Shown here: positions 1 to 64,000 of the stretch, piece after piece
How positions within the stretch are numbered: position 1 is the stretch's first letter
Layout: each line of letters starts with the position of its first letter
Assembly: GCA_016713865.1 (NCBI GenBank)
Contig: JADJOG010000047.1
Coordinates: 26,729 to 90,728 of the forward strand
Length of the DNA stretch: 64,000 nt
Source: Flavobacteriales bacterium
Lineage (GTDB): Bacteria; Bacteroidota; Bacteroidia; Flavobacteriales_F; PHOS-HE28
Reading direction: 5' to 3'
The notes under the pieces: model-generated
Database searches by the model: none
What the model was told of the DNA's origin: nothing
What the model saw: only the letters and a program-made list of their open reading frames with translations
Position numbers and translations under genes: made by a program

Positions 1-218
1 GGATAATCGGGGGTAATTGCCAATGCTCTTTGAAGACAGTCCTTAGCTTCTTCAAGTCTTCCAAGTGTCCGAAGACTGTACGCCATGTTGAGGTAGACCT
101 CATCCCTGTTCCATCCAATTCCACCGCACCTGAAAGGACCGCAATGGCATCTTCGAATTTCTCTTGTTGTGCGAGAGAACCGGCCAAGTAGATCCATGGG
201 ACTGTTGACTCAGGGTTC

Positions 219-491
219 TTAGAAACGGCAGAACGAAAGAGCCTCAGCCTCTGAGAATCGTCCTGCATCGTGATAGAGCTGCGCGTGATTCAGATCCAGC
301 AACCACTCTTTCCCTTTCGGAGCCGTGGAACGATCGATTGAATCATAAATCCGGTGCGCATCTACGCGTCTGCCAACTCTGCGTAGTGCACTGGTGTAAT
401 CAAACAACATCCAAAATGTTGGCTCTTGACCGACTGTCCTCCTCTCGAATTCGGCGATGATCGTTACAGGACCTTTCTCTTGTTGTGACAT
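219..491 (-). CDS. hypothetical protein (90 aa) with TPR-like C-terminus. TPR-like motifs continue in two other frames across 1..218, so this is probably the N-terminal fragment of a disrupted TPR-repeat gene that runs off the window edge.
   Basis: ORF track. C-terminal residues have a TPR-like pattern. The minus-strand translation of 1..218 gives further TPR-like motifs in two frames. Local GC is about 45% against about 63% elsewhere. Confidence 0.35.
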   Translation of the reverse strand: MSQQEKGPVTIIAEFERRTVGQEPTFWMLFDYTSALRRVGRRVDAHRIYDSIDRSTAPKGKEWLLDLNHAQLYHDAGRFSEAEALSFCRF

Positions 492-697
492 TGGAATTCA
501 CAAAGTAACCGATATGCGTTTGCGTGAGGGATAGGAGCAAGTAGCCCGCAGCGAGCCCCGGCTCAAGGCCGGGGGAGCGAGGACTACTGCGCATAGCCCG
601 ACCCCGGCTGCATTGAGCGGGGCACGCCCACACCTCGACCCGCTCGGTGCGACACGTGCCCATCATCCGATCTTCCGATCCTCTAATTGTCGATCCG

Positions 698-1852
698 CTA
701 CTCCACCCAACTCTTCCAGTACTTCCCGTCGTCCAGCTTCAGCGCCTCCTCGGTCACCATCAGGGGCTTGAAGGTGTCCACCATCACGGCGAGTTCGTTC
801 GTCTCCTTCTTGCCGATGCTGCGCTCCATGGCGCCGGGGTGCGGGCCGTGGGGGATGCCGGCGGGGTGCAGGCTGATGTGGCCCGGGCCGATGTCGTTGC
901 GGCTCATGAAGTCGCCGTCCACGTAGTAGAGCACCTCGTCGCTATCGATGTTGCTGTGGTTGTAGGGAGCGGGGATGGCCTGCGGGTGGTAGTCGTAGAG
1001 ACGCGGGCAGAATGAGCAGACGACAAACGCATCTGTCTCAAACGTCTGATGCACGGGCGGCGGCTGATGCACGCGCCCAGTGATCGGCTCGAAGTCGTGG
1101 ATGCTGAAGGCGTAGGGGTAGTTGTAGCCATCCCAACCCACCACATCGAAGGGGTGCGTGGCGTACACCAGCTCGTGCAGCATGTTCTGCTTCTTCACCT
1201 TGATCGTGAAGCTGCCCTTCTCGTCGTGCGTCTCCAATTTCTTCGGGCGACGGATATCGCGCTCGCAGAACGGTGAATGCTCCAGCAGTTGGCCGAACCA
1301 GTTGCGGTAGCGCTTCGGCGTGTACATGGGGCGGTGGCTCTCCACGATGAACAGACGGTTGTCGCCGTCCTGAACTCCATCGTGCATCATCCCGCGCGGG
1401 ATCATCAGGTAGTCGCCGTACTTGAAGTCGATGTTGCCCAGGAAAGTGCGCAACGTGCCGCTGCCCTTGTGGACGAAGATCATCTCATCGCAGTCGGCGT
1501 TCTTGTAGAAGTAGTCCACGCTCTTGGCCTGCGGCGCGGCGAGCACGATGGCGCAATCGCTGTTCACGAGGATGGCCTTGCGCGCGGCGAGGTGGTCCTT
1601 CTCCGGCTTGGTCTTGAAGCCATGCAGCCGCAGCGAGCGCATGTTCTTCTCCACCGCGATCTTCGGCGTGAGGTCCTTGGGCTTGCCCAGCGCCTTCACC
1701 ATGGTGGGGCGGTGCGTGTGGTAGCTCAGCGTGCTCATGCCATCGAAGCCGATGGTGCCGAAGAGCTGCTCGTAGAAATAGCGGTCCTTGCCGTTCTTGA
1801 AGATGGTGTGCCGCTTGTGGGGGATCTTGCCGAGGCTGTGGTAGATGGGCAT
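698..1852 (-). CDS. hmgA: homogentisate 1,2-dioxygenase
   Basis: The C-terminal 384 aa of the 634-aa ORF begin MPIYHSLGKIPHKRHT and carry hallmark HmgA motifs throughout (for example GHISLHPAGIPHGPHPG). The ATG at 1850-1852 was confirmed by codon counting. Confidence 0.85.
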   Translation of the reverse strand: MPIYHSLGKIPHKRHTIFKNGKDRYFYEQLFGTIGFDGMSTLSYHTHRPTMVKALGKPKDLTPKIAVEKNMRSLRLHGFKTKPEKDHLAARKAILVNSDCAIVLAAPQAKSVDYFYKNADCDEMIFVHKGSGTLRTFLGNIDFKYGDYLMIPRGMMHDGVQDGDNRLFIVESHRPMYTPKRYRNWFGQLLEHSPFCERDIRRPKKLETHDEKGSFTIKVKKQNMLHELVYATHPFDVVGWDGYNYPYAFSIHDFEPITGRVHQPPPVHQTFETDAFVVCSFCPRLYDYHPQAIPAPYNHSNIDSDEVLYYVDGDFMSRNDIGPGHISLHPAGIPHGPHPGAMERSIGKKETNELAVMVDTFKPLMVTEEALKLDDGKYWKSWVE

Positions 1853-3081
1853 GGTGTCCGACAGGCATCCTGCCTGTCGCGCTAGTTGGTGAGGGCGCGA
1901 AATTTCGCGCCCGTACTGGTGCTTCGATATGAGCTTCGTCAATTCCGGATGCAGCGTGCCATTCAGCGCGAGCAGTTCCTCTTCCTCGCGGATGCGCTTC
2001 CGTAATCCTTCGGGATCATTGATGGCCTTGGTCTTGGTGCTGCGCGTGCTGCGGCCCTTGCGCCATGCGCGTTGCACTTCGACGGGAAGCTGGTGGATCT
2101 CGCGGCAGCTGGGCGAGCAGCAATCGGCGTAGGTGGTGGCGCACGCCTCGCATTGCACCAGCAGCATGTTGCAGGTGGCCTCGAGGCAGTTGGTGATGCG
2201 GTCGCTCTTGGTGCCGCATTGCATGCAGGTGCTCACCACATCGTCGGTGATGCGCTCGGCCAAGCGCTCATCGAACACGAAGTTCTGGCCGAGGTATTTG
2301 CTCTTCAGCCCCTCGGCTTTCAGTCGCCGCGCGTAGTCGATGATGCCGCCGTGCAATTGCGCCACGTTCGTGAAGCCTTCGTGCTTGAGGTATGCGCTGG
2401 CCTTTTCGCAGCGGATGCCGCCTGTGCAATACAGCAGGATCTCGGGTTGGTTGTCGGGTCGACCCGGAGGGTCGACGCTGCCGGTGCGTTCGACGTCGTC
2501 GTGCTGACCCTGCGACCGCAGCATGTCCACAACCTCCTCGACGCCCCGCGGAATGTATCGGCCTTCGGCAGGTAGGCGCCCTCGAAATGCCCGATCAGGC
2601 ATTCGTAGTTGTTGCGCATGTCGATCACCAGCGCCCCTTGTTCCATCTTCCGGTTGAAGGTCTTCGCGTCGAGATGCTCGCCCACGTTGGTCACGTCATA
2701 GGCGTCGTCGGCCAGGCCATCGGCCACGATCTTCTTCTTCGCTTTGATCGCCAGCTTCAGGAAGCTCTTGCCATCATCTTCCACTGCGATCTTCCATGGC
2801 ACATCGCGCAAGGCTTCGCGGCTGTTCAGGTTGCTGCGGAAAGCTTCGAGTTTCGCGGTGGGCACGCTCACCTGGGCGTTGACTCCCTCTTGCGAGATGT
2901 AGATGCGGCCCAGCACGCCGAGCGCTTCCCATTCCGTGTAGAGGGTGTTGCGCAGGGCTTCCACCTCGGTCAGTCGCACATAGCGGTAGAAGGAGAGGGT
3001 GGTGCGCGGCACGCCTTCGTGCTCTAGTCGAGCGCGCAGAATGTCGGGGCGGTGCAGGTTCCGGAGGCGGTGGGCGTCCAT
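1853..3081 (-). pseudogene. trhO: tRNA uridine(34) hydroxylase TrhO/YceA (rhodanese-domain protein), frameshifted near 2550. It reads through into hmgA with no stop codon.
   Basis: The N-terminal part (MDAHR...TLSFYRYV...PKADTFRG) is in the frame of ORF 2320..3975. The rhodanese [10 protein letters not shown] motif and the Cys-rich tail are in the frame of ORF 698..2602. The shift lies at a C4 run around 2545-2552. Confidence 0.7.
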
Positions 3082-3168
3082 GGCGAAAGTACAGCGGGGC
3101 CTGTGCCGATGCGGCTGCCGAATAGCTTCGCCGACCGCTGGCGTCTGAATGGTCCGCCGCACCAAGCA

Positions 3169-4110
3169 ATGAGCAAGAGAATCCTCGTCATCGGCAGCTC
3201 CGGCCAGATCGGTACCGAACTCGTTGAAGGCCTGCGCGCTCGTTTTGGGAATGAGAACGTGGTGGCCAGCGACATCAAGCAGCCCCAAGTGGAGCAGAGC
3301 GGCCCCTTTGCCATGGTGGATGCCATGGACCGTCGCGGCATCGAGCGCATCATCGACAAGCATGGAATCACAGAGGTCTATCTGCTCGCAGCCTTGCTGA
3401 GCGCCACCGCCGAAAAGGATCCGGCCTTCGCGTGGAAGCTGAACATGGAGAGCCTCTTCATCGTGCTGGAGCTGGCGCGCGAAGGGAAATTGAAGCGTGT
3501 GTATTGGCCCAGCAGCATCGCGGTGTTCGGCCCCACAACGCCGAAGGACAAGACGCCGCAGCAGACCGTGACCGAGCCAACCACGGTGTATGGCATCAGC
3601 AAGCTCGCTGGCGAAGGCTGGTGCCAGTACTACCACAAGCGTTACGGCGTGGATGTGCGCAGCATCCGCTACCCCGGCCTCATCGGCTGGAAGAGCGCGC
3701 CCGGTGGCGGCACCACGGATTACGCGGTACACATCTTCCATGAAGCGATAAAGCACGGCAAGTACACGAGCTTCCTCGGGCCAAAGAGCACGCTGCCCAT
3801 GATGTACATGCCCGACGCCATCCGCGCCACCATCGACCTGATGGAAGCGCCGGCCGAGCAGGTGAAGGTGCGTAACAGCTACAACCTTGCGGGCTTCAGC
3901 TTCGACCCCGAACGGATCGCAGCCGAAGTGCGCCGCCATATTCCCGGCTTCACCATCGACTACGCACCGGATCACCGCCAGGCCATCGCCGATAGTTGGC
4001 CGCGCAGCATCGACGATAGCGTCGCCCGCACCGATTGGGGCTGGAAGCCGCAGTACGACCTCGCGGGCATGGTGGATGAGATGATGGTTAATCTAAAGAG
4101 GTTGATATGA
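3169..4110 (+). CDS. NAD-dependent epimerase/dehydratase family protein, most likely short-chain-type L-threonine 3-dehydrogenase
   Basis: Internal start [19 protein letters not shown] (Rossmann GxxGxxG) within ORF 3052..4110, with YGISK and [10 protein letters not shown] motifs. Length 313 aa. Confidence 0.6.
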
Positions 4111-4206
4111 GGTTGAGGGTTGATGCGGGTTGAGGGTTGTTCCTTCGCTTCGCTCGGAATGACAGGGTTGATGCGTGTTGAGGGTTGAATGCGCCCAATC
4201 CTCAAC
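4101..4206. repeat. MITE-like intergenic repeat, copy A. Terminal inverted repeats GGTTGAGGGTTG / CAATCCTCAACC flank the core GTTCCTTCGCTTCGCTCGGAAT.
   Basis: Direct sequence comparison with copy B at about 61038..61168. Both share the 22-nt core and G-rich terminal inverted repeats. The element overlaps the stop codon of the upstream gene. Confidence 0.6.
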
Positions 4207-4270
4207 TTCGAGTCCGGTGCAACCTTCATTCGACCTGAGCCGTTTCGCGCCTCGCGAAGCACAACACGCC

Positions 4271-5143
4271 ATGATTCGTCAATTCACTCTTCTGTTTCTC
4301 CTGCTCGTAGCAGGTCGCGTTGCCGCATTGGCCCAGGACACCCTGAACGTGATGGACGAGATGGGCCGCAAGCAGGGCTACTGGAAGGTGCTGGCCCCGA
4401 AAGCGGAGAAGCCCGAGTACAACGATGGCCAACTGATCGAGGAAGGCCGCTACAGCAATAGCAAGCGCGTGGGCACATGGAAGCGCTATTGGCCCAACGG
4501 CAATGTGATGAGCGAGATCAACTACCAGATGGGTCGTCCGAAGGGCGACTACCGCACCTACTACCCCACAGGGAAAGTGGAGGAGCAGGGTACCTGGGAT
4601 CTGGATCGCAACACCGGCAAATTCCAGCGTTGGCACCCGAATGGGAAGCTCGCGCAGGATTTCATCTTCAACGCTTATGGCGTGCGCGATGGCGAGCAGA
4701 AGTACTACCACGAGAACGGACAGCTTGCCGTGGCGGTGAACGTTGAAGAAGGCAAGGAAGACGGAACATTGAAGCGATACGACCCCAATGGCCAGGTCAC
4801 GCAAGTGGCGCAGTTCAACGATGGCGTGATCAACGAAGCCAACAGCAAGTGGATCAAGCCCGTACCCAAGGCCGACGATGTGAAGGTGGACCCGAAGGCC
4901 GAGGCCGCGCCTGCCCCAGCACCTACCGAGCGCACCAACGCCATGGTATTCCGCGAGAACGGCTACAACACGCTCTACGACAAGCAGCTCCGCCTCTCGC
5001 AGCAGGGCGAATTCAAGGATGGCCGCCTGTGGGACGGCAAGCGCTACGAGTACGATAGCGATGGCCTCTTGAAACGGATCAAAATCTTCAAGCAGGGCCG
5101 CTACTTGGGCGATGCCGTCATCACCGAGGAGGACCTGAAGTAG
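4271..5143 (+). CDS. MORN-repeat / YwqK-family lipoprotein
   Basis: Signal peptide MIRQFTLLFLLLVAGRVAALAQ. Repeated Y(W)PNG...EG.W MORN-like units. Confidence 0.65.
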   Translation: MIRQFTLLFLLLVAGRVAALAQDTLNVMDEMGRKQGYWKVLAPKAEKPEYNDGQLIEEGRYSNSKRVGTWKRYWPNGNVMSEINYQMGRPKGDYRTYYPTGKVEEQGTWDLDRNTGKFQRWHPNGKLAQDFIFNAYGVRDGEQKYYHENGQLAVAVNVEEGKEDGTLKRYDPNGQVTQVAQFNDGVINEANSKWIKPVPKADDVKVDPKAEAAPAPAPTERTNAMVFRENGYNTLYDKQLRLSQQGEFKDGRLWDGKRYEYDSDGLLKRIKIFKQGRYLGDAVITEEDLK

Positions 5144-5440
5144 CGCGCGCCATCAAGCGGTCTGCTAGATGTTTTGCCTTGGCTTTCTTGTTTGTCATGT
5201 GAAGCATTCCGCCGGTTTGCATTGCGAATAACCGCATCACTGAGCGAGGACCAGCCATTCAGCTCGGCCAGCACGGAGGCGCAGCTTGACTGAAGCGCCG
5301 CGCATTCCAGCGGATGTCACATCTTCGGCGATGATTCGTGTCCGCTTCGGATAGGAGCATCATCGCAACACAGGCCCGTGCCAATCGAGTCCAGCGAAAG
5401 CCCGCGCATCCGCAGTACTGGCCATGTGGCTGTTCCTGCG

Positions 5441-7171
5441 ATGGAGCGCTTCCTCTACATCGCCATCGCGGCGCTGGTATTCGCCTACGTGATGGTGCGC
5501 GCGATCTCGATCCCGCTCGTGCACGACGAGTCGGTCTCCTTCCTCAACTACGCGCAAACAGGCGATTTCCTGCCCTTCGCTTCCATTTGGGACGCGAACA
5601 ACCACTTCCTCAGCAGCCTCTGCGGCCACATCGGCTATCGGCTCTTCGGCTTCCACCTGCTCGCGCTACGGTGGGCGAGCGTGCTGGCTTTCCCTGTGTA
5701 CGCGTGGGCCGCGTGGCGCATGGGCCTGCTCTTGCAGCATCGGCAGGCACGCTGGCCGCTCTGGCTCGGCCTTCTCCTGTGCCCATTCCTGCTCGATTTC
5801 TTCTCGGTGTTCCGAGGCTACGGCCCGGCGCTGGCGTGCATGCTCTGGTCGCTCTATTTCGCGCAGCGCTTCCTGAAGGATGGCTCGCATGCGGCATTGT
5901 CGAAGTCGCTCGTCTTCATGGCCACGGCCAATGGATTCATGCTCGCGCTGGTGCCGCTCTGGGGCCTCACGCTCTTCGCGCTGCTGCTGCGCTGCCGGCA
6001 ACGCGGCGCGCTCATGCGCTGGGTGGTGCTTGGTCTGCTGCCACTCATCGGTGCTGCGGGCCTCAGCATGCTCATGTCGCGTTTCGGGTTGTTGTACCAT
6101 GGCACCCTCGACGGTTTCCTGCACGTCACGGTGGGCTCGTTGGCTTGGCGTGTGTTCGGCATGGATACGGGGCTCATCCGTGCCGCGATGCTCTTCGCCA
6201 CGATAGCCGGCATGCTGATCCTTGCAATCACGGGCTCGCGACGCAACGCGCTCGCTGACCATGGCCTCTTCTTCGCCGCGCTGCTCCTGGCCGAATCGTT
6301 CGGACGTGTGTTCTTGGCGCACATCGTCGGTGTCAATTACGCGGAAGACCGGGCTGCTTTGCACGCGCTGGTGCTGGCGATCCTGGTTGTTGGTTTCGCG
6401 GCGGATCGGCTCGCCGGGATGATTCGTTTCGGCTGGGCTTTTGGTGTGCTGCTTCTGGCTCTTCCCATCCGAACGCTGCTGCACGCCAACCTGGACCGAA
6501 CGGTGCTGTGGCCTGAGCAATCGATACCGGATAGCTTCATCGTGAAGGTGATGGAAGCGGAGAAGCAATTGGGCCGGCCCCTGCTCATGGGCGTGCATCG
6601 CCACGCGGGATTGCCATACGCCTTGCAGTTGAGGCGACTTGGCGGCGATGGCGATGCCACGGCGGTCCAATGGCCGAATTCACCTACCGATGCGCGCCTC
6701 GAACTGCGTGGCCTTACCTACTTCCACGATCCGCATTTCGCGCTGGTCGATAGTGCTGCCAGTGGGCTGCTGCTTTACATGCGCAAGGAGCCATGGCGCG
6801 GACGCGAGTTCATGGATACCGCGTTCCACGTGCAGTCGGTCGGGCTGGAACGGTCGCAGGGTATTCTGATTACGGCGGATAGGGTGCGGGCTGGCAAAGT
6901 GGTCCTTGTGGCGAATGGCACCTTGAGCGGTCCGGGTCCGCTGGATCTGCGCGTGTCCATTGGCGTGTTCGATTCCACCGGTCAGGCGCTGCATGGCGAT
7001 CACACCGTGCTGGCCACGCGTCGGGCTATATGGAATGGCGAATCGTGGCGCTCGGCATTGATCATTCCGCGATTCCCGGATGCGGCGCGTGTGGAGTTCT
7101 TCCTTTGGGAGCCCCGGCGCCAGACATTCACTGTGGAGCATGCGCGACTTCGCGCCCTAGCGATGGATTGA
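5441..7171 (+). CDS. polytopic membrane protein, ArnT/PMT_2 (GT39)-like glycosyltransferase family, with a C-terminal soluble domain
   Basis: About 350 aa of hydrophobic helices followed by a soluble domain. Start MERFLYIAIAALVFAYV chosen. Confidence 0.4.
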   Translation: MERFLYIAIAALVFAYVMVRAISIPLVHDESVSFLNYAQTGDFLPFASIWDANNHFLSSLCGHIGYRLFGFHLLALRWASVLAFPVYAWAAWRMGLLLQHRQARWPLWLGLLLCPFLLDFFSVFRGYGPALACMLWSLYFAQRFLKDGSHAALSKSLVFMATANGFMLALVPLWGLTLFALLLRCRQRGALMRWVVLGLLPLIGAAGLSMLMSRFGLLYHGTLDGFLHVTVGSLAWRVFGMDTGLIRAAMLFATIAGMLILAITGSRRNALADHGLFFAALLLAESFGRVFLAHIVGVNYAEDRAALHALVLAILVVGFAADRLAGMIRFGWAFGVLLLALPIRTLLHANLDRTVLWPEQSIPDSFIVKVMEAEKQLGRPLLMGVHRHAGLPYALQLRRLGGDGDATAVQWPNSPTDARLELRGLTYFHDPHFALVDSAASGLLLYMRKEPWRGREFMDTAFHVQSVGLERSQGILITADRVRAGKVVLVANGTLSGPGPLDLRVSIGVFDSTGQALHGDHTVLATRRAIWNGESWRSALIIPRFPDAARVEFFLWEPRRQTFTVEHARLRALAMD

Positions 7172-7291
7172 CGCACGCCTGCCGGCGCGGCGATTCCCCC
7201 TTACTTGCTTCGCCTGTGATCGCAAGCGGGCCTGCGGTTCCAAGGCCGCCCTACTTTCGCGCGGCCGCGTAAGAAATGGACGCGGTTCAGC

Positions 7292-8776
7292 ATGACCGCG
7301 CTCGCCAAAGGACCGCTCTTCATCACCAACACACTCACGCGTCGCAAGGAGGAATTCAAACCGCTGCGCCCGCCGCATGTAGGCCTGTATGTGTGCGGCC
7401 CTACCGTTTACAGCGACGTGCATCTGGGCAACGTGCGCAGCTTCCTCACCTTCGATGTGCTCTACCGTTGGCTGCGGCAACTCGGCTATACCGTGCGTTA
7501 CGTGCGCAACATCACCGATGTGGGCCACTTGGTGGACGACATTGACGAGGGTGAGGACAAGATCGCGAAGCGCGCCCGGCTGGAGCAGCTGGAGCCCATG
7601 GAGATCGTGCAGAAGTACACCAATGGCTTCCATGATGTCATGCGGTTGTTCAACATCCTGCCGCCGAGCATCGAGCCCACGGCGACGGGCCACCTGATCG
7701 AGCAGATCGAGATGGTGAAGCGGATCATCGGCAGCGGCTACGGCTACGAGGCGAATGGCAGCGTTTATTTCGATGTGCCACGCTTCGCGGAGAAGCATGC
7801 CTACGGCGAGTTGAGCGGACGCAAGATCGACGAACTGCTGGCCAACACCCGCGACACCGAAGGCATGGACGAGAAGCGCAGTCCGCTCGATTTCGCGATC
7901 TGGAAGAAGGCCGAGCCGCAGCACCTGATGAAGTGGCCCAGCCCTTGGGGCGAAGGCTTCCCCGGCTGGCACCTGGAGTGCAGCGCCATGAGCACCAAGT
8001 ACCTGGGCCAGACCTTCGACATACACGGCGGCGGCATGGACCTGAAGTTCCCGCATCACGAGTGCGAGATCGCGCAGAGCGTGGCCGCCGATGGCCATGC
8101 GCCCGTGCGCTACTGGATGCACGGCAACATGCTCACCGTGAATGGCCGGAAGATGGCCAAGAGCGAGGGCAACGGATTCACGCCGGAAGAGCTGCTCACC
8201 GGCAACCACAAGTTGCTGGAGAAAGGCTACAGCGCCATGACGGTGCGCTTCTTCATGCTGCAATGCCATTACGCCAGCACGCTCGATTTCAGCAATGCGG
8301 CCATGCAAGCCTCGGAGAAAGGTCTGGAGCGCTTGATGAAAGCGATGGCGCTATTGCCGAAGCTGAAGCCTGCTGACGCCGATGAAGCTGACATCTCCGC
8401 CTTGGAGCAGCGCTGCCACGCCGCGATGAACGACGACCTGAACACGCCGGTGATGATCGCCGAGCTGTTCGAGGCCGTGCGCATCATCAACAGCGCCAAC
8501 GATGGCAAACTGAAGCTCACCGCGGCATCCATTGAGTTGCTGCAATCGCTCATGCACAGCATGGTGCGCGATGTGCTCGGCATCCGTGACGAGGCCGATG
8601 CTTCACAAGGCAACGACAACGCGCTCGATGCGCTCGTGGGCGAGTTCATCCGCTTGCGCGCTGAGGCCAAGGGCCGCAAGGACTTCGCCACCAGTGATGC
8701 GATACGCGATCGGTTAGCAGCCATCGGCATCGTACTGAAGGACACGAAAGAGGGAACCACATGGGAACGCGCGTGA
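7292..8776 (+). CDS. cysS: cysteine--tRNA ligase
   Basis: [13 protein letters not shown] (HIGH region), KMAKSEGN (KMSKS), C-terminal anticodon-binding domain. Length 494 aa. Confidence 0.9.
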
Positions 8777-9723
8777 TTGCAATTGACTGTCGGCCGTGGG
8801 CGGCAAGCAGTTGGCTGGCTGTCGCGAAGTCGTGCCTACTGCCAACTGCTTACTGCCTACTGCTCCTGCTCTCCGGCTGCAACACTGATGGCCCCGACGA
8901 ATCCTCATCGGCCAACACTCAGCATACCGCCTGCGCCGATTGGATGGTAGCCAAGCTGAAAAGCTACGGGGCCGATGTGATCGAGCAGCGCAGCACCGTG
9001 AAAGCATACAACGGCAAGGAGCTGCCATTGCGCAACATCATCGCATCCTTCAATCCCATGGCGAAGGCCCGCATCCTTCTGCTCGCGCATTATGACACGC
9101 GCCCCATGGCCGATAAGGATTCAGATCGCCCCCACGAGCCCATCCTTGGCGCCAACGATGGCGGCAGCGGCGTGGGCATCCTGCTCGAGTTGGCGCGGCA
9201 CCTCGGCGGCAAGCAGCACGGCCCCGGCGTTGACCTGCTCTTCACCGATGTGGAGGATTACGGCCAGCCCAGCGGCGCCATGACGGTGGATGAGAAGAGC
9301 ATCGACACATGGGCGTTGGGCTCGCAATACTTCGCCAAGAACCCGCATGTGCCGGGCTACACTGCGCGCTTCGGCATCCTGCTCGACATGTGCGGCGCCA
9401 AGGATGCGCGCTTCTACCGCGAAGCCATCAGCATGCAGTTCGCAGCGGGCATCGTCACCAAGGTGTGGCGCACCGCGGAATCGCTCGGCTATGGCGATCG
9501 CTTCGTGCAGGAGACCAAATACTTCGTGGGAACGGATGACCACCTGCCCATCAACCGAGCAGCTCCGGATCCCCACCATCGACATCATCGAGTTCAACGC
9601 GGGCACCAACGCCTTCCACCCGAGCTGGCACACCCACGGCGACGACATGAGACGTGATCGATGCCGCAACGCTTAACGCTGGTTGGCCGCACCGTGCTCG
9701 AGGTGATGTGGAAAGAACGTTGA
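8761..9723 (+). pseudogene. M28-family zinc peptidase (glutaminyl-cyclase-like) lipoprotein, with at least two frameshifts in the C-terminal region
   Basis: LLLLSGC lipobox, HYDTRP and GANDGGSGVGILLE M28 motifs. The C-terminus ...IPTIDIIEFNAGTNAFHPSWHTHGDDM lies in a second frame (ORF 9290..9676) and a further shift occurs near 9660. Confidence 0.55.
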
Positions 9724-9799
9724 AGCGAGCGCGACGATGACGCAAACGGAAGAGGCCCGAGCATCGCTCGGGCCGCTTCCGTACTGGATGACCTTTTGT

Positions 9800-11803
9800 T
9801 CAGAGCTTCGTGAAGGGCTGCTTCCAGACGCCGTTCTCGCCGGTGAGTTGCAGCACGTAAGCGCCTTGGGGCAAGGTGCTCACATTGATGCGACCATCGG
9901 AGATGGCCTCGCGCTTCACCATGCGGCCAGCACCATCGAGCACCACAGCGGTGAGGCGCTCGCCTTGGCCAGCACCGGTGATGGTGATCTGATCCGCAGC
10001 CGGGTTGGGGCTGATGGTGAATGCGTCGGCGGGCAAGGTGACCACGCTGGTGGGCAAGCTCTCGGTGATTTCGAGGAACTGATTGACCGCAACGCCCTTC
10101 ACGACATCCACCACGCCGCTGGGCCAGTAGACCGTGACCTCTTCCACCTGCTCATCCTGGGAGCCCGAAATGCGCGCCAAAGAAGCTCATGTACCGGAAG
10201 CCGTCGCCGCTCTTCACATCGCGGATCTGGTGCCAATGGGGCTGGTCACCTCCACGCGAGCGCCGATGCCATTCTTGTTGCTCAAGGTGCCATGCAGGTT
10301 CACCTGTAGGCAATTGATGTTGTTGCCGTTGTTCATGCGGATGGTGCCGCCATTGAGGACGTCTAAGAAGCCATCGTGGTTGAGGTCGGCCACGGCGCCA
10401 GTGCTCGCTCACCACGGTGGGCGTGAAGGTCCTGTCGCCGTTGTTGAAGTGGATGGTGTTGCTGGCGCCCAGCACATCCACCCAGCCATCGTTGTTGAAG
10501 TCGTGCGCAACCCATTCGATGCTCGTGCCCGGGAACACATCGAAGCCCGAGCCCTCAGTGACATTGGTGAACGTATTTCCGTCGTTGCGCATGAGCTTGT
10601 GGCCGCCCTGCGCGAAGGAGCTGGCGCCGATGAGGATGTCCATATCGCCATCCATGTCGTAATCGGCCCACGCGCTGCTCCAGGTCTGCTGGTAGTCGGA
10701 CAGGCCCATTTCAACGGTCACTTCGGTGAAAGTGCCATCGCCGTTGTTGCGGTGCAGCTGATCCACCGAGGCAGGCACCTGCTGCCCGCCTCGGCACTTG
10801 GCGATGAAGAGGTCGATCAGATGGTCGTTGTTGTAATCGATCCAGATGCTGCCGTAGTTGCCGCCATTCGGCGTATCGCCCAAGCCGCCTTGGTTGTAGG
10901 AGAGTGCGCCGTGCCGTCGTTCAGGTAATACACGTTGGGCTGCACATCGTGGCACACGAAGGCATCGAGGTGGCCATCGTTGTTGATGTCAACGAAGTTG
11001 CTGCGCTGCGAGAACACGTATTGCGGGCCACTGATCTCGGTGAAGCCCGTGCCGTCTTCGGTGGCCATCATGAAGGTGACGCCGCTGCCGCCGCCATAGA
11101 GCAAGTCGAGGTAGCCGTTGGCATCAATATCGCCAGCAGCCATGCTCCAGCTCGGTGTGTAGTCTGCGCTGGTGGTAGGGAAGTCGATGGTGTTGAAGGT
11201 GCCATCGGGCTGCTGGTAGCTGATGCGGACATTGGTGGCCGTGACGGTGACCACATCGTCGTAGCCATCGTTGTTCATGTCCACTGCCGCTTGGCCGCAA
11301 CCAGAGCAGCTGCTGGTCGAAACGGTCTGGTTTGTGAAGCTGATGTAGGTGGGGTTCCAGGGCTGCGTGGTCACCGTGAAGTCGAAGCCCAGGCTCGAAT
11401 AGCGGTTGTCCCAGCCGATGAGGTAGGTAACGCCGGGGTAAGCGTTGAAGACCGCTAGGGTGAGCAGTCCGGCGCCACTGTCGTCATCGCCACCAGCGCA
11501 GGTCAGATTGCCGCACTCGCCGGTATAAATCTGCACGCGCGTGTCAGTGTTGCCGTTCTGCGTGAGGTCGCTGCTCACGAATACGGTTTGGTAGCTGGAA
11601 GGGGTGTACTGGTACCACATGCCAGCGTTAGCGCCGGTGCCGCCGGAACTGCACACGGGCAGCGGAACATCGGTTCCATCCACGGTATCAACCGTGTAAA
11701 CCACACCCGGCGTGATGGTCAGCGCCGTTGCGCAGGAGCTTTGCGCCTGCAGGCGCGCGAATGGGGCCAAGGCCATTAAGGCCAGTGCGTAGGATTGCTT
11801 CAT
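9800..11803 (-). pseudogene. FG-GAP/integrin-alpha-like repeat protein with T9SS C-terminal sorting domain. Split into three ORFs by two frameshifts.
   Basis: Signal peptide MKQSYALALMALAPFARLQAQ. Repeated NNDG(H/Y/W)xD and DMDGDMD FG-GAP motifs. C-terminal ...VLQLTGENGVWKQPFTKL matches the T9SS CTD. Fragments are 10817..11860, 10152..10955 and 9800..10180. Confidence 0.65.
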
Positions 11804-11826
11804 GGTTCGTTTCGTCTGGGTCTGGT

Positions 11827-12927
11827 TCAGTTGCAGGGTCCGGGCAGCGAGTTTATCCATTCTGTGATGAGTGCCACGGCTTCTTGGTGCACAACAGTAC
11901 GGCCCATCAGTGGCATCCTGACGGATTCATCGGTGCTGGCGAGGCGGTGGAGCATCATGCTCCGGAAGGTGTTGCCCGAGGCCACGATGTAGGTGAGCTC
12001 AGGGTTCTCGGGCAGGGGGTCCTCCGGCTCCACGCAAACGCCCATGTTCATGGGGTCGCTGGTGTCTTGCCAGGCGAAGCGCATCGGGCGGTAAGCGCAG
12101 TGCTTGCCTTCGGAGTGGCAATGCGCGCAATTCATGTCCACGTATGCACGCACGCGGTCGTTGAGCGAAACATCGGGGTCGTTCCACTTGGCCACGGGCT
12201 GCGGAGCCGGGAAACCAGCCTCGAGGTAGCCTGCTTCCACCCACTTGCCAATCTGTTCGCGCGGGCCTTCGGGATAATCCACCGAGAGCGCCATGTTGCG
12301 CAATTTGGGGCCGATCGGCATGGGCACGTCGTTCAGCTTGTGGCAGGTGAAGCACTCGGCCCACGCGGGGATTCGGTAATTCTGTTCGTGGTCCACGCCA
12401 GCATCATCGCGCCAAGTGATGGGCACGAATCGGCCATTAAGGTCCAGATGCGCCTCGGTCTGCTCGTCGTTCCACACATAATCGGCGAATAGCCATTGGC
12501 CCGCCTTCTTGATCATGAGCCTCGTTTCCACGATGCGGCGCGTATTCGACGGCTGCACATTGTCGAAGTAGAAGGTCTTGATGAGCACCGTGCCATCGGG
12601 GAAGTCGAGCGGTACGTTGTCGTTCACATAGTTGGCCTTCGTGCCGGCGGGCATCCAAACGAAGCGGAACTTGTGGGCATAGTCGCTGAAGAGCGGCGTA
12701 ATCACATCGTAGGGCAGCACGCCCGAATTGGGCTCGTGCGCGGCCATGGCACCATTGAAGAAACGGTACTGCGAAAGCGTCGGGTAAGGCACCAGATCCA
12801 GATCAACGCTCACAGCTTCGCCTTGCGTGGGGGGAGGCGCGGGGGCGACCACTTCCGCAGGGTCGTGCCTGCAAGCGATGATTGCCGAACCGATGAGAGC
12901 GGTGATAACGATAGTCTTCCAGCGCAT
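11827..12927 (-). CDS. putative di-heme c-type cytochrome lipoprotein
   Basis: Signal peptide MRWKTIVITALIGSAIIAC. Two CXXCH motifs (CFTCH and CAHCH). Length 367 aa. Confidence 0.5.
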   Translation of the reverse strand: MRWKTIVITALIGSAIIACRHDPAEVVAPAPPPTQGEAVSVDLDLVPYPTLSQYRFFNGAMAAHEPNSGVLPYDVITPLFSDYAHKFRFVWMPAGTKANYVNDNVPLDFPDGTVLIKTFYFDNVQPSNTRRIVETRLMIKKAGQWLFADYVWNDEQTEAHLDLNGRFVPITWRDDAGVDHEQNYRIPAWAECFTCHKLNDVPMPIGPKLRNMALSVDYPEGPREQIGKWVEAGYLEAGFPAPQPVAKWNDPDVSLNDRVRAYVDMNCAHCHSEGKHCAYRPMRFAWQDTSDPMNMGVCVEPEDPLPENPELTYIVASGNTFRSMMLHRLASTDESVRMPLMGRTVVHQEAVALITEWINSLPGPCN

Positions 12928-13057
12928 GGTTCCGAACAGGTGCCGCAATCTAGGTGGTGACGAAGCGCGCGCCGATGCCGTTGCACAGCCAACCTGAACT
13001 TCCTGCGCTCCTACCTTGCCGCGCATCGCGGCCAGTTCAGCGGCCGCACCATAAGCA

Positions 13058-15923
13058 ATGCCGGACCAAACGCCGAATGGCGACGATAAGCGCCTCTTCC
13101 TCCTCGACGCCTTCGCGCTCATCTACCGCGCCTACTTCAGCTTCATCCGTGCGCCGCGGATCAACAGCAAGGGCTTCAACACCAGCGCGGCCTTCGGCTT
13201 CACCACCACCCTGCTGGATCTGATCAAGCGCGAGAAGCCTACACACATCGCCGTGGTGTTCGATACTGCTGCGCCCACCGAGCGCCATGAGACCCTGCTC
13301 GACTACAAGGCCAACCGCGAGGAGATGCCCGACGACATCCGCAGCAACCTCGCCTACATCCGCCGCATCATCGAAGCGCTGCGCATCCCCATCCTCGAGA
13401 GCGATGGCTACGAGGCCGATGATGTGATCGGCACTTTAGCAAAGAAGGCCGAGCTCGAAGGCTACACCACTTACATGGTCACGCCCGACAAGGACTTCGG
13501 GCAATTGGTCACCGACAAGATCATCATGTACAAGCCGGGGCGCGGCGGCGATCCGCCCGAGAAGCTCGGCCCCAAGGAGATCTGCGATCGCTGGGGCGGG
13601 CTCACCAGCACTGAACAAGTGAAGGACATCCTCGGCCTCATGGGCGATGCGGTGGACAACATCCCTGGCATCCCCGGCATCGGCGAGAAGACCGCAATCA
13701 AGCTCGTGCAGCAATTCGGATCGTTGGAAGGCGTGATCGAAGGCGTGGAGCAGCTCAAGGGCAAGCAGAAGGAGAACGTGATCGCCTTCGCGGAGCAAGG
13801 CCGCATGAGCAAAATGCTCGCGACCATCAACATCAATGCACCGGTGGAATTGAACCATGATGCATTGCACCTCGATCCGCCCGACAAGGACAAGGTGATG
13901 GAGGTGTTCAGTGAATTGGAGTTCAAGACGCTGGTGAACCGGGTGCTGGGTGCAACAGTTCTGATGAATGGTGGCGGACCGCTGCGAGGGCCAAGTCGTG
14001 AACGCGCACAGCCAAAAAGTCATCAGCTGCGACACCAGGTCAAGTGGATCTCTTCGGCACCACGGTGGATGAGGACGGCAACGTGCAGATGAAGGAGCTG
14101 TCCACCATCGACAGCGTGCCGCACCGCTACTTCCTCGCCGACACCAGCGAGAAGATGTACATGCTGGCCGCGCAGCTGAAGAAGCAGCCGCGCTTCTGCT
14201 TCGATACAGAGACCACCAGCACCGACGAGCGCACTGCCGAACTCGTGGGCCTCGCATTCAGTTGGAAAGCGCACGAAGGCTACTATGTGCCCGTGCCCGC
14301 GGATCGTCCGGAGGCCCAGCGCATCGTCGGCATCTTTCAACCGATCCTGGAGAACGAGGCCATCGGCAAGGTGGCGCAGAACGCGAAGTATGATATCCGC
14401 GTGCTGGCGCGCTACGGCGTGGAGGTGAGAGGCCCCCTCTTCGACACCATGGTGGCGCATTACCTGCTGAAGCCCGACCAGAACAAGCACGGCATGGACG
14501 ACATGTCCGAGGCCTATCTCGGCTATCGGCCCGTGAGCATCGAAGCGCTCATTGGCGAGAAGGGAAGAGGCAAAGTGCAGAAGAGCATGCGCGATGTGGA
14601 TATGCAGTCCGTGAAGGAGTATGCCGCAGAGGATGCTGACATCACCTGGCAACTCTCCGAGAAGTTCTCGCCGCTGTTGGAGCAGGATGAAGTGACAACG
14701 CTCTTCAACGAAGTGGAGATGCCGCTGGTACACGTCCTCGCGGACATGGAGACCGAAGGCATCCGCATCGACATCCCGGCGCTCAAGAACTTCAGCGAGG
14801 AATTGGGCACCGAGCTGATCCGCTTGCAGGAAGCCATACATGCCAGCAGCGGCGTGCCCTTCAACATCGATTCGCCCAAACAGCTCGGCGATGTGCTCTT
14901 CGAGACGCTCAAGCTCGGAGGGGATTGCATCAAGAAGACTGCGAAGACCGGCCAATACCAGACCAGCGAGGACATTCTGCAAGGGCTGAGCAATGCGCAC
15001 CCCGTGATCCCGCTGATCCTCGACTATCGCAGCCTGCGCAAGCTCAAGGGCACCTATGTGGACACGCTTCCCGTAGCCGCCGACCCCGTAACGCATCGCG
15101 TCCACACCAGCTACCTGCAGACCGTTGCCGCCACCGGCCGCCTTGCGAGCAACGACCCCAACCTGCAGAACATCCCCATCCGCACGAGAAGGGCCGCGAG
15201 ATCCGCAAGGCCTTCGTGCCGCGCGATGAGAACTACCAATTGCTCAGCGCCGACTACTCGCAGATCGAATTGCGCATCATCGCGCACATGAGCGGCGACC
15301 ACAACATGCAGGAGGCCTTCCGCCATGGGCTCGACATCCACGCGGCCACGGCGGCCAAGGTCTTCAGCGTCGACATCAACGAGGTGACGCGATCAGCGCA
15401 GCCGCGCCAAGGCCGTGAACTTCGGCATCGCATACGGGCAGGGCGCCTTCGGATTGGCGCAGAACCTGGGCATCCCGCGCGCCGAGGCCAAGCAGATCAT
15501 CGACGACTACTTCGCCCATTCCCCGGCGTGCGCAACTACATGGACGAGATGATCGGCTATTGCCGCACCAACGGCTTCATCAAGACGCTGATGGGCCGAC
15601 GCCGTTACCTGCCCGACATCATCAGCGCCAACAACACCGTGCGCGCGCAGGCCGAGCGCGTGGCCATCAACGCGCCCATGCAAGGCTCTGCCGCCGACAT
15701 CATCAAGGTGGCCATGGTGAGCATCCACCGCGAGCTGAAGCAGCGCCGCATGAAGAGCAAGTTGCTGCTGCAGGTGCATGACGAACTCGTCTTCGACGCG
15801 CACAACGATGAAGCGGAGGATCTGAAAACGCTGGTCCGCGACCGCATGGAGGGCGCGATGCAATTAGCCGTGCCGCTCGTTGTTGACATGGCGCTGGGGA
15901 AAAACTGGTTGGAGGCGCACTGA
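13058..15923 (+). pseudogene. polA: DNA polymerase I, disrupted by four frameshifts (near 14000, 15190, 15395 and 15520). Probably intact in vivo.
   Basis: The 5'-3' exonuclease (13058..14092), 3'-5' exonuclease (14044..15291) and polymerase (14925..15923) domains sit in three ORFs. The conserved [30 protein letters not shown] segment is visible in a third frame inside 15390-15530. Confidence 0.9.
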
Positions 15924-15975
15924 TCGCCACGGGGAGCAACGGGACATTTGAAGCGGTCCAAACCGGGCCTCAATC

Positions 15976-16869
15976 ATGTCCCACACGCCAACCATGCGCA
16001 TCGCTCTCCCGCTGGCCATCGCCTTGCTGCTCGCTTCGTGCGGCGGCGGCGGAACGCCGCAGGACACCCTTCAGACGGACAATGCCGACAGCCTTGAATT
16101 GGCTGAACGCATGAGCCGCACCAAGAAGATCTTCTACAACATCCCCTCGCCCATGGAGACGGCCGCGCTGCTGAAGAAGGCAGGCGCCAGCTACAACGGG
16201 AAGATCCTGAACGATGTGAAGAACGTGGATAAGTACACCGCTGCGAGCAAGCAGGCGCTGAACCTCGGCGTGTACGGCGCCGATCTCAGCTACGCCAGCG
16301 TGTTCAACCACACGCAGGAGAGCATGTTCTACACCAGCTGCGCTCGCCGATTGGCGGATAAGCTGAGTGTCACATCCGCCTTCAATGACAGCACCATGCA
16401 GCTGATGGAGCAGTATCAGAGCGATCGCGAGAAGCTGCTGGAGATCATCAGTGAGACGTACTGGGACATGGACCGCTACCTGAAAGTGAACGATCGCGAG
16501 AACATCAGCGCCCTCATGATCGTTGGCGGCTGGGTCGAAGGCCTCTACATCGCCACGCAGGTGGCTGGAACGAATGCGGCCCCGGAGCTGAGGCAGCGCA
16601 TTGCCGAGCAGAAGCTCTCCTTGGGCGACCTCGTCTCATTGCTCGGCACCTACGGCGACGATCCCACCTTGAATCCAGTGCGCGATGACCTGAAGGCCAT
16701 GCATGCGCTTTACATGGATGTTTCCGTCGGAGGTGGCGGGGCAACCACATCGCAGCAGGATGGCATAACGGTGATCGGATCGGAGAGCGGTGCCGCCACC
16801 CTCACCGATACGCAGCTCAAGGCCATCACCGAGAAAGCCGCCGCCATTCGCAACAACTACATCAACTGA
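15976..16869 (+). CDS. hypothetical lipoprotein
   Basis: LAIALLLASCGG lipobox. No recognisable domain. An alternative start is at 15994. Confidence 0.55.
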   Translation: MSHTPTMRIALPLAIALLLASCGGGGTPQDTLQTDNADSLELAERMSRTKKIFYNIPSPMETAALLKKAGASYNGKILNDVKNVDKYTAASKQALNLGVYGADLSYASVFNHTQESMFYTSCARRLADKLSVTSAFNDSTMQLMEQYQSDREKLLEIISETYWDMDRYLKVNDRENISALMIVGGWVEGLYIATQVAGTNAAPELRQRIAEQKLSLGDLVSLLGTYGDDPTLNPVRDDLKAMHALYMDVSVGGGGATTSQQDGITVIGSESGAATLTDTQLKAITEKAAAIRNNYIN

Positions 16870-16877
16870 CCGCAGCC

Positions 16878-17361
16878 ATGCTCCGCACCGTTATCGCTCC
16901 CGCACTGCTGGCCGCCGGTCTGATGCTCATCACCGGTACGGCCCAGGCCCAATGCAAATCGTTCGCGAAGAACAAATGCGTCCCCGGCCTGCTGCCATAT
17001 AAATTCAATGAGACCTTCAACGGCGCCACCTTGGCACCAGGCGATGAGGCTGAGGTGGCTCTCACCTTCTTCAGCGGTCAAGAGTATCGCGTGATGGTGT
17101 GCGTTCACCAGATCCTGGGCGAAGTGAATTGGAAACTGGTTGATCAGAACAACAAGACCGTTTTCGAGAGCTTGGCTGATGAGCCCAAGACCCCATTTCG
17201 ATTTCAAAGCCGCGAGCACGACGCAGTTGCACGCCGTGGTCTGGGTTCCGAGCAAGTCGAAGAGCGATATGGTGCACACCGGCTGCGTGGCCATCATGGT
17301 CGGCTTCAGGAATAATCGTATCAGCCGCCAACGCGGGCCTGTAAGCCGGCGTAGCGCATGA
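16878..17361 (+). pseudogene. small secreted hypothetical protein, frameshifted at a C4 run near 17195
   Basis: Signal peptide MLRTVIAPALLAAGLMLITGTAQA. The C-terminal continuation ...FDFKAASTTQLHAVVWVPSKSKSDMVHTGCVAIMVGFRNN is in the frame of ORF 17140..17361. Confidence 0.45.
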
Positions 17362-17389
17362 GGAGCCCGGGCCGTAACCCGGGCTCCTC
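17360..17389. terminator. bidirectional intrinsic terminator between convergent genes
   Basis: Perfect 12-bp inverted repeat GAGGAGCCCGGG-ccgtaa-CCCGGGCTCCTC followed by AGTTTCAG. Confidence 0.55.
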
Positions 17390-17393
17390 AGTT

Positions 17394-17837
17394 TCAGCGC
17401 AGTTCGATCCGGCTCTTGCGCTCGAGGTCCGTGAGCGGCTGGAAGCGGAGCAGATGGAAATCGGCTGTGCCGGCCAGCATGCGGATCTCGGATGATGCCC
17501 TGCCGAACTCGCGTCCATCCTGATCCTTGGCGATGGCCATAATCGCCCCTGTGAAATCCTGCTCGGCGATCAAGTACAGCATCAGTCGGTTGTCGCGTCC
17601 TGCGCTGTCTTCCTCGACAACGGTCTTTCCGAGCGAGAGCCCTCGTGCTTTCAGGTCATCAGAAAGCGCCACATCGATGCTCCAGCTCTTCTCGACGCCG
17701 GTGGTCACGCCCTCGATCACCTCTGTAGCAGCTGATCCGGCTATCTCGCCGCCTTTGTTCAGCGCGCTGCGCGTCCCATCGGCCACGCGGCCGCAACCGA
17801 TCAAGGCGGTCGCGGCAAGGAGCAGGACCGGCCTCAT
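17394..17837 (-). CDS. hypothetical lipoprotein
   Basis: LLAATALIGC lipobox. ATGA overlap with the upstream M43 gene (17834..17837). Confidence 0.5.
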   Translation of the reverse strand: MRPVLLLAATALIGCGRVADGTRSALNKGGEIAGSAATEVIEGVTTGVEKSWSIDVALSDDLKARGLSLGKTVVEEDSAGRDNRLMLYLIAEQDFTGAIMAIAKDQDGREFGRASSEIRMLAGTADFHLLRFQPLTDLERKSRIELR

Positions 17838-19888
17838 CGCACCACGAATCGTGCGGCGCGCATGCCGCTGTTCTGAGCAACGCGCACGAAATAGGCACCT
17901 GCTTGAAGCGCGCGCACAGGTAGGTCGAAACGATGCTCGCCTTGCGCGAGCCGGCCCTCGTGCAGCACGGCTGCCGTGCGACCCGTCATGTCGAGCACCT
18001 CGATGCTTGCTGGCCCGCTTAGCGCGATCAAGATGGTCGCTTGCGCTGCGCCTTCAACTGGGTTGGGAGCGATCGCGATGGTATTGGCATAGGGCATCAA
18101 TTCCTCGACTCCGACAGGTTGTCCGTTGAGGTTGATGTCGTCGAGGTAGATGTTGTTGCCGCCATCGCTCTCGAACTCGAACTTGAACCGGAAGTTGGCC
18201 ACGCTATTCGCAGGGACCGCGATGTTGGTCAATTCGGTGAAAGCCCATTGCGAAGCGCTGTTCGGGATGAAGCTCGTTGTGGTCACGGGCGCCGTGGGCA
18301 ACGTGGTGCTGCCGCGCATGATCTTGCGAAGCGACCAGCTGGTGCCGCAATTGGTGCTGGTGTACACGTACAGCACATCGTCGCTTGTTGTGGTACGACG
18401 TGCGTAGGCGTGCCTGAAGGAGAGCCTGATCTCCGTTGCATTGCTCAGGTCAACAGTACGGGAAACCAAGGCATCCGTTCGGCCATTCATCGTTGTCGTG
18501 TTCACGATGCGCGCGCTCTTGCTGCCGGTGAAGGCTGCCGCAGTTGTCACGGTCCACGTGTTATCGCTCTGTGGATTCTCTACCATCCAGTCCGGTGCCG
18601 AGAAGCCGCTTATGGCCTCGAAGCCTTCTTGGAGCGGGGCAGCGGTGCCCGGTACAGCAAGCACGGTGATGTAGTCGACCTGGGTGCTGGTCTGGTTGCT
18701 GGTGCCATCGCTGGCGGTAAGGCTCACAGCGTAGGTGCCTGGCGTGTTGTAGGCGATTGCAGGTGAGGCGGAAGTGGAGGTGGCGGGTGAGCCTCCGGTG
18801 AAACTCCAGATCCGCGAGGTCACAGAATTGTAGCTCTCATCGGTGAAGGTGACTGTGCTTCCCTGGCAGATAACGCGGCGATCTGAACTGAAGGCCGCAG
18901 CGCACAGGACATCGGGCTGGCCAACGCCTGTGGCGGTGAGGTTACTGCCCGCGATGAGTTGGTTGCGCTGTGCCGTGCTGGAGGTGAGTGCAGCGATCAT
19001 TCGGGTCTTCTGTCCGGCGGTGAACATCTTGGAGCAGTAGGAGTACTCCATGAAATTCTCCACGTTGTCCAACGAGTTGCACGTGGTGCCTGAAAGCGTG
19101 CAGGTGGTCCAGCCGATGGTATTGGGCGTATCGGCCACGCCATCGTCGGTGTTGCAGCTGCTGGCCACACCAGGGTTGTTGGTGCCGCCCCATGTATGCT
19201 CCAGATTGATCCAATGGCCCACTTCGTGGGTGAGGGCCCGGCTGCGCGATGCGCTTCCGGTTCCAATGGCCCCGACGTAGGTATGTTGCATCACGATGCC
19301 ATCGGCAGCGCTGAAAATGGCCACCGAGCCTGGCGTGAGTGTGTAGCCGGCAGCGCCATCGGCGTTCGCACATACCCATACATTCAGGTACTTATTGCGC
19401 GGCCACTGGATCAGGTTCTTCATGGTCTGCGTGCCATCGGTGGTCAAGGCGCTAACCGTGCGGGTGATGCCTTTGGTGCAGTTGCCGCTGGGGTCTTTCC
19501 GCGCCAGCTTGAACTCGATATCGACATTGGCCACGATGGGCAGGAACTCGGGCCGCACGTTCTGCCAATCGGGATTCTGCCGGTTGAAGTCCTCGTTGAG
19601 GATGCGCATGGCATCGATCACCTGAGCATCGCTGATGTTCTCCGCTCCGTAATTGTGAATGATGTGGAAGACCACCGGAATGGTATAGGTGCTGCGCGCG
19701 CCCTCAGTGAAGTTGGCAGTCCATTCCTCCAGCTCGGCATTGGCTTGCTGTATCGCATCGATCAACTCTGGCGCATTGCCATGGAGGGCTTCGAGGTGCG
19801 AAGGGTCGTTGTGCTTGCACGGAAGGTGCTGCGCGCTGGTTGCGAAGGCTAAGAGCGCGGCAAACGGTAGAAGAGCGACTCGGATCAT
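17834..19888 (-). CDS. M43 (ulilysin/pappalysin-like) zinc metallopeptidase with T9SS C-terminal sorting domain, paralog 1
   Basis: HEVGHWINLEHTWGG zinc site (HExxHxxxxxH). N-terminal TIPVVFHIIHN M43 region. C-terminal CTD ...YFVRVAQNSGMRAARFVVR. Length 684 aa. Confidence 0.8.
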   Translation of the reverse strand: MIRVALLPFAALLAFATSAQHLPCKHNDPSHLEALHGNAPELIDAIQQANAELEEWTANFTEGARSTYTIPVVFHIIHNYGAENISDAQVIDAMRILNEDFNRQNPDWQNVRPEFLPIVANVDIEFKLARKDPSGNCTKGITRTVSALTTDGTQTMKNLIQWPRNKYLNVWVCANADGAAGYTLTPGSVAIFSAADGIVMQHTYVGAIGTGSASRSRALTHEVGHWINLEHTWGGTNNPGVASSCNTDDGVADTPNTIGWTTCTLSGTTCNSLDNVENFMEYSYCSKMFTAGQKTRMIAALTSSTAQRNQLIAGSNLTATGVGQPDVLCAAAFSSDRRVICQGSTVTFTDESYNSVTSRIWSFTGGSPATSTSASPAIAYNTPGTYAVSLTASDGTSNQTSTQVDYITVLAVPGTAAPLQEGFEAISGFSAPDWMVENPQSDNTWTVTTAAAFTGSKSARIVNTTTMNGRTDALVSRTVDLSNATEIRLSFRHAYARRTTTSDDVLYVYTSTNCGTSWSLRKIMRGSTTLPTAPVTTTSFIPNSASQWAFTELTNIAVPANSVANFRFKFEFESDGGNNIYLDDINLNGQPVGVEELMPYANTIAIAPNPVEGAAQATILIALSGPASIEVLDMTGRTAAVLHEGRLAQGEHRFDLPVRALQAGAYFVRVAQNSGMRAARFVVR

Positions 19889-19945
19889 TTCAGATGGGCT
19901 GTTGGCCCGGCTAATCTATGACGCGTCGGAAGAGTCGCGAGGGAA

Positions 19946-22024
19946 TCACTCAAGCATCAGGCGCGCTGTCGTACTCGATGCATTGTGGTGGAAACGAACC
20001 AGGTACGCGCCGCGCTCCAAGTGGTTCAATGCAATCGGCAGCAGCACGTCACCCGCTGGCAAGGTGCCCAAGTCGCGGTTCATCACGATGCGGCCGGTGG
20101 CATCAAGCAAATCGATGCGGGCATTGCCGGGAGCGCTCAAGAAAGCCACGATGCGGGTTTCACTCTGGGCGGGGTTCGGCAATAAGCGCAGCCCGCTCAC
20201 CGCTGTGGCTTCGTTCTCGCCAACGCTAACCGGCATGGAGCTGATGTTGATGTCGTCGAGATAAAGGTTGTTGCCGCCATTGCTCTCGAACACGAACTTG
20301 AAGCGGAAGTTGCTGATGTGACTGGTCGCGCTGATGTTGCTGACTTCCGTGTAGCCCCATTGCGATGCATCGCCCGGGACGAAAGAGCCAGTGGTTAGCG
20401 GCCCTGTAGGAAGGGTGGTTGTGCCGCGCATGATCTTGCGCAGGCTCCAGTTGGTGCCGCAATCGTTGCTGATGTATAGGCTCAGCACATCGTCGCTGGA
20501 GGCCGTGCGTCGTGCATAAGCCCAACGGAAGGAGATGGTGATGTCGTCGGCAGCGGTCATGTCGTAGGTGCTCGAGAGTAGCTCGACGCTGATTCCATTC
20601 ATCGCAGTGGAGTTGAGCACGCGTGCGCTCCGGCTGCCGCTGAAGGCCGCTGTGCTCGCGATGCTGAATCCATTCGCTCCCGCTGGCGTGGTGGTGTACC
20701 ATTCAGGGCCGTTCAGCGCCGCAACGGTCTCGAAGCCCTCGACCACAGGAGGTAGTGTTCCCGGGTCGGCCATCACGGTGATCAGCGCGTTCTGTGTGGT
20801 ACTGAGCGTGCTAGCGCCATCGCTCACGGTAAGGCTGGCGCTGTAGATGCCAGGCTGGCTGTAGGTGATCAATGGATTCTCCTCGGTGCTGGTATCGGGC
20901 GTGCCGCCGGGGAAGCTCCAGGTGCGCGATGTCACGCTGTGGAAGCTCAAGTCCGTGAAGGAGATGGGCGACCCCGCGCACACGAGCTTCTTATCTACTG
21001 CGAATTGCGCTTGGCAGAGCGTGGGTTGCTCATTTGCCCCAGTGGCCGTGAGGTTGGCCGGGGTCCACAATTGATTGCGCTGTGATGTGGAGCTGTTCAG
21101 CGCGGCGATCATCCGTGTCTTCTGCCCCTCGGTGAACATCTTGCTGCAGTAGGAGTACTCCATGTAATTCTCCACGTTGTCCAGCGATCCGCAGCTTGTT
21201 CCAGCCAAGGTGCATACGCGCCAGCCTACCGTGTTGGGCGTGTCGCTCACGCTATCGTCGCCATTGCAATTCTCCGGAAGCTCCGGTTCGTTGCTATTGC
21301 CCCATGTGTGCGCCAGGTTGATCCAGTGCCCGACCTCGTGCGTGAGCGTGCGAGAGCGAGAGGGAGACGAAGTGCCGATTGCACCCGTGTAGGTGTGCAG
21401 CACGACGATGCCATCCCATGTTGGCTGGTTGTTCACCGAGCTAGGGCGGTAGGTGTAGCCGGCAGCACCATCGGCACTGGCGGCCACCCACACATTGAGG
21501 TATTTGTTGCGTGGCCACTGGATCAGGTTCTTCATGGTCTGCGTGCCGTCGTTCGTGAGCGTGCTCACCGTACGCGTGATGCCGTTGGTGCAGTTGCCCT
21601 GCGGGTCGCGTTGGGCCAGTTTGAATTCAATGCCCACATCGGCTACCAATGGCAGGAACTCGGATGGCACATTCGGCCAGTCGATATTCAGCTTATTGAA
21701 ATCGTTGTTGAGCACGCGTACCGCATCCTCGACCTGCGCGTTGCTGATGTTCTCCGGTCCATTGTTATGGATGATGTGGAAGACGACAGGGATGGTGTAC
21801 ACCACGCGCTCGGCTCCGGAGTTGTCCATTGCCCATTGGGCAGTGAAGGCCTCCAAGCGCGCGTCCTCCTCCATCACGGCTTGCAGGTAGGCTTCGGGTT
21901 CGCCGCTGAGCTGGGCGGCTTTCGCCAAGTCGTTCGCACCGCATGGATGCACATCGCTTTGGGCGATGAGCGTGAGAGGGAGGAGTGCACCAAGAAAGAG
22001 CGCGGAAAGGACGAGGAATCGCAT
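19946..22024 (-). CDS. M43 zinc metallopeptidase with T9SS C-terminal sorting domain, paralog 2
   Basis: HEVGHWINLAHTWGN. Signal peptide MRFLVLSALFLGALLPLTLIAQ. C-terminal ...YLVRFHHNASSTTARLMLE. High identity to paralog 1 (MEYSYCSKMFTxGQKTRMIAAL). Confidence 0.8.
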   Translation of the reverse strand: MRFLVLSALFLGALLPLTLIAQSDVHPCGANDLAKAAQLSGEPEAYLQAVMEEDARLEAFTAQWAMDNSGAERVVYTIPVVFHIIHNNGPENISNAQVEDAVRVLNNDFNKLNIDWPNVPSEFLPLVADVGIEFKLAQRDPQGNCTNGITRTVSTLTNDGTQTMKNLIQWPRNKYLNVWVAASADGAAGYTYRPSSVNNQPTWDGIVVLHTYTGAIGTSSPSRSRTLTHEVGHWINLAHTWGNSNEPELPENCNGDDSVSDTPNTVGWRVCTLAGTSCGSLDNVENYMEYSYCSKMFTEGQKTRMIAALNSSTSQRNQLWTPANLTATGANEQPTLCQAQFAVDKKLVCAGSPISFTDLSFHSVTSRTWSFPGGTPDTSTEENPLITYSQPGIYSASLTVSDGASTLSTTQNALITVMADPGTLPPVVEGFETVAALNGPEWYTTTPAGANGFSIASTAAFSGSRSARVLNSTAMNGISVELLSSTYDMTAADDITISFRWAYARRTASSDDVLSLYISNDCGTNWSLRKIMRGTTTLPTGPLTTGSFVPGDASQWGYTEVSNISATSHISNFRFKFVFESNGGNNLYLDDINISSMPVSVGENEATAVSGLRLLPNPAQSETRIVAFLSAPGNARIDLLDATGRIVMNRDLGTLPAGDVLLPIALNHLERGAYLVRFHHNASSTTARLMLE

Positions 22025-22209
22025 GGTGTGCTGAGGGGCTGGTTCAGCGCCAAAACTATTCGACTGCCCGAAAGACACGGGTCATGCTCAGGTAACAAGC
22101 CACGCAGGTCTTTGGCTCCTACGTGCGCTGGGAGAAGGAGTGGCACAAGCCCCCCGCCGACAAGCTGTTCACATGGCCCGATGGAGCATGGCTCGGCCCC
22201 GATGAGCGC

Positions 22210-24257
22210 CTAGTGCACCACGAACCGTGCGCTAGCCTCTTGGGTTGCCATCCGCAGGCGCAGAACGTAGGCTCCATTGGCCAAGCCTGCCAGGGGCAGG
22301 CGCCAGCCAGAAGAGGTGAGATCCGCTGCGCGCACCAGCCCCATCGAGATTTCTCGACCAGCGGGATCGATGATCGCCCACTGCGCGCCCGCCCACTCCT
22401 GTGGCAGATCGACCCACGCCTCTGTTCCTGCAGGATTGGGGAATATGTTAATGGCATTGGGCTCCCGCGCCGCTTCATCGATGCCTACCGCCAGCGGTGA
22501 AATGTTGATGTCGTCGAGGTAGAGGTTGTTGCCGCCCATGCTCTCGAACACGAAACGAACCCGGAAGCGCGAGGTGAGCAACGATGCGCCGATGTTGGTG
22601 ATCACGGCTTCTTGCCATTGCTCAGGGCCACTGGGCACGAAGCTTCCGCCTTGCATCGGTCCGGTTACCAGGGTGGTGATCGCGCGGAGCACTTTTCGCA
22701 GCACCCAGGTCTGGCCGCAATCGCCGCTCACATAGACATACAGGGCATCATCATTCGATGGGCTACGGCGGGCGTATGCGTATCGAAAGGAGAGCGCGAC
22801 GGGTCCCGAGCCATTCAGGTTCAAGGTGGAGCTGATCAACTCATCAAAACGGCCTGATGCCTCCGTGGTGTTTATCAGGCGCACCGACCGTGAACCGGTA
22901 AAGGCCGCGGCGCTAGTTGTTTCGAAGCTGTTATCGCCATCTGGATTCTCGGCGCGCCACCAGTCATCAAGATTCTCCGCGCCCTCGAATCCCTCGCTCC
23001 ATGGCAAGGGTGCTCCCGGGTTGGAAAGCACGCGGATGTGGTCGGTTCGTATTTCCGTTATCAACGCGCTTCCGTCTCCAACGCTCAGGCTCACGGGGTA
23101 GCTGCCGGTGCTGTTGTAGGTAATGGTCGGGCTCGTGTTGAATGAGGCTGAAGGTGTGCCGCCCTCGAACGACCAGAAGCGCTGGGTTACTCCGAAGAAG
23201 CTCTCGTCGGTGAACTGCACGGTTGATCCCTCGCACACCTCGCGCCTGTCGCTGCGGAATTGCGCGCGGCAGAGCTGCTCTGGCTCGAGCACGCCGGTGA
23301 GCACGAGATTGGCCGGCTGCCACAAGTTGTTGCGCTGCGCGATGGGCGATGTGAGCGCGGCGACCATGCGGTCGCCCTGACCTTGCGTGAACATCTTGCA
23401 GCAGTACGAATACTCCATATAGTTCTGGACATTGTCCAGCGCGCTGCCGCAACTGGCGCCGCTAAGCGCGCAAGAGGTCCAGCCGCGGGTGAGCGGGGTG
23501 TCGGCTACTTCATCATCCATGAAGCAGTTGTCGTCCGTCCCTGGCTCATTGCTATCGCCCCAGCAATGCTTGAGGTTGAGCCAATGTCCCACTTCATGTG
23601 TGAGCACACGGCTACGGTAGGAGCGCCTGTACCGATGCTGCCCGTGTAGGTGTGCAGGATCACGATACCATCCGCTTGTGGCCAGCCATCGAGCCACCCG
23701 GGTAATAGGTGTAGCCCGCGGCGCCATTGGCACTGGCGGCAACCCATACGTTCATGTACCGGTCTCGCGGCCATTGGATCAGCTGCGTCATCTCCGAAAT
23801 CACCATCGTTGGTCCGTGAGCTCTTCGTGCGGGTGATCCCGTTGGTGCAATTGCCTTGCGGGTCGCGTTTGGCCAAGCGGAATTCCATGCCTGCATCGCC
23901 CACGATGTCGATGAACTCGGGCCTTACGGTGGCCCAGTCGGGGTTCTGCCGGTTGAAGTCGTCGTTCAGGATCCGGATGGCGTCGTATAGCTGCGCGTCG
24001 CTGATGTTCTCCGGCCCATCGTTGTGGACGATGTGGAAGACCACCGGGATGATGTAGCCGCTACCACCACGCTCGAAGCCGTCGAGGCGAGCTTTCAATG
24101 CGGTGCGCGCAGCTTCGGCGCGCGCTAGGGCATCCGGGTTCTCGGCTAGCTGCCGTGCCAGTTGCTCAGGATTATTGGCAAGGCAGCGGAAGCCTTCGTC
24201 TTGCGCGCTGGCATGAACGAAGGGCAGAAGCAGCAGAAGAAGCGTGATCAGGCGCAT
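22210..24257 (-). pseudogene. M43 zinc metallopeptidase with T9SS C-terminal sorting domain, paralog 3, disrupted by at least three frameshifts between about 23600 and 23830
   Basis: The N-terminal part (MRLITLLLLLLPFVHASAQ...IPVVFHIVHNDG) is in ORF 23505..24257. The middle segment QWPRDRYMNVWVAASANGAAGYTYYPG is in ORF 23660..23896. The catalytic HEVGHWLNLKHCWGD site and the C-terminal sorting domain are in ORF 22210..23742. Confidence 0.75.
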
Positions 24258-24305
24258 GGCGGAATGGAACGTTCGCCAAGGTAGCCGGTTCGCGCTTGGC
24301 GCTAT

Positions 24306-25445
24306 TCAGCGCAAGGCCTGATGCAGATCGGCGATCAAGTCATCGGCATCCTCCAGACCCACGCTCAAACGGATCAGCGTATCGGCCAGGCCGTTGCGCA
24401 GCCTCTCTTCACGCGGAATGCTAGCGTGCGTCATGCTTGCTGGATGCCCCGATAGCGACTCAACTCCGCCGAGGCTCTCGGCCAAGGAGAAGAGCTTGGT
24501 GCTGCTGAGCAGGCGGGTGGCATCGGCCATGTTGTCGCCTTTCAGGGTGAAGCTGATCATGCCGCCGAAGCCACGCATCTGCTTCGCCGCTACCGCATGG
24601 TTCGCATGCGTCGCGAAGCCGGGCCAATACACCTTGTCCACCTTCGGGTGCGTCGCGAGCCATTCGGCCACGGCCTTGCCGTTCTCGCAGTGTCGCTGCA
24701 TGCGCAGGTGAAGCGTCTTCAGGCCGCGCAGAACCAAGAAGCAATCCTGCGGACCCGGCGTTGCGCCGCAACTATTCTGGATGAAGGCGAGGCGGTCGGC
24801 AAGTTGCGCATCCTTCACCACCAGCGCGCCCATCACTACATCGCTATGGCCGCCGAGGTATTTGGTCACGCTGTGCATCACGATGTCGGCGCCCAGGTCG
24901 ATGGGTGTCTGCAGGTAGGGGCTGGCGAAGGTGTTATCAATGCCGAGCAGGCAGCCGTGCTTCTTGGCGATCGCTGCAAGGCCGGCGATGTCGATGATGC
25001 GCAGTAGCGGGTTCGTCGGTGTCTCGGCCCAGATCAGCTTGGTGGCCGGGCTCATGGCGGCTTCCACGTTTCGGAGGTCGCCCATGTCGATGAACTTGAA
25101 CTTCACGCCGAAGCCTTCGAAGATCTTCGTGAAGAGGCGATAGGTGCCTCCATAGAGGTCGTTGGTGCTCACCACCTCATCGCCGGGCTTCAGCAATTTC
25201 ACGATGGCATCGATGCTGGCCATGCCGCTGCTGAAGCATAGGCCGTGGGTTCCATTCTCGAGCGCGGCCAGCGCGTTCTGCAGCGCGGTGCGCGTCGGGT
25301 TGTGCGTGCGGCTGTATTCATAGCCTTTGTGATCGCCCGGTGCTGCCTGCACATAGGTGCTGGTCTGGAAGATCGGGGTCATGATCGCGCCCGTTGACGG
25401 ATCGGGTTCAACACCCGCGTGTATGGCCTTGGTGGCGAATTTCAT
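24306..25445 (-). CDS. PLP-dependent transsulfuration enzyme (cystathionine gamma-synthase/beta-lyase family)
   Basis: MKFATKAIHAG start. SVTKYLGGHSD (PLP-lysine motif). Length 379 aa. Confidence 0.85.
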   Translation of the reverse strand: MKFATKAIHAGVEPDPSTGAIMTPIFQTSTYVQAAPGDHKGYEYSRTHNPTRTALQNALAALENGTHGLCFSSGMASIDAIVKLLKPGDEVVSTNDLYGGTYRLFTKIFEGFGVKFKFIDMGDLRNVEAAMSPATKLIWAETPTNPLLRIIDIAGLAAIAKKHGCLLGIDNTFASPYLQTPIDLGADIVMHSVTKYLGGHSDVVMGALVVKDAQLADRLAFIQNSCGATPGPQDCFLVLRGLKTLHLRMQRHCENGKAVAEWLATHPKVDKVYWPGFATHANHAVAAKQMRGFGGMISFTLKGDNMADATRLLSSTKLFSLAESLGGVESLSGHPASMTHASIPREERLRNGLADTLIRLSVGLEDADDLIADLHQALR

Positions 25446-25485
25446 CGGTTGAGGAAAAGGTCGGCGAATGTAGGATCGCGGCACG

Positions 25486-26691
25486 CTATGCCTTGGATGC
25501 CGTGCGCCTGAACCATCTTGGCAGGATCACCGCGCCTATGAACAGATAGATGTAGTAGCTGAGCAGCCGCCACAGGATAACGATGGCGCCGATGAAGCCA
25601 GCTGCAGGCAGCAGGTCACGGAAGAAGCCAGCGAAGGCGATCTCGGCAATTCCGCTGCTGCCGGGCGTTGGGCTGATGAGCAAGATCACCCACATGATGA
25701 GCTGGCGCGCATAGAGCAGCAGATGATCATTCACATTGAAGAAAGCTGCGGCGATGAGGTTGATCACCAGGAAACGACTGGCCCACGAGAAGCAGGTGGC
25801 GCCGAAAGCCCTCGCCCAGAAACGCTTGGGTTTGCCCTTCAATTCGATGCCCGTGGTCTCGATGTCCTCTCCAACCTTCACCACTTGCGGGCGCCAACGA
25901 CGCAGAAAGGGCAGCTTGAAGATCCGCAGCAGCAACCATTTGAACGCGCGCGGACGGAAGAAGACGCTGTAGAAGATGATGGCCACCAGCAAGAGGATGA
26001 AGCAGTAGCCGATCCAAAAGATGGTTTGAACGGGCAGGCCCCAGAAGGCATTGTCGAGTTCCTCGGGGAAGAGGTGCTGCATGCCCACGCCGAAGAAGAC
26101 GAGCGGCACCATCACCACATAGAAGAGCTCGTCCATGAGCGCGGTGACGAGCACGATGGCCGTGGCGCGGCCCAGCGCGATGCCCTCGCGGCCGATGATG
26201 AACATGGCCACACCGGAACCGCCAACGACAGATGGTGTTAGCGCCGAAGCGAATTCCCACAGGAATGTGACGTTGAAGCTCTGGCGCCAACTGAGGTGGC
26301 CATCGCTGAGCACGCGGATGCGGTAGATGTAGCCGAGGTCGCGGAAGGCGGTGGCCACCACGGCGAGCACGATCCACCAGGTGCTGTGCCAGGTCCAGTT
26401 GATGCTGCGCAGGGTTTCGCGCGCGGTCATGCGGCGGTAGTCACCAAGTCCTTCACCTACCGGCTTGAACTCCGTCGCATCGCCCACATCCACAATGCCG
26501 TTGCCGTTCGCATCGATCCACGTGTGGTCGCCAGTGCCCTGGCCCACGAGCTCGTAGCGCTCCTTGGCCAGATCGCGCCACAAGAGCCAGCCAGCCGCCA
26601 CCATGCCAATGAGGATGGGGATGAGCACGCGCCGCAGCCGGAAGGTGCTCCGGAACTGCTGCTCGCTGGAATTCGGTGCTGTGCTGTCCAT
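25486..26691 (-). CDS. flippase-like / lysylphosphatidylglycerol-synthase transmembrane-domain family membrane protein
   Basis: Multi-pass hydrophobic profile of the LPG_synthase_TM (UPF0104) type. Start chosen at MDSTAPN; the ORF itself begins at a GTG at 26760. Confidence 0.55.
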   Translation of the reverse strand: MDSTAPNSSEQQFRSTFRLRRVLIPILIGMVAAGWLLWRDLAKERYELVGQGTGDHTWIDANGNGIVDVGDATEFKPVGEGLGDYRRMTARETLRSINWTWHSTWWIVLAVVATAFRDLGYIYRIRVLSDGHLSWRQSFNVTFLWEFASALTPSVVGGSGVAMFIIGREGIALGRATAIVLVTALMDELFYVVMVPLVFFGVGMQHLFPEELDNAFWGLPVQTIFWIGYCFILLLVAIIFYSVFFRPRAFKWLLLRIFKLPFLRRWRPQVVKVGEDIETTGIELKGKPKRFWARAFGATCFSWASRFLVINLIAAAFFNVNDHLLLYARQLIMWVILLISPTPGSSGIAEIAFAGFFRDLLPAAGFIGAIVILWRLLSYYIYLFIGAVILPRWFRRTASKA

Positions 26692-26744
26692 CTCCTCGTA
26701 TCCGATGCGGGCTAAAGGTATCCGTGCGCACTTTCGCCGCTTCA

Positions 26745-27716
26745 ATGGATCGCCGCGCACGCGCCCACATCGCGCTCTTCGTTGTGAATGCCATCTACGG
26801 CATCAACTACGTGGTGGCCAAAGGACTCATGCCGCAGGTGATCGGCGCCAGCGGCTTCATCCTATTGCGCGTGCTCGGGGCCGTGGCGCTCTTCTGGCTG
26901 TTGCGCGCTTGGCGCCCGGAGCGTGTGGCGTGGTCCGATGCCGGACGACTCTTCCTCTGCGCCCTCTTCGGCGTGGCGCTCAATCAGCTCATGTTCTTCC
27001 ACGGACTCATGCGCACGGCGCCCATCAATGCGAGCATCATCATGGTGGCCACGCCCATCCTGGTGCTCGTGCTCTCGGGCGTGCTCATCGGCGAGCGCAT
27101 CACGCGGGTGAAACTCCTCGGCGTCTTGCTCGGCGCTGCTGGAGCGCTCTCACTCATCCTGCTCAAACCGAAGGGCGGCGCAACGGGCGCTACCATGCTC
27201 GGCGATGCCTTCATCCTGATCAACGCCATCAGCTACGGCCTCTACCTCGTGCTCGTGAAGCCGCTCATGCGCAAGTACACGGCGGTCACGGTGATGTCAT
27301 GGTGCTTCTTGATCGGCTTGGTGCTGGTGGCGCCCTTCGGCCTCGGCGAACTCGTGGCGGTGGAATGGCAAGCGCTCTCCACCACGGTGATCGCGGCCAT
27401 GGCCTTCGTGGTGGTCATGGTCACCTTCGTGGCCTACCTGCTGAACACGTGGGCGCTTGGCGTGGTGAGCCCGAGCGTGGTGGGCATCTACGTTTATATG
27501 CAACCCGTGCTCGCGGCGGGAATCACTTGGCTCTTCATGCGCATCGGCGCGGAACGGATCGGTTTGCCCGGCGAATACGATGCAACAATCGGCTGGCAGC
27601 AAGGCCTATGCGCGGCGTTGATCTTCACGGGCGTGCATCTGGTGAGCCGCGCTGATCGGGTGCGGCAGGCGCGGGTACATTTACCGGCTCAATCGCCCAC
27701 ATGCTTCTATCCATGA
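26745..27716 (+). CDS. EamA/DMT-family transporter
   Basis: Ten predicted transmembrane helices in two EamA halves. The C-terminal tail extends past the last helix and overlaps the yicC start, so a frameshift or alternative end is possible. Confidence 0.7.
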   Translation: MDRRARAHIALFVVNAIYGINYVVAKGLMPQVIGASGFILLRVLGAVALFWLLRAWRPERVAWSDAGRLFLCALFGVALNQLMFFHGLMRTAPINASIIMVATPILVLVLSGVLIGERITRVKLLGVLLGAAGALSLILLKPKGGATGATMLGDAFILINAISYGLYLVLVKPLMRKYTAVTVMSWCFLIGLVLVAPFGLGELVAVEWQALSTTVIAAMAFVVVMVTFVAYLLNTWALGVVSPSVVGIYVYMQPVLAAGITWLFMRIGAERIGLPGEYDATIGWQQGLCAALIFTGVHLVSRADRVRQARVHLPAQSPTCFYP

Positions 27717-28571
27717 CCGGCTTCGGCCGCGCCGAGGGCGTGGTGAAGGACCGCAAGGTCACCGTCGAGATCCGCGCGCTCAACAGCAAACAGCCTCGAT
27801 TCGCTGCTGAAGCTGCCCAGCATCTATCGCGACCGTGAACAGGAGTTGCGGCAAGCGTTGGGCGAAGAGCTGGTACGCGGCAAGGTGGACGTGTTCGTGA
27901 GCGCTGAATCGCTGCACGCCACCAAGCACACCAGCTTCGATCGCGAGTTGATCAAGGCCTACTACGCCGAACTGAAGGCCATCCGCGATGAGGCCGCGCC
28001 GGAGGTCAGCACCGATCTCTTCGCGCAAGTGCTGCGCCTGCCCGATGTGAGCACCACCACCAGCGACCGCGCCGACGATGCCGAATGGGCCGGTGCGCGC
28101 GCCTTGGTGACCGATGCCCTTCGCGCTTTCAAGGCTTTTCGCGCGAACGAAGGAGCCAAGCTCGAAGCCGAGTTGCAGCAACGTTCGCAAGGCATCGCAT
28201 CGCTGCTCGAAGAAGTGGCCAAGCTCGATGCTGGTCGTCAGGATCGCACACGCGAGCGGCTGCGCGCCAAACTCGCCGACCTGAAAGCCGAGGTGGATGA
28301 ATCGCGCTTCGAGCAGGAGCTGATCTACTACCTCGAGAAACTCGACATCACCGAGGAGAAGGTGCGGCTCAGCGCGCATTGCGGGCATTTCGCGGACACG
28401 ATCGCGCTCAAAGAGCCGCAAGGGCGCAAGCTCGGTTTCATCGCGCAGGAGATGGGCCGCGAGATCAACACCATCGGCTCCAAGAGCAACGATGCCGGCA
28501 TGCAGCATCTGGTGGTGCGCATGAAGGACGAATTGGAGAAGGTGAAGGAGCAGCTGCTCAACGTGCTGTGA
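27691..28571 (+). pseudogene. yicC: YicC-family stress-induced protein, frameshifted near 27790
   Basis: The N-terminus MLLSMTGFGRAEGVVKDRKVTVEIRALNSKQ is a 45-codon fragment in a different frame from the main ORF 27846..28571 (...LRQALGEELVRGKVDV...). Confidence 0.75.
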
Positions 28572-29137
28572 TGAAGGGCAAGGCCATCATCGTATCGGCT
28601 CCTTCGGGCGCTGGCAAGACCACCATCGTGCGGCACCTGATGGATCGCGGGCTGGATCTCGCCTTCAGCGTGAGCGCCACCACACGGCCCATGCGCGCCA
28701 GCGAGCGCGACGGCCACGACTACTGGTTCCTCTCCGAAGAGGAGTTCAAGCGCCGCATCGCTGCCAACGACTTCGTGGAATGGGAAGAGGTCTATCCCGG
28801 TCGCTTCTATGGCACCTTGCGCGAAGAGGTCTCGCGCATTCAGCAAGCAGGCAGGCACCCGATCTTCGATGTGGATGTGGAAGGCGGCCTCAACCTGAAG
28901 AGGGTGTTCGGGGAATCTGCTCTGGCGCTCTTCATCGCACCGCCATCGCTTAAAGCACTCGAGCAACGATTGAACGCGCGCGGCACTGAAACGCCAGAGA
29001 GTTTGGCGAAGCGCGTAGGCAAAGCCGAGCAGGAGCTTGCTTATGCGCCACGCTTCGACCGCACCGTGGTGAACGATGACCTGATCGGAGCCTGCGCAGA
29101 GGCCGAAGCGCTGGTGCGCGAATTCCTCGCGCGATGA
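28571..29137 (+). CDS. gmk: guanylate kinase
   Basis: MKGKAIIVSAPSGAGKTT P-loop. Length 188 aa. tgATGa overlap with the yicC stop. Confidence 0.9.
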   Translation: MKGKAIIVSAPSGAGKTTIVRHLMDRGLDLAFSVSATTRPMRASERDGHDYWFLSEEEFKRRIAANDFVEWEEVYPGRFYGTLREEVSRIQQAGRHPIFDVDVEGGLNLKRVFGESALALFIAPPSLKALEQRLNARGTETPESLAKRVGKAEQELAYAPRFDRTVVNDDLIGACAEAEALVREFLAR

Positions 29138-29724
29138 AAGTTGGCTTGCTCTTCGGCACCTTCGATCCGCCGCACGGGGCACACATCGCTGTTGCGGAAT
29201 ACATGCGCGAGAAGCAGGGCTTCGATGCCGTTTGGCTCGTGGTCACGCCCTTGAATCCGTTCAAGCAGCACCAGCCCATCAGCCCCGATGCGCATCGCCT
29301 CGCCATGGTGAAGCTGGCCACGCAAGCCCATGCCGGATTGGAGGCCTGCGATTTCGAGCTGGCCCTTCCGCAGCCCAGCTATACGGTCGATGCCCTCTGC
29401 GCCATGCGCGCGCACTGGCCCGGCAACACCTTCAGCCTCATCATCGGCAGCGACAACCTGCAATCGTTCCACCGCTGGAAAGAGCCGGACGAAATCCTCG
29501 CGCACCACGATGTGCTCGTGTACCCGCGACCCGGCGCCGACATGCACGAGGCGCTGAGCCCCTACACAAGCCACGCGCGCGTGCATCTTGTAACCGATGC
29601 GCCGGTGATGGACAACTCTTCCACCAAGTTGCGCGAGTTGGTCGGCAGCGGTGCGCTCATCGGCAACCTCGTGGACCCAGCTGTAGCGGCTTACATCCGC
29701 GAGCACGGTCTTTACCGAAGCTGA
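29134..29724 (+). CDS. nadD: nicotinate-nucleotide adenylyltransferase
   Basis: GLLFGTFDPPHGAH (HxGH nucleotidyltransferase motif). Length 196 aa. ATGA overlap with gmk. Confidence 0.85.
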   Translation: MKVGLLFGTFDPPHGAHIAVAEYMREKQGFDAVWLVVTPLNPFKQHQPISPDAHRLAMVKLATQAHAGLEACDFELALPQPSYTVDALCAMRAHWPGNTFSLIIGSDNLQSFHRWKEPDEILAHHDVLVYPRPGADMHEALSPYTSHARVHLVTDAPVMDNSSTKLRELVGSGALIGNLVDPAVAAYIREHGLYRS

Positions 29725-30359
29725 GGCATCGGCTCGGTCTGCCGCGCAGCATTCACTAAGTGATCGCGCAGCACACGCGCGGCACGCTCGAAGCCCAGCT
29801 CGTTCACCACGTGCAAATCGCACAGGTGCCGATAGGGCAGCAGGAACTCGCGATACGCAGGCAGCACATGGTGCTCCCATTGGTAGCGCACATCCTCCTC
29901 CCCGTAGCCGCGCTCGCGGGCATCGCGCTTTAGGCGGCGCTCCAGCTGGCTGGCCTCGCTGGCATCGATGAACACACGCAGGTCGAAGAGGTCGCGCACG
30001 GGCTGGTGGTGCAGCACGAAGAGACCCTCGACCAGGATGATGGGCGCGGGCTTCAGCTCGATCATCGTTGGCTCCTTGCCTTCGGTGTTGAAGGTGTATT
30101 CTTTCCGCAGGATCGGAACACCGGAAACCAGTGCCTGTAAATCTCTCGCGAGGCCATCGAGGTCAATGGCACTTGGCAGGTCGAAGTTGATGCGGCCATT
30201 GGGGTCGATGGCCTGCTGTTCCTTCGGGTGGTAATAATCGTCCTGCGAAACGGTGCAGCTCATGCCGGGCGGCAGGGCCTCGCGCAGTGCGCGCACCAAG
30301 CTGGTCTTGCCCGACCCGCTGCCTCCTGCTATACCTACCAAGTAGGCGGCCCGTTGCAT
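29712..30359 (-). CDS. udk: uridine kinase
   Basis: VGIAGGSGSGKTS P-loop and the uridine kinase fold. Length 215 aa. Confidence 0.85.
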   Translation of the reverse strand: MQRAAYLVGIAGGSGSGKTSLVRALREALPPGMSCTVSQDDYYHPKEQQAIDPNGRINFDLPSAIDLDGLARDLQALVSGVPILRKEYTFNTEGKEPTMIELKPAPIILVEGLFVLHHQPVRDLFDLRVFIDASEASQLERRLKRDARERGYGEEDVRYQWEHHVLPAYREFLLPYRHLCDLHVVNELGFERAARVLRDHLVNAARQTEPMPQLR

Positions 30360-30467
30360 CTGATGGTCCCGTTCTCAGGGACGCCGAAAGTAGGAGTCGC
30401 GATTCGGCCCGCACACTTTGGCACGACGGTTGGCAGTTATCCATCAGGAACCAACACCTCCGAGAAC

Positions 30468-30593
30468 ATGAACCGCTACATGAAGTTGAAGAACGCCGCG
30501 AAAGCCCTTCTGCTCGCTGGCGATGTTGACCGCTACCTGCAAGCTCTCCGCCTGATGCATGGGCTGAAGGCCCGGCACCTCGGGATGGCTTGA
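30468..30593 (+). CDS. possible small basic protein (41 aa), speculative
   Basis: ATG-initiated in-frame segment MNRYMKLKNAAKALLLAGDVDRYLQALRLMHGLKARHLGMA inside a 368-nt gene-free region. A GC-rich hairpin (about 30640-30680) follows. Confidence 0.2.
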   Translation: MNRYMKLKNAAKALLLAGDVDRYLQALRLMHGLKARHLGMA

Positions 30594-30727
30594 TCGAACG
30601 ATACGCGCTTGGGGCCGCGCCGCCATGGTCCCCGGTTTTGGTGAAGGAGCGGCGGTGCCCGGGAGGTGCCGCCGCCTCCGTTTCTGGGGTCTCCGATCCT
30701 TTTTCCGGAATCGCCGTAGAAGGCCCC

Positions 30728-30904
30728 ATGACGAAGAAGGACAAGATCGCCTTCATCAAGAGCAGCAAGCGGAAGACGCATGTGTACAATGACCTGAATC
30801 GCTACTCGGACCAACAGCTTGACGACGTGATCCGTGAAATAGTGCAAGGCCTGATCCGCGAGAGCGAGATCATCGCCAACGCCTACATCAACGGGTATCG
30901 TTAG
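30728..30904 (+). CDS. small hypothetical protein (58 aa)
   Basis: MTKKDKIAFIKSSKRKTHVYNDL... within ORF 30590..30904. A strong hairpin GGCCCCTCCACCgaatGGTGGcAGGGGCC follows at about 30954-30982. Confidence 0.45.
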   Translation: MTKKDKIAFIKSSKRKTHVYNDLNRYSDQQLDDVIREIVQGLIRESEIIANAYINGYR

Positions 30905-31017
30905 AGAGCAGCGTCGAACGCCTGCTGCTGAAGGCGGAATGCCTTAGGCTACGGGGCCCCTCCACCGAATGGTGGCAGGGGCCTCGCAGCTTTGAACCGT
31001 GCGCCTATCTTCGGCAC

Positions 31018-32781
31018 ATGCCCGCCCACCTCGCCAAGCGCTGGCGCCTGAAGCCCGCACCGGAACCCGACGCCGTGGCCGAACTCACCTACGAGCGCTG
31101 CCCGGAATCTGCGGCCACCATCCTGGCCCAACGCGGAATCCGCGACAAGCGCATGGCCGCGCACTTCTTCCGCCCGGCGCTCGACGACCTGCACGACCCT
31201 TTCCTGATGGCCGGCATGCAAGAGGCGGTTGAACGCATCGAGCGCGCCTTGGGCGACAACGAGCGCATGATGGTGTATGGCGACTACGACGTGGATGGCA
31301 CCACCGCCGTATCGCTCGTGTATGGTTCCCTCGCGCGCTTCACCGGCAACCTGCTGTTCTACATCCCGGATCGATATGCCGAAGGCTACGGCATCTCGTT
31401 CCAAGGCATCGATAAGGCCAAGGAAGAAGGCATCACGCTCATCATCGCGCTGGATTGCGGCATCAAGTCCATCGACAAGGTGGCCTATGCCAAGGAGCGC
31501 GGCATCGACTTCATCATTTGCGACCACCACTTGCCGGGCGAGCAACTGCCCGATGCCGTGGCCGTGCTCGACCCCAAGCGCCCCGATTGCCCCTATCCGT
31601 TCAAGGAGCTCAGTGGCTGCGGCATCGGCTTCAAGCTGATGCAAGGCTTCGCGCAGCGCAACAACATCGCCTTCGATGATCTGCTATCGTCGCTGGATCT
31701 GGTGGCCATCAGCACGGCATGCGACATCGTGCCGGTGACCGGTGAGAACCGCATCCTCAGCCATTTCGGCTTGAAGGAGCTGAACGATACCCCACGGCCA
31801 GGTGTGCGCGCCATCCTCGGCATGGCCAACGTGAAGAAGCGCCTCGGCGTGGGCGACCTCGTGTTCAGCATCGGTCCGCGCATCAATGCCGCCGGGCGCA
31901 TCGAGCATGGGCGCAAAGCGGTGGAACTGCTGCTGGCGCACGAGGATCAGCAAGCAGCAGCGGTAGCCACCTTGATCGACGGCAACAACAGCCATCGGCA
32001 GGAGCTCGACCGCAACATGACGGAGGAAGCACTCGCGCACATCGCCGATGATGCTTGGCAGCAAGGCTCTTGGAGCACGGTGGTGTTCAAGCCCGAATGG
32101 CACAAGGGCGTGGTGGGCATCGTGGCCTCGCGCCTGGTAGAGCGGCATTACAAGCCCACCGTGGTGCTCACCGCCAGCAATGGCAAGGCCGTGGGCAGCG
32201 CGCGCAGCGTGAAGGGCTTCGATGTGCATGAGGCCATCAGCGCGTGCAGCGATCTGCTGGATCAGTACGGCGGCCACATGTATGCGGCGGGGCTCACCAT
32301 GCCAGTGGAGAATGTGGAAGCCTTCCGCCAGCGATTCGATGAAGCTGTTCGCGCCACCATCACCGCTGAGCAGCGCGTGCCGGAGGAAGAGGTGGACATC
32401 GAGCTCCGCCTTGATCGGATCGACGAGGGCCTGTTGCGCGTGATCAAGCACATGGCGCCGTATGGTCCAGGAAACATGAGGCCCGTCTTCCTCGCACGCG
32501 GTGTTGTTGATACGGGCAGCGCGCGCCTCGTGGGCGAGCACCATCTGAAGATGCGGCTCGCTCACCCCGACGACCTGCGCCGATCCTTCGATGCCATTGC
32601 CTTTAAGCAAGCCGCTTGGCTCGATCGCGTGAAGAGCGGCCAGCCCTTCAGCGTGCTTTACGCGATCGAAGAGCATGAATGGCAGGGCCGCGTGAGCACG
32701 CAGCTCAATATCAAGGACATCAAATCGGAAGTGGATGGCGTGCTCTTCGGGGAAGAACGCATGGCCGCTGTGAACCAATGA
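31018..32781 (+). CDS. recJ: single-stranded-DNA-specific exonuclease RecJ
   Basis: DHH motifs (VYGDYDVDGTTA, IICDHH) and a DHHA1 domain. Length 587 aa. Confidence 0.9.
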   Translation: MPAHLAKRWRLKPAPEPDAVAELTYERCPESAATILAQRGIRDKRMAAHFFRPALDDLHDPFLMAGMQEAVERIERALGDNERMMVYGDYDVDGTTAVSLVYGSLARFTGNLLFYIPDRYAEGYGISFQGIDKAKEEGITLIIALDCGIKSIDKVAYAKERGIDFIICDHHLPGEQLPDAVAVLDPKRPDCPYPFKELSGCGIGFKLMQGFAQRNNIAFDDLLSSLDLVAISTACDIVPVTGENRILSHFGLKELNDTPRPGVRAILGMANVKKRLGVGDLVFSIGPRINAAGRIEHGRKAVELLLAHEDQQAAAVATLIDGNNSHRQELDRNMTEEALAHIADDAWQQGSWSTVVFKPEWHKGVVGIVASRLVERHYKPTVVLTASNGKAVGSARSVKGFDVHEAISACSDLLDQYGGHMYAAGLTMPVENVEAFRQRFDEAVRATITAEQRVPEEEVDIELRLDRIDEGLLRVIKHMAPYGPGNMRPVFLARGVVDTGSARLVGEHHLKMRLAHPDDLRRSFDAIAFKQAAWLDRVKSGQPFSVLYAIEEHEWQGRVSTQLNIKDIKSEVDGVLFGEERMAAVNQ

Positions 32782-34349
32782 AACCTGATCGCATGAAGAA
32801 GCATCTCATCGCTTTTGCGGCTTTGCTGCCCTTTGCCGCCTCAGCCCAGTCGCCAACTTGGAGCGACGATGTGGCGTGCATCGTGTACTCGCACTGCACC
32901 GCATGCCACCACGATGGAGGTCCTGCGCACTTCAGCCTGACCACGTATGTGGATGCCTATTGGTGGCGCAATGAGATGCGTGCCGCGACGCAGGCCAAGC
33001 TGATGCCACCCTGGCCAGCAGATGAAGCCTATCGCCCGCTGGCGCACGAGCGGCTCCTTTCGCAGGATGAGATCGACATCATTGCCGCATGGGTGGACGG
33101 TGGCGCCCCCGAGGGCAATGCGCAGAATGCCCCAGCGGCACCGGAGTACTCGAGCGAGGCCGTGATCACGAATCCCGATATCACCGCCATCATGGATGAT
33201 TACGTCATCCCTTCTTCAACCTCCGACAACTACCGGTGCTTCGTGCTGCCCATCAACAACCCCGCGAACTCCTGGATCACGGGCCTTGAAGTGGTGCCCG
33301 GCAACCGCGAGATGGTGCATCACGTGCTCGTGTTCCAGGACGCCACCGGACAGGCGCAGCAATTGGATGCGCAGGATCCGGCGCCCGGCTATTCCGGTTT
33401 CGGTGGCATCGGCGTACCCAGCGCCAAGCTGATTGGGATGTGGGTGCCGGGGTCGGAGCCGTACTTCACCCCGCAAGGAATGGGAATCAAGTTGCTCGCG
33501 AACGCGGACATCGTGATTCAGGTGCATTACCCGGCCACGAGTTCGGTGCAACTCGATAGCACTCGGGTGAACATCCGTTTGGGCACAGCGCCCTTCATGC
33601 GCGAGTTGGCCATCGATGCCATCCTTCAGCATAGCAATATGACCAACGGCCCGCTCGTGATCCCGGCCAATCAGGTGCGCACCTTCAATCAGCAGTACAC
33701 AGTTCCGATCAATGCCACCATCACCGCCATCGGCCCGCATGGCCATCTGATCTGCCGAAGCTTGAAGAGCTGGGCGGTGAAGCCCAGCGGCGAAGTGGTC
33801 CCGTTGATCGACATCCCGCAATGGGATTTCCGTTGGCAGGACCTGTACTCCTTCCGCAATCCCATCTTCTTGCCCAGCGGAACCGTGATCCACAGCGAAG
33901 GCGTTTACGACAATACCAGCGCGAACCCCAACAACCCGAGCAGTCCGCCGCAGCTGGTCACTGCCGGCGAGGCCACCACCGATGAGATGTTCCTCTTCTT
34001 CTTCGCATGGACGCCCGGCCTCGCCAGCGATGAAGCGATCGTGATCGATGACGGTGCGCACCCTGAGCATCACCTCGGCTGCGAGACCAGCTTCTCGGTC
34101 GGAGTGATTGATGTGGTCGCAGCGCCGTTGCGGATCGTACCGAATCCGGCTGCTGAGCGCATCACCATTTCCGGCGCGACTGGATCGATTATCCGCATGC
34201 TCGACGCAACAGGTCGCGTGGTGCACACGGCATCACTCACGATGCAAGAAGAGGTCATCGATGTGGCCGCATTGCGACGCGGGCCCTACATCGTGGAGCT
34301 GCTGCATCGCGATGGAACGAATCAGCGCGCCACTGTGGTGCTTGAATGA
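32778..34349 (+). CDS. secreted cytochrome c domain fused to a copper type II monooxygenase-like (PHM/DBH fold) domain, with T9SS C-terminal sorting domain
   Basis: Signal peptide (MKPDRMKKHLIAFAALLPFAASAQ; alternative start 32793). CTACH heme motif plus MPPWPAD. PHM-like ligand pattern: HHVLVF, QVHYP, PHGHLI, DEMFLFF. C-terminal ...GPYIVELLHRDGTNQRATVVLE. Confidence 0.55.
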   Translation: MKPDRMKKHLIAFAALLPFAASAQSPTWSDDVACIVYSHCTACHHDGGPAHFSLTTYVDAYWWRNEMRAATQAKLMPPWPADEAYRPLAHERLLSQDEIDIIAAWVDGGAPEGNAQNAPAAPEYSSEAVITNPDITAIMDDYVIPSSTSDNYRCFVLPINNPANSWITGLEVVPGNREMVHHVLVFQDATGQAQQLDAQDPAPGYSGFGGIGVPSAKLIGMWVPGSEPYFTPQGMGIKLLANADIVIQVHYPATSSVQLDSTRVNIRLGTAPFMRELAIDAILQHSNMTNGPLVIPANQVRTFNQQYTVPINATITAIGPHGHLICRSLKSWAVKPSGEVVPLIDIPQWDFRWQDLYSFRNPIFLPSGTVIHSEGVYDNTSANPNNPSSPPQLVTAGEATTDEMFLFFFAWTPGLASDEAIVIDDGAHPEHHLGCETSFSVGVIDVVAAPLRIVPNPAAERITISGATGSIIRMLDATGRVVHTASLTMQEEVIDVAALRRGPYIVELLHRDGTNQRATVVLE

Positions 34350-34795
34350 TGCTCGACCTCGGCGATGAGCATTTCATGCGGCAGGCCCTGAAGGAGGCTG
34401 AGCAGGCCTTCAAGCAGGACGAGGTGCCCATCGGTGCGGTAGTGGTAGGCGGCGGACGCATCATCGCTCGCGCGCACAACCTCACCGAGAAGCTGAACGA
34501 TGTCACGGCGCATGCCGAGATGCAGGCGATTACCGCTGCTGCAGAGGCCATTGGTGGAAAGTACTTGAGGGAATGCACGCTGTATGTGACCGTGGAGCCT
34601 TGCCCCATGTGCGCCGGTGCGCTGCATTGGGCGCAAGTGGGGCGCATCGTGTTCGGCGCCTTCGACGAGAAGAGCGGCTACCGGCGCATCGGCGGCGTGC
34701 TGCTGCACCCCAAGACCCAGGGGACCGGCGGAGTGCTGGAGCCGGAGTGCGCTGATCTGATGAAGGCCTTCTTCAAGCGGAAGCGCGCGTTGTAA
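34346..34795 (+). CDS. tadA: tRNA adenosine(34) deaminase
   Basis: HAEMQAI...TLYVTVEPCPMCAGAL zinc-binding motifs. Length 149 aa. Confidence 0.85.
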   Translation: MMLDLGDEHFMRQALKEAEQAFKQDEVPIGAVVVGGGRIIARAHNLTEKLNDVTAHAEMQAITAAAEAIGGKYLRECTLYVTVEPCPMCAGALHWAQVGRIVFGAFDEKSGYRRIGGVLLHPKTQGTGGVLEPECADLMKAFFKRKRAL

Positions 34796-34842
34796 GCAGC
34801 GCCATCCCGCTTTATGACGTCAATCGCACGAAACGCACCCCT

Positions 34843-35733
34843 ATGAAACGAATCGCGACACTTCCGCTCATGTGTGCATTGATTCATCCGGGTTCGGCGC
34901 AAGTGGTGGGTGAGTTCCTCGAGATGAATTTCGAGTCGGGCGCCACCCTGGTCCTGGACAGTGTTTATCCAGCAGGTTGCTGGCAAGTGGGGAGACCTGC
35001 GAAAACTCTGTTCACCACCGCGCTCAGCCTTCCAAACGCGCTTGTCACGGACACACTGCTTCCTTATCCGTCTTTCACCACGTGCTATGCTGAGTTCACA
35101 CTCTTAGCTGATGAGTCCTCAAATGATTATGGTCGCTGGTTCGAGTTCGATCATTGGTTGGACCTCGCTCCGGGCAGTAGGGCCTACATAGAGGCCCGCG
35201 ACACCTGGTCTTCCGATTGGTCAAGGTTGAACGACGGCTGGTATGCGGAGGGAAGCGTGATCAATGGACCCCAGGGTTATGAATTCGCGGGCAGCACAGG
35301 CGCATGGGAGCATGTAGCCTTCGACTCGCCTTGCGGCGGTGTGATGCAAGCGACAGCCGATCGATGGTATGACCCGTTGATGCGGCTTAGGTTCGTGCTT
35401 GAAGCAGGCGATAACGGTAGCGGCCGCGATGGCTGGATGATCGATGACTTTCGTGCCACGGCTACCATTTGCGCGGGCGGCCTTACGGAACACAGGGTCA
35501 GCGGCTTGAAGATCTACCCGAACCCAGCGAATGACAGGGTGCTCATTCAGTTTCATGGCAATCCCGGTCCGTCGACAGTGCAAGTGATCCGTAGCGATGG
35601 CGCTATAGTCGCGGTGACTACCGTGCAAGGCGATCGAATCGGCTTGAGCGTTGATGAATTGCCATCAGGGCCCTATCTGATACGTTCCATCGGTAGCATG
35701 CCAAAGCAGGCCATGCTCCTCATTCAGCGTTGA
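34843..35733 (+). CDS. hypothetical secreted protein with T9SS C-terminal sorting domain
   Basis: Signal peptide MKRIATLPLMCALIHPGSAQ. C-terminal KIYPNPANDRVLIQF...GPYLIRSIGSMPKQAMLLIQR. Confidence 0.6.
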   Translation: MKRIATLPLMCALIHPGSAQVVGEFLEMNFESGATLVLDSVYPAGCWQVGRPAKTLFTTALSLPNALVTDTLLPYPSFTTCYAEFTLLADESSNDYGRWFEFDHWLDLAPGSRAYIEARDTWSSDWSRLNDGWYAEGSVINGPQGYEFAGSTGAWEHVAFDSPCGGVMQATADRWYDPLMRLRFVLEAGDNGSGRDGWMIDDFRATATICAGGLTEHRVSGLKIYPNPANDRVLIQFHGNPGPSTVQVIRSDGAIVAVTTVQGDRIGLSVDELPSGPYLIRSIGSMPKQAMLLIQR

Positions 35734-35746
35734 GGCCAAAGCCGCT

Positions 35747-38700
35747 TCACGGCAATTGCTGCGTCCTTGTATTCGTCGGAACGCTTCCGCCAACATTCAC
35801 GAGAATTGGATCGCGGTCGTTGTTCTCCCCGGTGTAGCGGAAGATGCCATCCATGTTCACGTCGGCTTGGTGATAGCCCGGCGCGCTCAAAGCCGTTGGC
35901 ACGTTGCCGCCAATGCTCAACAGGATGGGATCGCGGTCATTGTCCTCACCGGTGTAGCGCAGGATGCCATCGCGAGAAACATCACCGCTCCAGAGCAGCG
36001 CCTTGCCATCGCGCAGCCGACGGGCATCGGTCCCGTGCATGCTGAGCGCAGGGTTCGAGAAGTCGATGCTCGCTGGGGTCGTGCTCAATGCTTGCGGGGC
36101 CGCAGTCATTGCTCCCAGATGATTCCGGTGCTTCACGGCGATTCGGTAATTACCATTTCCGGCGCGGAAGCTTACAGGCGAATCTCCGTCGATGTCAACC
36201 ACATCGCCATCGCGCTGCAGCAGTGCTGAGCGAGTGGCAAGCACGGTTGACGGCGAGGTGGCATCGCGCAATTCGAGCATCACCCAATCGACAATGGCAT
36301 TATTGCCCGATTGGACGAGCACGGCAGGCGCCACGGTCTCGCCGCCGCCGAAGTACTGCTGGAAGCCAAGTCCGGTGTAGGGCTCGGTCGAAGGGATGTG
36401 GGAGCCGCTGCGCAAGGCATCGCTCATGATGTCCGTGACCTCATCATAAGGACCATCGAGCAAGAGCTTCAGGGCCACGCGCACGCCATTGCGCTCGATC
36501 ACCACATCGTCGAGGTGCAGCCAGTTGCCATAGCCATTGATATTCACGAAGCGCACGATCACTTGCTGGCCGTCGAAAGCGCTTAGGTCATCATCGTGCT
36601 GCTGCCATTGACTGCAGGCGGTTGGTGTCCAGGCTGAGGTGACATATCCTGTGGTTTGCAGGGCCGCACCCGTGGCCTGGAATGTGGTGGTCCAAGTGAG
36701 CCCGCAATCGCCGCTGACCTCCACGCGCATGCCATCGGGGTAAGCAGAGCTATAGCCGCTGTAGGCGTGCTTGTATTTGAGGCGCGTGCCAGCCGATCCA
36801 CTCAGGTCTATTCGCGGGGTAACCAAGCGATCTTCTTGGCCCGGGGCGCTTACGGAGTAGTTATCGATGCCCCAGACGCGCGCGCCTACGCAAGACTCTT
36901 GGGCGGAAACAGCACGGGTCACCCATGTGGTGCCGTTGTCGGGATTCTCGAGTAACCAGCCCGCAGGGATCGGCGGGGTGCTTTCAACATTCGTGGTATA
37001 GGTCGATGCAGCACTGGATGGAGTAGTGAGGGTGATGCTCGATGCAGCTGCGTCATTCGGGACGTACTGATCCCCCGCAAGATTCGTCCGTGCCGTCACG
37101 GTATGTGGCCCATCGCCTGTGATGGTGAGTGTTTGCGCGAAGGTGTAATCGGCAGAGGCGCCTGCAGCGAGTGTCCCGGCGTAGGCGGCCAGCACCTCGG
37201 AGCCTCCATCGAGCTGATAACGCAGCTCGAAATTCGATTGTGGCTGCTGACCGAAGTTTCCGCACGCGAACAACGACTGGGAGATTGCTTGCCGCGCAGT
37301 TGAAGAGGTTTCCGCTGGGCGATAGCACTTGAGCGATGCCCACGTTGTTGGCCACGGGCATGTCGAAGGCCTCGCTCTGATCCGAGCGGCTGGTGGAGAG
37401 CCCTTGACTGGCGCTTGCTCCCAAGCCGCGGCGCGCGAAGGCTGCCCAGATCGCGGTCTGGTTAGCACCGCCGTAAAGTGCTTGATCGGCGGCGAGTATC
37501 GCGTCACGACCATCAACGAATCCTGGATTGCAGGGTGTGAGCTTCAGGCCTTCAATCACCAGTCGCATGGCGATGTTGTTGCCGCCGGTGCCATTGTAAA
37601 TGTCCGGGTCCCAGCCGTAGATGCCGATCAGCTCCCAGGTCATCTCCCAGAGCATGGTACACCACACGAAACCGATGCCATGCGGCTGGCTCAATCCACT
37701 ATTGGTGCTTGCATAGGTGTAGTTGTTAACGCCGAAGCTGGTGCTGTAACGAGCCGGGCGGATGCCCGCACCCGTGGTAGGCTGGCCGAGCACATAGGTG
37801 CCTACGCCACGACCGGTTGAACCGGTATCACCTGCGCGTATCGTCATAACGATGCCGAAATAGTCGCTCCAGCCCTCACCCATTTGCTCAGCGTTGCCCA
37901 AGCAGCTCGTGTTCGCCGGACCGCCAACGAGGCGGTTGCTGATGCCGTGGCCGTACTCATGCGCGATGATCCCATTATCCAGGTCACTGTCGCGGTTGGG
38001 CGTGGTATAGGTCCACCGATACATCTGCATCCGTGGATTGCTGCCATCGGGTGGAGTGCCGAAATTGGCGTTGTTGGTGCCGCTGCCATCCTGCGCATCT
38101 GCATCAACGGGGTCGCTGCCGACGCCGCCGCGGCCGTAGTTGTTCTCTTGGAAGTTGCCGGCCGGGTCATTGAAGCCATACTGGTACCACACGTCGTGCA
38201 TCAAGTTGTTCCAGTAGAAGAGGTTGGTGGTGGCGGCGGGCAGGTAGGTCGAAGGCGCCTGTGCGAAATCAATCGGGAAGTCGAAGTCGAGCGTTGCGCC
38301 GCCATCTGGTCGCGTGCCACCGGTGTTGTTGGCATCGGCATCTTCTTGCGCGAAGCAGTTGTTGCCGCGCGTATCCGAGAACTCTGCACCTGCTACACCA
38401 TTGGTGTCGTGCCAGCCATAGGGCGAAGCGGTGCCGCCATCGAGCCAAGGGGCGTTGCTCAGTGTGCGCGGGCCGTGGCTCGGACTCTCCAAAGGCCAAT
38501 CGAACACGTTGTATTCGTTGGGTGCGGCGGGAGCAAGTTCCTCTTCAGGCGAATGATCGGTGCAGCCATGATGTGTGTGGTCATCCCAGTTGCATTGCGC
38601 TACCCAGTCGTTGCGGTCCAGCTCTTCACCGGTGATGGCATCGACGCGCACGTTCCACCAATGCGAGCCATCGGGCGTGTAATGGTTCACGTTCCAGGCC

Positions 38701-39212
38701 AAGCGCAAGGCATCGCCTTTGGGCTGGAACACGAGCTGGGCTATTATGGGCTCGTTTCCGAAAGCGCTGCCATCGAAGATCGCTTTGCGCCCTTCATCCT
38801 CTGCGCTCATCAGCTGCGGTGCGCTCTTATCGGGCAGGTTGCGTGCAATCACCAAGGCCACGGCGGCTTCGGCTGTAAGCACGGGTTCGGTAGCGTTCGC
38901 GCGTTTCCCGATGCCGGTGAAAGCGCCCACGTTCAACTTGAGCAATTCGCCATCTGGACGGAGATGCATAGCGATGTCGCCATTCCACACCTCGATGCCT
39001 TGCCAGCGCTGACGCAGGTACAAGTGACGGATCCCGCTTCCTTCCGAACGGTAATCGTCCTCGATCAGTAGATCCTTCAGGTCGCTTGCATGAAAGCCGT
39101 CAAGCAACAGAAGCTGCTCGGTTTTCGCTGGCAAGGGAGTTGAGCTCTGGGCAGAAACGCAGTTCGCTGAAAATACGAGGGCAATGAGGGCGAGGGTCGG
39201 CTTGTGTATCAT
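35747..39212 (-). pseudogene. M36 (fungalysin-like) zinc metalloprotease, copy 1: FTP propeptide, M36 catalytic domain, shared middle domain and a dockerin-like C-terminal module. One frameshift near 37300.
   Basis: Signal peptide MIHKPTLALIALVFSANCVSAQ. HEYGHGISNRL (HEXXH) in ORF 37053..39212. The continuation in ORF 35747..37516 includes D-x-N-x-D-G loops (DVNMDGIFRYTGENNDRDPIL). There is no classic T9SS CTD. Confidence 0.75.
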
Positions 39213-39282
39213 GGGGATGGGCGCAAAATAGAAGGAACGCCTATGCCCGTTTTTTCACGAAACCTGCAGAATGAGGATTCCT

Positions 39283-42200
39283 TCACTCGGAAACCACGAG
39301 GCGCTCCACGCCGAAGGCGCCATCGGGCCCAATGCGCAGGAAATACACGCCGGGTACTGGACGGCGCAGCGCGAGTCGCACAAGGCCCTCTGCCCCGGTA
39401 TCGACGCTCATCGGGACAATCTGCCCTAAGGCATCACGCAGTTCGATCGGCGTGCCGGGCTCCGGTAGCAGAAGTGTGAACTGGCCATTGCCCGGGTTCG
39501 GGAATGCCCGTTGGCCTTGATGGCCACGCTTCATGCTAACCATATCCGAGATCTCCTCGGATCCATCGATGTCGATCATGCGCAAGCGATAGAAGCTGGT
39601 GCCCGCTAGCGGCGCGGGATCGAGCAGTGCGTAATTCGAGAGCATCAGCGATTGGCCGCGCGCTTCCATGCGGCCAATGGCGGTCCAAGCGCTTGCATCA
39701 CGCGAGCGCTGCACCTCGAAATGGCTGCTGCCGCTCTCACTGGCCGTGCTCCATTCCAACAGCACGCCGTCAGCCACCTCGCGGCCTTTGAAAGAGAGCA
39801 GCTCCACTGGAAGTGAAGAGGATCCCGTGAACTGCACATTGTCTAGATACAAGGTGTTGCCGTAGCCATTGATGCCTACGAAGCGCACGAGCACGGTCTG
39901 CCCGTCATAGGCGCTGATGTCGAGATTGTTGGCCCTCCACTGCGCGCAAGCACCCGGGGTATACACTCCAGTGTTATCCGGTGCGGTGGCAAGCGCGGCT
40001 CCGCTCTGGTTCAGCAAGGTCACCCAGTTGCCGCCGCAGCTGCCGCTGATTTCAACGCGGAAACCATCGAAAAGCGAGGCATTGTACCTGGCATAGGCGT
40101 TGTCGAATCGGAGACGGGTGCTGCTGAGGCTCACGAGGTTCACGAGCGGTGTAATCAAGCGGTCTTCCTGTCCTATGCCGTTATAGTTGAAGTTGTCGAT
40201 GTACCAAGCGCGCGATGAGGTGCACGAAGGCCCGGGGCCGATTGCCGGAACGATTGTGCTCCAGGTGTAAGCATTGTCAGGGTTCTGAAGCGACCATCCG
40301 GCAGGCGTTGGCGAAGCGGCAGAAAGGCCCTCGCTGTATGGCGCCATCACGGTTGTGCCAGCCGTAACGGTGATTGATTGTGATTGGGCATTGTCCACGG
40401 CGTACATGTCGCCGGTGAGGTTGGTCTCCACCTCCAAAGTGTGCGTGCCCGCCGAAGGTGGAGTGAAGGGTGTGGCGAACGTGACGGTGACGGACGCACC
40501 AGAAGCCAGAGGGCCCGGTACATTCTGCGTTACCCATGCGCCGCCGTTCAAACGGTAACGAACCGGGAAATTGCTCTGTGAATTGGTTCCGAAGTTGCGC
40601 ACCACTGCACGCACGGTTACAGGAGAGGACGGGCAGAGGTAGAAGGCGGTTCCGGGCTCCGTGATGCTGGATACGCCAACATTGGTGGGTACTGGCGAGC
40701 TGTACGATTCCACCTGATCAGTACGGCTGCCCGCAGTGCCCTGGCTGGCACCGCTGCCCAAGCCGCGCCGGGCGAAAGCGGCCCAAAGCGCCGTGTTGTT
40801 GGCGCCGCCATACAGGTTCTGATCAGCGAGCAGGATGGCATCGCGGCCCTGCACGAAACCGGGATTGCATGGCGTGAGCTTCATGGCTTCAATCACTAAG
40901 CGCAATGCCCGATTGTTGCCGCCGTTGCCGTTGTAGATGTCGGGGTCGAAGCCGTGGATGCCAATCAGCTCCCAAGTCATTTCCCACAGGATGGTGCACC
41001 ACACGAAGCCCATTCCGTGCGGCACGGTGAGGGCTGTATTGTTCGTGCTTGCATAGGTGTAATTATTCACCCCGAAGTTGGTGCTGTATGGAGCGGGCCT
41101 GATGCCGCCGCCCGTTGCTGGCTGCCCCACCACGTAGGTGCCGATGCCGCGTGGCATAGGACCCGTATCACCGGTCTTCATCGTGAGCATGAGCGCTAAG
41201 TAGTCGCTCCAGCCTTCGCCCATCTGCTCAGCATTGGTCAGGCAGTTCACATTCGCTGGACCGCCTACGAGTCGATTGCTCACGCCATGACCATATTCAT
41301 GTGCGATCACGCCATTGTCCAGATCGCTCGTGCGATTGGGCGTGGTGTAGGTCCACACGTACATCTGCATGCGTGGACGTGTGCCTTCGGCGGGCGTGGC
41401 GAAGTTGGCGTTGTTGGTGCCGCTGCCATCGAGCGCATCGGCCAGCACATAATCGTTGCCGGTGCCGCCACGGCCGTAATTGTTCTGCTGGAAGTTGCCC
41501 GACGGATCATTGAATCCGTAGCCGTAGAGCACATCATGCACGGTGTTGTTCCAGTAGTAGAGATTGGTGATGAGGGCGCTTTGATAGGTGTTAGGCGCAT
41601 TGGCCAGATTGATCGGGAAGTCGAAGTCGAGCGTAGCGCCGCCATCGGGAGCGGCCGATCGTGGTCTCATTGTCGTTGGCGATATCCTCCTTCGCCCAAA
41701 CGTTGTTGCCTCGGGTTGTCGTGTACTCCGCGCCCGCAGCGCCATTCGTGTCCTGCCATCCGAAAGGCGATGCGATCCCGCCCAGAGTCCAAGGCGCATT
41801 GCGCAGGGAGCGCGCTCCGTGCGAAGGGCTCTCGACAGGCAAGCCGTACACATTGAAATCGTTCGGAGCCGCCGGCATCATCGATGCGTCCTCCGGGTGC
41901 GCGCAGTCGTGGTCGTTATGCGGGTGATCCCACGTGCAGGAACTCACCCAATCGTTGCGGTCGAGCTCCTCGCCGGTCATGGCGTCGATCCGTACGTTCC
42001 ACCAATGGCTGCCATCAGGCGTGTAATGGTTCACGTTCCAAGCAAGCCGCAAGCGGTCATCAACGGGTTGATAAACGAGCTGTGCGAAGGGCGATTCATC
42101 GCTGAAGCCTGTTGCATCGAAACGGATCAAACGCCCGCCATCCAATGATTCGATGATCGCAGGGGTCGCGACCCCTGGAAGATTCTCTGCAAGCACGCTG

Positions 42201-42556
42201 GACAAAGCGGAGGTCGCGCTGATCGCAGGTGTTGTCGCGTTCACGCGTTCGGGCAACCGATTGAACGCTCCGATGTGCGCTTCAACGACGCTGCCATCCG
42301 CACGTTGATGTATCGCGATGTCGCCATTCCACACCTCGATGCCTTGCCAACGCTGCCGGATGTAGTTGTGAGTGAGGCCAAGTGTTTCCGAATCGTAACG
42401 ATCCTTAATGATCACATCCTGCAGGTCGGCGTCAATCAGATCGGCTTTCGCCAACCGGGATTGAATTGAGCCGAGCAATGAGGCAGCATCGTCCTGCGCA
42501 TGCCCGAAGGAAACGCTGGTGACCAGAACGAGTGCGACTAAGAATCTCAGGATCAT
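39283..42556 (-). pseudogene. M36 (fungalysin-like) zinc metalloprotease, copy 2, with T9SS C-terminal sorting domain. One frameshift near 41650.
   Basis: Signal peptide MILRFLVALVLVTSVSFGHAQ (ORF 41591..42613). HEYGHGVSNRL in ORF 39283..41853. C-terminal ...VYFLRIGPDGAFGVERLVVSE. Confidence 0.75.
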
Positions 42557-42719
42557 GGCATTTGCGGGATCGAAAATAGGGGCACGCCGCACATTCAACA
42601 ATAGCCCCTGCAATCGGTTCGATTGGGTCCTTGGCCCCTCTGCGAGGCTACATTTGGACCGCCGTTAAGAACGCCGTGCTTCGCAAACGCCTCTCAACGA
42701 GGACCAAATAGACAGATTC

Positions 42720-43130
42720 ATGTACCCCCCCGAACTCACCGCCCCTATGGCCATGGACCTGGTGTCCGCTGGCTTCGAAGAACTGAAAACACCCGAACAG
42801 GTTGATAAGGCCCTGAGCCAGCCCGGCACCGTGCTCTGCGTGGTTAATAGCGTTTGCGGTTGCGCCGCAGGAGCAGCTCGCCCCGGTGCCAAGCATAGCC
42901 TGCGCGGAGCTAAACGCCCAGATAAGATGGTCACGGTTTTCGCTGGCGTGGATACTGACGCCGTGATCCGTGCGCGCCAGCATTTCCTGCCTTACCCGCC
43001 GAGCAGCCCGAGCATGGCGCTTTTCAAGGATGGCAAGCTGGTCCACTTCCTGGAGCGCCACCACATTGAGGGCCGTACGGCCGAGATGATCGCCGATAAT
43101 TTAGCGATGGCTTACGAGGAGTTCTGCTAG
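42720..43130 (+). CDS. bacilliredoxin (BrxA/BrxB, YphP/YqiW family, DUF1094)
   Basis: VVNSVCGCAAG active-site motif and SSPSMAL, collinear with Bacillus YphP. Confidence 0.8.
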   Translation: MYPPELTAPMAMDLVSAGFEELKTPEQVDKALSQPGTVLCVVNSVCGCAAGAARPGAKHSLRGAKRPDKMVTVFAGVDTDAVIRARQHFLPYPPSSPSMALFKDGKLVHFLERHHIEGRTAEMIADNLAMAYEEFC

Positions 43131-43146
43131 TCGCGAAACAATTCTT

Positions 43147-43190
43147 GCACGAGCGCCCCGGCACAATGCCGGGGCGCTCGTGTTTCGGTT
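43147..43190. terminator. bidirectional intrinsic terminator between convergent genes
   Basis: GCACGAGCGCCCCGGC-acaat-GCCGGGGCGCTCGTG followed by TTTCGGTT. Confidence 0.6.
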
Positions 43191-43215
43191 CCCGCTCACG
43201 GCAATTGTTCGGTCC

Positions 43216-46200
43216 TCACATTCGTCGGCACATTGCCGCCGATGTTCCTAGGATCGGGTCGCGGTCGTTGCTGTTGCCGGTGTACTTCACACTCCCGTCA
43301 AGGTTCACATCCTCGATCCGGTAGCCGGTGATGCTAGCTGTTGGCACGCTGCCGCCGATCGCGGTGAGGATCGGGTCGCGGTCATTGAATTCGCCCGTGT
43401 ACTTGAGCAGCGCATCGCGCAGCACATTCCCGCTCCAAAGCGTGCGAATGGACCCAACGATGCGTGTAGGCTCGGTGCCGTGCAGCGCGAGCGCAGTACT
43501 GGTGAAGTCGATTGCGGTTGAAGCGGTGGTGAGCGCGTAACCCGTGCTCGTCATGGCGCCCAAGTGGTTGCGGTGGCGCACAGCGATGCGGTATGTCCCG
43601 CCCGGAGCGAGCAGCGCAATGGGTGATACGCCATCCTCCGCCACAACATCGCCATCGCGCTGCACAAGCGCCGGGCGCGTGGCCATGATGGTGCTAGGCG
43701 TTGCATTGCTGCGAAGCTCAACCAGCACCCAATCAACGATCGCGTCGCCGCCTGTTCGTGGCAACACACCAGCTTGTATGATCTCGCCGCCGCCATCACT
43801 CGCCTGCGTGAAGCCGAGTGATGTGTATGGTTCCGCATTCGGGATTAATGATGTCGAACGCAGGTTGTCGCGCATGAGTCCAGTGTTGTCGTCATAGGCG
43901 CCATCGAGCATCAGTTTCAGCGCGAGTCGCATGCCTTGGTTCACCACCTCGATGTTGTCGAGATAAAGGCGGTCGCCGTCGCCATTCACACCGGTGAATC
44001 GGATCACCGCGCTCTGTCCGTCATATGCACTGATGTCGAGGTCGTGCAGCATCCATTGGTTGGCTGCCGTGGGCGCCCAAGGGTTCGAGCCTGTGGTCGA
44101 AGTGCCCAACGCGGCCGCTTGCGCGTAGTAAAGCTGCGTCCAGCTTTGCCCGCAATTGGTGCTGATCTCCACGCGCAGGCCATCAGGATAGCTGGCGCCA
44201 TAGGGCTTGTAGGCATGATGGAAGCGCAAACGGGTTCCTGCGCTGCCGCCGAGGGTGATAACTGGTGTTATCAGCCGGTCCTGCTGACCTGGGGCGTTGT
44301 AGTAGTAATAGTCCATGCGCCATGCGCGTGTGGCAGCGCCGGTTGGGCCAGTCACGCTCACGTTGGTCCATGTGTCGAGGCCATCGGCATTCTCCAAGCG
44401 CCAGCCCGTGGGCGTGACTGCCTGGTTCTCTGCATCGGCAAGCAGCGGTGCGTTCGCTGTGAAGTTGGCGTAGGTAATGAAGGAGTTTAGTGTCTTCGTA
44501 CTGGTTCCGTTCGCATCGGTGACGGTGAGTGTGACATCGTACACGCCCGGCGCGCTGTAGGTGACGAGCGGACTGCGATTGTTGCTGGTCGATGGCGATC
44601 CGCCGGGGAAGCTCCAGATCCACGAGTAGCCGTTACCGCTGAGCACGCTGTTATCATAGAACTGCACGCTGGGCGCGAGGCAGGTGATCGTGGTCTTGTC
44701 AGAGCAGAAGTTGGCGACAGGTTGACTGGCGGTTTCCAGCGCACTCTCCCAAACGCTGCGGTCTGTGCCGTTGCGGATCTTCTGGTCGCGGTAATTGATC
44801 AAGAGCTTCGTGCTGAAGATCTTCGCGGGAAGACCCGTGTTCCATAGCGCCCATGCAGGTGCTGCATCGCTGCGGTAGAACACGGCTCGTCGCGTGCCGA
44901 TGTAGAGCCCGCCGTTCGTTCCAAGTTGGTGCGCGATGTTGGTGGGCCACTCGTTGTTCAGGTTGGCGTCGGTGATGTTGGTCCAGTTCGCTCCGCCATT
45001 GGTGCTGCGGAAAACCACGTATCCGTTGATGTTGGGATAATCCCCGTACTGGCTGGTGCGCACGAGCCAGATGGTCTGTGGATCGGTGGCGCTGACGGCG
45101 ATGTCGTAAGGCACCCACGTGTTGCCATTGATGGTTCCGCTGCTCGGGGTGATGTTCGTCCAATTCGCACCGCCATTGGTGCTGCGCCAAACCTTCTTTT
45201 CGCCCCACCAGTCGATATAGGTGCATGCGTACAACGTGTTCGGGTCGCTGAAGCTCACTTCGATGCTGGTCACGTACTCGCCGAAATCGTACACCTGCGT
45301 GAAGCCCGCGCCATTGTCGTCTGTCCGCCAGATGGCCGTTCCATTGCCCACGAAGGCAGTGTTCACCAAGTTGGGGTGCCACACGATTTCGCTGCTGTGG
45401 CCAGTGATGTAGTCGGCGTTCGGCTGGCGGCTCCAGTTCGCGTTGCCGTTGCTCACGTTGCGATCGCCGCTCAAGGTCTTGTAGCCGTAATCGCTCAGCG
45501 CGCGGCGGTCGTATTGAGGATGCACGAAGCCGCGTAGGCCATCGCCGCCGTCGGTGCTTACCCATCCGTTGGTGTACACGTTGTTGTCCTTGAGCAAGGT
45601 GCCGTTGTGGTAGGTGCCGCCCAGCATCACGTTGCTGCCGGTCCATCCGCCAGCGCCGAAGCCCCAGAAGTCGGTGCCCGCAATGCCGAACATGCGCCGC
45701 TGGAAGTTGGCGCCGCCATCGCTGCTGTAGAAGATGCCGCCGTCGTTGGCCACCCATACCTCGTTGCCGTAGTAGCGGATGTCGTGGATGTCGGCATGCA
45801 CGTAATCCACCTTGTTGCTATGGCTCCACTTCGCCGGACACGTGAAGGTGACGCCGCCGTCGGTGCTCACCCACCGGTTCACTGCGCCCACTTGAAGTTT
45901 GTTCGCGTTGGTGGGGTCAACATCGAAGGCGAGATCGTAGTAGTACTGCCCACCATCGTCAAGCCCTTGGTCATCCCAGCCCATCAGGTTGCGGTTGCTG
46001 GCCGATGGCGCGCCGCCGGGCTGAGGGCCGCAGCATGTGAAGGACCAAGTACTTCCGCTATCGGTGCTCTTGTAGATGCCGTACAGTCCCGTGCCGCCAT
46101 TCACTTCGCCAGTGCACAGCGCGTACACGTTGTTGGGCGCTGCGGCGCTCACGGCGATCTCGGTGCGCTTTTGCTCTTCCGGGCTAACGGGCAGTGGCCA

Positions 46201-47139
46201 GCCGGTTCCAACTTGCGTGAAGCTCACACCGTTATTGGTGCTGCGCCAGAACTCGGTTCGATTGCTCACCTGCTTGATGGCGTACACCGTGTTCATGTCG
46301 CCGGGCTTGAACTCCAGTTCTTGCCAGATTCCGGGTTGCACCTGCGTGAAGGACGCGCCTGCATTCGTGCTTCGGTACAAACCCTGATTGCTGATCACGA
46401 AGAGGATCTGATTGTTGGTGGGGTGCAGCACGATATCGCGGATGGTGTGGCTCACGCTGGTGAATGGCGATCCGCCGATCACGGCCCAGTTGGCGCCGCC
46501 ATCGGTGGTCTTGTACAAGCTGCCCGCTCCGCCGAACCAGGCCGTGTTCTGCACCGTGTTATCCAGTTCAACGCTCAGCACTTCGCCCACCATCATGGCC
46601 TTGGTCACGTTCGTCCAGTTGAGGCCCTTGTCGGTGCTCATCCACACGCCAGCGTTGGCGGTGCCTGCGTAGAGCAGATTCGCGTTCACCATGCTCTGCT
46701 CAACGGTGTACACGTGCGCCGCGCCGCAGGCGTAGCTCTTGTCCACCGCACCATGATCCCAGTCGAAGGGGCCGATGCAGGTCCAGTTGGCCGTGCGATC
46801 GCCGCTTGCCGATGCCGCGAGGTATTGCCCGAGACTCTCTTCATAGTCTTCGCGTTGCGCCACGTCGCGCGGAATAATGTTGTGACCGACCTCGCGCTTC
46901 CAACGCTTGAAGTATTGCGTGTGCGCGTTCTTCACGAAGGGATGCGTGGCGTAGTAGGCATCGTAGGCCGCTTGCACCGCGCCGGCATCGGCATCTGGGG
47001 CATACATCAGCTGCGCCCATTGGGGCAGATCGGTTCCATGAGCGGGAACGAGCTGCTCGCTGCGCTGGGCATACAGGAGGCCGTGCAGAACAAGGCTAAG
47101 TGAAGGAAGAAGGAACGCATGCGTGCAGGTTTGGCGCAA
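43216..47139 (-). CDS. large secreted BNR/Asp-box repeat protein (sortilin/VPS10-like beta-propellers) with shared middle domain and dockerin-like C-terminal module
   Basis: Signal peptide. At least nine S-x-D-x-G-x-x-W/F Asp-box motifs (STDGGANW, KSTDSGSTW, ...). C-terminal 230 aa about 60% identical to the tail of M36 copy 1. Length 1307 aa, uninterrupted. Confidence 0.75.
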   Translation of the reverse strand: MRQTCTHAFLLPSLSLVLHGLLYAQRSEQLVPAHGTDLPQWAQLMYAPDADAGAVQAAYDAYYATHPFVKNAHTQYFKRWKREVGHNIIPRDVAQREDYEESLGQYLAASASGDRTANWTCIGPFDWDHGAVDKSYACGAAHVYTVEQSMVNANLLYAGTANAGVWMSTDKGLNWTNVTKAMMVGEVLSVELDNTVQNTAWFGGAGSLYKTTDGGANWAVIGGSPFTSVSHTIRDIVLHPTNNQILFVISNQGLYRSTNAGASFTQVQPGIWQELEFKPGDMNTVYAIKQVSNRTEFWRSTNNGVSFTQVGTGWPLPVSPEEQKRTEIAVSAAAPNNVYALCTGEVNGGTGLYGIYKSTDSGSTWSFTCCGPQPGGAPSASNRNLMGWDDQGLDDGGQYYYDLAFDVDPTNANKLQVGAVNRWVSTDGGVTFTCPAKWSHSNKVDYVHADIHDIRYYGNEVWVANDGGIFYSSDGGANFQRRMFGIAGTDFWGFGAGGWTGSNVMLGGTYHNGTLLKDNNVYTNGWVSTDGGDGLRGFVHPQYDRRALSDYGYKTLSGDRNVSNGNANWSRQPNADYITGHSSEIVWHPNLVNTAFVGNGTAIWRTDDNGAGFTQVYDFGEYVTSIEVSFSDPNTLYACTYIDWWGEKKVWRSTNGGANWTNITPSSGTINGNTWVPYDIAVSATDPQTIWLVRTSQYGDYPNINGYVVFRSTNGGANWTNITDANLNNEWPTNIAHQLGTNGGLYIGTRRAVFYRSDAAPAWALWNTGLPAKIFSTKLLINYRDQKIRNGTDRSVWESALETASQPVANFCSDKTTITCLAPSVQFYDNSVLSGNGYSWIWSFPGGSPSTSNNRSPLVTYSAPGVYDVTLTVTDANGTSTKTLNSFITYANFTANAPLLADAENQAVTPTGWRLENADGLDTWTNVSVTGPTGAATRAWRMDYYYYNAPGQQDRLITPVITLGGSAGTRLRFHHAYKPYGASYPDGLRVEISTNCGQSWTQLYYAQAAALGTSTTGSNPWAPTAANQWMLHDLDISAYDGQSAVIRFTGVNGDGDRLYLDNIEVVNQGMRLALKLMLDGAYDDNTGLMRDNLRSTSLIPNAEPYTSLGFTQASDGGGEIIQAGVLPRTGGDAIVDWVLVELRSNATPSTIMATRPALVQRDGDVVAEDGVSPIALLAPGGTYRIAVRHRNHLGAMTSTGYALTTASTAIDFTSTALALHGTEPTRIVGSIRTLWSGNVLRDALLKYTGEFNDRDPILTAIGGSVPTASITGYRIEDVNLDGSVKYTGNSNDRDPILGTSAAMCRRM

Positions 47140-47292
47140 GATGCTTCCCAGCGGTGAATGCGCGCCATGCGATTCGACAGGCGGGTTGGGATCTTGAACA
47201 TCAGCCCGCCGGATGCGTGCGAGCCAATATGCCGAATGCCGTGCAACGCCGCAATTCTTTGGTCATTACAAACAATCAACTAAAAGGTTGAA

Positions 47293-47300
47293 TATATTTG
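47293..47300 (+). promoter_or_regulatory. candidate Bacteroidota sigma-A -7 box (TATATTTG), 5 nt upstream of the ATG. Implies a leaderless or near-leaderless mRNA.
   Basis: Exact match to TAnnTTTG. Confidence 0.25.
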
Positions 47301-47305
47301 CCCCC

Positions 47306-47798
47306 ATGGAAACACGACACTACCACTATCAGTTCACCGTGCCGGCCAGCCCAGAGCGGGTGCTGGACGCCATCACACGCATACCGGATTGGTGGACCAT
47401 CAACATGGAAGGCCAATGCCGAAAGCTCGGCGATGAGTTCACCGTTCAATTCGCCGATGTGCATCGCACCACGCAGCGCGTCACCGAATTCGAGCCCGGC
47501 AAACGCATGGAGTGGCTGGTGACGGAGAGCCATTTGCCATGGCTGAAGGATGTGGAAGAGTGGAAGGGGCACCGAGATCGTCTTCGCCGTAGAGAAGCTG
47601 GACAGCGGATCACGCTTGTTCTTCACGCACAAGGGCCTCACCCCGACGGTGGAATGCTACGAGCAATGCGAGAAGGGCTGGGCCTTCTTCCTCGGCACCA
47701 GCTTGTACAAGTTGATCACAGAGGGCGTAGTCGAGCCGGATTCATCGGAGCGCACGCATATGGACACCATCGGCCATGTCAGTCCCAAGAACGCTTGA
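47306..47798 (+). pseudogene. SRPBCC (AHSA1/polyketide-cyclase-like) domain protein, frameshifted near 47570
   Basis: N-terminus METRHYHYQFTVPASPERVLDAITRIPDWW in ORF 47213..47917. Continuation ...EIVFAVEKLDSGSRLFFTHKGL... in ORF 47550..47798. Confidence 0.6.
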
Positions 47799-48111
47799 CC
47801 GCACCTTGCAGGCGCTGGCGGATCCCACGCGGCGCGCGATCCTGCAACGGCTATCCTCCGGGGAAGCTCGCGTCACTGAAGTGGCGGAGCCCTTCCGCAT
47901 GTCGCTCAATGCGGTAAGCAAGCACATCATGGTGTTGGAGCGTGCCAAATTGGTGAAGCGGCGCAAGGAGGGGCGCGACCACTACCTCAGCTACCTGCCT
48001 GGCCCCATGGACGAAGCCGCCGAGTGGATTGAACATACACGGAATTTCTGGTCCTCACGGCTTGATGCCTTGGAGCGCCTGCTCCGCGATGAGGACGCCA
48101 AACGAACCTGA
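47776..48111 (+). CDS. ArsR/SmtB-family transcriptional regulator
   Basis: LADPTRRAILQRL...ARVTEVAEPFRMSLNAVSKHIMVLERAKLV winged HTH. Length 111 aa. Confidence 0.8.
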   Translation: MSVPRTLDRTLQALADPTRRAILQRLSSGEARVTEVAEPFRMSLNAVSKHIMVLERAKLVKRRKEGRDHYLSYLPGPMDEAAEWIEHTRNFWSSRLDALERLLRDEDAKRT

Positions 48112-48128
48112 ACAACAACACCGATCAC

Positions 48129-48662
48129 ATGGACAAATACGGAACACTCATCGCGCCGAACACGATCCGATTCGAGCGCCTTTTGCCCGGCCCTATCGAG
48201 CGCGTCTGGGCTTACCTCACCGATTCGGAGAAACGCGCCAAGTGGCTGGCCAGCGGTCCGATGGAGCTGCGCGTGGGCGGCGATGCACGGCTTACTTGGC
48301 TGCACACATCTCTCGATGCCGCCGCTGAGGAAGCGCCAGAGCGCTACCGCAATGGACATTCGATGGAGGCGCGCATCACGCAATGCGATCCGCCCTTCAA
48401 GCTGGGCTTCACGTGGGGGGCTGATCCTGCGCGTTTGTCGGAAGTGGTCTTCGAGCTGACCGAGGTAGGCAACGAGGTGCGCATGGTGCTCACGCATCAT
48501 CGTTTGCCCGATCGCAAGGACCTGCTTGGCGTTTCAGGTGGCTGGCATACGCATCTGGATGTACTGGTCGAGCACCTCAACGGACGCACAGCGCCGGGCT
48601 TCTGGAGCACGCATGCTGAGAATCGGAAGGTGTACGAAGCGCGCATAGAAGCGAGTGAGTGA
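48129..48662 (+). CDS. SRPBCC (AHSA1-like) domain protein
   Basis: 177 aa. Typical ArsR-associated SRPBCC partner. Confidence 0.7.
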   Translation: MDKYGTLIAPNTIRFERLLPGPIERVWAYLTDSEKRAKWLASGPMELRVGGDARLTWLHTSLDAAAEEAPERYRNGHSMEARITQCDPPFKLGFTWGADPARLSEVVFELTEVGNEVRMVLTHHRLPDRKDLLGVSGGWHTHLDVLVEHLNGRTAPGFWSTHAENRKVYEARIEASE

Positions 48663-48688
48663 GTGCTTGCCGAACTGCTTGAAAAGCT

Positions 48689-48722
48689 GAAGCCCCGACC
48701 ATGTGGCCGGGGCTTCTTTATT
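48689..48722. terminator. bidirectional intrinsic terminator between convergent genes
   Basis: GAAGCCCCG-accatgtggc-CGGGGCTTC followed by TTTATT. Confidence 0.55.
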
Positions 48723-48736
48723 CGAGTCGAGGATGC

Positions 48737-50119
<1,383 letters not shown>

Positions 50120-50130
50120 TTAAGCGGGCG

Positions 50131-50138
50131 CAAATGTA
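50131..50138 (-). promoter_or_regulatory. candidate -7 box TACATTTG for gdhA (minus strand), about 38 nt upstream of the start codon
   Basis: The reverse complement of CAAATGTA matches TAnnTTTG. Confidence 0.3.
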
Positions 50139-50176
50139 GGCGGGGGCAACAATCAGCCAATTGATCGGAACCAAGG

Positions 50177-51283
50177 TCAATTCAATTCATACACCTTCCC
50201 CGGTAGCGCCCGCACCACGCCGCTGAACTCCATGTTCAGCAGCAGCCCGGCCACTTTGCCCTGCGGCCATTTGCTCTGCGCGCACAGCTCGTCGATGTGG
50301 AGCTTGCCCTTTGCCTTGATGAGGTCAACCAGCTTTTGCTCATCGGGCATCAGTTCGGCGAACAGCGCGGCCTGAACGTGGACTTTCTTCTTCTTCGGCA
50401 GCCATTCCATCAGGGTGATCACATCCTTCGCGTTGTTGATCAGCGCCGCTTTGTTCTGCTGGATGAGCTTGTTGCAGCCTTCACTCTTCGGGTCGGTGGG
50501 GCGCCCGGGGAAGGCGAATACCTCGCGGTCGTAGCTGCTGGCGATGTCGGCCGAGATGAGCGAGCCTCCTTTGTTGGCGCTCTCGACAACGATGGTGCAA
50601 TCGCTCAGGCCCGCGATCACACGGTTGCGCGCTGGGAAATTGCCGGGCGCGAATGGCGAACCGCTGGGCAATTCACTCACCAACGCGCCATGCTTCACCA
50701 TCTCCTTCGCCGTGGCGGCGTGATCACTTGGATAAAGCTTGTCCAATCCATGCGCTACGCAGCCAATCGTGGGCAGGTCGTTCTTCAGCGCGTAACGATG
50801 CGCAACGATGTCGATGCCATAGGCGAGTCCGCTCACGATGGTGGCATTCACTTCCTTCAGGCCTTCGACCAACTCGATGCAAAGGCGTTTGCCCTGCTCC
50901 GTTGGCGTGCGTGTTCCCACGATGCTCACCATGCGCTCTGCATCCAGTTCCGCATCGCCCTTCGCGAAGAGGATCACCGGAGCATCCTCGCATTGCTTCA
51001 AGCGCTTGGGGTATTCGGCATCGAGGTAGAAGAGCATGCGCAACTTGTTCTTGCGCACATAGGCCAGCTCCTTCTCGGCCGCAGGAAGCACCTTCTTATC
51101 GGTGATGCTGGCGATGAGCTTGGGGCCTATGCCGGGCACCTTCTCCAGCGTGTTCTTGAGCTTCTTATCGGAGAATATCGGATCCACTCCGCCGCAATAG
51201 GCAACCAGATTGCGTGCATTCATGGGGCCGATGCCCTTGAGCATGCTAAGGGCGATGCGATGGATGAGTTCTTGGTCGGTCAT
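50177..51283 (-). CDS. dprA: DNA-processing protein DprA (SMF)
   Basis: Rossmann-like DprA core (GIDIVAHRYAL, GGSLISADIA). ATG at 51283 chosen; an alternative GTG is at 51301. Confidence 0.85.
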   Translation of the reverse strand: MTDQELIHRIALSMLKGIGPMNARNLVAYCGGVDPIFSDKKLKNTLEKVPGIGPKLIASITDKKVLPAAEKELAYVRKNKLRMLFYLDAEYPKRLKQCEDAPVILFAKGDAELDAERMVSIVGTRTPTEQGKRLCIELVEGLKEVNATIVSGLAYGIDIVAHRYALKNDLPTIGCVAHGLDKLYPSDHAATAKEMVKHGALVSELPSGSPFAPGNFPARNRVIAGLSDCTIVVESANKGGSLISADIASSYDREVFAFPGRPTDPKSEGCNKLIQQNKAALINNAKDVITLMEWLPKKKKVHVQAALFAELMPDEQKLVDLIKAKGKLHIDELCAQSKWPQGKVAGLLLNMEFSGVVRALPGKVYELN

Positions 51284-51409
51284 GGATTCAATTGGTGACA
51301 CGGATAGCGCGGTTCATCTGCTATGGGGTTGCGCGTTCAAGCCTTCTTCTACATTCGCCCGACCGCCATGGATCCTGTCGATCTGGGCGGCCCCAAGATC
51401 GCCCAACGC

Positions 51410-53830
51410 ATGATGCGAATCACGATAGCCGCGCTATTCGCTGCGGCCATGGCCACGGTGCATGCCCAGGATGCCACCCTCACAGGCAAAGTCACCGACG
51501 CTAAATCGGGCGAGGTGCTCATAGGAGTGAATGTGATCTATGCAGCGGGCAAGGGCGTGGCTACGGACATCGATGGGAACTATGCATTGAAGCTGCCGCC
51601 AGGGGAGTATAAGCTCGGTTTCAGCTTCATCGGTTACACCACACGCTCTGAAACGATCGTGCTTGCGGCAGATGAGCAGCGCGTGCTGGACATGAAGCTC
51701 GCGGTCGCCGCCAACCAGCTTGATGCCGTGGTGGTCTCGGCGGGTCGATTCGAGCAACGGGTGGGCGAGGTGACGCAGAGCTTGAGCGTGCTGCGACCGG
51801 AGATCGTGCTGAACAAGAACATCATCAGCATGAGCGAGGCGCTGGATCAGGTGCCTGGGGTGGTGATCATTGATGAGGAGCCGCAGATCCGCGCGGGCAG
51901 CGGCTTCAGCTATGGCGCGGGCAGCCGCGTGCAGGTTTGCGTGGATGATGTTCCCATCCTGAGCGGTGATATCGGCCGCCCCAATTGGACCTTCTTACCC
52001 ATGGAGAACCTGGAACAGGTTGAGGTGATCAAGGGAGCGAGCAGCGTGCTTTATGGAAGCGCAGCCCTGAGCGGCGTGATCAACGTGCGCACGGCGTATC
52101 CGCGGGCTGAGCCGCAAACAAGGGTGACCACGTTCACCGGCATTTACGATACACCCGGCCATGCGCCAGCGAAATGGTGGGACCAGAACCAACCCGGTTT
52201 CGGTGGCGCCAACTTCTTCCATTCCCGTCGCTTCGGGCAGTTGGACCTGGTGCTTGGTGGCAATGCATTCTCGGATAACGGTTTTGTGGGGCCCGAGCCG
52301 CAACCGGCCGATTCCGTAGCCCGCGACCCGTATCGCCTCGGGCCCGGCGGCTACGAGCATCGCGTCCGCTTCAACACCGGATTGCGCTGGCGGAGCAAGA
52401 GCGTGAAAGGCCTCAGCTTCGGGCTCAATGGCAACGTGATGAAGAGCCGAAGCACCAGCGTGTTCATCTGGAACGATACCGACCGTGGCCTCTTCAGGCC
52501 ATTCCCCGGCACCGTCACGCGCACCAAGGGCACGCAATTCTATGTGGACCCCTTCGTGATCTATCACAGCCCGGGCGGCACCCGCCACAGCCTACGCACG
52601 CGCTGGCACCGGCAGATCTTCGACAACGACAACGGCCAGGGCAACAGCAATAGCACCACCCATGCCGAGTACCAGGCCCAGCAGAAGGTGGAGATCTTCG
52701 GGGAGACGGTGCTCACCGGCGGAGCGCTCGTGCGCAATGTGAACTCGACAGCGGAGCTGTATAGCGGAGATGGCGACGGCGATGGACTGAATACTGCACT
52801 GAACACCGCAGTTTACCTGCAGGTGGACAAGAAGCTGCTGGAAGAGCGGCTCTCGCTGAGCGCAGGGGTGCGTTACGAGCAGTTCAAGGTGAACGACGAT
52901 GTCGCTGGACAACCTGTGTTCCGCGCCGGCGCCACTTATCGCGTATTGCAAGCAACATACGTGCGCGCCAGCTATGGCCAAGGCTTCAGGTACCCTAACA
53001 TAGGGGAACGTTTCATCAGCACCAATGTGGGACAATTGCGCATCTTCCCCAATGCGAACTTGAATCCGGAGCAGAGCTGGAACACCGAAGCGGGCATCAA
53101 GCAAGGCTTCAAGCTCGGTGGCTTCACCGGCTACTTGGACGCCGTCGTCTTCCAGCAGGAATTCCAGGACTACGTGGAGTTCACTTTCGGGCAATGGAAG
53201 CCTTTCACCATCGCGACAGCGATACAGGATTTCTACGGCCTCGGCTTCAAGAGCGTGAACACCGGCAATGCGCGCGTCACGGGCCTCGAATTGGAACTCG
53301 CTGGCAAGGGCAAGATCGGCGGGGTGGAGATCCAGGCGCTCATCGGCTACACCACCACCAAACCCGTGAGCACCACACCGGACTTCGTTTACGCCGAGCG
53401 CGTGGATGTGCCGATCCCGATCATCCCTTCGCCTTCCTTCACCAACAGCAGCTATAACCCCCAGGATAACATCCTGAAGTTCCGTATCCGCAACACCTTC
53501 CGCAGCGACGTGCAGTTCGAGTACCGCAAGGTGTTCACCGGATTCAGCACGCGATACAACAGCCATGTCCAGAACATCGACAAGGCGTTCGTTGACCTTG
53601 ACGCGGGCCCACCTCAACCGGATGTGCTGCCCACGAACATCACCGGATGGCTGGCCGATCGGCAGAGTGGCGGCGTTTGGATCGTGGATGCGCGCGCGGG
53701 CCTGCACTTGACCAAGCAATTGCGCGTGGCGCTGATCGTGAACAACCTCACCAACGAGGTGTATGCCCTGCGCCCTCTCAGCATCGAGGCACCTCGAAGC
53801 TTCCAAGTGCAGTTGAGCGCGGGCTTGTGA
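51410..53830 (+). CDS. TonB-dependent receptor with N-terminal carboxypeptidase-regulatory-like domain
   Basis: Signal peptide MMRITIAALFAAAMATVHAQ. CarbopepD_reg-like LTGKVTD...GVNV. Plug and beta-barrel with a terminal aromatic residue. Confidence 0.8.
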   Translation: MMRITIAALFAAAMATVHAQDATLTGKVTDAKSGEVLIGVNVIYAAGKGVATDIDGNYALKLPPGEYKLGFSFIGYTTRSETIVLAADEQRVLDMKLAVAANQLDAVVVSAGRFEQRVGEVTQSLSVLRPEIVLNKNIISMSEALDQVPGVVIIDEEPQIRAGSGFSYGAGSRVQVCVDDVPILSGDIGRPNWTFLPMENLEQVEVIKGASSVLYGSAALSGVINVRTAYPRAEPQTRVTTFTGIYDTPGHAPAKWWDQNQPGFGGANFFHSRRFGQLDLVLGGNAFSDNGFVGPEPQPADSVARDPYRLGPGGYEHRVRFNTGLRWRSKSVKGLSFGLNGNVMKSRSTSVFIWNDTDRGLFRPFPGTVTRTKGTQFYVDPFVIYHSPGGTRHSLRTRWHRQIFDNDNGQGNSNSTTHAEYQAQQKVEIFGETVLTGGALVRNVNSTAELYSGDGDGDGLNTALNTAVYLQVDKKLLEERLSLSAGVRYEQFKVNDDVAGQPVFRAGATYRVLQATYVRASYGQGFRYPNIGERFISTNVGQLRIFPNANLNPEQSWNTEAGIKQGFKLGGFTGYLDAVVFQQEFQDYVEFTFGQWKPFTIATAIQDFYGLGFKSVNTGNARVTGLELELAGKGKIGGVEIQALIGYTTTKPVSTTPDFVYAERVDVPIPIIPSPSFTNSSYNPQDNILKFRIRNTFRSDVQFEYRKVFTGFSTRYNSHVQNIDKAFVDLDAGPPQPDVLPTNITGWLADRQSGGVWIVDARAGLHLTKQLRVALIVNNLTNEVYALRPLSIEAPRSFQVQLSAGL

Positions 53831-53841
53831 TCCTGCGAGCC

Positions 53842-55635
53842 ATGCCCAAGCAGCGCGCTTCGCTGATAACGGCGATCGGCCTTTGGGCCGTGATCGCCAC
53901 GGTTGTGCTGCGGCACCCGCATGGCAACATCATCAGCTGGGACACCTTCGGTTATCATCTCTACCTGCCGGCGACACTCATTCACGGCGATCCGGGCATC
54001 AGTGATCCAGCGTGGGTGCACGAGGCGAGCGAGACCTACAAGAGCACCGGTACGCTCTACCAGATCAGCGAGCTGCCCAATGGCCGTTGGGTGAACAAGT
54101 ACCCGCTCGGCCTGGCCATGCTCTGGTCGCCCTTCTTCGCGGTCGGTCATTTCGTGGCGGGGATCATCGGGGCGCCGCAGGATGGTTTCTCGAAGCCCTA
54201 CCAATGGGCACCGATCGTCGCGGCGCTCGTGCATGTGCTCATTGGCCTGCTCATGCTCCGCAAGGTGCTGCTCTGGTTCTTCGGTGAACGCATCGCTATC
54301 GGCGCGCTCGTGCTCATCGTTGCGGGCACGAACTATTATCACCAAGCCACGCAGGGCCTGGGCATGGCGCACATCTTCCTCTTCGCCCTTGGCGCGGCGG
54401 TGCTGTGGCGCACGATCCAATGGCACGTCCATGGCCAACTGCGCGATGCCCTGCTTCTGGGCTTCCTGCTGGGATTGATGGTGGTCTCGCGACCGACCGA
54501 GGTCGTGTGGGTGATGTTCCCCTTGCTCATCGGGCTGGTCGATGCGCGGGATTGGCGGGGGTTCTTCAGCGAGCAATGGGCCAAGCGAGGCCACTTCGCC
54601 GCTATGGCATTTACTGCGCTGCTCGTTTGCTTGCCGCAACTGGCCTATTGGAATTGGATGACCGGCCATTGGCTGTATATGAGTTACAACAATGCTGGCG
54701 AGGGTTTCGAGTTCCTGCATCCGTACACTTGGGAGGCGCTCTTCAGCTTCCGGAAGGGCTGGCTCATTTACACGCCGCTCATGGCGGTCGCGGCCCTCGG
54801 GCTTATCCCCTTGTGGCGATCCGGCAGCGCATGGCGATGGGCTATCATCATGTTCTTCGTGCTGAACCTCTGGATCACCACGAGCTGGAGCTGCTGGTGG
54901 TACGCCGACAGTTTCGGCCAGCGCGCGTTGGTGCAGAGTTATCCCGTGATGGCACTCGGTCTTGGAGCGGGGTTGATATGGATTTCCGAACGCAGGACGC
55001 GAATGCTGTGGGCGTTGCCTATGCTCAGCATCATGGTTCTCTTCAACCTGTTCCAGACCTGGCAGATGAATGAAGGCATCCTGCACTCTTCGCGGATGAC
55101 ATGGCCCGCTTACCGGAGCGCGTTCCTCGCGACCTCCAAACCCGAAGGCTTCGAGGAATTGCTGTTGCTTGGCCGGAGCTACACCGGCGAACAGGACCTT
55201 CCGGACCCAATGCGCTACCAGCGGCATGCGCTTGCAACCGTGGATTGGAAAGAAGCTGACAGTGGAGAGGGTCTCTTTCTTAGAAAGGATCGGAACTTCT
55301 CACCGGCGTGGCGCGAGGAGTGGAGGCGACTCACGGATCGCGATCACATCTGGCTCGAGGTCTCGTGCCGCTTCCAGCGACCCATTGATGGCAGCATGCC
55401 ACAAGCCTCGCTCGTTGCCAGTTTCGAGCACAACGGACACAGCTACGCCTACCATGCGCAGGATGTGGATCTCACCAACGTGGAGCCTGGCGCATGGACC
55501 AGCACCCGACTCTGGCTGCTCAGTCCCGAAGTGCGAAGGCCAAACGACCTCTTCATCACCTACTGCTGGCTGCGCGATACCTTGCCCGTGCGCATCGCTG
55601 ATCACACGGTGCATGTGCATGAACGGAAACATTGA
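53842..55635 (+). CDS. polytopic membrane protein, ArnT/PMT_2 (GT39)-like glycosyltransferase family
   Basis: About 400 aa of transmembrane helices plus a C-terminal soluble domain. Similar architecture to 5441..7171. Confidence 0.4.
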   Translation: MPKQRASLITAIGLWAVIATVVLRHPHGNIISWDTFGYHLYLPATLIHGDPGISDPAWVHEASETYKSTGTLYQISELPNGRWVNKYPLGLAMLWSPFFAVGHFVAGIIGAPQDGFSKPYQWAPIVAALVHVLIGLLMLRKVLLWFFGERIAIGALVLIVAGTNYYHQATQGLGMAHIFLFALGAAVLWRTIQWHVHGQLRDALLLGFLLGLMVVSRPTEVVWVMFPLLIGLVDARDWRGFFSEQWAKRGHFAAMAFTALLVCLPQLAYWNWMTGHWLYMSYNNAGEGFEFLHPYTWEALFSFRKGWLIYTPLMAVAALGLIPLWRSGSAWRWAIIMFFVLNLWITTSWSCWWYADSFGQRALVQSYPVMALGLGAGLIWISERRTRMLWALPMLSIMVLFNLFQTWQMNEGILHSSRMTWPAYRSAFLATSKPEGFEELLLLGRSYTGEQDLPDPMRYQRHALATVDWKEADSGEGLFLRKDRNFSPAWREEWRRLTDRDHIWLEVSCRFQRPIDGSMPQASLVASFEHNGHSYAYHAQDVDLTNVEPGAWTSTRLWLLSPEVRRPNDLFITYCWLRDTLPVRIADHTVHVHERKH

Positions 55636-55638
55636 TCG

Positions 55639-56388
55639 ATGAGGATCCTCGGAATCATCCCCGCGCGATTCGCGAGCACGCGCCTGCCAGGCAAGCCTTT
55701 GGTTGATATCGGCGGCGTCAGCATGGTAATGCGCGTGGTGCGGCAAGCGCGGATGTCAAACGCGATCGCCGAAGTGATCGTCGCCACCGACGACCAGCGC
55801 GTGATGGATCATGTGATCGCGCGTGGTGGGAAGTGCGTGATGACATCGGCCGATCATCCCAGCGGGACCGATCGCTGCTTCGAGGCGCTCATGCTTGCTG
55901 GCCGTGATGGATTCGATGCCGTCGTGAACATCCAAGGCGACGAGCCATTCATCGTGCCCGGGCAGATCGATGAGCTCTGCGCTGCATTGCAGCAGGCAAG
56001 AAGTGGGATAGCCACCTTGGCGCAAGTGGTCACCGACGATCGTGACCTCGATGATCCCGGCGAAGCGCTGATCGCCACCGACGTGAACATGGATGCGCTT
56101 TATTTCAGCAGAGCGGCCATTCCATTTCTCCGGGATAGTGCGGCCGGTCCCAGGCATGAGCGGTTTCGCTACCTGAAGCACGTGGGCCTCTACGGTTATC
56201 GGAATGAGGTGCTGGAGCAATTGGTGAAACTCGCGCCCTCTTCGCTCGAACAGGCCGAGTCGCTGGAGCAATTGCGCTGGCTGGAGAATGGGTTCAAGGT
56301 GCGCATCGGGCTCACGGAGCACCCCTCATTCTGCGTGGATACCCCCGCCGATCTTGAAGAAGCGCGCCGAAGGGTGGCCGCTCTCTAG
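55639..56388 (+). CDS. kdsB: 3-deoxy-manno-octulosonate cytidylyltransferase (CMP-Kdo synthetase)
   Basis: MRILGIIPARFASTRLPGKPL N-terminal motif. Length 249 aa. Confidence 0.85.
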   Translation: MRILGIIPARFASTRLPGKPLVDIGGVSMVMRVVRQARMSNAIAEVIVATDDQRVMDHVIARGGKCVMTSADHPSGTDRCFEALMLAGRDGFDAVVNIQGDEPFIVPGQIDELCAALQQARSGIATLAQVVTDDRDLDDPGEALIATDVNMDALYFSRAAIPFLRDSAAGPRHERFRYLKHVGLYGYRNEVLEQLVKLAPSSLEQAESLEQLRWLENGFKVRIGLTEHPSFCVDTPADLEEARRRVAAL

Positions 56389-56404
56389 ATTTGGCCTCCT
56401 TCCG

Positions 56405-57529
56405 ATGGGCATCGAACGCGACCTGCACGACCTTCTCTTCTGCCACGATTGCGTGATCGTGCCGCAGTGGGGCGGGTTCCTCACGCACTACCGGCCGGCC
56501 CGCCTCGATGAAGCGCGCAAGGTGATACACCCGCCTGGGAAGGATCTGAGCTTCAATCGGCACTTGGTGCGCAACGATGGCCTGCTGGCCGATCATCTGG
56601 CCAAGCGCGAGGGCATCGACTTCGATCAAGCCACGGCGCGTATCGATGCCGAGGTGAATGGCTGGCGCCAAGCCTTGGACCGCAGCGGTCGCTTGGAACT
56701 TGATCGTGTCGGGATCTTCTACCGAGATGCGGAGCATAACCTTCAGTTCGATCCGGATCGCCGGGCCAACTACCTGAAGGACGCCTTCGGCTTGAGGCCC
56801 TTGACCGCGCTTCCGGTTGAGGTCGTGAAGCGGGCCGTTGAAGCGAAGGAGGTTCCTGTGCGCGAGCTGACCAAGCCTGAACAGGTTGCCCAGGAGAAGC
56901 GGCGCTTCCCTTGGGCGGTTGCCGCTGGCATAGCTGCCGTGCTGATCGGAGGAGCAGCAGTGATGGCATACCGGGCCAGTATGGGCCATCAATCCTCGTG
57001 GCAAGGCCTAGCGGGTTGGCAGCCGCGGCCAACTGCGGCATATGCGGCTCCCGCTGAGGCCGGCTTCGCGCCAGTCGCAGTGCCCGATGCGTTCCGTATG
57101 CCAGAAGCGGATAGTGGCTTGCATGAAGTGGTGCTCGATGCCGAGAAGGATGTGCGTGTCCGCATCGATTTCAACAAGCCCGAGATCGCTGCAGCCGATA
57201 CCACACGCGTTGTCGTGGCCGTGAAACCTGTCGTTGAAGCGTCCCTGCGTTTCCATGTGGTTGGCGGCTGCTTCGCGCAGCCCGAGAATGCGGATCGCAT
57301 GCTGAGCGAGTTGCTAGGCCAGGGTTTTCCAGCGCGGCGCCTCCGCCAGCGCGGCGATCTGCACCCCGTGGCGTATGGAAGCTACGCCACCCGCTCTGAA
57401 GCCCTTGCCGCGCTTCGATCAAGTGCGCGCCTCCAGTGGTCGCTCGGCCTGGTTGCTCGTGCGCTGACGAACCCGCTCTTCACCGGCCTATTTTCGCCCC
57501 CCTTTCACGAGCAACATGCACGTTCTTGA
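56405..57529 (+). CDS. HU-like domain plus SPOR-domain protein
   Basis: N-terminal HU/CCDC81-like region, a predicted TM helix (WAVAAGIAAVLIGGAAV) and a C-terminal SPOR domain (VVGGCFAQPENADRMLSELLGQGF...YGSYATRSEALAAL). Confidence 0.6.
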   Translation: MGIERDLHDLLFCHDCVIVPQWGGFLTHYRPARLDEARKVIHPPGKDLSFNRHLVRNDGLLADHLAKREGIDFDQATARIDAEVNGWRQALDRSGRLELDRVGIFYRDAEHNLQFDPDRRANYLKDAFGLRPLTALPVEVVKRAVEAKEVPVRELTKPEQVAQEKRRFPWAVAAGIAAVLIGGAAVMAYRASMGHQSSWQGLAGWQPRPTAAYAAPAEAGFAPVAVPDAFRMPEADSGLHEVVLDAEKDVRVRIDFNKPEIAAADTTRVVVAVKPVVEASLRFHVVGGCFAQPENADRMLSELLGQGFPARRLRQRGDLHPVAYGSYATRSEALAALRSSARLQWSLGLVARALTNPLFTGLFSPPFHEQHARS

Positions 57530-57911
57530 GCTGCTAGCGAGCACCGTCACCTTCATGGCTGACGACATCGTGCACACGCATTTCAAGGATGATCATTTGG
57601 TGAGCATGGAGGACGTGCAGGCCATGTTCGATGCGATAGCCGCTGAACGCAAGGGCCGCAAAGCGCTGTTGATGGTGAGCGTGGGACTGAACACCACCAT
57701 GAGCAACGAGGCGCGCGCCTTCGCTGCGCAATCGCCTGAATCCTCGAGGCACATCGCTGCAGACGCGATCATCGTGCGCGACTTCGGACACCAGCTCGCA
57801 GCGAACGTGTTCGTGCGCCACCATAAGCCCGGCCGACCCATCCAGATGTTCGGCGATCAGCAGAGCGCGCTCGATTGGCTACGCTCGCAGCACCACCTCT
57901 TGGAGAACTGA
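57516..57911 (+). CDS. hypothetical protein
   Basis: ORF only. 131 aa. No recognisable domain. Confidence 0.4.
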   Translation: MHVLELLASTVTFMADDIVHTHFKDDHLVSMEDVQAMFDAIAAERKGRKALLMVSVGLNTTMSNEARAFAAQSPESSRHIAADAIIVRDFGHQLAANVFVRHHKPGRPIQMFGDQQSALDWLRSQHHLLEN

Positions 57912-57920
57912 TCCCGCAAC

Positions 57921-58559
57921 ATGGTCCGCACACTCGTCTTTTCCGTTTCGCTCCTTCTTCTTCATGCTGCAAATGCTCAAGCATTCGGCGCCGCTGAGCG
58001 CACCTTGCGCACGAGCAAGGCCGAAGTGACCTGCTTAGCCGTTGCGCCCAAGGGCGATCGCATCCTCGTTGGCCTGAACAAGGGCGCCGAGCTGATCGAC
58101 CTCGAGAGCGGCAAGAAACTGATGACGCTTCCTTACAACGAGGATGGCAGCATGGCCGCGTACTACTGCGCCTTCAACGACAATGGCGAATACGCCGTGC
58201 TCATCGGCCACAGCGGCAAGCGCGTGGTGTACAGCATGAAGGACGGCAAGCCGCAGCCCTCGCTGCAGCAGCATCGCTGGGTGCCCGACCCGCGCGCTGT
58301 GAAGGCCATGGGACTCGACATGAGCAACAGCACCTTCGATCGTTTCTGCCAGCAGAAGGAAGTGCGGCATGGCAGCCACACGCTGCGTGCCGTGAAGCAT
58401 GGCGTGATCGAAGTGGTGAATGATGAGGGCAAGACCATTCAGCGCATCGAAGTGCCAGAGAACAAGGACCAGCACCACTTGGCGCCGATGCTCATCTGGC
58501 AGGAATGGCTGATCACCGGCACGGACGACGGCCGCGTGCTCTTCTACAAGTTGCCTTAG
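57921..58559 (+). CDS. secreted hypothetical protein
   Basis: Signal peptide MVRTLVFSVSLLLLHAANAQA. Length 212 aa. Confidence 0.5.
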   Translation: MVRTLVFSVSLLLLHAANAQAFGAAERTLRTSKAEVTCLAVAPKGDRILVGLNKGAELIDLESGKKLMTLPYNEDGSMAAYYCAFNDNGEYAVLIGHSGKRVVYSMKDGKPQPSLQQHRWVPDPRAVKAMGLDMSNSTFDRFCQQKEVRHGSHTLRAVKHGVIEVVNDEGKTIQRIEVPENKDQHHLAPMLIWQEWLITGTDDGRVLFYKLP

Positions 58560-59134
58560 GCTTTCGCTTCCGGCTTCTTCTCTTCCGCCGGTGCTGCGCC
58601 ACGCGCCTTCACTACTGCATAGCCGATAACAGCGCCGAGCACGAGCAAGCCCAACGCGCCCCAGGTCCAGCCGAGGCGATCGCGGAACACCACCGTGGCC
58701 AAGAGCGCCACCAGCAACGCCCATGCGCCTTGACCGAAGAGCCAGAGCGCAGGACTGCTCCACGTGAGCGACGCCGATTGCAGGCGCGCCTGCACGCGAT
58801 GAAGCAGCATCTGATACACGACGAGCACCGCCACCAAGCCGAGCTTCAGGTGCATGAAGGGCGATGCGAGCAAACCTGGCATGCGCACCAATTGCCAGAG
58901 GCCGAAGACCACGAGCAGGATCAGCGCGGGCCACGCCAATCCGAAGAGCACGCGGCGCTCCATGGGAATGAAACGCTCGTGCAACAAGCCTCGCTCGGGT
59001 TCCCAAAGGCGCAACGCGGCACGGTGCGCATTAAAGAGCCGTGCGAGGTGGAATGCCGCCGCGAACCAGGCCACCAGCGCGAGCAGGTGCATGAGCTTCA
59101 GCAGCGGGAGCAGGTCGGTGCTTGGGGTTTCCAT
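58556..59134 (-). CDS. hemJ: protoporphyrinogen IX oxidase HemJ (UPF0093/CopD-like membrane protein)
   Basis: LKLMHLLALVAWFAAAFHLARLF N-terminal motif. Four TM helices. About 190 aa. Confidence 0.55.
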   Translation of the reverse strand: METPSTDLLPLLKLMHLLALVAWFAAAFHLARLFNAHRAALRLWEPERGLLHERFIPMERRVLFGLAWPALILLVVFGLWQLVRMPGLLASPFMHLKLGLVAVLVVYQMLLHRVQARLQSASLTWSSPALWLFGQGAWALLVALLATVVFRDRLGWTWGALGLLVLGAVIGYAVVKARGAAPAEEKKPEAKA

Positions 59135-59177
59135 GCCACCAAGGTAGGCTCATAGGCGCGGCTACCTTCGGCCCCGC

Positions 59178-59693
59178 ATGAACCGCGCATCACGCCCCAT
59201 CAGCGACAGCTATTCGGAGACCACGCACGTGGTGCTCCCCAACGACACCAACACGCTCGGCAACCTCTTCGGCGGGCGGCTGCTGCAATGGCTAGACATC
59301 AGCTGCGCCATCAGCGCGCACCGCCACTGCAAGCGCACGGTGGTCACGGTGGCGGTGAATCATGTGGGCTTCGATCGGCCCATCAAGCTCGGCGACTTCG
59401 TCACCATCCGCAGCCATGTGAGCCGCGCGTTCGGCAGCAGCATGGAAGTGTGGAGCGATGTTTCTGTGGAAGACCAGATGACCGGCGAGAAGATCCCGTG
59501 CAATAGCGCCATCTACACCTTCGTGGCGGTTGACAATGCGGGCCGCCCGATGCAAGTGCCCGATGCCGAGCCAACGAACGATGAGGAGCGCCGCCGCTAC
59601 GATGGCGCGCTGCGTCGCCGGCAATTACGGCTCATCCTCAGCAATAAGATGAAGCCGGAAGAGGCAACGGAGCTGAAGAAGCTCTTCGCTTGA
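59178..59693 (+). CDS. acyl-CoA thioesterase (hotdog fold, YciA-like)
   Basis: HVVLPNDTNTLGNLFGGRLLQWLD hotdog thioesterase motif. Confidence 0.7.
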   Translation: MNRASRPISDSYSETTHVVLPNDTNTLGNLFGGRLLQWLDISCAISAHRHCKRTVVTVAVNHVGFDRPIKLGDFVTIRSHVSRAFGSSMEVWSDVSVEDQMTGEKIPCNSAIYTFVAVDNAGRPMQVPDAEPTNDEERRRYDGALRRRQLRLILSNKMKPEEATELKKLFA

Positions 59694-60056
59694 TCAGAGG
59701 CCCTCGTCGAGGCTGAACCCATCGAAGAGCTCGCCCGTCGCGGTGTCGTGCGCGCGCAACCCAAGGTGCCGCAGCAGTGCACCGATGCACGCCGCGCTCT
59801 GCTCACCGCCATGCACATGCGCCACCATGTAGCGCACCTGCACAGCATCTTCCATGTGCAGCTGGATGCTGATATCGATTTCATCGCCTTTCGCGAAGAG
59901 CCAATCGTTGTCCACGCGATCGATGAAGGGAATAGCCTCGCGGATGCGGGTGATCAGCTCCTCGCGCGCACCGATGGATCGTGGTGCGAAATCGAGCGGC
60001 ACGTCGTTGATCGACGGCACATCGGGAAGGTCTTGGATGAAGATGTCCCAGCTCAT
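59694..60056 (-). CDS. small acidic hypothetical protein (121 aa)
   Basis: Internal start MSWDIF within ORF 59694..60278. ATGA overlap with the upstream glycosyltransferase gene. Confidence 0.45.
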   Translation of the reverse strand: MSWDIFIQDLPDVPSINDVPLDFAPRSIGAREELITRIREAIPFIDRVDNDWLFAKGDEIDISIQLHMEDAVQVRYMVAHVHGGEQSAACIGALLRHLGLRAHDTATGELFDGFSLDEGL

Positions 60057-61030
60057 GGCTTTGCGAGTTCGGCGATCCTGCGCAGATCCTGCTTCTCCAT
60101 GCACCGGAAGTGGCCCTTCGGACAGCGGTCGTGGCCGATCTTGCTGCACGGCCTGCACGACAATCCTTCCACTTCGCTTATGATTGCGCGATCGGTATGC
60201 AGCGGTTGATATGGACCCATGCCGAAGAGCGGCACCGTGTTGCCCCATACGCTCACCTCGGGCTTGCCGAACGCGCACGCGATGTGCATGGCGCCGCTGT
60301 CGTGCGCGATCACGCTGCGCGATTGCTTGATCAGCGAAGCGCTTCCGAGGATGTCGTGCTTGCCCGTGGCATCGAAGACGCGCCCGCCTACCGCATCGCC
60401 GATGGCGCGCGCAACAGGCTGATCCTCCTTTCCTCCTATAAGAACGATGGGGCCTTCGATCAAGCGTGCGAGTTCGATGAACCTGTGCTGCGGCAATCGC
60501 TTCGTGGCATGCGCAGCGCCGATGGCAAGCGCCGTGTAGCCCGCTTGATGCGATGCGGGCAATGAAGAGATAGGCACTTCGCGCTCGGCCGGCAGGTAGA
60601 GCTCCAAGCCTTTGTTGTCATTCTTCACGCTGAAGTGCGCTACCGTGCTCATGTAGCGATCAACGATGTGCATTCTCGGCATGCGGTCGATGCGCAGGTT
60701 CACCAGCAGCCACTTCTCGATGTTGAGCTTGGGGAAGCTGTGCGCAGGCATGCCGAGTGCCCGCTTGATCCGTGCCGTGCGCAGGTTGTGGTGCAGGTCG
60801 ATCACGGCATCGAAGCGCTCTTGCTTCAAGCGGCTGATGAGTTCGCCGATGTCATTGCCCAGCTCATGCACCTTGCTCACATGGGGATTGTAGCGCACGA
60901 GGTCGGCGAAGGCGCTCTTGGTGGCGAAGTGGATCTCGGCATCCTTCAGTTGCTCCTTCGCGCAGCGCAGCACCGGGCTGGTGAGCACGATGTCGCCGAT
61001 GGAGGAGAAGCGCAGGACGAGGAGTTTCAT
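60053..61030 (-). CDS. glycosyltransferase family 9 (LPS heptosyltransferase-like)
   Basis: MKLLVLRFSSIGDIVLTSPVLR N-terminus and the GT9 fold. The N-terminal 15 codons of the ORF (MIPSEAKEQPPTSPP) derive from the repeat element. Confidence 0.7.
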   Translation of the reverse strand: MKLLVLRFSSIGDIVLTSPVLRCAKEQLKDAEIHFATKSAFADLVRYNPHVSKVHELGNDIGELISRLKQERFDAVIDLHHNLRTARIKRALGMPAHSFPKLNIEKWLLVNLRIDRMPRMHIVDRYMSTVAHFSVKNDNKGLELYLPAEREVPISSLPASHQAGYTALAIGAAHATKRLPQHRFIELARLIEGPIVLIGGKEDQPVARAIGDAVGGRVFDATGKHDILGSASLIKQSRSVIAHDSGAMHIACAFGKPEVSVWGNTVPLFGMGPYQPLHTDRAIISEVEGLSCRPCSKIGHDRCPKGHFRCMEKQDLRRIAELAKP

Positions 61031-61037
61031 CGGGGGC

Positions 61038-61168
61038 GAAGTTGGGGGTTGTTCCTTCGCTTCGCTCGGAATCACCAGGTCGACAGAGGTTGGGGGTTGA
61101 ACTCATGCTCCGACATTTGCGGCAATCAACCCTCAACCGTCTTTCGAATCAACCTGCAACCCCCAACC
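61038..61168. repeat. MITE-like intergenic repeat, copy B. Terminal inverted repeats GGTTGGGGGTTG / CAACCCCCAACC and the same 22-nt core as copy A.
   Basis: Direct comparison with 4101..4206. Lies in the divergent promoter region between the GT9 gene and tatD. Confidence 0.6.
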
Positions 61169-61962
61169 CGCCGTTGGAACTGATCGACACCCACGCCCAC
61201 CTCTACCACAAGCAGTTCGATGCCGACCGCGAGGCCATGCTATCGCGCGCGGCGGAAGCAGGCGTCACCAAGCTCTTCCTCCCGAACGTGGACCACGACA
61301 GCATCGCGGCGATGGATGCGTTGGCCACAGCGCACCCCGATCGCTGCTTCGCCATGATGGGCTTGCACCCCTGCTCCGTGGGCGCCGATAATGCAACCGC
61401 CCTGGAAGAAGTGGAGCGCTTGCTGCGCACGGGCCGCTATTGCGCCGTGGGCGAGATCGGCATCGACCTCTATTGGGACAAGACCTTCCTCGCGCAGCAG
61501 CAAGAAGTATTTCGTCAGCAAGTGCGTTGGGCGAAGGCGCTGAAGCTGCCCATCGCGATCCATTGCCGTGAGAGCTTCGCTGAAGTGATCGCCATTGTGG
61601 AAGAGGAGAATGACGAATCGCTCACCGGTGTGTTCCACTGCTTCACCGGAAGTGGAGAGCAGGCACAGCGCGTGATCGCGTTGAAAGGCTTCTATCTCGG
61701 CATCGGCGGCGTGATCACCTATCCGAAAGGCGGCCTCTTCGAGACCATGCGCGATGTGGGCGCCGAGCATTGCGTGCTGGAGACCGATGCGCCGTACCTG
61801 GCCCCGGTGCCCTATCGCGGCAAGCGCAACGAGAGCAGCTACATCCCGCACATCGCCGCCAAGCTGGCCGATGCAACGGGCAAGAGCATCGAGGAAGTCG
61901 CGCGCATCACCACGGCCAACGCAGAGGCCTTGTTCAATTCAACCACGGATGCACACCGATGA
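61105..61962 (+). CDS. tatD: TatD-family metal-dependent hydrolase
   Basis: LIDTHAHL...GEIGIDLYWDK...CFTG motifs. The annotated ATG lies inside the repeat element; the true start may be the TTG at 61174 (MELIDTHAHL). Confidence 0.8.
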   Translation: MLRHLRQSTLNRLSNQPATPNPPLELIDTHAHLYHKQFDADREAMLSRAAEAGVTKLFLPNVDHDSIAAMDALATAHPDRCFAMMGLHPCSVGADNATALEEVERLLRTGRYCAVGEIGIDLYWDKTFLAQQQEVFRQQVRWAKALKLPIAIHCRESFAEVIAIVEEENDESLTGVFHCFTGSGEQAQRVIALKGFYLGIGGVITYPKGGLFETMRDVGAEHCVLETDAPYLAPVPYRGKRNESSYIPHIAAKLADATGKSIEEVARITTANAEALFNSTTDAHR

Positions 61963-62072
61963 ACACGGATAGGACATTCATTTGGTGCGAAATGGGTTTC
62001 GCACAGGGACCACTGGCACCACACCATCAGCGAGCCGGAAATCCGACCAGCATCCGTGGTTAACTTGAACCG

Positions 62073-63104
62073 ATGAGCCAGCCCTCCGTACTCCTGATCT
62101 ACACCGGCGGCACCATTGGCATGTGGGCCGATCCACGCACCGGCGCGTTGCGCCCCATGGACCTGGAGCACCTTGAGGAGCAGGTGCCGGAGTTGGAGCG
62201 TGTCGGCGTGAAGCTGTCGAGCGTGGCCTTCGATACGCCCATCGACAGCAGCGACATGCGACCCGCCGATTGGGTCCGCATCGCGCGCATCATCGGCAAC
62301 AACTACCACAAGCACGATGGCTTCGTTGTGCTGCATGGCAGCGATACCATGGCCTATACCGCCAGCGCGCTCAGCTTCCTGCTGGAGAACCTCGCGAAGC
62401 CCGTGATCCTCACCGGATCGCAATTGCCTATTGGCACCATCCGGACCGATGCCAAGGAGAACCTGATCACCGCTATCGAGATCGCTGCCGCCAAGGATGA
62501 AGCGGGCCGCGCCATGGTTCCTGAAGTGGCCGTGTATTTCGAGTACCGGCTCCTGCGCGGCAATCGCACCGTGAAAGTGCATGCCGAACGCTTCGAGGCC
62601 TTCCGCTCGCCCAATTGGCCAGCACTGGCCGAAGCGGGCGTACACCTGCGCTACGACCATGGTGCGATCCTGCAGCACCCAACCAAGCCGCTCGTGGTGC
62701 ATGAACAGCTCGAAGCACAAGTGGGCGTGGTGCGGCTCTTCCCCGGCATCTCCGGCGAATGGGTGCGACATGCGCTCTCTACTCCTGGGCTGCGCGCGGC
62801 CATCCTCACCAGCTTCGGCAGCGGCAACGGCCCAACGGATAATGGCTTCGTCGCAGCGCTGCGTGAGGCCCGCGAGCGCGGCATCCACCTCTTGAATGTG
62901 ACCCAATGTGTGGGCGGCCGTGTGGAGCAGGGGCGTTATGTGACCAGCCGTGCGTTCGTGGAGATGGGCGTGATCCCCTGCGCCGACATGACGGTAGAGG
63001 CCACTCTGGCCAAGGCCATGTTCCTATTGGCGGCTGATCAGCCAGCGGGGGCCTTCGCCCAACGAATGGCAGCACCGATCGCCGGTGAGATGACGTTGGG
63101 TTAA
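62073..63104 (+). CDS. ansA: L-asparaginase, type I
   Basis: LIYTGGTIGM and HGSDTMAYTASALSF motifs. Length 343 aa. Confidence 0.85.
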   Translation: MSQPSVLLIYTGGTIGMWADPRTGALRPMDLEHLEEQVPELERVGVKLSSVAFDTPIDSSDMRPADWVRIARIIGNNYHKHDGFVVLHGSDTMAYTASALSFLLENLAKPVILTGSQLPIGTIRTDAKENLITAIEIAAAKDEAGRAMVPEVAVYFEYRLLRGNRTVKVHAERFEAFRSPNWPALAEAGVHLRYDHGAILQHPTKPLVVHEQLEAQVGVVRLFPGISGEWVRHALSTPGLRAAILTSFGSGNGPTDNGFVAALREARERGIHLLNVTQCVGGRVEQGRYVTSRAFVEMGVIPCADMTVEATLAKAMFLLAADQPAGAFAQRMAAPIAGEMTLG

Positions 63105-63216
63105 CGTGCTAGTTGATTCACTTCTCCCGCTGCTCGCCGCGCCTCTTGCCGGAAAGACCTTTTGCTACCTTGGCCGCCCTTCGGAAGGCACTGGAACCGC
63201 CTTTCGATGCATAAAC

Positions 63217-63306
63217 GGAGAGATGGCCGAGTGGTTGAAGGCGCGCGCCTGGAAAGTGCGTTTACCTGAAAGGGTAACGGGGGTTCGAATCCCTCTCTCT
63301 CCGCCA
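63217..63306 (+). tRNA. tRNA-Ser (anticodon GGA), with encoded CCA
   Basis: Manual fold. Acceptor stem GGAGAGA/TCTCTCC (7 of 7 pairs). Anticodon stem CGCGC/GTGCG with loop CTGGAAA. Long variable arm. T-loop GTTCGAATC. Discriminator G followed by CCA. Confidence 0.85.
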
Positions 63307-63387
63307 TTGCAGATCGGCGGCGGAGCCGCCGCATCATCTGCGACGGCGGCGAGCGAAGCTTGTTTCGGCGAGCCGACGATGCAGATG

Positions 63388-63745
63388 ATGCAAGGCCCGA
63401 AGGGCCGTCGATCTGCAATGAAGCCCTCCCTAACGGGAAAGGCCGACGAAGAAGGCCAATCCCTTTCCCTTCATAGCAGCGAGCCGTCCCGGCGCAGGCC
63501 GGGATTGCTCGTGCGAGCGGAAAGCGCGTTCAGCCGGAGGTCCGAAGGACCGACGCCATGGAATGAAGCCCTCCCCCAACGGGAAAGGCCGACGAAGGAG
63601 GCCAATCCCGTTGATTCAAGATCCTTTGGCCGAGCTTGCTCGAGCGAGCAGACAGCGCAGATGAACCAAGGCCCGAAGGGCCGTCGATCTGCAATGAAGC
63701 CCTCCCCAACGGGAAAGGCTGACGAAGGAGGCCAAAACCCTAGGA
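63388..63745. repeat. three degenerate copies of a 60-90 nt structured repeat (core AATGAAGCCCTCCCyAACGGGAAAGGCyGACGAAGrAGGCCAA, two copies preceded by CAGATGAwsCAAGGCCCGAAGGGCCGTCGATCTGC)
   Basis: Direct sequence comparison of 63388-63475, 63557-63615 and 63655-63745. Each unit has an internal hairpin GGCCCgaaGGGCC. CGATCTGCAATG is the inverted complement of CATTGCAGATCG at the tRNA 3' end. Confidence 0.5.
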
Positions 63746-63913
63746 ATAAGGCCGGTCATTCCTTAATCAGGAACGCACCAAATGGTGGCCAACTGCCTCC
63801 GTTGCCTAAAGCTCTCGTGACCGATGCGGCGAACGTCCGCTGCTAACTACCATCTTTGACCGCTCATTCCGGAACCAACACCGACAACAACCCCCACACG
63901 CAACCTTTCAAAC

Positions 63914-64000
63914 ATGGTACGCAAGCTCTTGACAATCTGCTTCGCCGGCCTCTTGGGCGTTAGCATGCTCAGCACGCCCGTGATGGCGCAGGAAGCCCCG
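63914..64000 (+). CDS. start of a secreted protein gene (partial, runs off the window)
   Basis: ATG followed by MVRKLLTICFAGLLGVSMLSTPVMAQEAP, a signal-peptide-like sequence. Confidence 0.4.
   Translation, partial: MVRKLLTICFAGLLGVSMLSTPVMAQEAP

What the first reader, a model, noticed from the sequence alone, without database searches (positions are those of the whole stretch)
35747..42556. Tandem M36 fungalysin-like protease paralogs, each interrupted by a single frameshift, with divergent N-terminal FTP regions
Seen in sequence: two adjacent minus-strand genes encode FTP-propeptide plus HEYGHGxSNRL M36 catalytic domains that are highly similar to each other (for example NNANFxTPxxGxxPRMQMYxWTYTTPNRxSDLDNGxIAHEYGHG). 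Their signal peptides and first 150 aa differ. Each is split at a different position (near 37300 and near 41650).

M36 proteases are uncommon in bacteria. A tandem pair with swapped C-terminal modules suggests recent duplication and domain shuffling.
Basis: seen in the sequence. Interest (0 to 1): 0.5.

Follow-up and report, generated by a model that had tools for sequence, protein, structure and literature searches.

The report
Two M36 proteases split by assembly errors
Two neighbouring genes for secreted zinc proteases are real and belong to a known bacterial family, but the frameshifts that break them are almost certainly errors in this genome assembly, and the gene pair is old rather than recently duplicated.

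Summary
Two adjacent minus-strand genes (A 42556..39283, B 39212..35747) encode signal peptide, FTP propeptide, M36 catalytic domain, CARDB and choice-of-anchor J. Each is broken once, A at 41652/41653 and B at 37257-37259.

The interpretation mostly fails.

1. The frameshifts are most likely assembly errors.
- The window comes from an NCBI Flavobacteriales MAG (MBK7946634-37).
- Independent assemblies 97-99% identical in DNA (two ENA, two Logan, one JGI) each cover part of the window. Both M36 genes are intact in the two ENA assemblies that cover them (1091 and 1154 aa).
- Gene A differs from them only by a missing TT over 3,276 nt.
- Wherever these assemblies overlap the window, it carries about 17 further 1-2 nt indels found nowhere else. 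They include four frame breaks in polA and three indels within 175 bp of an M43 peptidase gene.

2. The duplication is old.
- A and B are 58% identical.
- Each has orthologs at 75-84% identity, arranged in the same tandem order in other metagenomic contigs.

3. Bacterial M36 enzymes are not rare. NCBIfam curates a T9SS-dependent M36 family, and Flavobacterium psychrophilum secretes two M36 proteases with consecutive locus tags.

One side observation has some interest. B's C-terminal 248 aa match no Pfam or NCBIfam model, yet the module ends thousands of different proteins.

The parts
39283..42556 (-). M36-A gene: 1091-aa T9SS-type M36 metallopeptidase once the missing TT is restored
   Evidence: ORFs. 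Repair and translation. Identical to the intact ENA protein P0157. Pfam FTP, M36, CARDB. NF038113 757 bits, choice-of-anchor J, TIGR04183.
41652..41653 (-). Frame break in A: the window lacks two bases (TT) between these positions
   Evidence: Both ENA contigs L004 and L006 read ATCGGCTTCGCTCCC here. The remaining 3,274 nt of the gene are identical to them.
42494..42556 (-). Predicted Sec signal peptide of A (MILRFLVALVLVTSVSFGHAQ)
   Evidence: Read from the sequence. Cleavage is inferred.
40738..41860 (-). M36 catalytic domain of A, with HEYGHG at 41284..41301 and MGEGWSD at 41203..41223
   Evidence: PF02128 covers residues 234-603. Motif coordinates.
39286..39510 (-). T9SS type A C-terminal sorting domain of A
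   Evidence: TIGR04183 scores 26.3 bits on the whole protein and 29.5 bits on the fragment, cut-off 23. Pfam Por_Secre_tail is weak.
35747..39212 (-). M36-B gene: 1154-aa M36 metallopeptidase once one A is removed
   Evidence: ORFs. Repair. Six amino-acid differences from the intact ENA protein P0155. More than 100 full-length orthologs. NF038113 775 bits, choice-of-anchor J.
37257..37259 (-). Frame break in B: AAA where independent assemblies have AA (one extra base)
   Evidence: Flanking peptides VVVRVR (37260..37277) and NFGQQPQSNF (37229..37258) lie in different frames.
39147..39212 (-). Predicted Sec signal peptide of B (MIHKPTLALIALVFSANCVSAQ)
   Evidence: Read from the sequence. Cleavage is inferred.
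37401..38516 (-). M36 catalytic domain of B, with HEYGHG at 37944..37961 and MGEGWSD at 37863..37883
   Evidence: PF02128 covers residues 233-601. Aligns to Aspergillus fumigatus Mep 4K90_A at E 2.8e-92 with both motifs conserved. Coordinates.
35750..36493 (-). C-terminal 248-aa module of B: a confident beta-sandwich followed by two repeats (L/F)RYTGExNDRDPIL; it matches no family model
   Evidence: No Pfam hit at E<=1 and no NCBIfam hit at E<=10. AF2 model has pLDDT about 90 for residues 1-170 and about 30 for 171-248. Found at the C-terminus of thousands of proteins.
43216..47139 (-). Neighbouring 1307-aa Sortilin/PKD-type gene whose C-terminal half (choice-of-anchor J plus the same 248-aa module) is homologous to that of B; its last codons are also altered by a window-only indel at 43247
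   Evidence: tblastn gives 53-56% identity to B orthologs over about 400-420 aa. Indel at 43247 against L004 and L006.

Best explanation
The region holds two intact, functional, anciently duplicated genes for secreted zinc metalloendopeptidases of the fungalysin family (MEROPS M36), in an uncultured Flavobacteriales bacterium.

Domain order. Each protein has a Sec signal peptide, an FTP/PepSY propeptide, an M36 catalytic domain (HEYGHG plus ExxxD), a CARDB domain and a choice-of-anchor J beta-sandwich domain. A then ends in a T9SS type A sorting domain. B ends in a 248-aa module that matches no family model.

Inferred mechanism. The propeptide would act as intramolecular chaperone and inhibitor, as in fungalysin. 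A would cross the outer membrane through the type IX secretion system. How B is exported or anchored is not established. The likely role of both is extracellular protein degradation.

The frameshifts. The single frameshift in each gene is a consensus error of this assembly, probably a long-read assembly, and not a mutation. The duplication predates the divergence of several related lineages.

Shown here: the domains, motifs, orthology, synteny and the window-only nature of the indels. Inferred: secretion route, propeptide role, enzymatic activity and the sequencing technology.
For: 1. Both genes are intact in independent assemblies.
- The same 90% clusters that hold the window's four fragments (MBK7946634-37) also hold full-length ENA proteins of 1154 and 1091 aa.
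- These are encoded on ERZ28614577 scaffold_660 and ERZ15185901 NODE_763, which are 99.2-99.3% identical in DNA to the window.
- Gene A differs from them by the missing TT and nothing else over 3,276 nt. Gene B differs by one extra A plus 24 substitutions, 17 of them synonymous.

2. The window carries many other private 1-2 nt indels against two to four independent assemblies.
- Sites: 15184, 15387-90, 15515, 17191, 17307, 22149, 23619, 23697, 23794, 30664, 43186 and 43247.
- None of these 1-2 nt indels, and no single indel in the divergent polA patch described next, is a multiple of three.
- polA needs four frame changes to read in the window. Three correspond to private indels. The fourth lies in a divergent patch at 13938..14103 with a net length difference of 11 nt. 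polA is one 952-aa ORF in three other assemblies.
- An M43 peptidase has three indels within 175 bp and is a 682-aa ORF elsewhere.

3. Other 'tig'-named MAGs of the same series show M36 genes split at different positions (L019, L048, L050). Among the roughly 35 short-read loci, only L013 and the low-coverage L052 do.

4. The duplication is old.
- A and B are 58% identical.
- A's orthologs reach 84% and B's 81%.
- Tandem A-B with the same flanking genes is intact in L001-L003, and the pair is present in L013-L015, L019 and L052, where one copy is frame-split in L013 and L019 and both in L052.
- In an NJ tree A and B fall in separate clades.

5. Family assignment.
- PF02128 458 and 481 bits.
- 4K90 fungalysin at E 2.8e-92 with HEYGHG and EGWSD conserved.
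- NF038113 'T9SS-dependent M36' 757 and 775 bits, and TIGR04183 in A.
- T9SS-dependent secretion of two M36 proteases, both carrying TIGR04183 domains, has been shown by exoproteomics in Flavobacterium psychrophilum (PMC5682007).
Against: - The comparison assemblies come from related but not identical populations: 128 substitutions over 18.6 kb, and 24 in gene B. A real strain-specific frameshift cannot be formally excluded without the reads.
- The sequencing technology of the source MAG was not verified. It is inferred from the MBK accessions and from 'tig'-named, megabase-scale contigs of sister MAGs.
- At 47075 the window, not ENA contig L004, agrees with the more distant ortholog L001. Not every discrepancy is therefore the window's error.
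- Both proteins score below the NF038113 equivalog cut-off of 885 bits.
- B has no recognisable T9SS signal.
- The NJ tree has no bootstrap support values.
Confidence: 0.9

Rival explanations
1. Both M36 genes are real pseudogenes in this strain. A genuine 2-nt deletion and a genuine 1-nt insertion inactivated them very recently.
For: The frames are disrupted in the deposited sequence, and NCBI annotated four fragments. The reference assemblies are not the same strain, being 99.2-99.3% identical.
Against: - Gene A is otherwise 100% identical to the intact copies, and B shows 17 synonymous against 7 non-synonymous differences, so there is no sign of decay.
- The same contig has equivalent private indels in polA (four frame breaks), an M43 peptidase (three in 175 bp) and other genes. 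All are 1-2 nt and none is seen in up to four independent assemblies.
- Simultaneous recent inactivation of polA and several secreted enzymes, with no other decay, is implausible.
Confidence: 0.07
2. The breaks are programmed ribosomal frameshift sites used to regulate or diversify the proteases. Both need a +1-equivalent shift.
For: Both breaks can be bridged by a +1 shift.
Against: - No orthologous or near-identical sequence has a shift at these sites. Both ENA assemblies and L001-L003 read straight through.
- Splits in other long-read MAGs lie at other positions.
- No slippery or stimulatory motif is evident at either site.
Confidence: 0.01
3. The pair arose by a recent tandem duplication followed by C-terminal module swapping in this genome.
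For: The genes are adjacent, on the same strand and have the same domain order up to residue about 910. Their C-termini are unrelated.
Against: - The pair is 58% identical, against 75-84% for orthologs in other genomes.
- The identical A-B arrangement and both C-terminal architectures are conserved in at least eight other contigs and MAGs.
Confidence: 0.02

Closest known systems
NCBIfam NF038113, T9SS-dependent M36 family metallopeptidase (Bacteroidota)
   Same: Both proteins hit it as the best NCBIfam model (757 and 775 bits, E about 1e-227 to 1e-233). They share the FTP propeptide and M36 core. A has the T9SS type A sorting domain.
   Different: Both score below the equivalog cut-off of 885 bits. 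They carry extra CARDB and choice-of-anchor J domains. B lacks any detectable T9SS sorting domain and ends in an unmodelled 248-aa module.
Fungalysin, Aspergillus fumigatus Mep (PDB 4K90; MEROPS M36)
   Same: The catalytic domain aligns over about 370 residues at E 2.8e-92, with HEYxHG and the EGWSD segment conserved. The propeptide also matches chain B of 4K90 at E 2e-6.
   Different: The proteins here are bacterial and much longer (1091 and 1154 aa), with three to four extra C-terminal domains and a different secretion route.
Flavobacterium psychrophilum M36 proteases THC0290_0299 and THC0290_0300
   Same: Two M36 fungalysin-family precursors with consecutive locus tags, both carrying TIGR04183 domains. 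Their extracellular abundance drops in gldD and gldG (T9SS/gliding) mutants (PMC5682007).
   Different: Both F. psychrophilum proteins carry a type A CTD, whereas here only A does. Sequence relatedness to A and B was not measured.

Membership tests
Peptidase family M36 (Pfam PF02128, fungalysin) | Full-length match to the M36 catalytic domain profile above the gathering score | tested here: met
   A scores 458.4 bits (profile 2-368 of 368) and B 481.4 bits (1-368 of 368). The cut-off is 23.3.
Peptidase family M36 (Pfam PF02128, fungalysin) | Zinc-binding HExxH motif and the downstream Glu-containing segment of gluzincins | tested here: met
   HEYGHG and MGEGWSD are present in both genes and align with the same motifs of 4K90_A. 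That these residues bind zinc rests on established knowledge of the family.
Peptidase family M36 (Pfam PF02128, fungalysin) | N-terminal FTP propeptide | tested here: met
   PF07504 scores 37.3 and 37.5 bits, cut-off 21. The 4K90 prodomain chain B matches at E 2e-6.
Peptidase family M36 (Pfam PF02128, fungalysin) | Metalloendopeptidase activity | not testable with these tools
   This needs expression and an enzyme assay.
NCBIfam NF038113 T9SS-dependent M36 metallopeptidase (equivalog) | Whole-protein score at or above the curated cut-off of 885 bits | tested here: not met
   A scores 757.2 bits and B 775.2 bits. They are close relatives but are not called equivalogs.
NCBIfam NF038113 T9SS-dependent M36 metallopeptidase (equivalog) | C-terminal T9SS type A sorting domain (TIGR04183) | tested here: inconclusive
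   A meets it, at 26.3 and 29.5 bits against a cut-off of 23. B does not: no NCBIfam hit at E<=10 and no Pfam hit at E<=1 on its last 248 aa.
Pseudogene (genuine frame disruption) | The disruption is reproducible in independent sequence of the same population | tested here: not met
   Both genes are single ORFs in ENA ERZ28614577 and ERZ15185901 at 99.2-99.3% DNA identity.
Programmed ribosomal frameshift | The shift site is conserved in orthologs | tested here: not met
   The ENA contigs and L001-L003 read through in one frame at both sites. Splits in other MAGs lie at other positions.
Recent tandem duplication | The paralogs are closer to each other than to homologs in other genomes | tested here: not met
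   A and B are 58% identical, against 84% for A's and 81% for B's best orthologs. They fall in separate NJ clades, and the tandem is conserved elsewhere.

The most novel reading that the evidence does not exclude
The 248-aa C-terminal module of M36-B may be an unrecognised C-terminal sorting or surface-anchoring domain of uncultured Flavobacteriales. It could be a third kind of T9SS-related signal, or a dockerin-like anchor used in place of the type A or type B CTD.

What the module is:
- A beta-sandwich followed by two Ca-binding-like repeats, DxNxDG...YTGxxNDRDPIL.
- It is shared with the neighbouring Sortilin/PKD protein.

What supports the reading:
- It is found in 10,503 cluster representatives (2,349 at E<=1e-30).
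- In about 144 of the best 150 hits it ends exactly at the last residue, on proteins 255-3228 aa long with different N-terminal parts.
- No Pfam or NCBIfam model covers it.
- The proteins examined that carry it show no T9SS CTD.

Probability: 0.25. Interest if true: 0.55.

Novelty: already known. Interest (0 to 1): 0.1.

Why it matters
As submitted, the finding matters little. The genes belong to a curated, widespread family of Bacteroidota secreted proteases, and the frameshifts are technical.

Its practical value is as a warning. This contig carries roughly one small indel per 2-3 kb. Any 'pseudogene', 'split gene' or 'frameshift' seen elsewhere in this window should be treated as an assembly error until the reads say otherwise.

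The only lead with research value is the abundant, unmodelled C-terminal module on M36-B and its neighbour. If it is a sorting or anchoring signal, it would extend the known repertoire of cargo signals in Bacteroidota.

Tried and rejected
- Exact look-up of the window's own truncated ORF P0087 found no contig. The source MAG is not in that index.
- Exact look-up of the 297-aa ORF 15976..16869 failed. The 147-aa ORF 17394..17837 and the 379-aa Cys/Met enzyme worked.
- My first repair of gene A, removing a T to give 1090 aa, was wrong in detail. Comparison with the ENA contigs shows a 2-nt deficit, giving 1091 aa.
- Promoter and terminator scans of 35500..43300 gave nothing above the shuffled expectation.
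- The genome-contig scan did not return the window's own species. The best hit was 79-80% identical.
- I could not tie MBK7946634-37 to a BioProject or a sequencing platform. PRJNA629478 (long-read activated-sludge MAGs; PMC9765116) is a lead from memory, supported only by the isolate naming of sister MAGs.
- Region 8.9-12.8 kb (FG-GAP/ASPIC gene) is too divergent from the reference contigs, which are 91-94% identical overall across the spans that include it, for a reliable indel count.
Full report
OBSERVATION

The minus strand between 35747 and 42613 holds four ORFs that pair up into two genes.
- Gene A runs 42556..39283 and changes frame at 41652/41653.
- Gene B runs 39212..35747 and changes frame at 37257-37259.
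- After repair the products are 1091 aa (A) and 1154 aa (B) with no internal stop.

Both proteins carry the same N-terminal and central domains:
- a signal peptide;
- an FTP propeptide (PF07504, 37 bits);
- a full-length Peptidase_M36 domain (PF02128, 458 and 481 bits);
- a CARDB domain;
- a choice-of-anchor J domain (NF038128).

The catalytic domain of B aligns with Aspergillus fumigatus fungalysin (4K90_A) at E 2.8e-92, with HEYGHG and EGWSD conserved.

A and B are 58% identical over 909 residues. By region the figures are propeptide 51%, catalytic domain 74%, CARDB 43% and choice-of-anchor J 45%. From about residue 910 the two are unrelated.

One detail needs correcting: the N-terminal regions are homologous and only somewhat less conserved, rather than different.

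SOURCE OF THE WINDOW

The 90%-identity clusters that contain the window's fragments name them MBK7946634.1 to MBK7946637.1, 'MAG: Flavobacteriales bacterium', on a 195,034-bp contig. The 693-aa entry even includes the out-of-frame tail seen in the window.

The same clusters contain full-length ENA proteins of 1154 aa (P0155) and 1091 aa (P0157).

ARE THE FRAMESHIFTS REAL?

The full-length proteins are encoded on two ENA metagenome contigs: ERZ28614577 scaffold_660 (48,350 bp) and ERZ15185901 NODE_763 (32,339 bp, coverage 2.1). These are 99.2-99.3% identical in DNA to window 29.3-49.8 kb.
- Against both contigs, gene A differs by a missing TT and by nothing else over 3,276 nt.
- Gene B differs by one extra A plus 24 substitutions, 17 of them synonymous.

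The same kind of private 1-2 nt indel recurs all over the window.
- polA (13055..15923) needs four frame changes to be read. Three correspond to private indels at 15184, 15387-90 and 15515. The fourth lies in a divergent linker patch at 13938..14103 with a net 11-nt length difference.
- polA is one 952-aa ORF in ENA ERZ28614577, ENA ERZ15185901 and Logan ERR1356722. The JGI 3300010356 contig covers its 3' part.
- An M43 peptidase (22210..24257) has three indels within 175 bp, at 23794, 23697 and 23619. It is a 682-aa ORF in four other assemblies.
- Further private indels lie at 17191, 17307, 22149 (a run of seven G read as six), 30664, 43186 and 43247.

Taken together this is about 17 indels in about 37 kb. 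None of the 1-2 nt indels, and no single indel in the polA patch, is a multiple of three. Nearly all of those in coding sequence break an ORF only in the window.

That pattern, and above all a multiply broken polA in an otherwise well-conserved genome, is what residual consensus errors look like. It does not resemble natural pseudogenisation.

Sister MAGs have MBK protein accessions and 'tig'-named contigs up to megabases long, with isolate names of the type AalE_18-Q3-R2-46. They show M36 genes split at yet other positions (L019, L048, L050). Of about 35 loci from short-read assemblies, only L013 and the coverage-2.6 contig L052 do.
- I infer a long-read assembly with incomplete polishing, but I could not verify the platform.
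- Homopolymer-type indels in Nanopore MAGs are documented (PMC9262707, abstract seen).
- One caution: at 47075 the window, not ENA contig L004, agrees with the more distant ortholog L001. The reference contigs are therefore not error-free.

AGE OF THE DUPLICATION

A has its own orthologs: about 1090 aa, with a T9SS tail, 65-84% identical. B has its own too: about 1150 aa, 55-81% identical.

Three JGI contigs from different samples carry this gene order: Sortilin/PKD gene, disulfide isomerase, A, B, then (after an optional extra gene) deaminase, copper monooxygenase and RecJ. Both M36 genes are intact there, as in the window's layout.

The A-B pair is also seen in GTDB MAGs L013, L014, L015, L019 and L052, although one copy is frame-split in L013 and L019 and both in L052.

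An NJ tree of the first 895 or so aligned columns puts A and B in separate, well-populated clades (no bootstrap). Many genomes have only a B-type gene.

The duplication, and the two C-terminal architectures, are therefore old.

A kernel of the 'domain shuffling' idea survives. B's C-terminal half is 53-56% identical to the C-terminal half of the neighbouring Sortilin/PKD protein, which is closer than it is to A's.

WHAT THE GENES ARE AND HOW THEY PROBABLY WORK

They are secreted gluzincin endopeptidases.
- Shown here: signal peptides, propeptide, catalytic motifs and accessory beta-sandwich domains. A also has a T9SS type A sorting domain (TIGR04183, 26-29 bits against a cut-off of 23).
- Inferred from the families: Sec export, propeptide-assisted folding and autoprocessing, export of A through the type IX system, and extracellular proteolysis.
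- The best NCBIfam model for both is NF038113, 'T9SS-dependent M36 family metallopeptidase', at 757 and 775 bits. This is below the 885-bit equivalog cut-off.
- In Flavobacterium psychrophilum, two M36 proteases with consecutive locus tags (THC0290_0299 and _0300) and type A CTDs are less abundant outside the cell in gldD and gldG mutants (PMC5682007).
- Bacterial M36 enzymes are not rare. Each protein search hit the 8000-candidate scoring limit with nearly all candidates significant. NCBIfam also curates rhombosortase- and myxosortase-dependent M36 families.

SIDE OBSERVATION

B has no detectable T9SS signal. Its last 248 aa have no Pfam hit at E<=1 and no NCBIfam hit at E<=10.

An AlphaFold model built from 39 sequences gives a confident beta-sandwich for residues 1-170 (pLDDT about 90). 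The last 78 residues, which hold two repeats (L/F)RYTGExNDRDPIL, are low-confidence.

Structural matches are weak:
- Foldseek's best hits are X-module-dockerin chains (4wi0_B at E 0.06).

A full HMMER scan of 1.84 billion cluster representatives tells more.
- It finds the module in 10,503 proteins, 2,349 of them at E<=1e-30.
- In about 144 of the best 150 it ends at the very last residue, on proteins 255 to 3228 aa long.
- Sources name these proteins 'hypothetical', 'hemagglutinin' or 'choice-of-anchor J', and no Pfam domain lies on the module.

This is how a C-terminal sorting or anchoring domain behaves. I record it as a lead, not a finding.

VERDICT

The genes are real, ordinary members of a known family. 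The frameshifts are almost certainly assembly errors (confidence about 0.9). The duplication is ancient. Interest is low. The main practical lesson is that frame breaks anywhere in this window should not be read as biology.

Noticed in passing
window 13055..15923 (+): DNA polymerase I is readable only through four frame changes. Three match private indels at 15184, 15387-90 and 15515. The fourth lies in a divergent patch at 13938..14103. polA is one 952-aa ORF in three independent near-identical assemblies, which is strong evidence that the contig carries consensus indel errors.
   Followed up: yes
window 22210..24257 (-): An M43 (pappalysin-like) peptidase is split by three window-only 1-nt indels within 175 bp (23794, 23697, 23619). 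It is a 682-aa ORF in four other assemblies.
   Followed up: yes
window 17834..24257 (-): This is a second protease paralog array: three consecutive M43 peptidase genes of about 680-710 aa. All three have PKD; Por_Secre_tail is recorded only for the two intact copies (17834..19888 and 19946..22078). All three loci also show tblastn similarity to the C-terminal (choice-of-anchor J) region of the M36 orthologs. The organism seems to keep several tandem families of T9SS-secreted metalloproteases.
   Followed up: partly
window 35750..36493 (-) and about 43216..43950 (-): A conserved 248-aa C-terminal module (beta-sandwich plus two YTGxxNDRDPIL repeats) has no Pfam or NCBIfam model. It is present in more than 10,000 cluster representatives and lies almost always at the extreme C-terminus of proteins of very different length. 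It may be an unrecognised sorting or anchoring domain.
   Followed up: partly
window 43247 and 47075 (gene 43216..47139, -): The 1307-aa Sortilin/PKD gene has a window-only indel that changes its last roughly 10 codons (43247). At a second discrepancy near its start (47075), the window agrees with a distant ortholog and ENA contig L004 does not, so the true N-terminus is unresolved.
   Followed up: partly
window 16878..17315 (+): A 145-aa ORF carries two window-only indels (17191, an extra G giving GGGG; 17307, a missing T). Between them they garble its C-terminal 40 residues.
   Followed up: partly
window 8914..12842: The FG-GAP/ASPIC-type surface protein region appears much more divergent from the otherwise 97-99% identical reference contigs, whose alignments extended across it drop to 91-94% overall. 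It appears as three overlapping ORFs in the window and as ORFs of 366 and 683 aa elsewhere. This could be a strain-variable surface gene, more errors, or both.
   Followed up: no
window 34843..35733 (+): A 296-aa protein with a T9SS type A sorting domain lies directly downstream of M36-B, on the opposite strand. It is present in the near-identical ENA contigs. L001-L003 carry different genes at that position.
   Followed up: no

Follow-up and report, generated by a model that had tools for sequence, protein, structure and literature searches.

The window, by which we mean the whole 64,000-nucleotide stretch of DNA analyzed, carries a tRNA-Ser(GGA) gene near its right end. The gene is followed by a gene-free stretch that holds an array of repeated units, and then by the start of a MotA/ExbB-type gene. 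The features that frame the array are as follows.

63166-63173, plus strand: promoter-like box TACCTTGG upstream of the tRNA, of the Bacteroidota -7 type (TAnnTTTG-like)
63217-63306, plus strand: tRNA-Ser(GGA) with encoded CCA (ARAGORN; Rfam tRNA model, 57.4 bits)
63851-63858, plus strand: promoter-like box CATCTTTG, for the exbB-type gene downstream
63914-64000, plus strand: start of the MotA/ExbB-family gene, outside the element and running past the window end

Syntenic loci keep the order ansA, tRNA, array, exbB. The MotA/ExbB-type identity of the gene at 63914 comes from this synteny, and its counterparts in four related loci (L015, L016, L017 and L024) contain PF01618. Between 63307 and the ATG at 63914 (~600 nt) there is no credible ORF, as a preliminary description of this DNA had stated for the region 3' of the tRNA. 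The only long ORF, at 63106-63846, was rejected as a gene; it reads straight across the tRNA and its frame is broken between units. Other protein-coding readings, small ORFs and an arginine-rich frame among them, were also rejected. The reading frame is not preserved between copies because of 1- and 2-nt insertions and deletions, such as CCCT/CCCC/CCCCC and GACGAAGG versus GACCGAAGG. The gene-free stretch folds far better than shuffled sequence on both strands (z ~ -6.5).

Three units are found in the stretch, in agreement with the preliminary description. Their 35-nt core is present in two exact copies and a third with a 1-nt insertion and has no other occurrence in the 64 kb, where shuffled sequences give an expectation of 0. 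The hairpin GGyCCGAAGGrCC occurs three times against 0.06 expected, and its middle copy, GGTCC...GGACC, is a compensatory variant. The 12-mer CGATCTGCAATG at 63409-63420 and 63685-63696 is indeed the inverted complement of the sequence abutting the tRNA, 63305-63316, which overlaps the CA of the CCA. This holds for units 1 and 3 only; the middle unit has CGCCATGGAATG in its place. The arms of the inverted repeats (pairs I2 and I3) reach 17 nt with 94% complementarity. The size of 60-90 nt first given to the units is too small. They measure ~110-165 nt, and only the first is structurally complete. Their parts are listed below, with scores from the covariance model R1 described further on.

63305-63463, plus strand: unit 1, the sole structurally intact unit of the window (R1 174 bits; inverted repeats I1 and I2; minimum free energy fold)
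63305-63316 paired with 63409-63420, plus strand: P1 of unit 1
63317-63329, 63331-63391 and 63394-63406, plus strand: P2, P3 and P4 of unit 1
63421-63434 and 63435-63463, plus strand: C-rich linker and T-arm-like hairpin A of unit 1
63464-63481, plus strand: tail of unit 1, resembling the tRNA 3' end in decayed form (alignment score 8)
63470-63609, plus strand: unit 2, L-type, with degenerate 5' domain and intact 3' module (R1 67 bits, model positions 1-164)
63539-63551 and 63554-63565, plus strand: P4 GGTCCGAAGGACC and P1 3' arm of unit 2
63566-63580 and 63581-63609, plus strand: linker and hairpin A of unit 2
63633-63741, plus strand: unit 3, 5'-truncated and beginning in the P3 apex (covariance model 23 bits, 3' domain only)
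63670-63682, 63685-63696 and 63697-63710, plus strand: P4, P1 3' arm and linker of unit 3
63711-63741, plus strand: hairpin A of unit 3, with its outer stem damaged (AAAACCC)

Unit 2 shows 84-87% identity to the first units of two other loci (L001 and L012), while it shares only an 18-nt match with the window's own unit 1. Unit 3 forms direct repeat D1 with unit 1, being 87% identical to 63357-63459. The spacing of the units is irregular, 130-146 nt, and Tandem Repeats Finder detects nothing in the array because of this irregularity. Neither the core pattern nor the covariance model finds a further copy of the element in the 64-kb window. A CRISPR array had been rejected at the outset, rightly so: the units abut without spacers and there are no cas genes. 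The sole match to a CRISPR direct-repeat family in Rfam is a chance 24-nt hairpin (E = 0.22).

About 20 related loci were assembled for comparison by pattern scans and synteny. The pattern scan of species-representative genomes contributed five loci, and that of metagenome contigs seven real loci and two chance matches. Homologues of the neighboring asparaginase gave about a dozen additional loci and look-ups of a GWxTD-domain protein three more. Judged by the titles of their records, all element-bearing loci are from uncultured, G+C-rich Flavobacteriales. Every copy, whether located by either of two unbiased pattern scans or through synteny, lies directly 3' of a tRNA-Ser and on its strand. 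Loci syntenic with the window have the anticodon GGA, L007 and L033 have TGA, and L010 has CGA; the genes around the element differ among these three kinds of loci. Relative to ansA, L023 and L028-30 have tRNA and element inverted as one. The genes 3' of the element vary as well and include exbB, a DinB-like ORF (judged from sequence), a GWxTD gene and genes on the opposite strand. Phage and plasmid records and viral contigs contain nothing similar to the element. Further copies, which the preliminary description expected if its reading held, thus exist in other genomes and at other tRNA-Ser genes; the island boundary that it also expected is absent. At permissive thresholds, Rfam matches only the tRNA in the window and in five other loci, and none of its families matches the element. 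Weak sX4 and Plastid-psbl-rps4 matches were discarded, since they arise from the tRNA-Ser sequence itself. A dispersed repeat of the MITE or REP type does not fit either. All copies sit at tRNA-Ser genes, and the terminal inverted repeat (P1) varies between loci by compensatory change, while a MITE would keep it conserved.

Thirteen distinct complete units, 154-164 nt long from the final GCC of the tRNA, each fold by themselves into the same junction, which answers the earlier suggestion to fold the units. An intact unit of ~155-165 nt consists of a four-way junction of helices P1-P4, a C-rich strand and a terminal hairpin A. P1 is the closing helix of 11-14 bp and starts 0-3 nt past the tRNA discriminator, in the window inside the CCA. 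P2 and P4 are short hairpins. P3 is a long rod with G.A-rich or purine-rich internal loops and a conserved apex, GAGCC-stem-loop-stem-GGCGA. The conserved C-rich strand GAAGCCCUCCCC follows the 3' arm of P1, and hairpin A has the layout GGGA-AA-stem-loop-stem-AA-UCCC. The sequences of P1-P4 are not shared between loci, yet the junction is the same. Covariance model R1, built from nine units, recovers the units of the TGA, CGA and inverted loci with 60-88 bits. In an alignment of 17 units, 95.3% of the cells are standard pairs, compared with 27-42% when the partners are slid by 1-3 columns, counts that are inflated since the alignment was fitted to the structure of the model; the single-sequence folds are independent of it and agree. 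Changes on both sides are seen in 39 of 52 pairs, and none of 500 shuffles reached the observed values. Covariation is present in P1, P2, P3 and P4 alike. The inner stem of hairpin A is compensatory across lineages (GGCC/GGCC, GGC/GCC, GCCCG/CGGGC and GCC/GGC). Within the window's clade hairpin A and the C-rich strand are near-invariant, and pairing there is therefore unproven by covariation. The preliminary description had offered "an array of small structured RNAs" as one of two readings. At the structural level this reading is well supported, the fold being conserved with compensatory change in helices that share no sequence.

The strand is less directly indicated by the helices themselves. 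Wobble cells number 15 for G-U and 9 for A-C, which weakly favors the tRNA strand. We assign the probable orientation mainly from the constant linkage to the tRNA and from a terminator in L023. Two further interactions were considered and dropped. One is an H-type pseudoknot between CCCUCC and the GGAGG loop of hairpin A ("helix B"), once favored for a double change in L001, CCUUCC/GGAAGG. We no longer regard it as a general feature because it overlaps the inner stem of hairpin A, its 2-4-nt linkers are by our reasoning too short for coexistence with hairpin A, it is broken in the intact unit of the window (GAAGAAGG), and it is absent in the lineages of L023, L029 and L033. The other is a triple helix formed by the C-rich strand, ruled out by reasoning on strand polarity.

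Upstream of every tRNA-Ser locus examined there is a conserved box, TAnnTT(T/G/C)G, followed by GCCGCCC. A TAnnTTTG-like box is the Bacteroidota -7 promoter consensus, and we infer from this consensus that the conserved box acts as a promoter. Only one other such box lies between ansA and exbB, at 63851-63858, and the array has none. Its counterpart CATCTTTGACC is kept ~55 nt ahead of the exbB-type ATG in L001, L003, L005, L015 and L016. In L023 a clean intrinsic terminator follows the single unit. A simple scan found no intrinsic terminator after the array of the window. The placement of the boxes together with the L023 terminator suggests that the tRNA and the array form a single predicted transcript, with exbB transcribed separately.

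The end of the unit resembles the end of the tRNA. After the one unit of L023 comes AATCCCTCTCTCTCCGC, 17 nt that directly repeat the tRNA sequence between its T-loop and its 3' end. L029 and L030 contain two complete units with an 18-nt repeat, AATCCCTCTCTCTCCGCC, between them, and L019 has a 70-nt remnant ending in CCCTCTTCTCTCCGCCATTG. The tail in L023 and L029 is identical to the tRNA at 18 of 23 positions, a score of 14 against a null 99th percentile of 9. In the window, the tail of unit 1 from the AATCCC that closes hairpin A is AATCCCTTTCCCTTCATAGC (63458-63477), to be compared with AATCCCTCTCTCTCCGCCA at the tRNA 3' end. This alignment scores 8, with null 95th and 99th percentiles of 7 and 9, and the likeness is marginal. 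Over all units, it is clear in L023, L029 and L033, marginal in L016 and in unit 1 of the window, and unrecognizable in the rest. At the far boundary, L023, L029 and L019 repeat the tRNA 3' end directly, the window only marginally. Hairpin A also mirrors the flanks of the T-arm, with AACGGGGGUUCGAAUCCC in the tRNA and AACGGGAAAGG...CCAAUCCC in the unit.

The number of copies differs between loci. The element is absent from L020, L024 and L031 and reduced to a remnant in L019; L005, L023 and L028 have one copy, L016 and L029 two, and the window, L001, L004 and L015 at least three. The pair L028 and L029 has the same AnsA protein and matches at all 501 aligned flanking positions; the difference between the two is exactly one unit of 163 nt, bounded by the 18-nt repeat. 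In GCA_020853935.1 the element is absent at the GGA locus (L020) and present at the TGA locus (L033/L034). The TGA locus of JAHCIA01 (L031) is without it, and the Logan contig L017, with the same AnsA protein as JAHCIA01, has one unit at the GGA locus. Since some tRNA-Ser loci are without the element in genomes that bear one elsewhere, it is dispensable for the tRNA. Downstream units are mostly 5'-truncated or degenerate, in lineage-specific ways, and always keep the P3 3' arm, P4, the P1 3' arm, the C-rich strand and hairpin A. Unit 1 of the window and that of L016 are 97% identical, compared with 78% for the adjacent ansA coding DNA and 66-73% for the spacers, which implies either very strong constraint or a recent exchange of the cassette between genomes. 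As a separate observation, the direct repeats, the patchy presence and unit types discordant with the flanking genes would also suit a mobile DNA cassette.

A similar arrangement is known from E. coli. In K-12, the Rfam RtT model matches once between tyrT and tyrV and then three times in tandem after tyrV, with a spacing of 178 nt. Each of these units ends in AATCCTTCCCCCACCACCA, which is the tRNA-Tyr sequence from the T-loop to the CCA. PMC4986893, citing Bosl and Kersten 1991, describes RtT as released from the tRNA operon transcript during processing, and a possible role in the stringent response has been proposed (PMC4986893; bioRxiv 10.1101/2024.07.17.603846). RtT and the present element each follow a tRNA gene immediately and share its strand. 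They occur as tandem units, which measure 178 nt in E. coli and ~110-165 nt here, with three copies each in K-12 after tyrV and in the window. In either case a copy of the tRNA segment between T-loop (AATCC...) and 3' end closes the unit, perfect in L023 and L029, and this copy pairs as part of a hairpin of the unit. The differences are the host and tRNA, namely tRNA-Ser in Bacteroidota here and tRNA-Tyr in Gammaproteobacteria, and the fold. The element has a well-supported four-way junction, whereas the E. coli unit folds like shuffled sequence (z = -0.9). Covariance models show no homology to RtT (RF00391; rttR) in either direction. RF00391, with a gathering threshold of 45 bits, gives no match in 62900-64000 at E up to 10 and none at E up to 1 in L007, L010, L023, L029 and L033, while E. 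coli gives 133-137 bits with this model; R1 scores 8 bits on RtT. The element and RtT are analogues with no detectable homology.

Our preferred reading, to which we give a probability of roughly 0.6, takes the stretch to be a structured RNA element in tandem copies that is linked to tRNA-Ser, with one intact unit and two decaying duplicates, and to act as an RtT-like trailer RNA. The array would be transcribed from the tRNA promoter as the 3' trailer of the tRNA, and the trailer RNA would be freed through ordinary processing of the tRNA 3' end and be stable owing to its fold. Recombination or slippage, both at the repeated tRNA 3' ends and from unit to unit, may raise and lower the number of copies, with surplus units decaying from the 5' side. 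In its original state hairpin A continues into a copy of the 3' strand of the tRNA acceptor. The likeliest active module is the part from P4 to hairpin A (P4, the P1 3' arm, the C-rich strand and the T-arm-like hairpin) because it is invariably retained; we would expect it to bind a protein or another RNA. The 3'ETS-leuZ RNA is a functional sponge RNA that comes from the trailer of a tRNA transcript via tRNA processing, the same route as proposed here for the element. It is short, single-copy and Hfq-dependent and base-pairs with sRNAs.

A rival explanation, which we consider unlikely, is a miniature non-autonomous integrative DNA cassette, similar to CIMEs. The unit would then be a leftover or minimal version of an element that integrates into the segment of tRNA-Ser from the T-loop to the 3' end using an integrase supplied in trans, so that the tRNA ends would represent attL and attR and arrays would grow by accretion. 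Integration at tRNA-Ser 3' ends is known for Bacteroides elements of the NBU2 type, and CIMEs and NBU2 resemble the element in three respects: the tRNA 3' end is directly repeated on either side, accretion is in tandem, and presence is polymorphic. The 17-18-nt repeat from T-loop to 3' end flanks the unit in L023 and L029, its remnants are recognizable in L019, L033, L016 and unit 1 of the window, and three tRNA-Ser paralogues with this shared segment are occupied. The polymorphism between L028 and L029 is precise, presence is patchy by locus and by genome, units are near-identical despite flanks diverged by ~20%, and arrays contain mixed unit types. However, the element differs from CIMEs and NBU2 in its size of ~160 bp, in having no recombinase or cargo genes, and in helices held by compensatory change. 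No locus has an integrase, an excisionase or a cargo gene, the neighbors being conserved housekeeping genes, and Pfam scans of the ORFs around L007 and L011 show no recombinase. The only gene of the Phage_integrase family is XerC/D-like and lies ~3 kb off at the TGA locus, where it is present with or without the element. The combination that marks a genomic island, an adjacent integrase and cargo between repeats, was not observed at these loci, and viral contigs and phage and plasmid records are without anything similar. An attP site needs no four helices held by compensatory changes, and a circle of 163 bp is a poor substrate for recombination. Many internal units are without the 5' part, which unequal recombination with decay explains better than serial integration. 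The RtT of E. coli shows the same repeat of the tRNA end and is no integrative element. The preliminary description had given a scar of integration and excision as its other reading; the repeats of the tRNA end in less decayed relatives and the precise gain or loss of a unit support it in a limited sense, whereas the housekeeping flanks and the lack of an island and an integrase at these loci speak against it.

A bolder version of the RNA reading, which we regard as rather improbable, makes the element a self-propagating structured-RNA cassette that lands on the 3' end common to tRNA-Ser(UCN) genes. It would spread between tRNA-Ser paralogues and between genomes by recombination at this 3' end or through an RNA intermediate with a tRNA-like 3' end, and would use its T-arm mimic to engage the machinery of tRNA maturation or a different factor that binds tRNA. 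If this were true, the element would be a selfish or domesticated "tRNA-trailer parasite" and no passive repeat. Should the cassette truly move between tRNA-Ser genes, it would represent a new kind of very small mobile unit.

Less probable still is a cis-acting device for tRNA maturation, either self-cleaving or guiding a nuclease, that defines or delays the tRNA-Ser 3' end, or whose mimics of the T-stem and acceptor compete with the tRNA strands. The start of P1 within or right after the CCA or discriminator at all loci would suit such a role. So would two resemblances seen by reading the sequences: the C-rich strand GAAGCCCUC is similar to the tRNA's GAAUCCCUC, and the T-arm flanks AACGGG...AAUCCC recur in hairpin A. 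The Rfam ribozyme families, on the other hand, are unmatched, the element is missing behind tRNA-Ser in sister lineages and at further loci of the genomes that bear it, and a device of this sort would leave the distant duplicates of the 3' module hard to understand.

We also give little credence to a folded single-stranded DNA recombination site similar to attC, or to a functionless by-product of unequal crossing-over. Comparative methods cannot separate hairpins of single-stranded DNA from those of RNA, as noted for attC sites (PMC5737381), and our comparative data share this blindness. The asymmetry of G-U and A-C is weak, and decay is visible in units 2 and 3 of the window. The orientation nevertheless always matches the tRNA. 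An integron integrase and cassettes are absent, and boxes of the AAC/GTT type are not conserved. The intact unit is far more conserved than the adjacent coding DNA and its fold is kept at three paralogous loci; it is therefore unlike junk. Type III antitoxin arrays, retrons and attC sites were rejected because their partner genes and defining motifs are absent. ToxI and CRISPR arrays do resemble the element as tandem repeats of a small structured RNA unit, but here there is no adjacent toxin or cas gene and there are no spacers, and the units are 3-4 times longer.

A leader or riboswitch of the exbB-exbD (TonB-system) operon downstream is barely credible: the array does lie upstream of exbB on the same strand at the GGA loci, but elsewhere unrelated or opposite-strand genes come next, the element is directed away from all genes in L023 and L028-30, where a terminator facing ansA closes it, exbB retains its own conserved promoter-like box past the array, L024 and L019 (70-nt remnant) have exbB without the element, and the loci show neither a constant 5' UTR position nor a single gene family.

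The element is a previously uncatalogued structured element of a known but poorly understood kind, the RtT-like tRNA-trailer repeats. The tyrT operon of E. coli first made known repeats that trail a tRNA and bear a copy of its 3' end, and the same layout in a distant phylum without detectable homology suggests a solution that recurs and is not peculiar to E. coli. The Bacteroidota, in which, to our knowledge, few non-coding RNAs have been characterized, also gain a candidate RNA family. For study the element is the better-defined RNA, with a constant length, four covarying helices and a T-arm look-alike, and it offers natural copy-number variants as well as natural knock-outs in sister lineages. 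Two sequence types of the unit coexist, and L002 has one of each.

The tRNA-Ser locus is a site of gene turnover, since in one lineage a gene with a faint phage-type domain match stands where the window-syntenic loci carry the exbB-exbD operon. In this lineage (L020 3738-4571; also L021 and L022), tRNA-Ser(GGA) has neither the folded element at its 3' side nor an encoded CCA. A terminator-like hairpin follows the tRNA gene, and the next gene, which has a faint match to the Bro-N (phage-type) domain, occupies the place of exbB-exbD. Some lineages carry the tRNA and the element as a block inverted relative to its neighbors, an arrangement seen at the GGA locus as well as the TGA locus (L023 3571-3813 and L028-L030, on the minus strand; L007 versus L033). 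At L031 (2345-2435), a TGA locus without the element, two terminator-like hairpins follow the tRNA. The second of these, GCCGAGCGTGCTCGGGC within AAGCCCCGC...GCGGGGCTTTC, is similar to the conserved apex of helix P3 of the element.

The tRNA-Ser genes with all three anticodons (GGA, TGA and CGA) are preceded by the same short box, conserved at the equivalent position at all tRNA-Ser loci examined and located in the window at:

63166-63173, plus strand, TAnnTT(T/G/C)G box, followed by GCCGCCC

The distance from the box to the tRNA is variable, about 12 to 45 nt among the tRNA-Ser loci. The box looks like a putative promoter element common to these loci.

Unit 1, the intact copy of the element, is 97% identical between the window (63303-63463) and locus L016 (4240-4400), compared with only 78% for the ansA coding DNA next to it. 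This reflects either constraint on almost every base or a recent exchange of the cassette between lineages. The fifth pair of helix P1 (63309 with 63416) is G-C in the window; the same position is a G.G or G.A mismatch in L001, L013 and L017, and this recurrent non-canonical pair may be relevant to the fold. The number of units is at least 2, and uncertain, in L003, where a run of N (3619-3728) hides part of the array in the public contig. Several short-read contigs (L002, L004, L011 and L014) start within an array, suggesting that the repeats break assemblies.

Weak Rfam matches to sX4, a Xanthomonas sRNA, and to Plastid-psbl-rps4 were found in the window (63204-63363 and 63253-63303) and recur in L007, L010 and L033. 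Neither identity was accepted for the element; the matches come from the tRNA-Ser sequence itself or its antisense, and both Rfam models evidently include a tRNA-Ser. R1, the covariance model of the element, gave three very weak matches elsewhere in the window, ranging over 11-13 bits and E values of 0.2-0.7, which are most likely due to chance:

4826-4900, plus strand, very weak R1 match
31501-31640, minus strand, very weak R1 match
34643-34808, plus strand, very weak R1 match

One reading frame across the units encodes an arginine-rich peptide (…NGKGRRRRPIP…; window 63360-63476 and 63563-63664, plus strand). It recalls tpr, the 'protamine-like' ORF annotated within the first repeat of the E. 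coli tRNA-Tyr repeat RNA, RtT. In most unit copies the conserved ATG is unlinked to this frame, and lineages with a short loop have lost it; the frame therefore probably arises as a side effect of the GGCCGACGAAGGAGGCC sequence.
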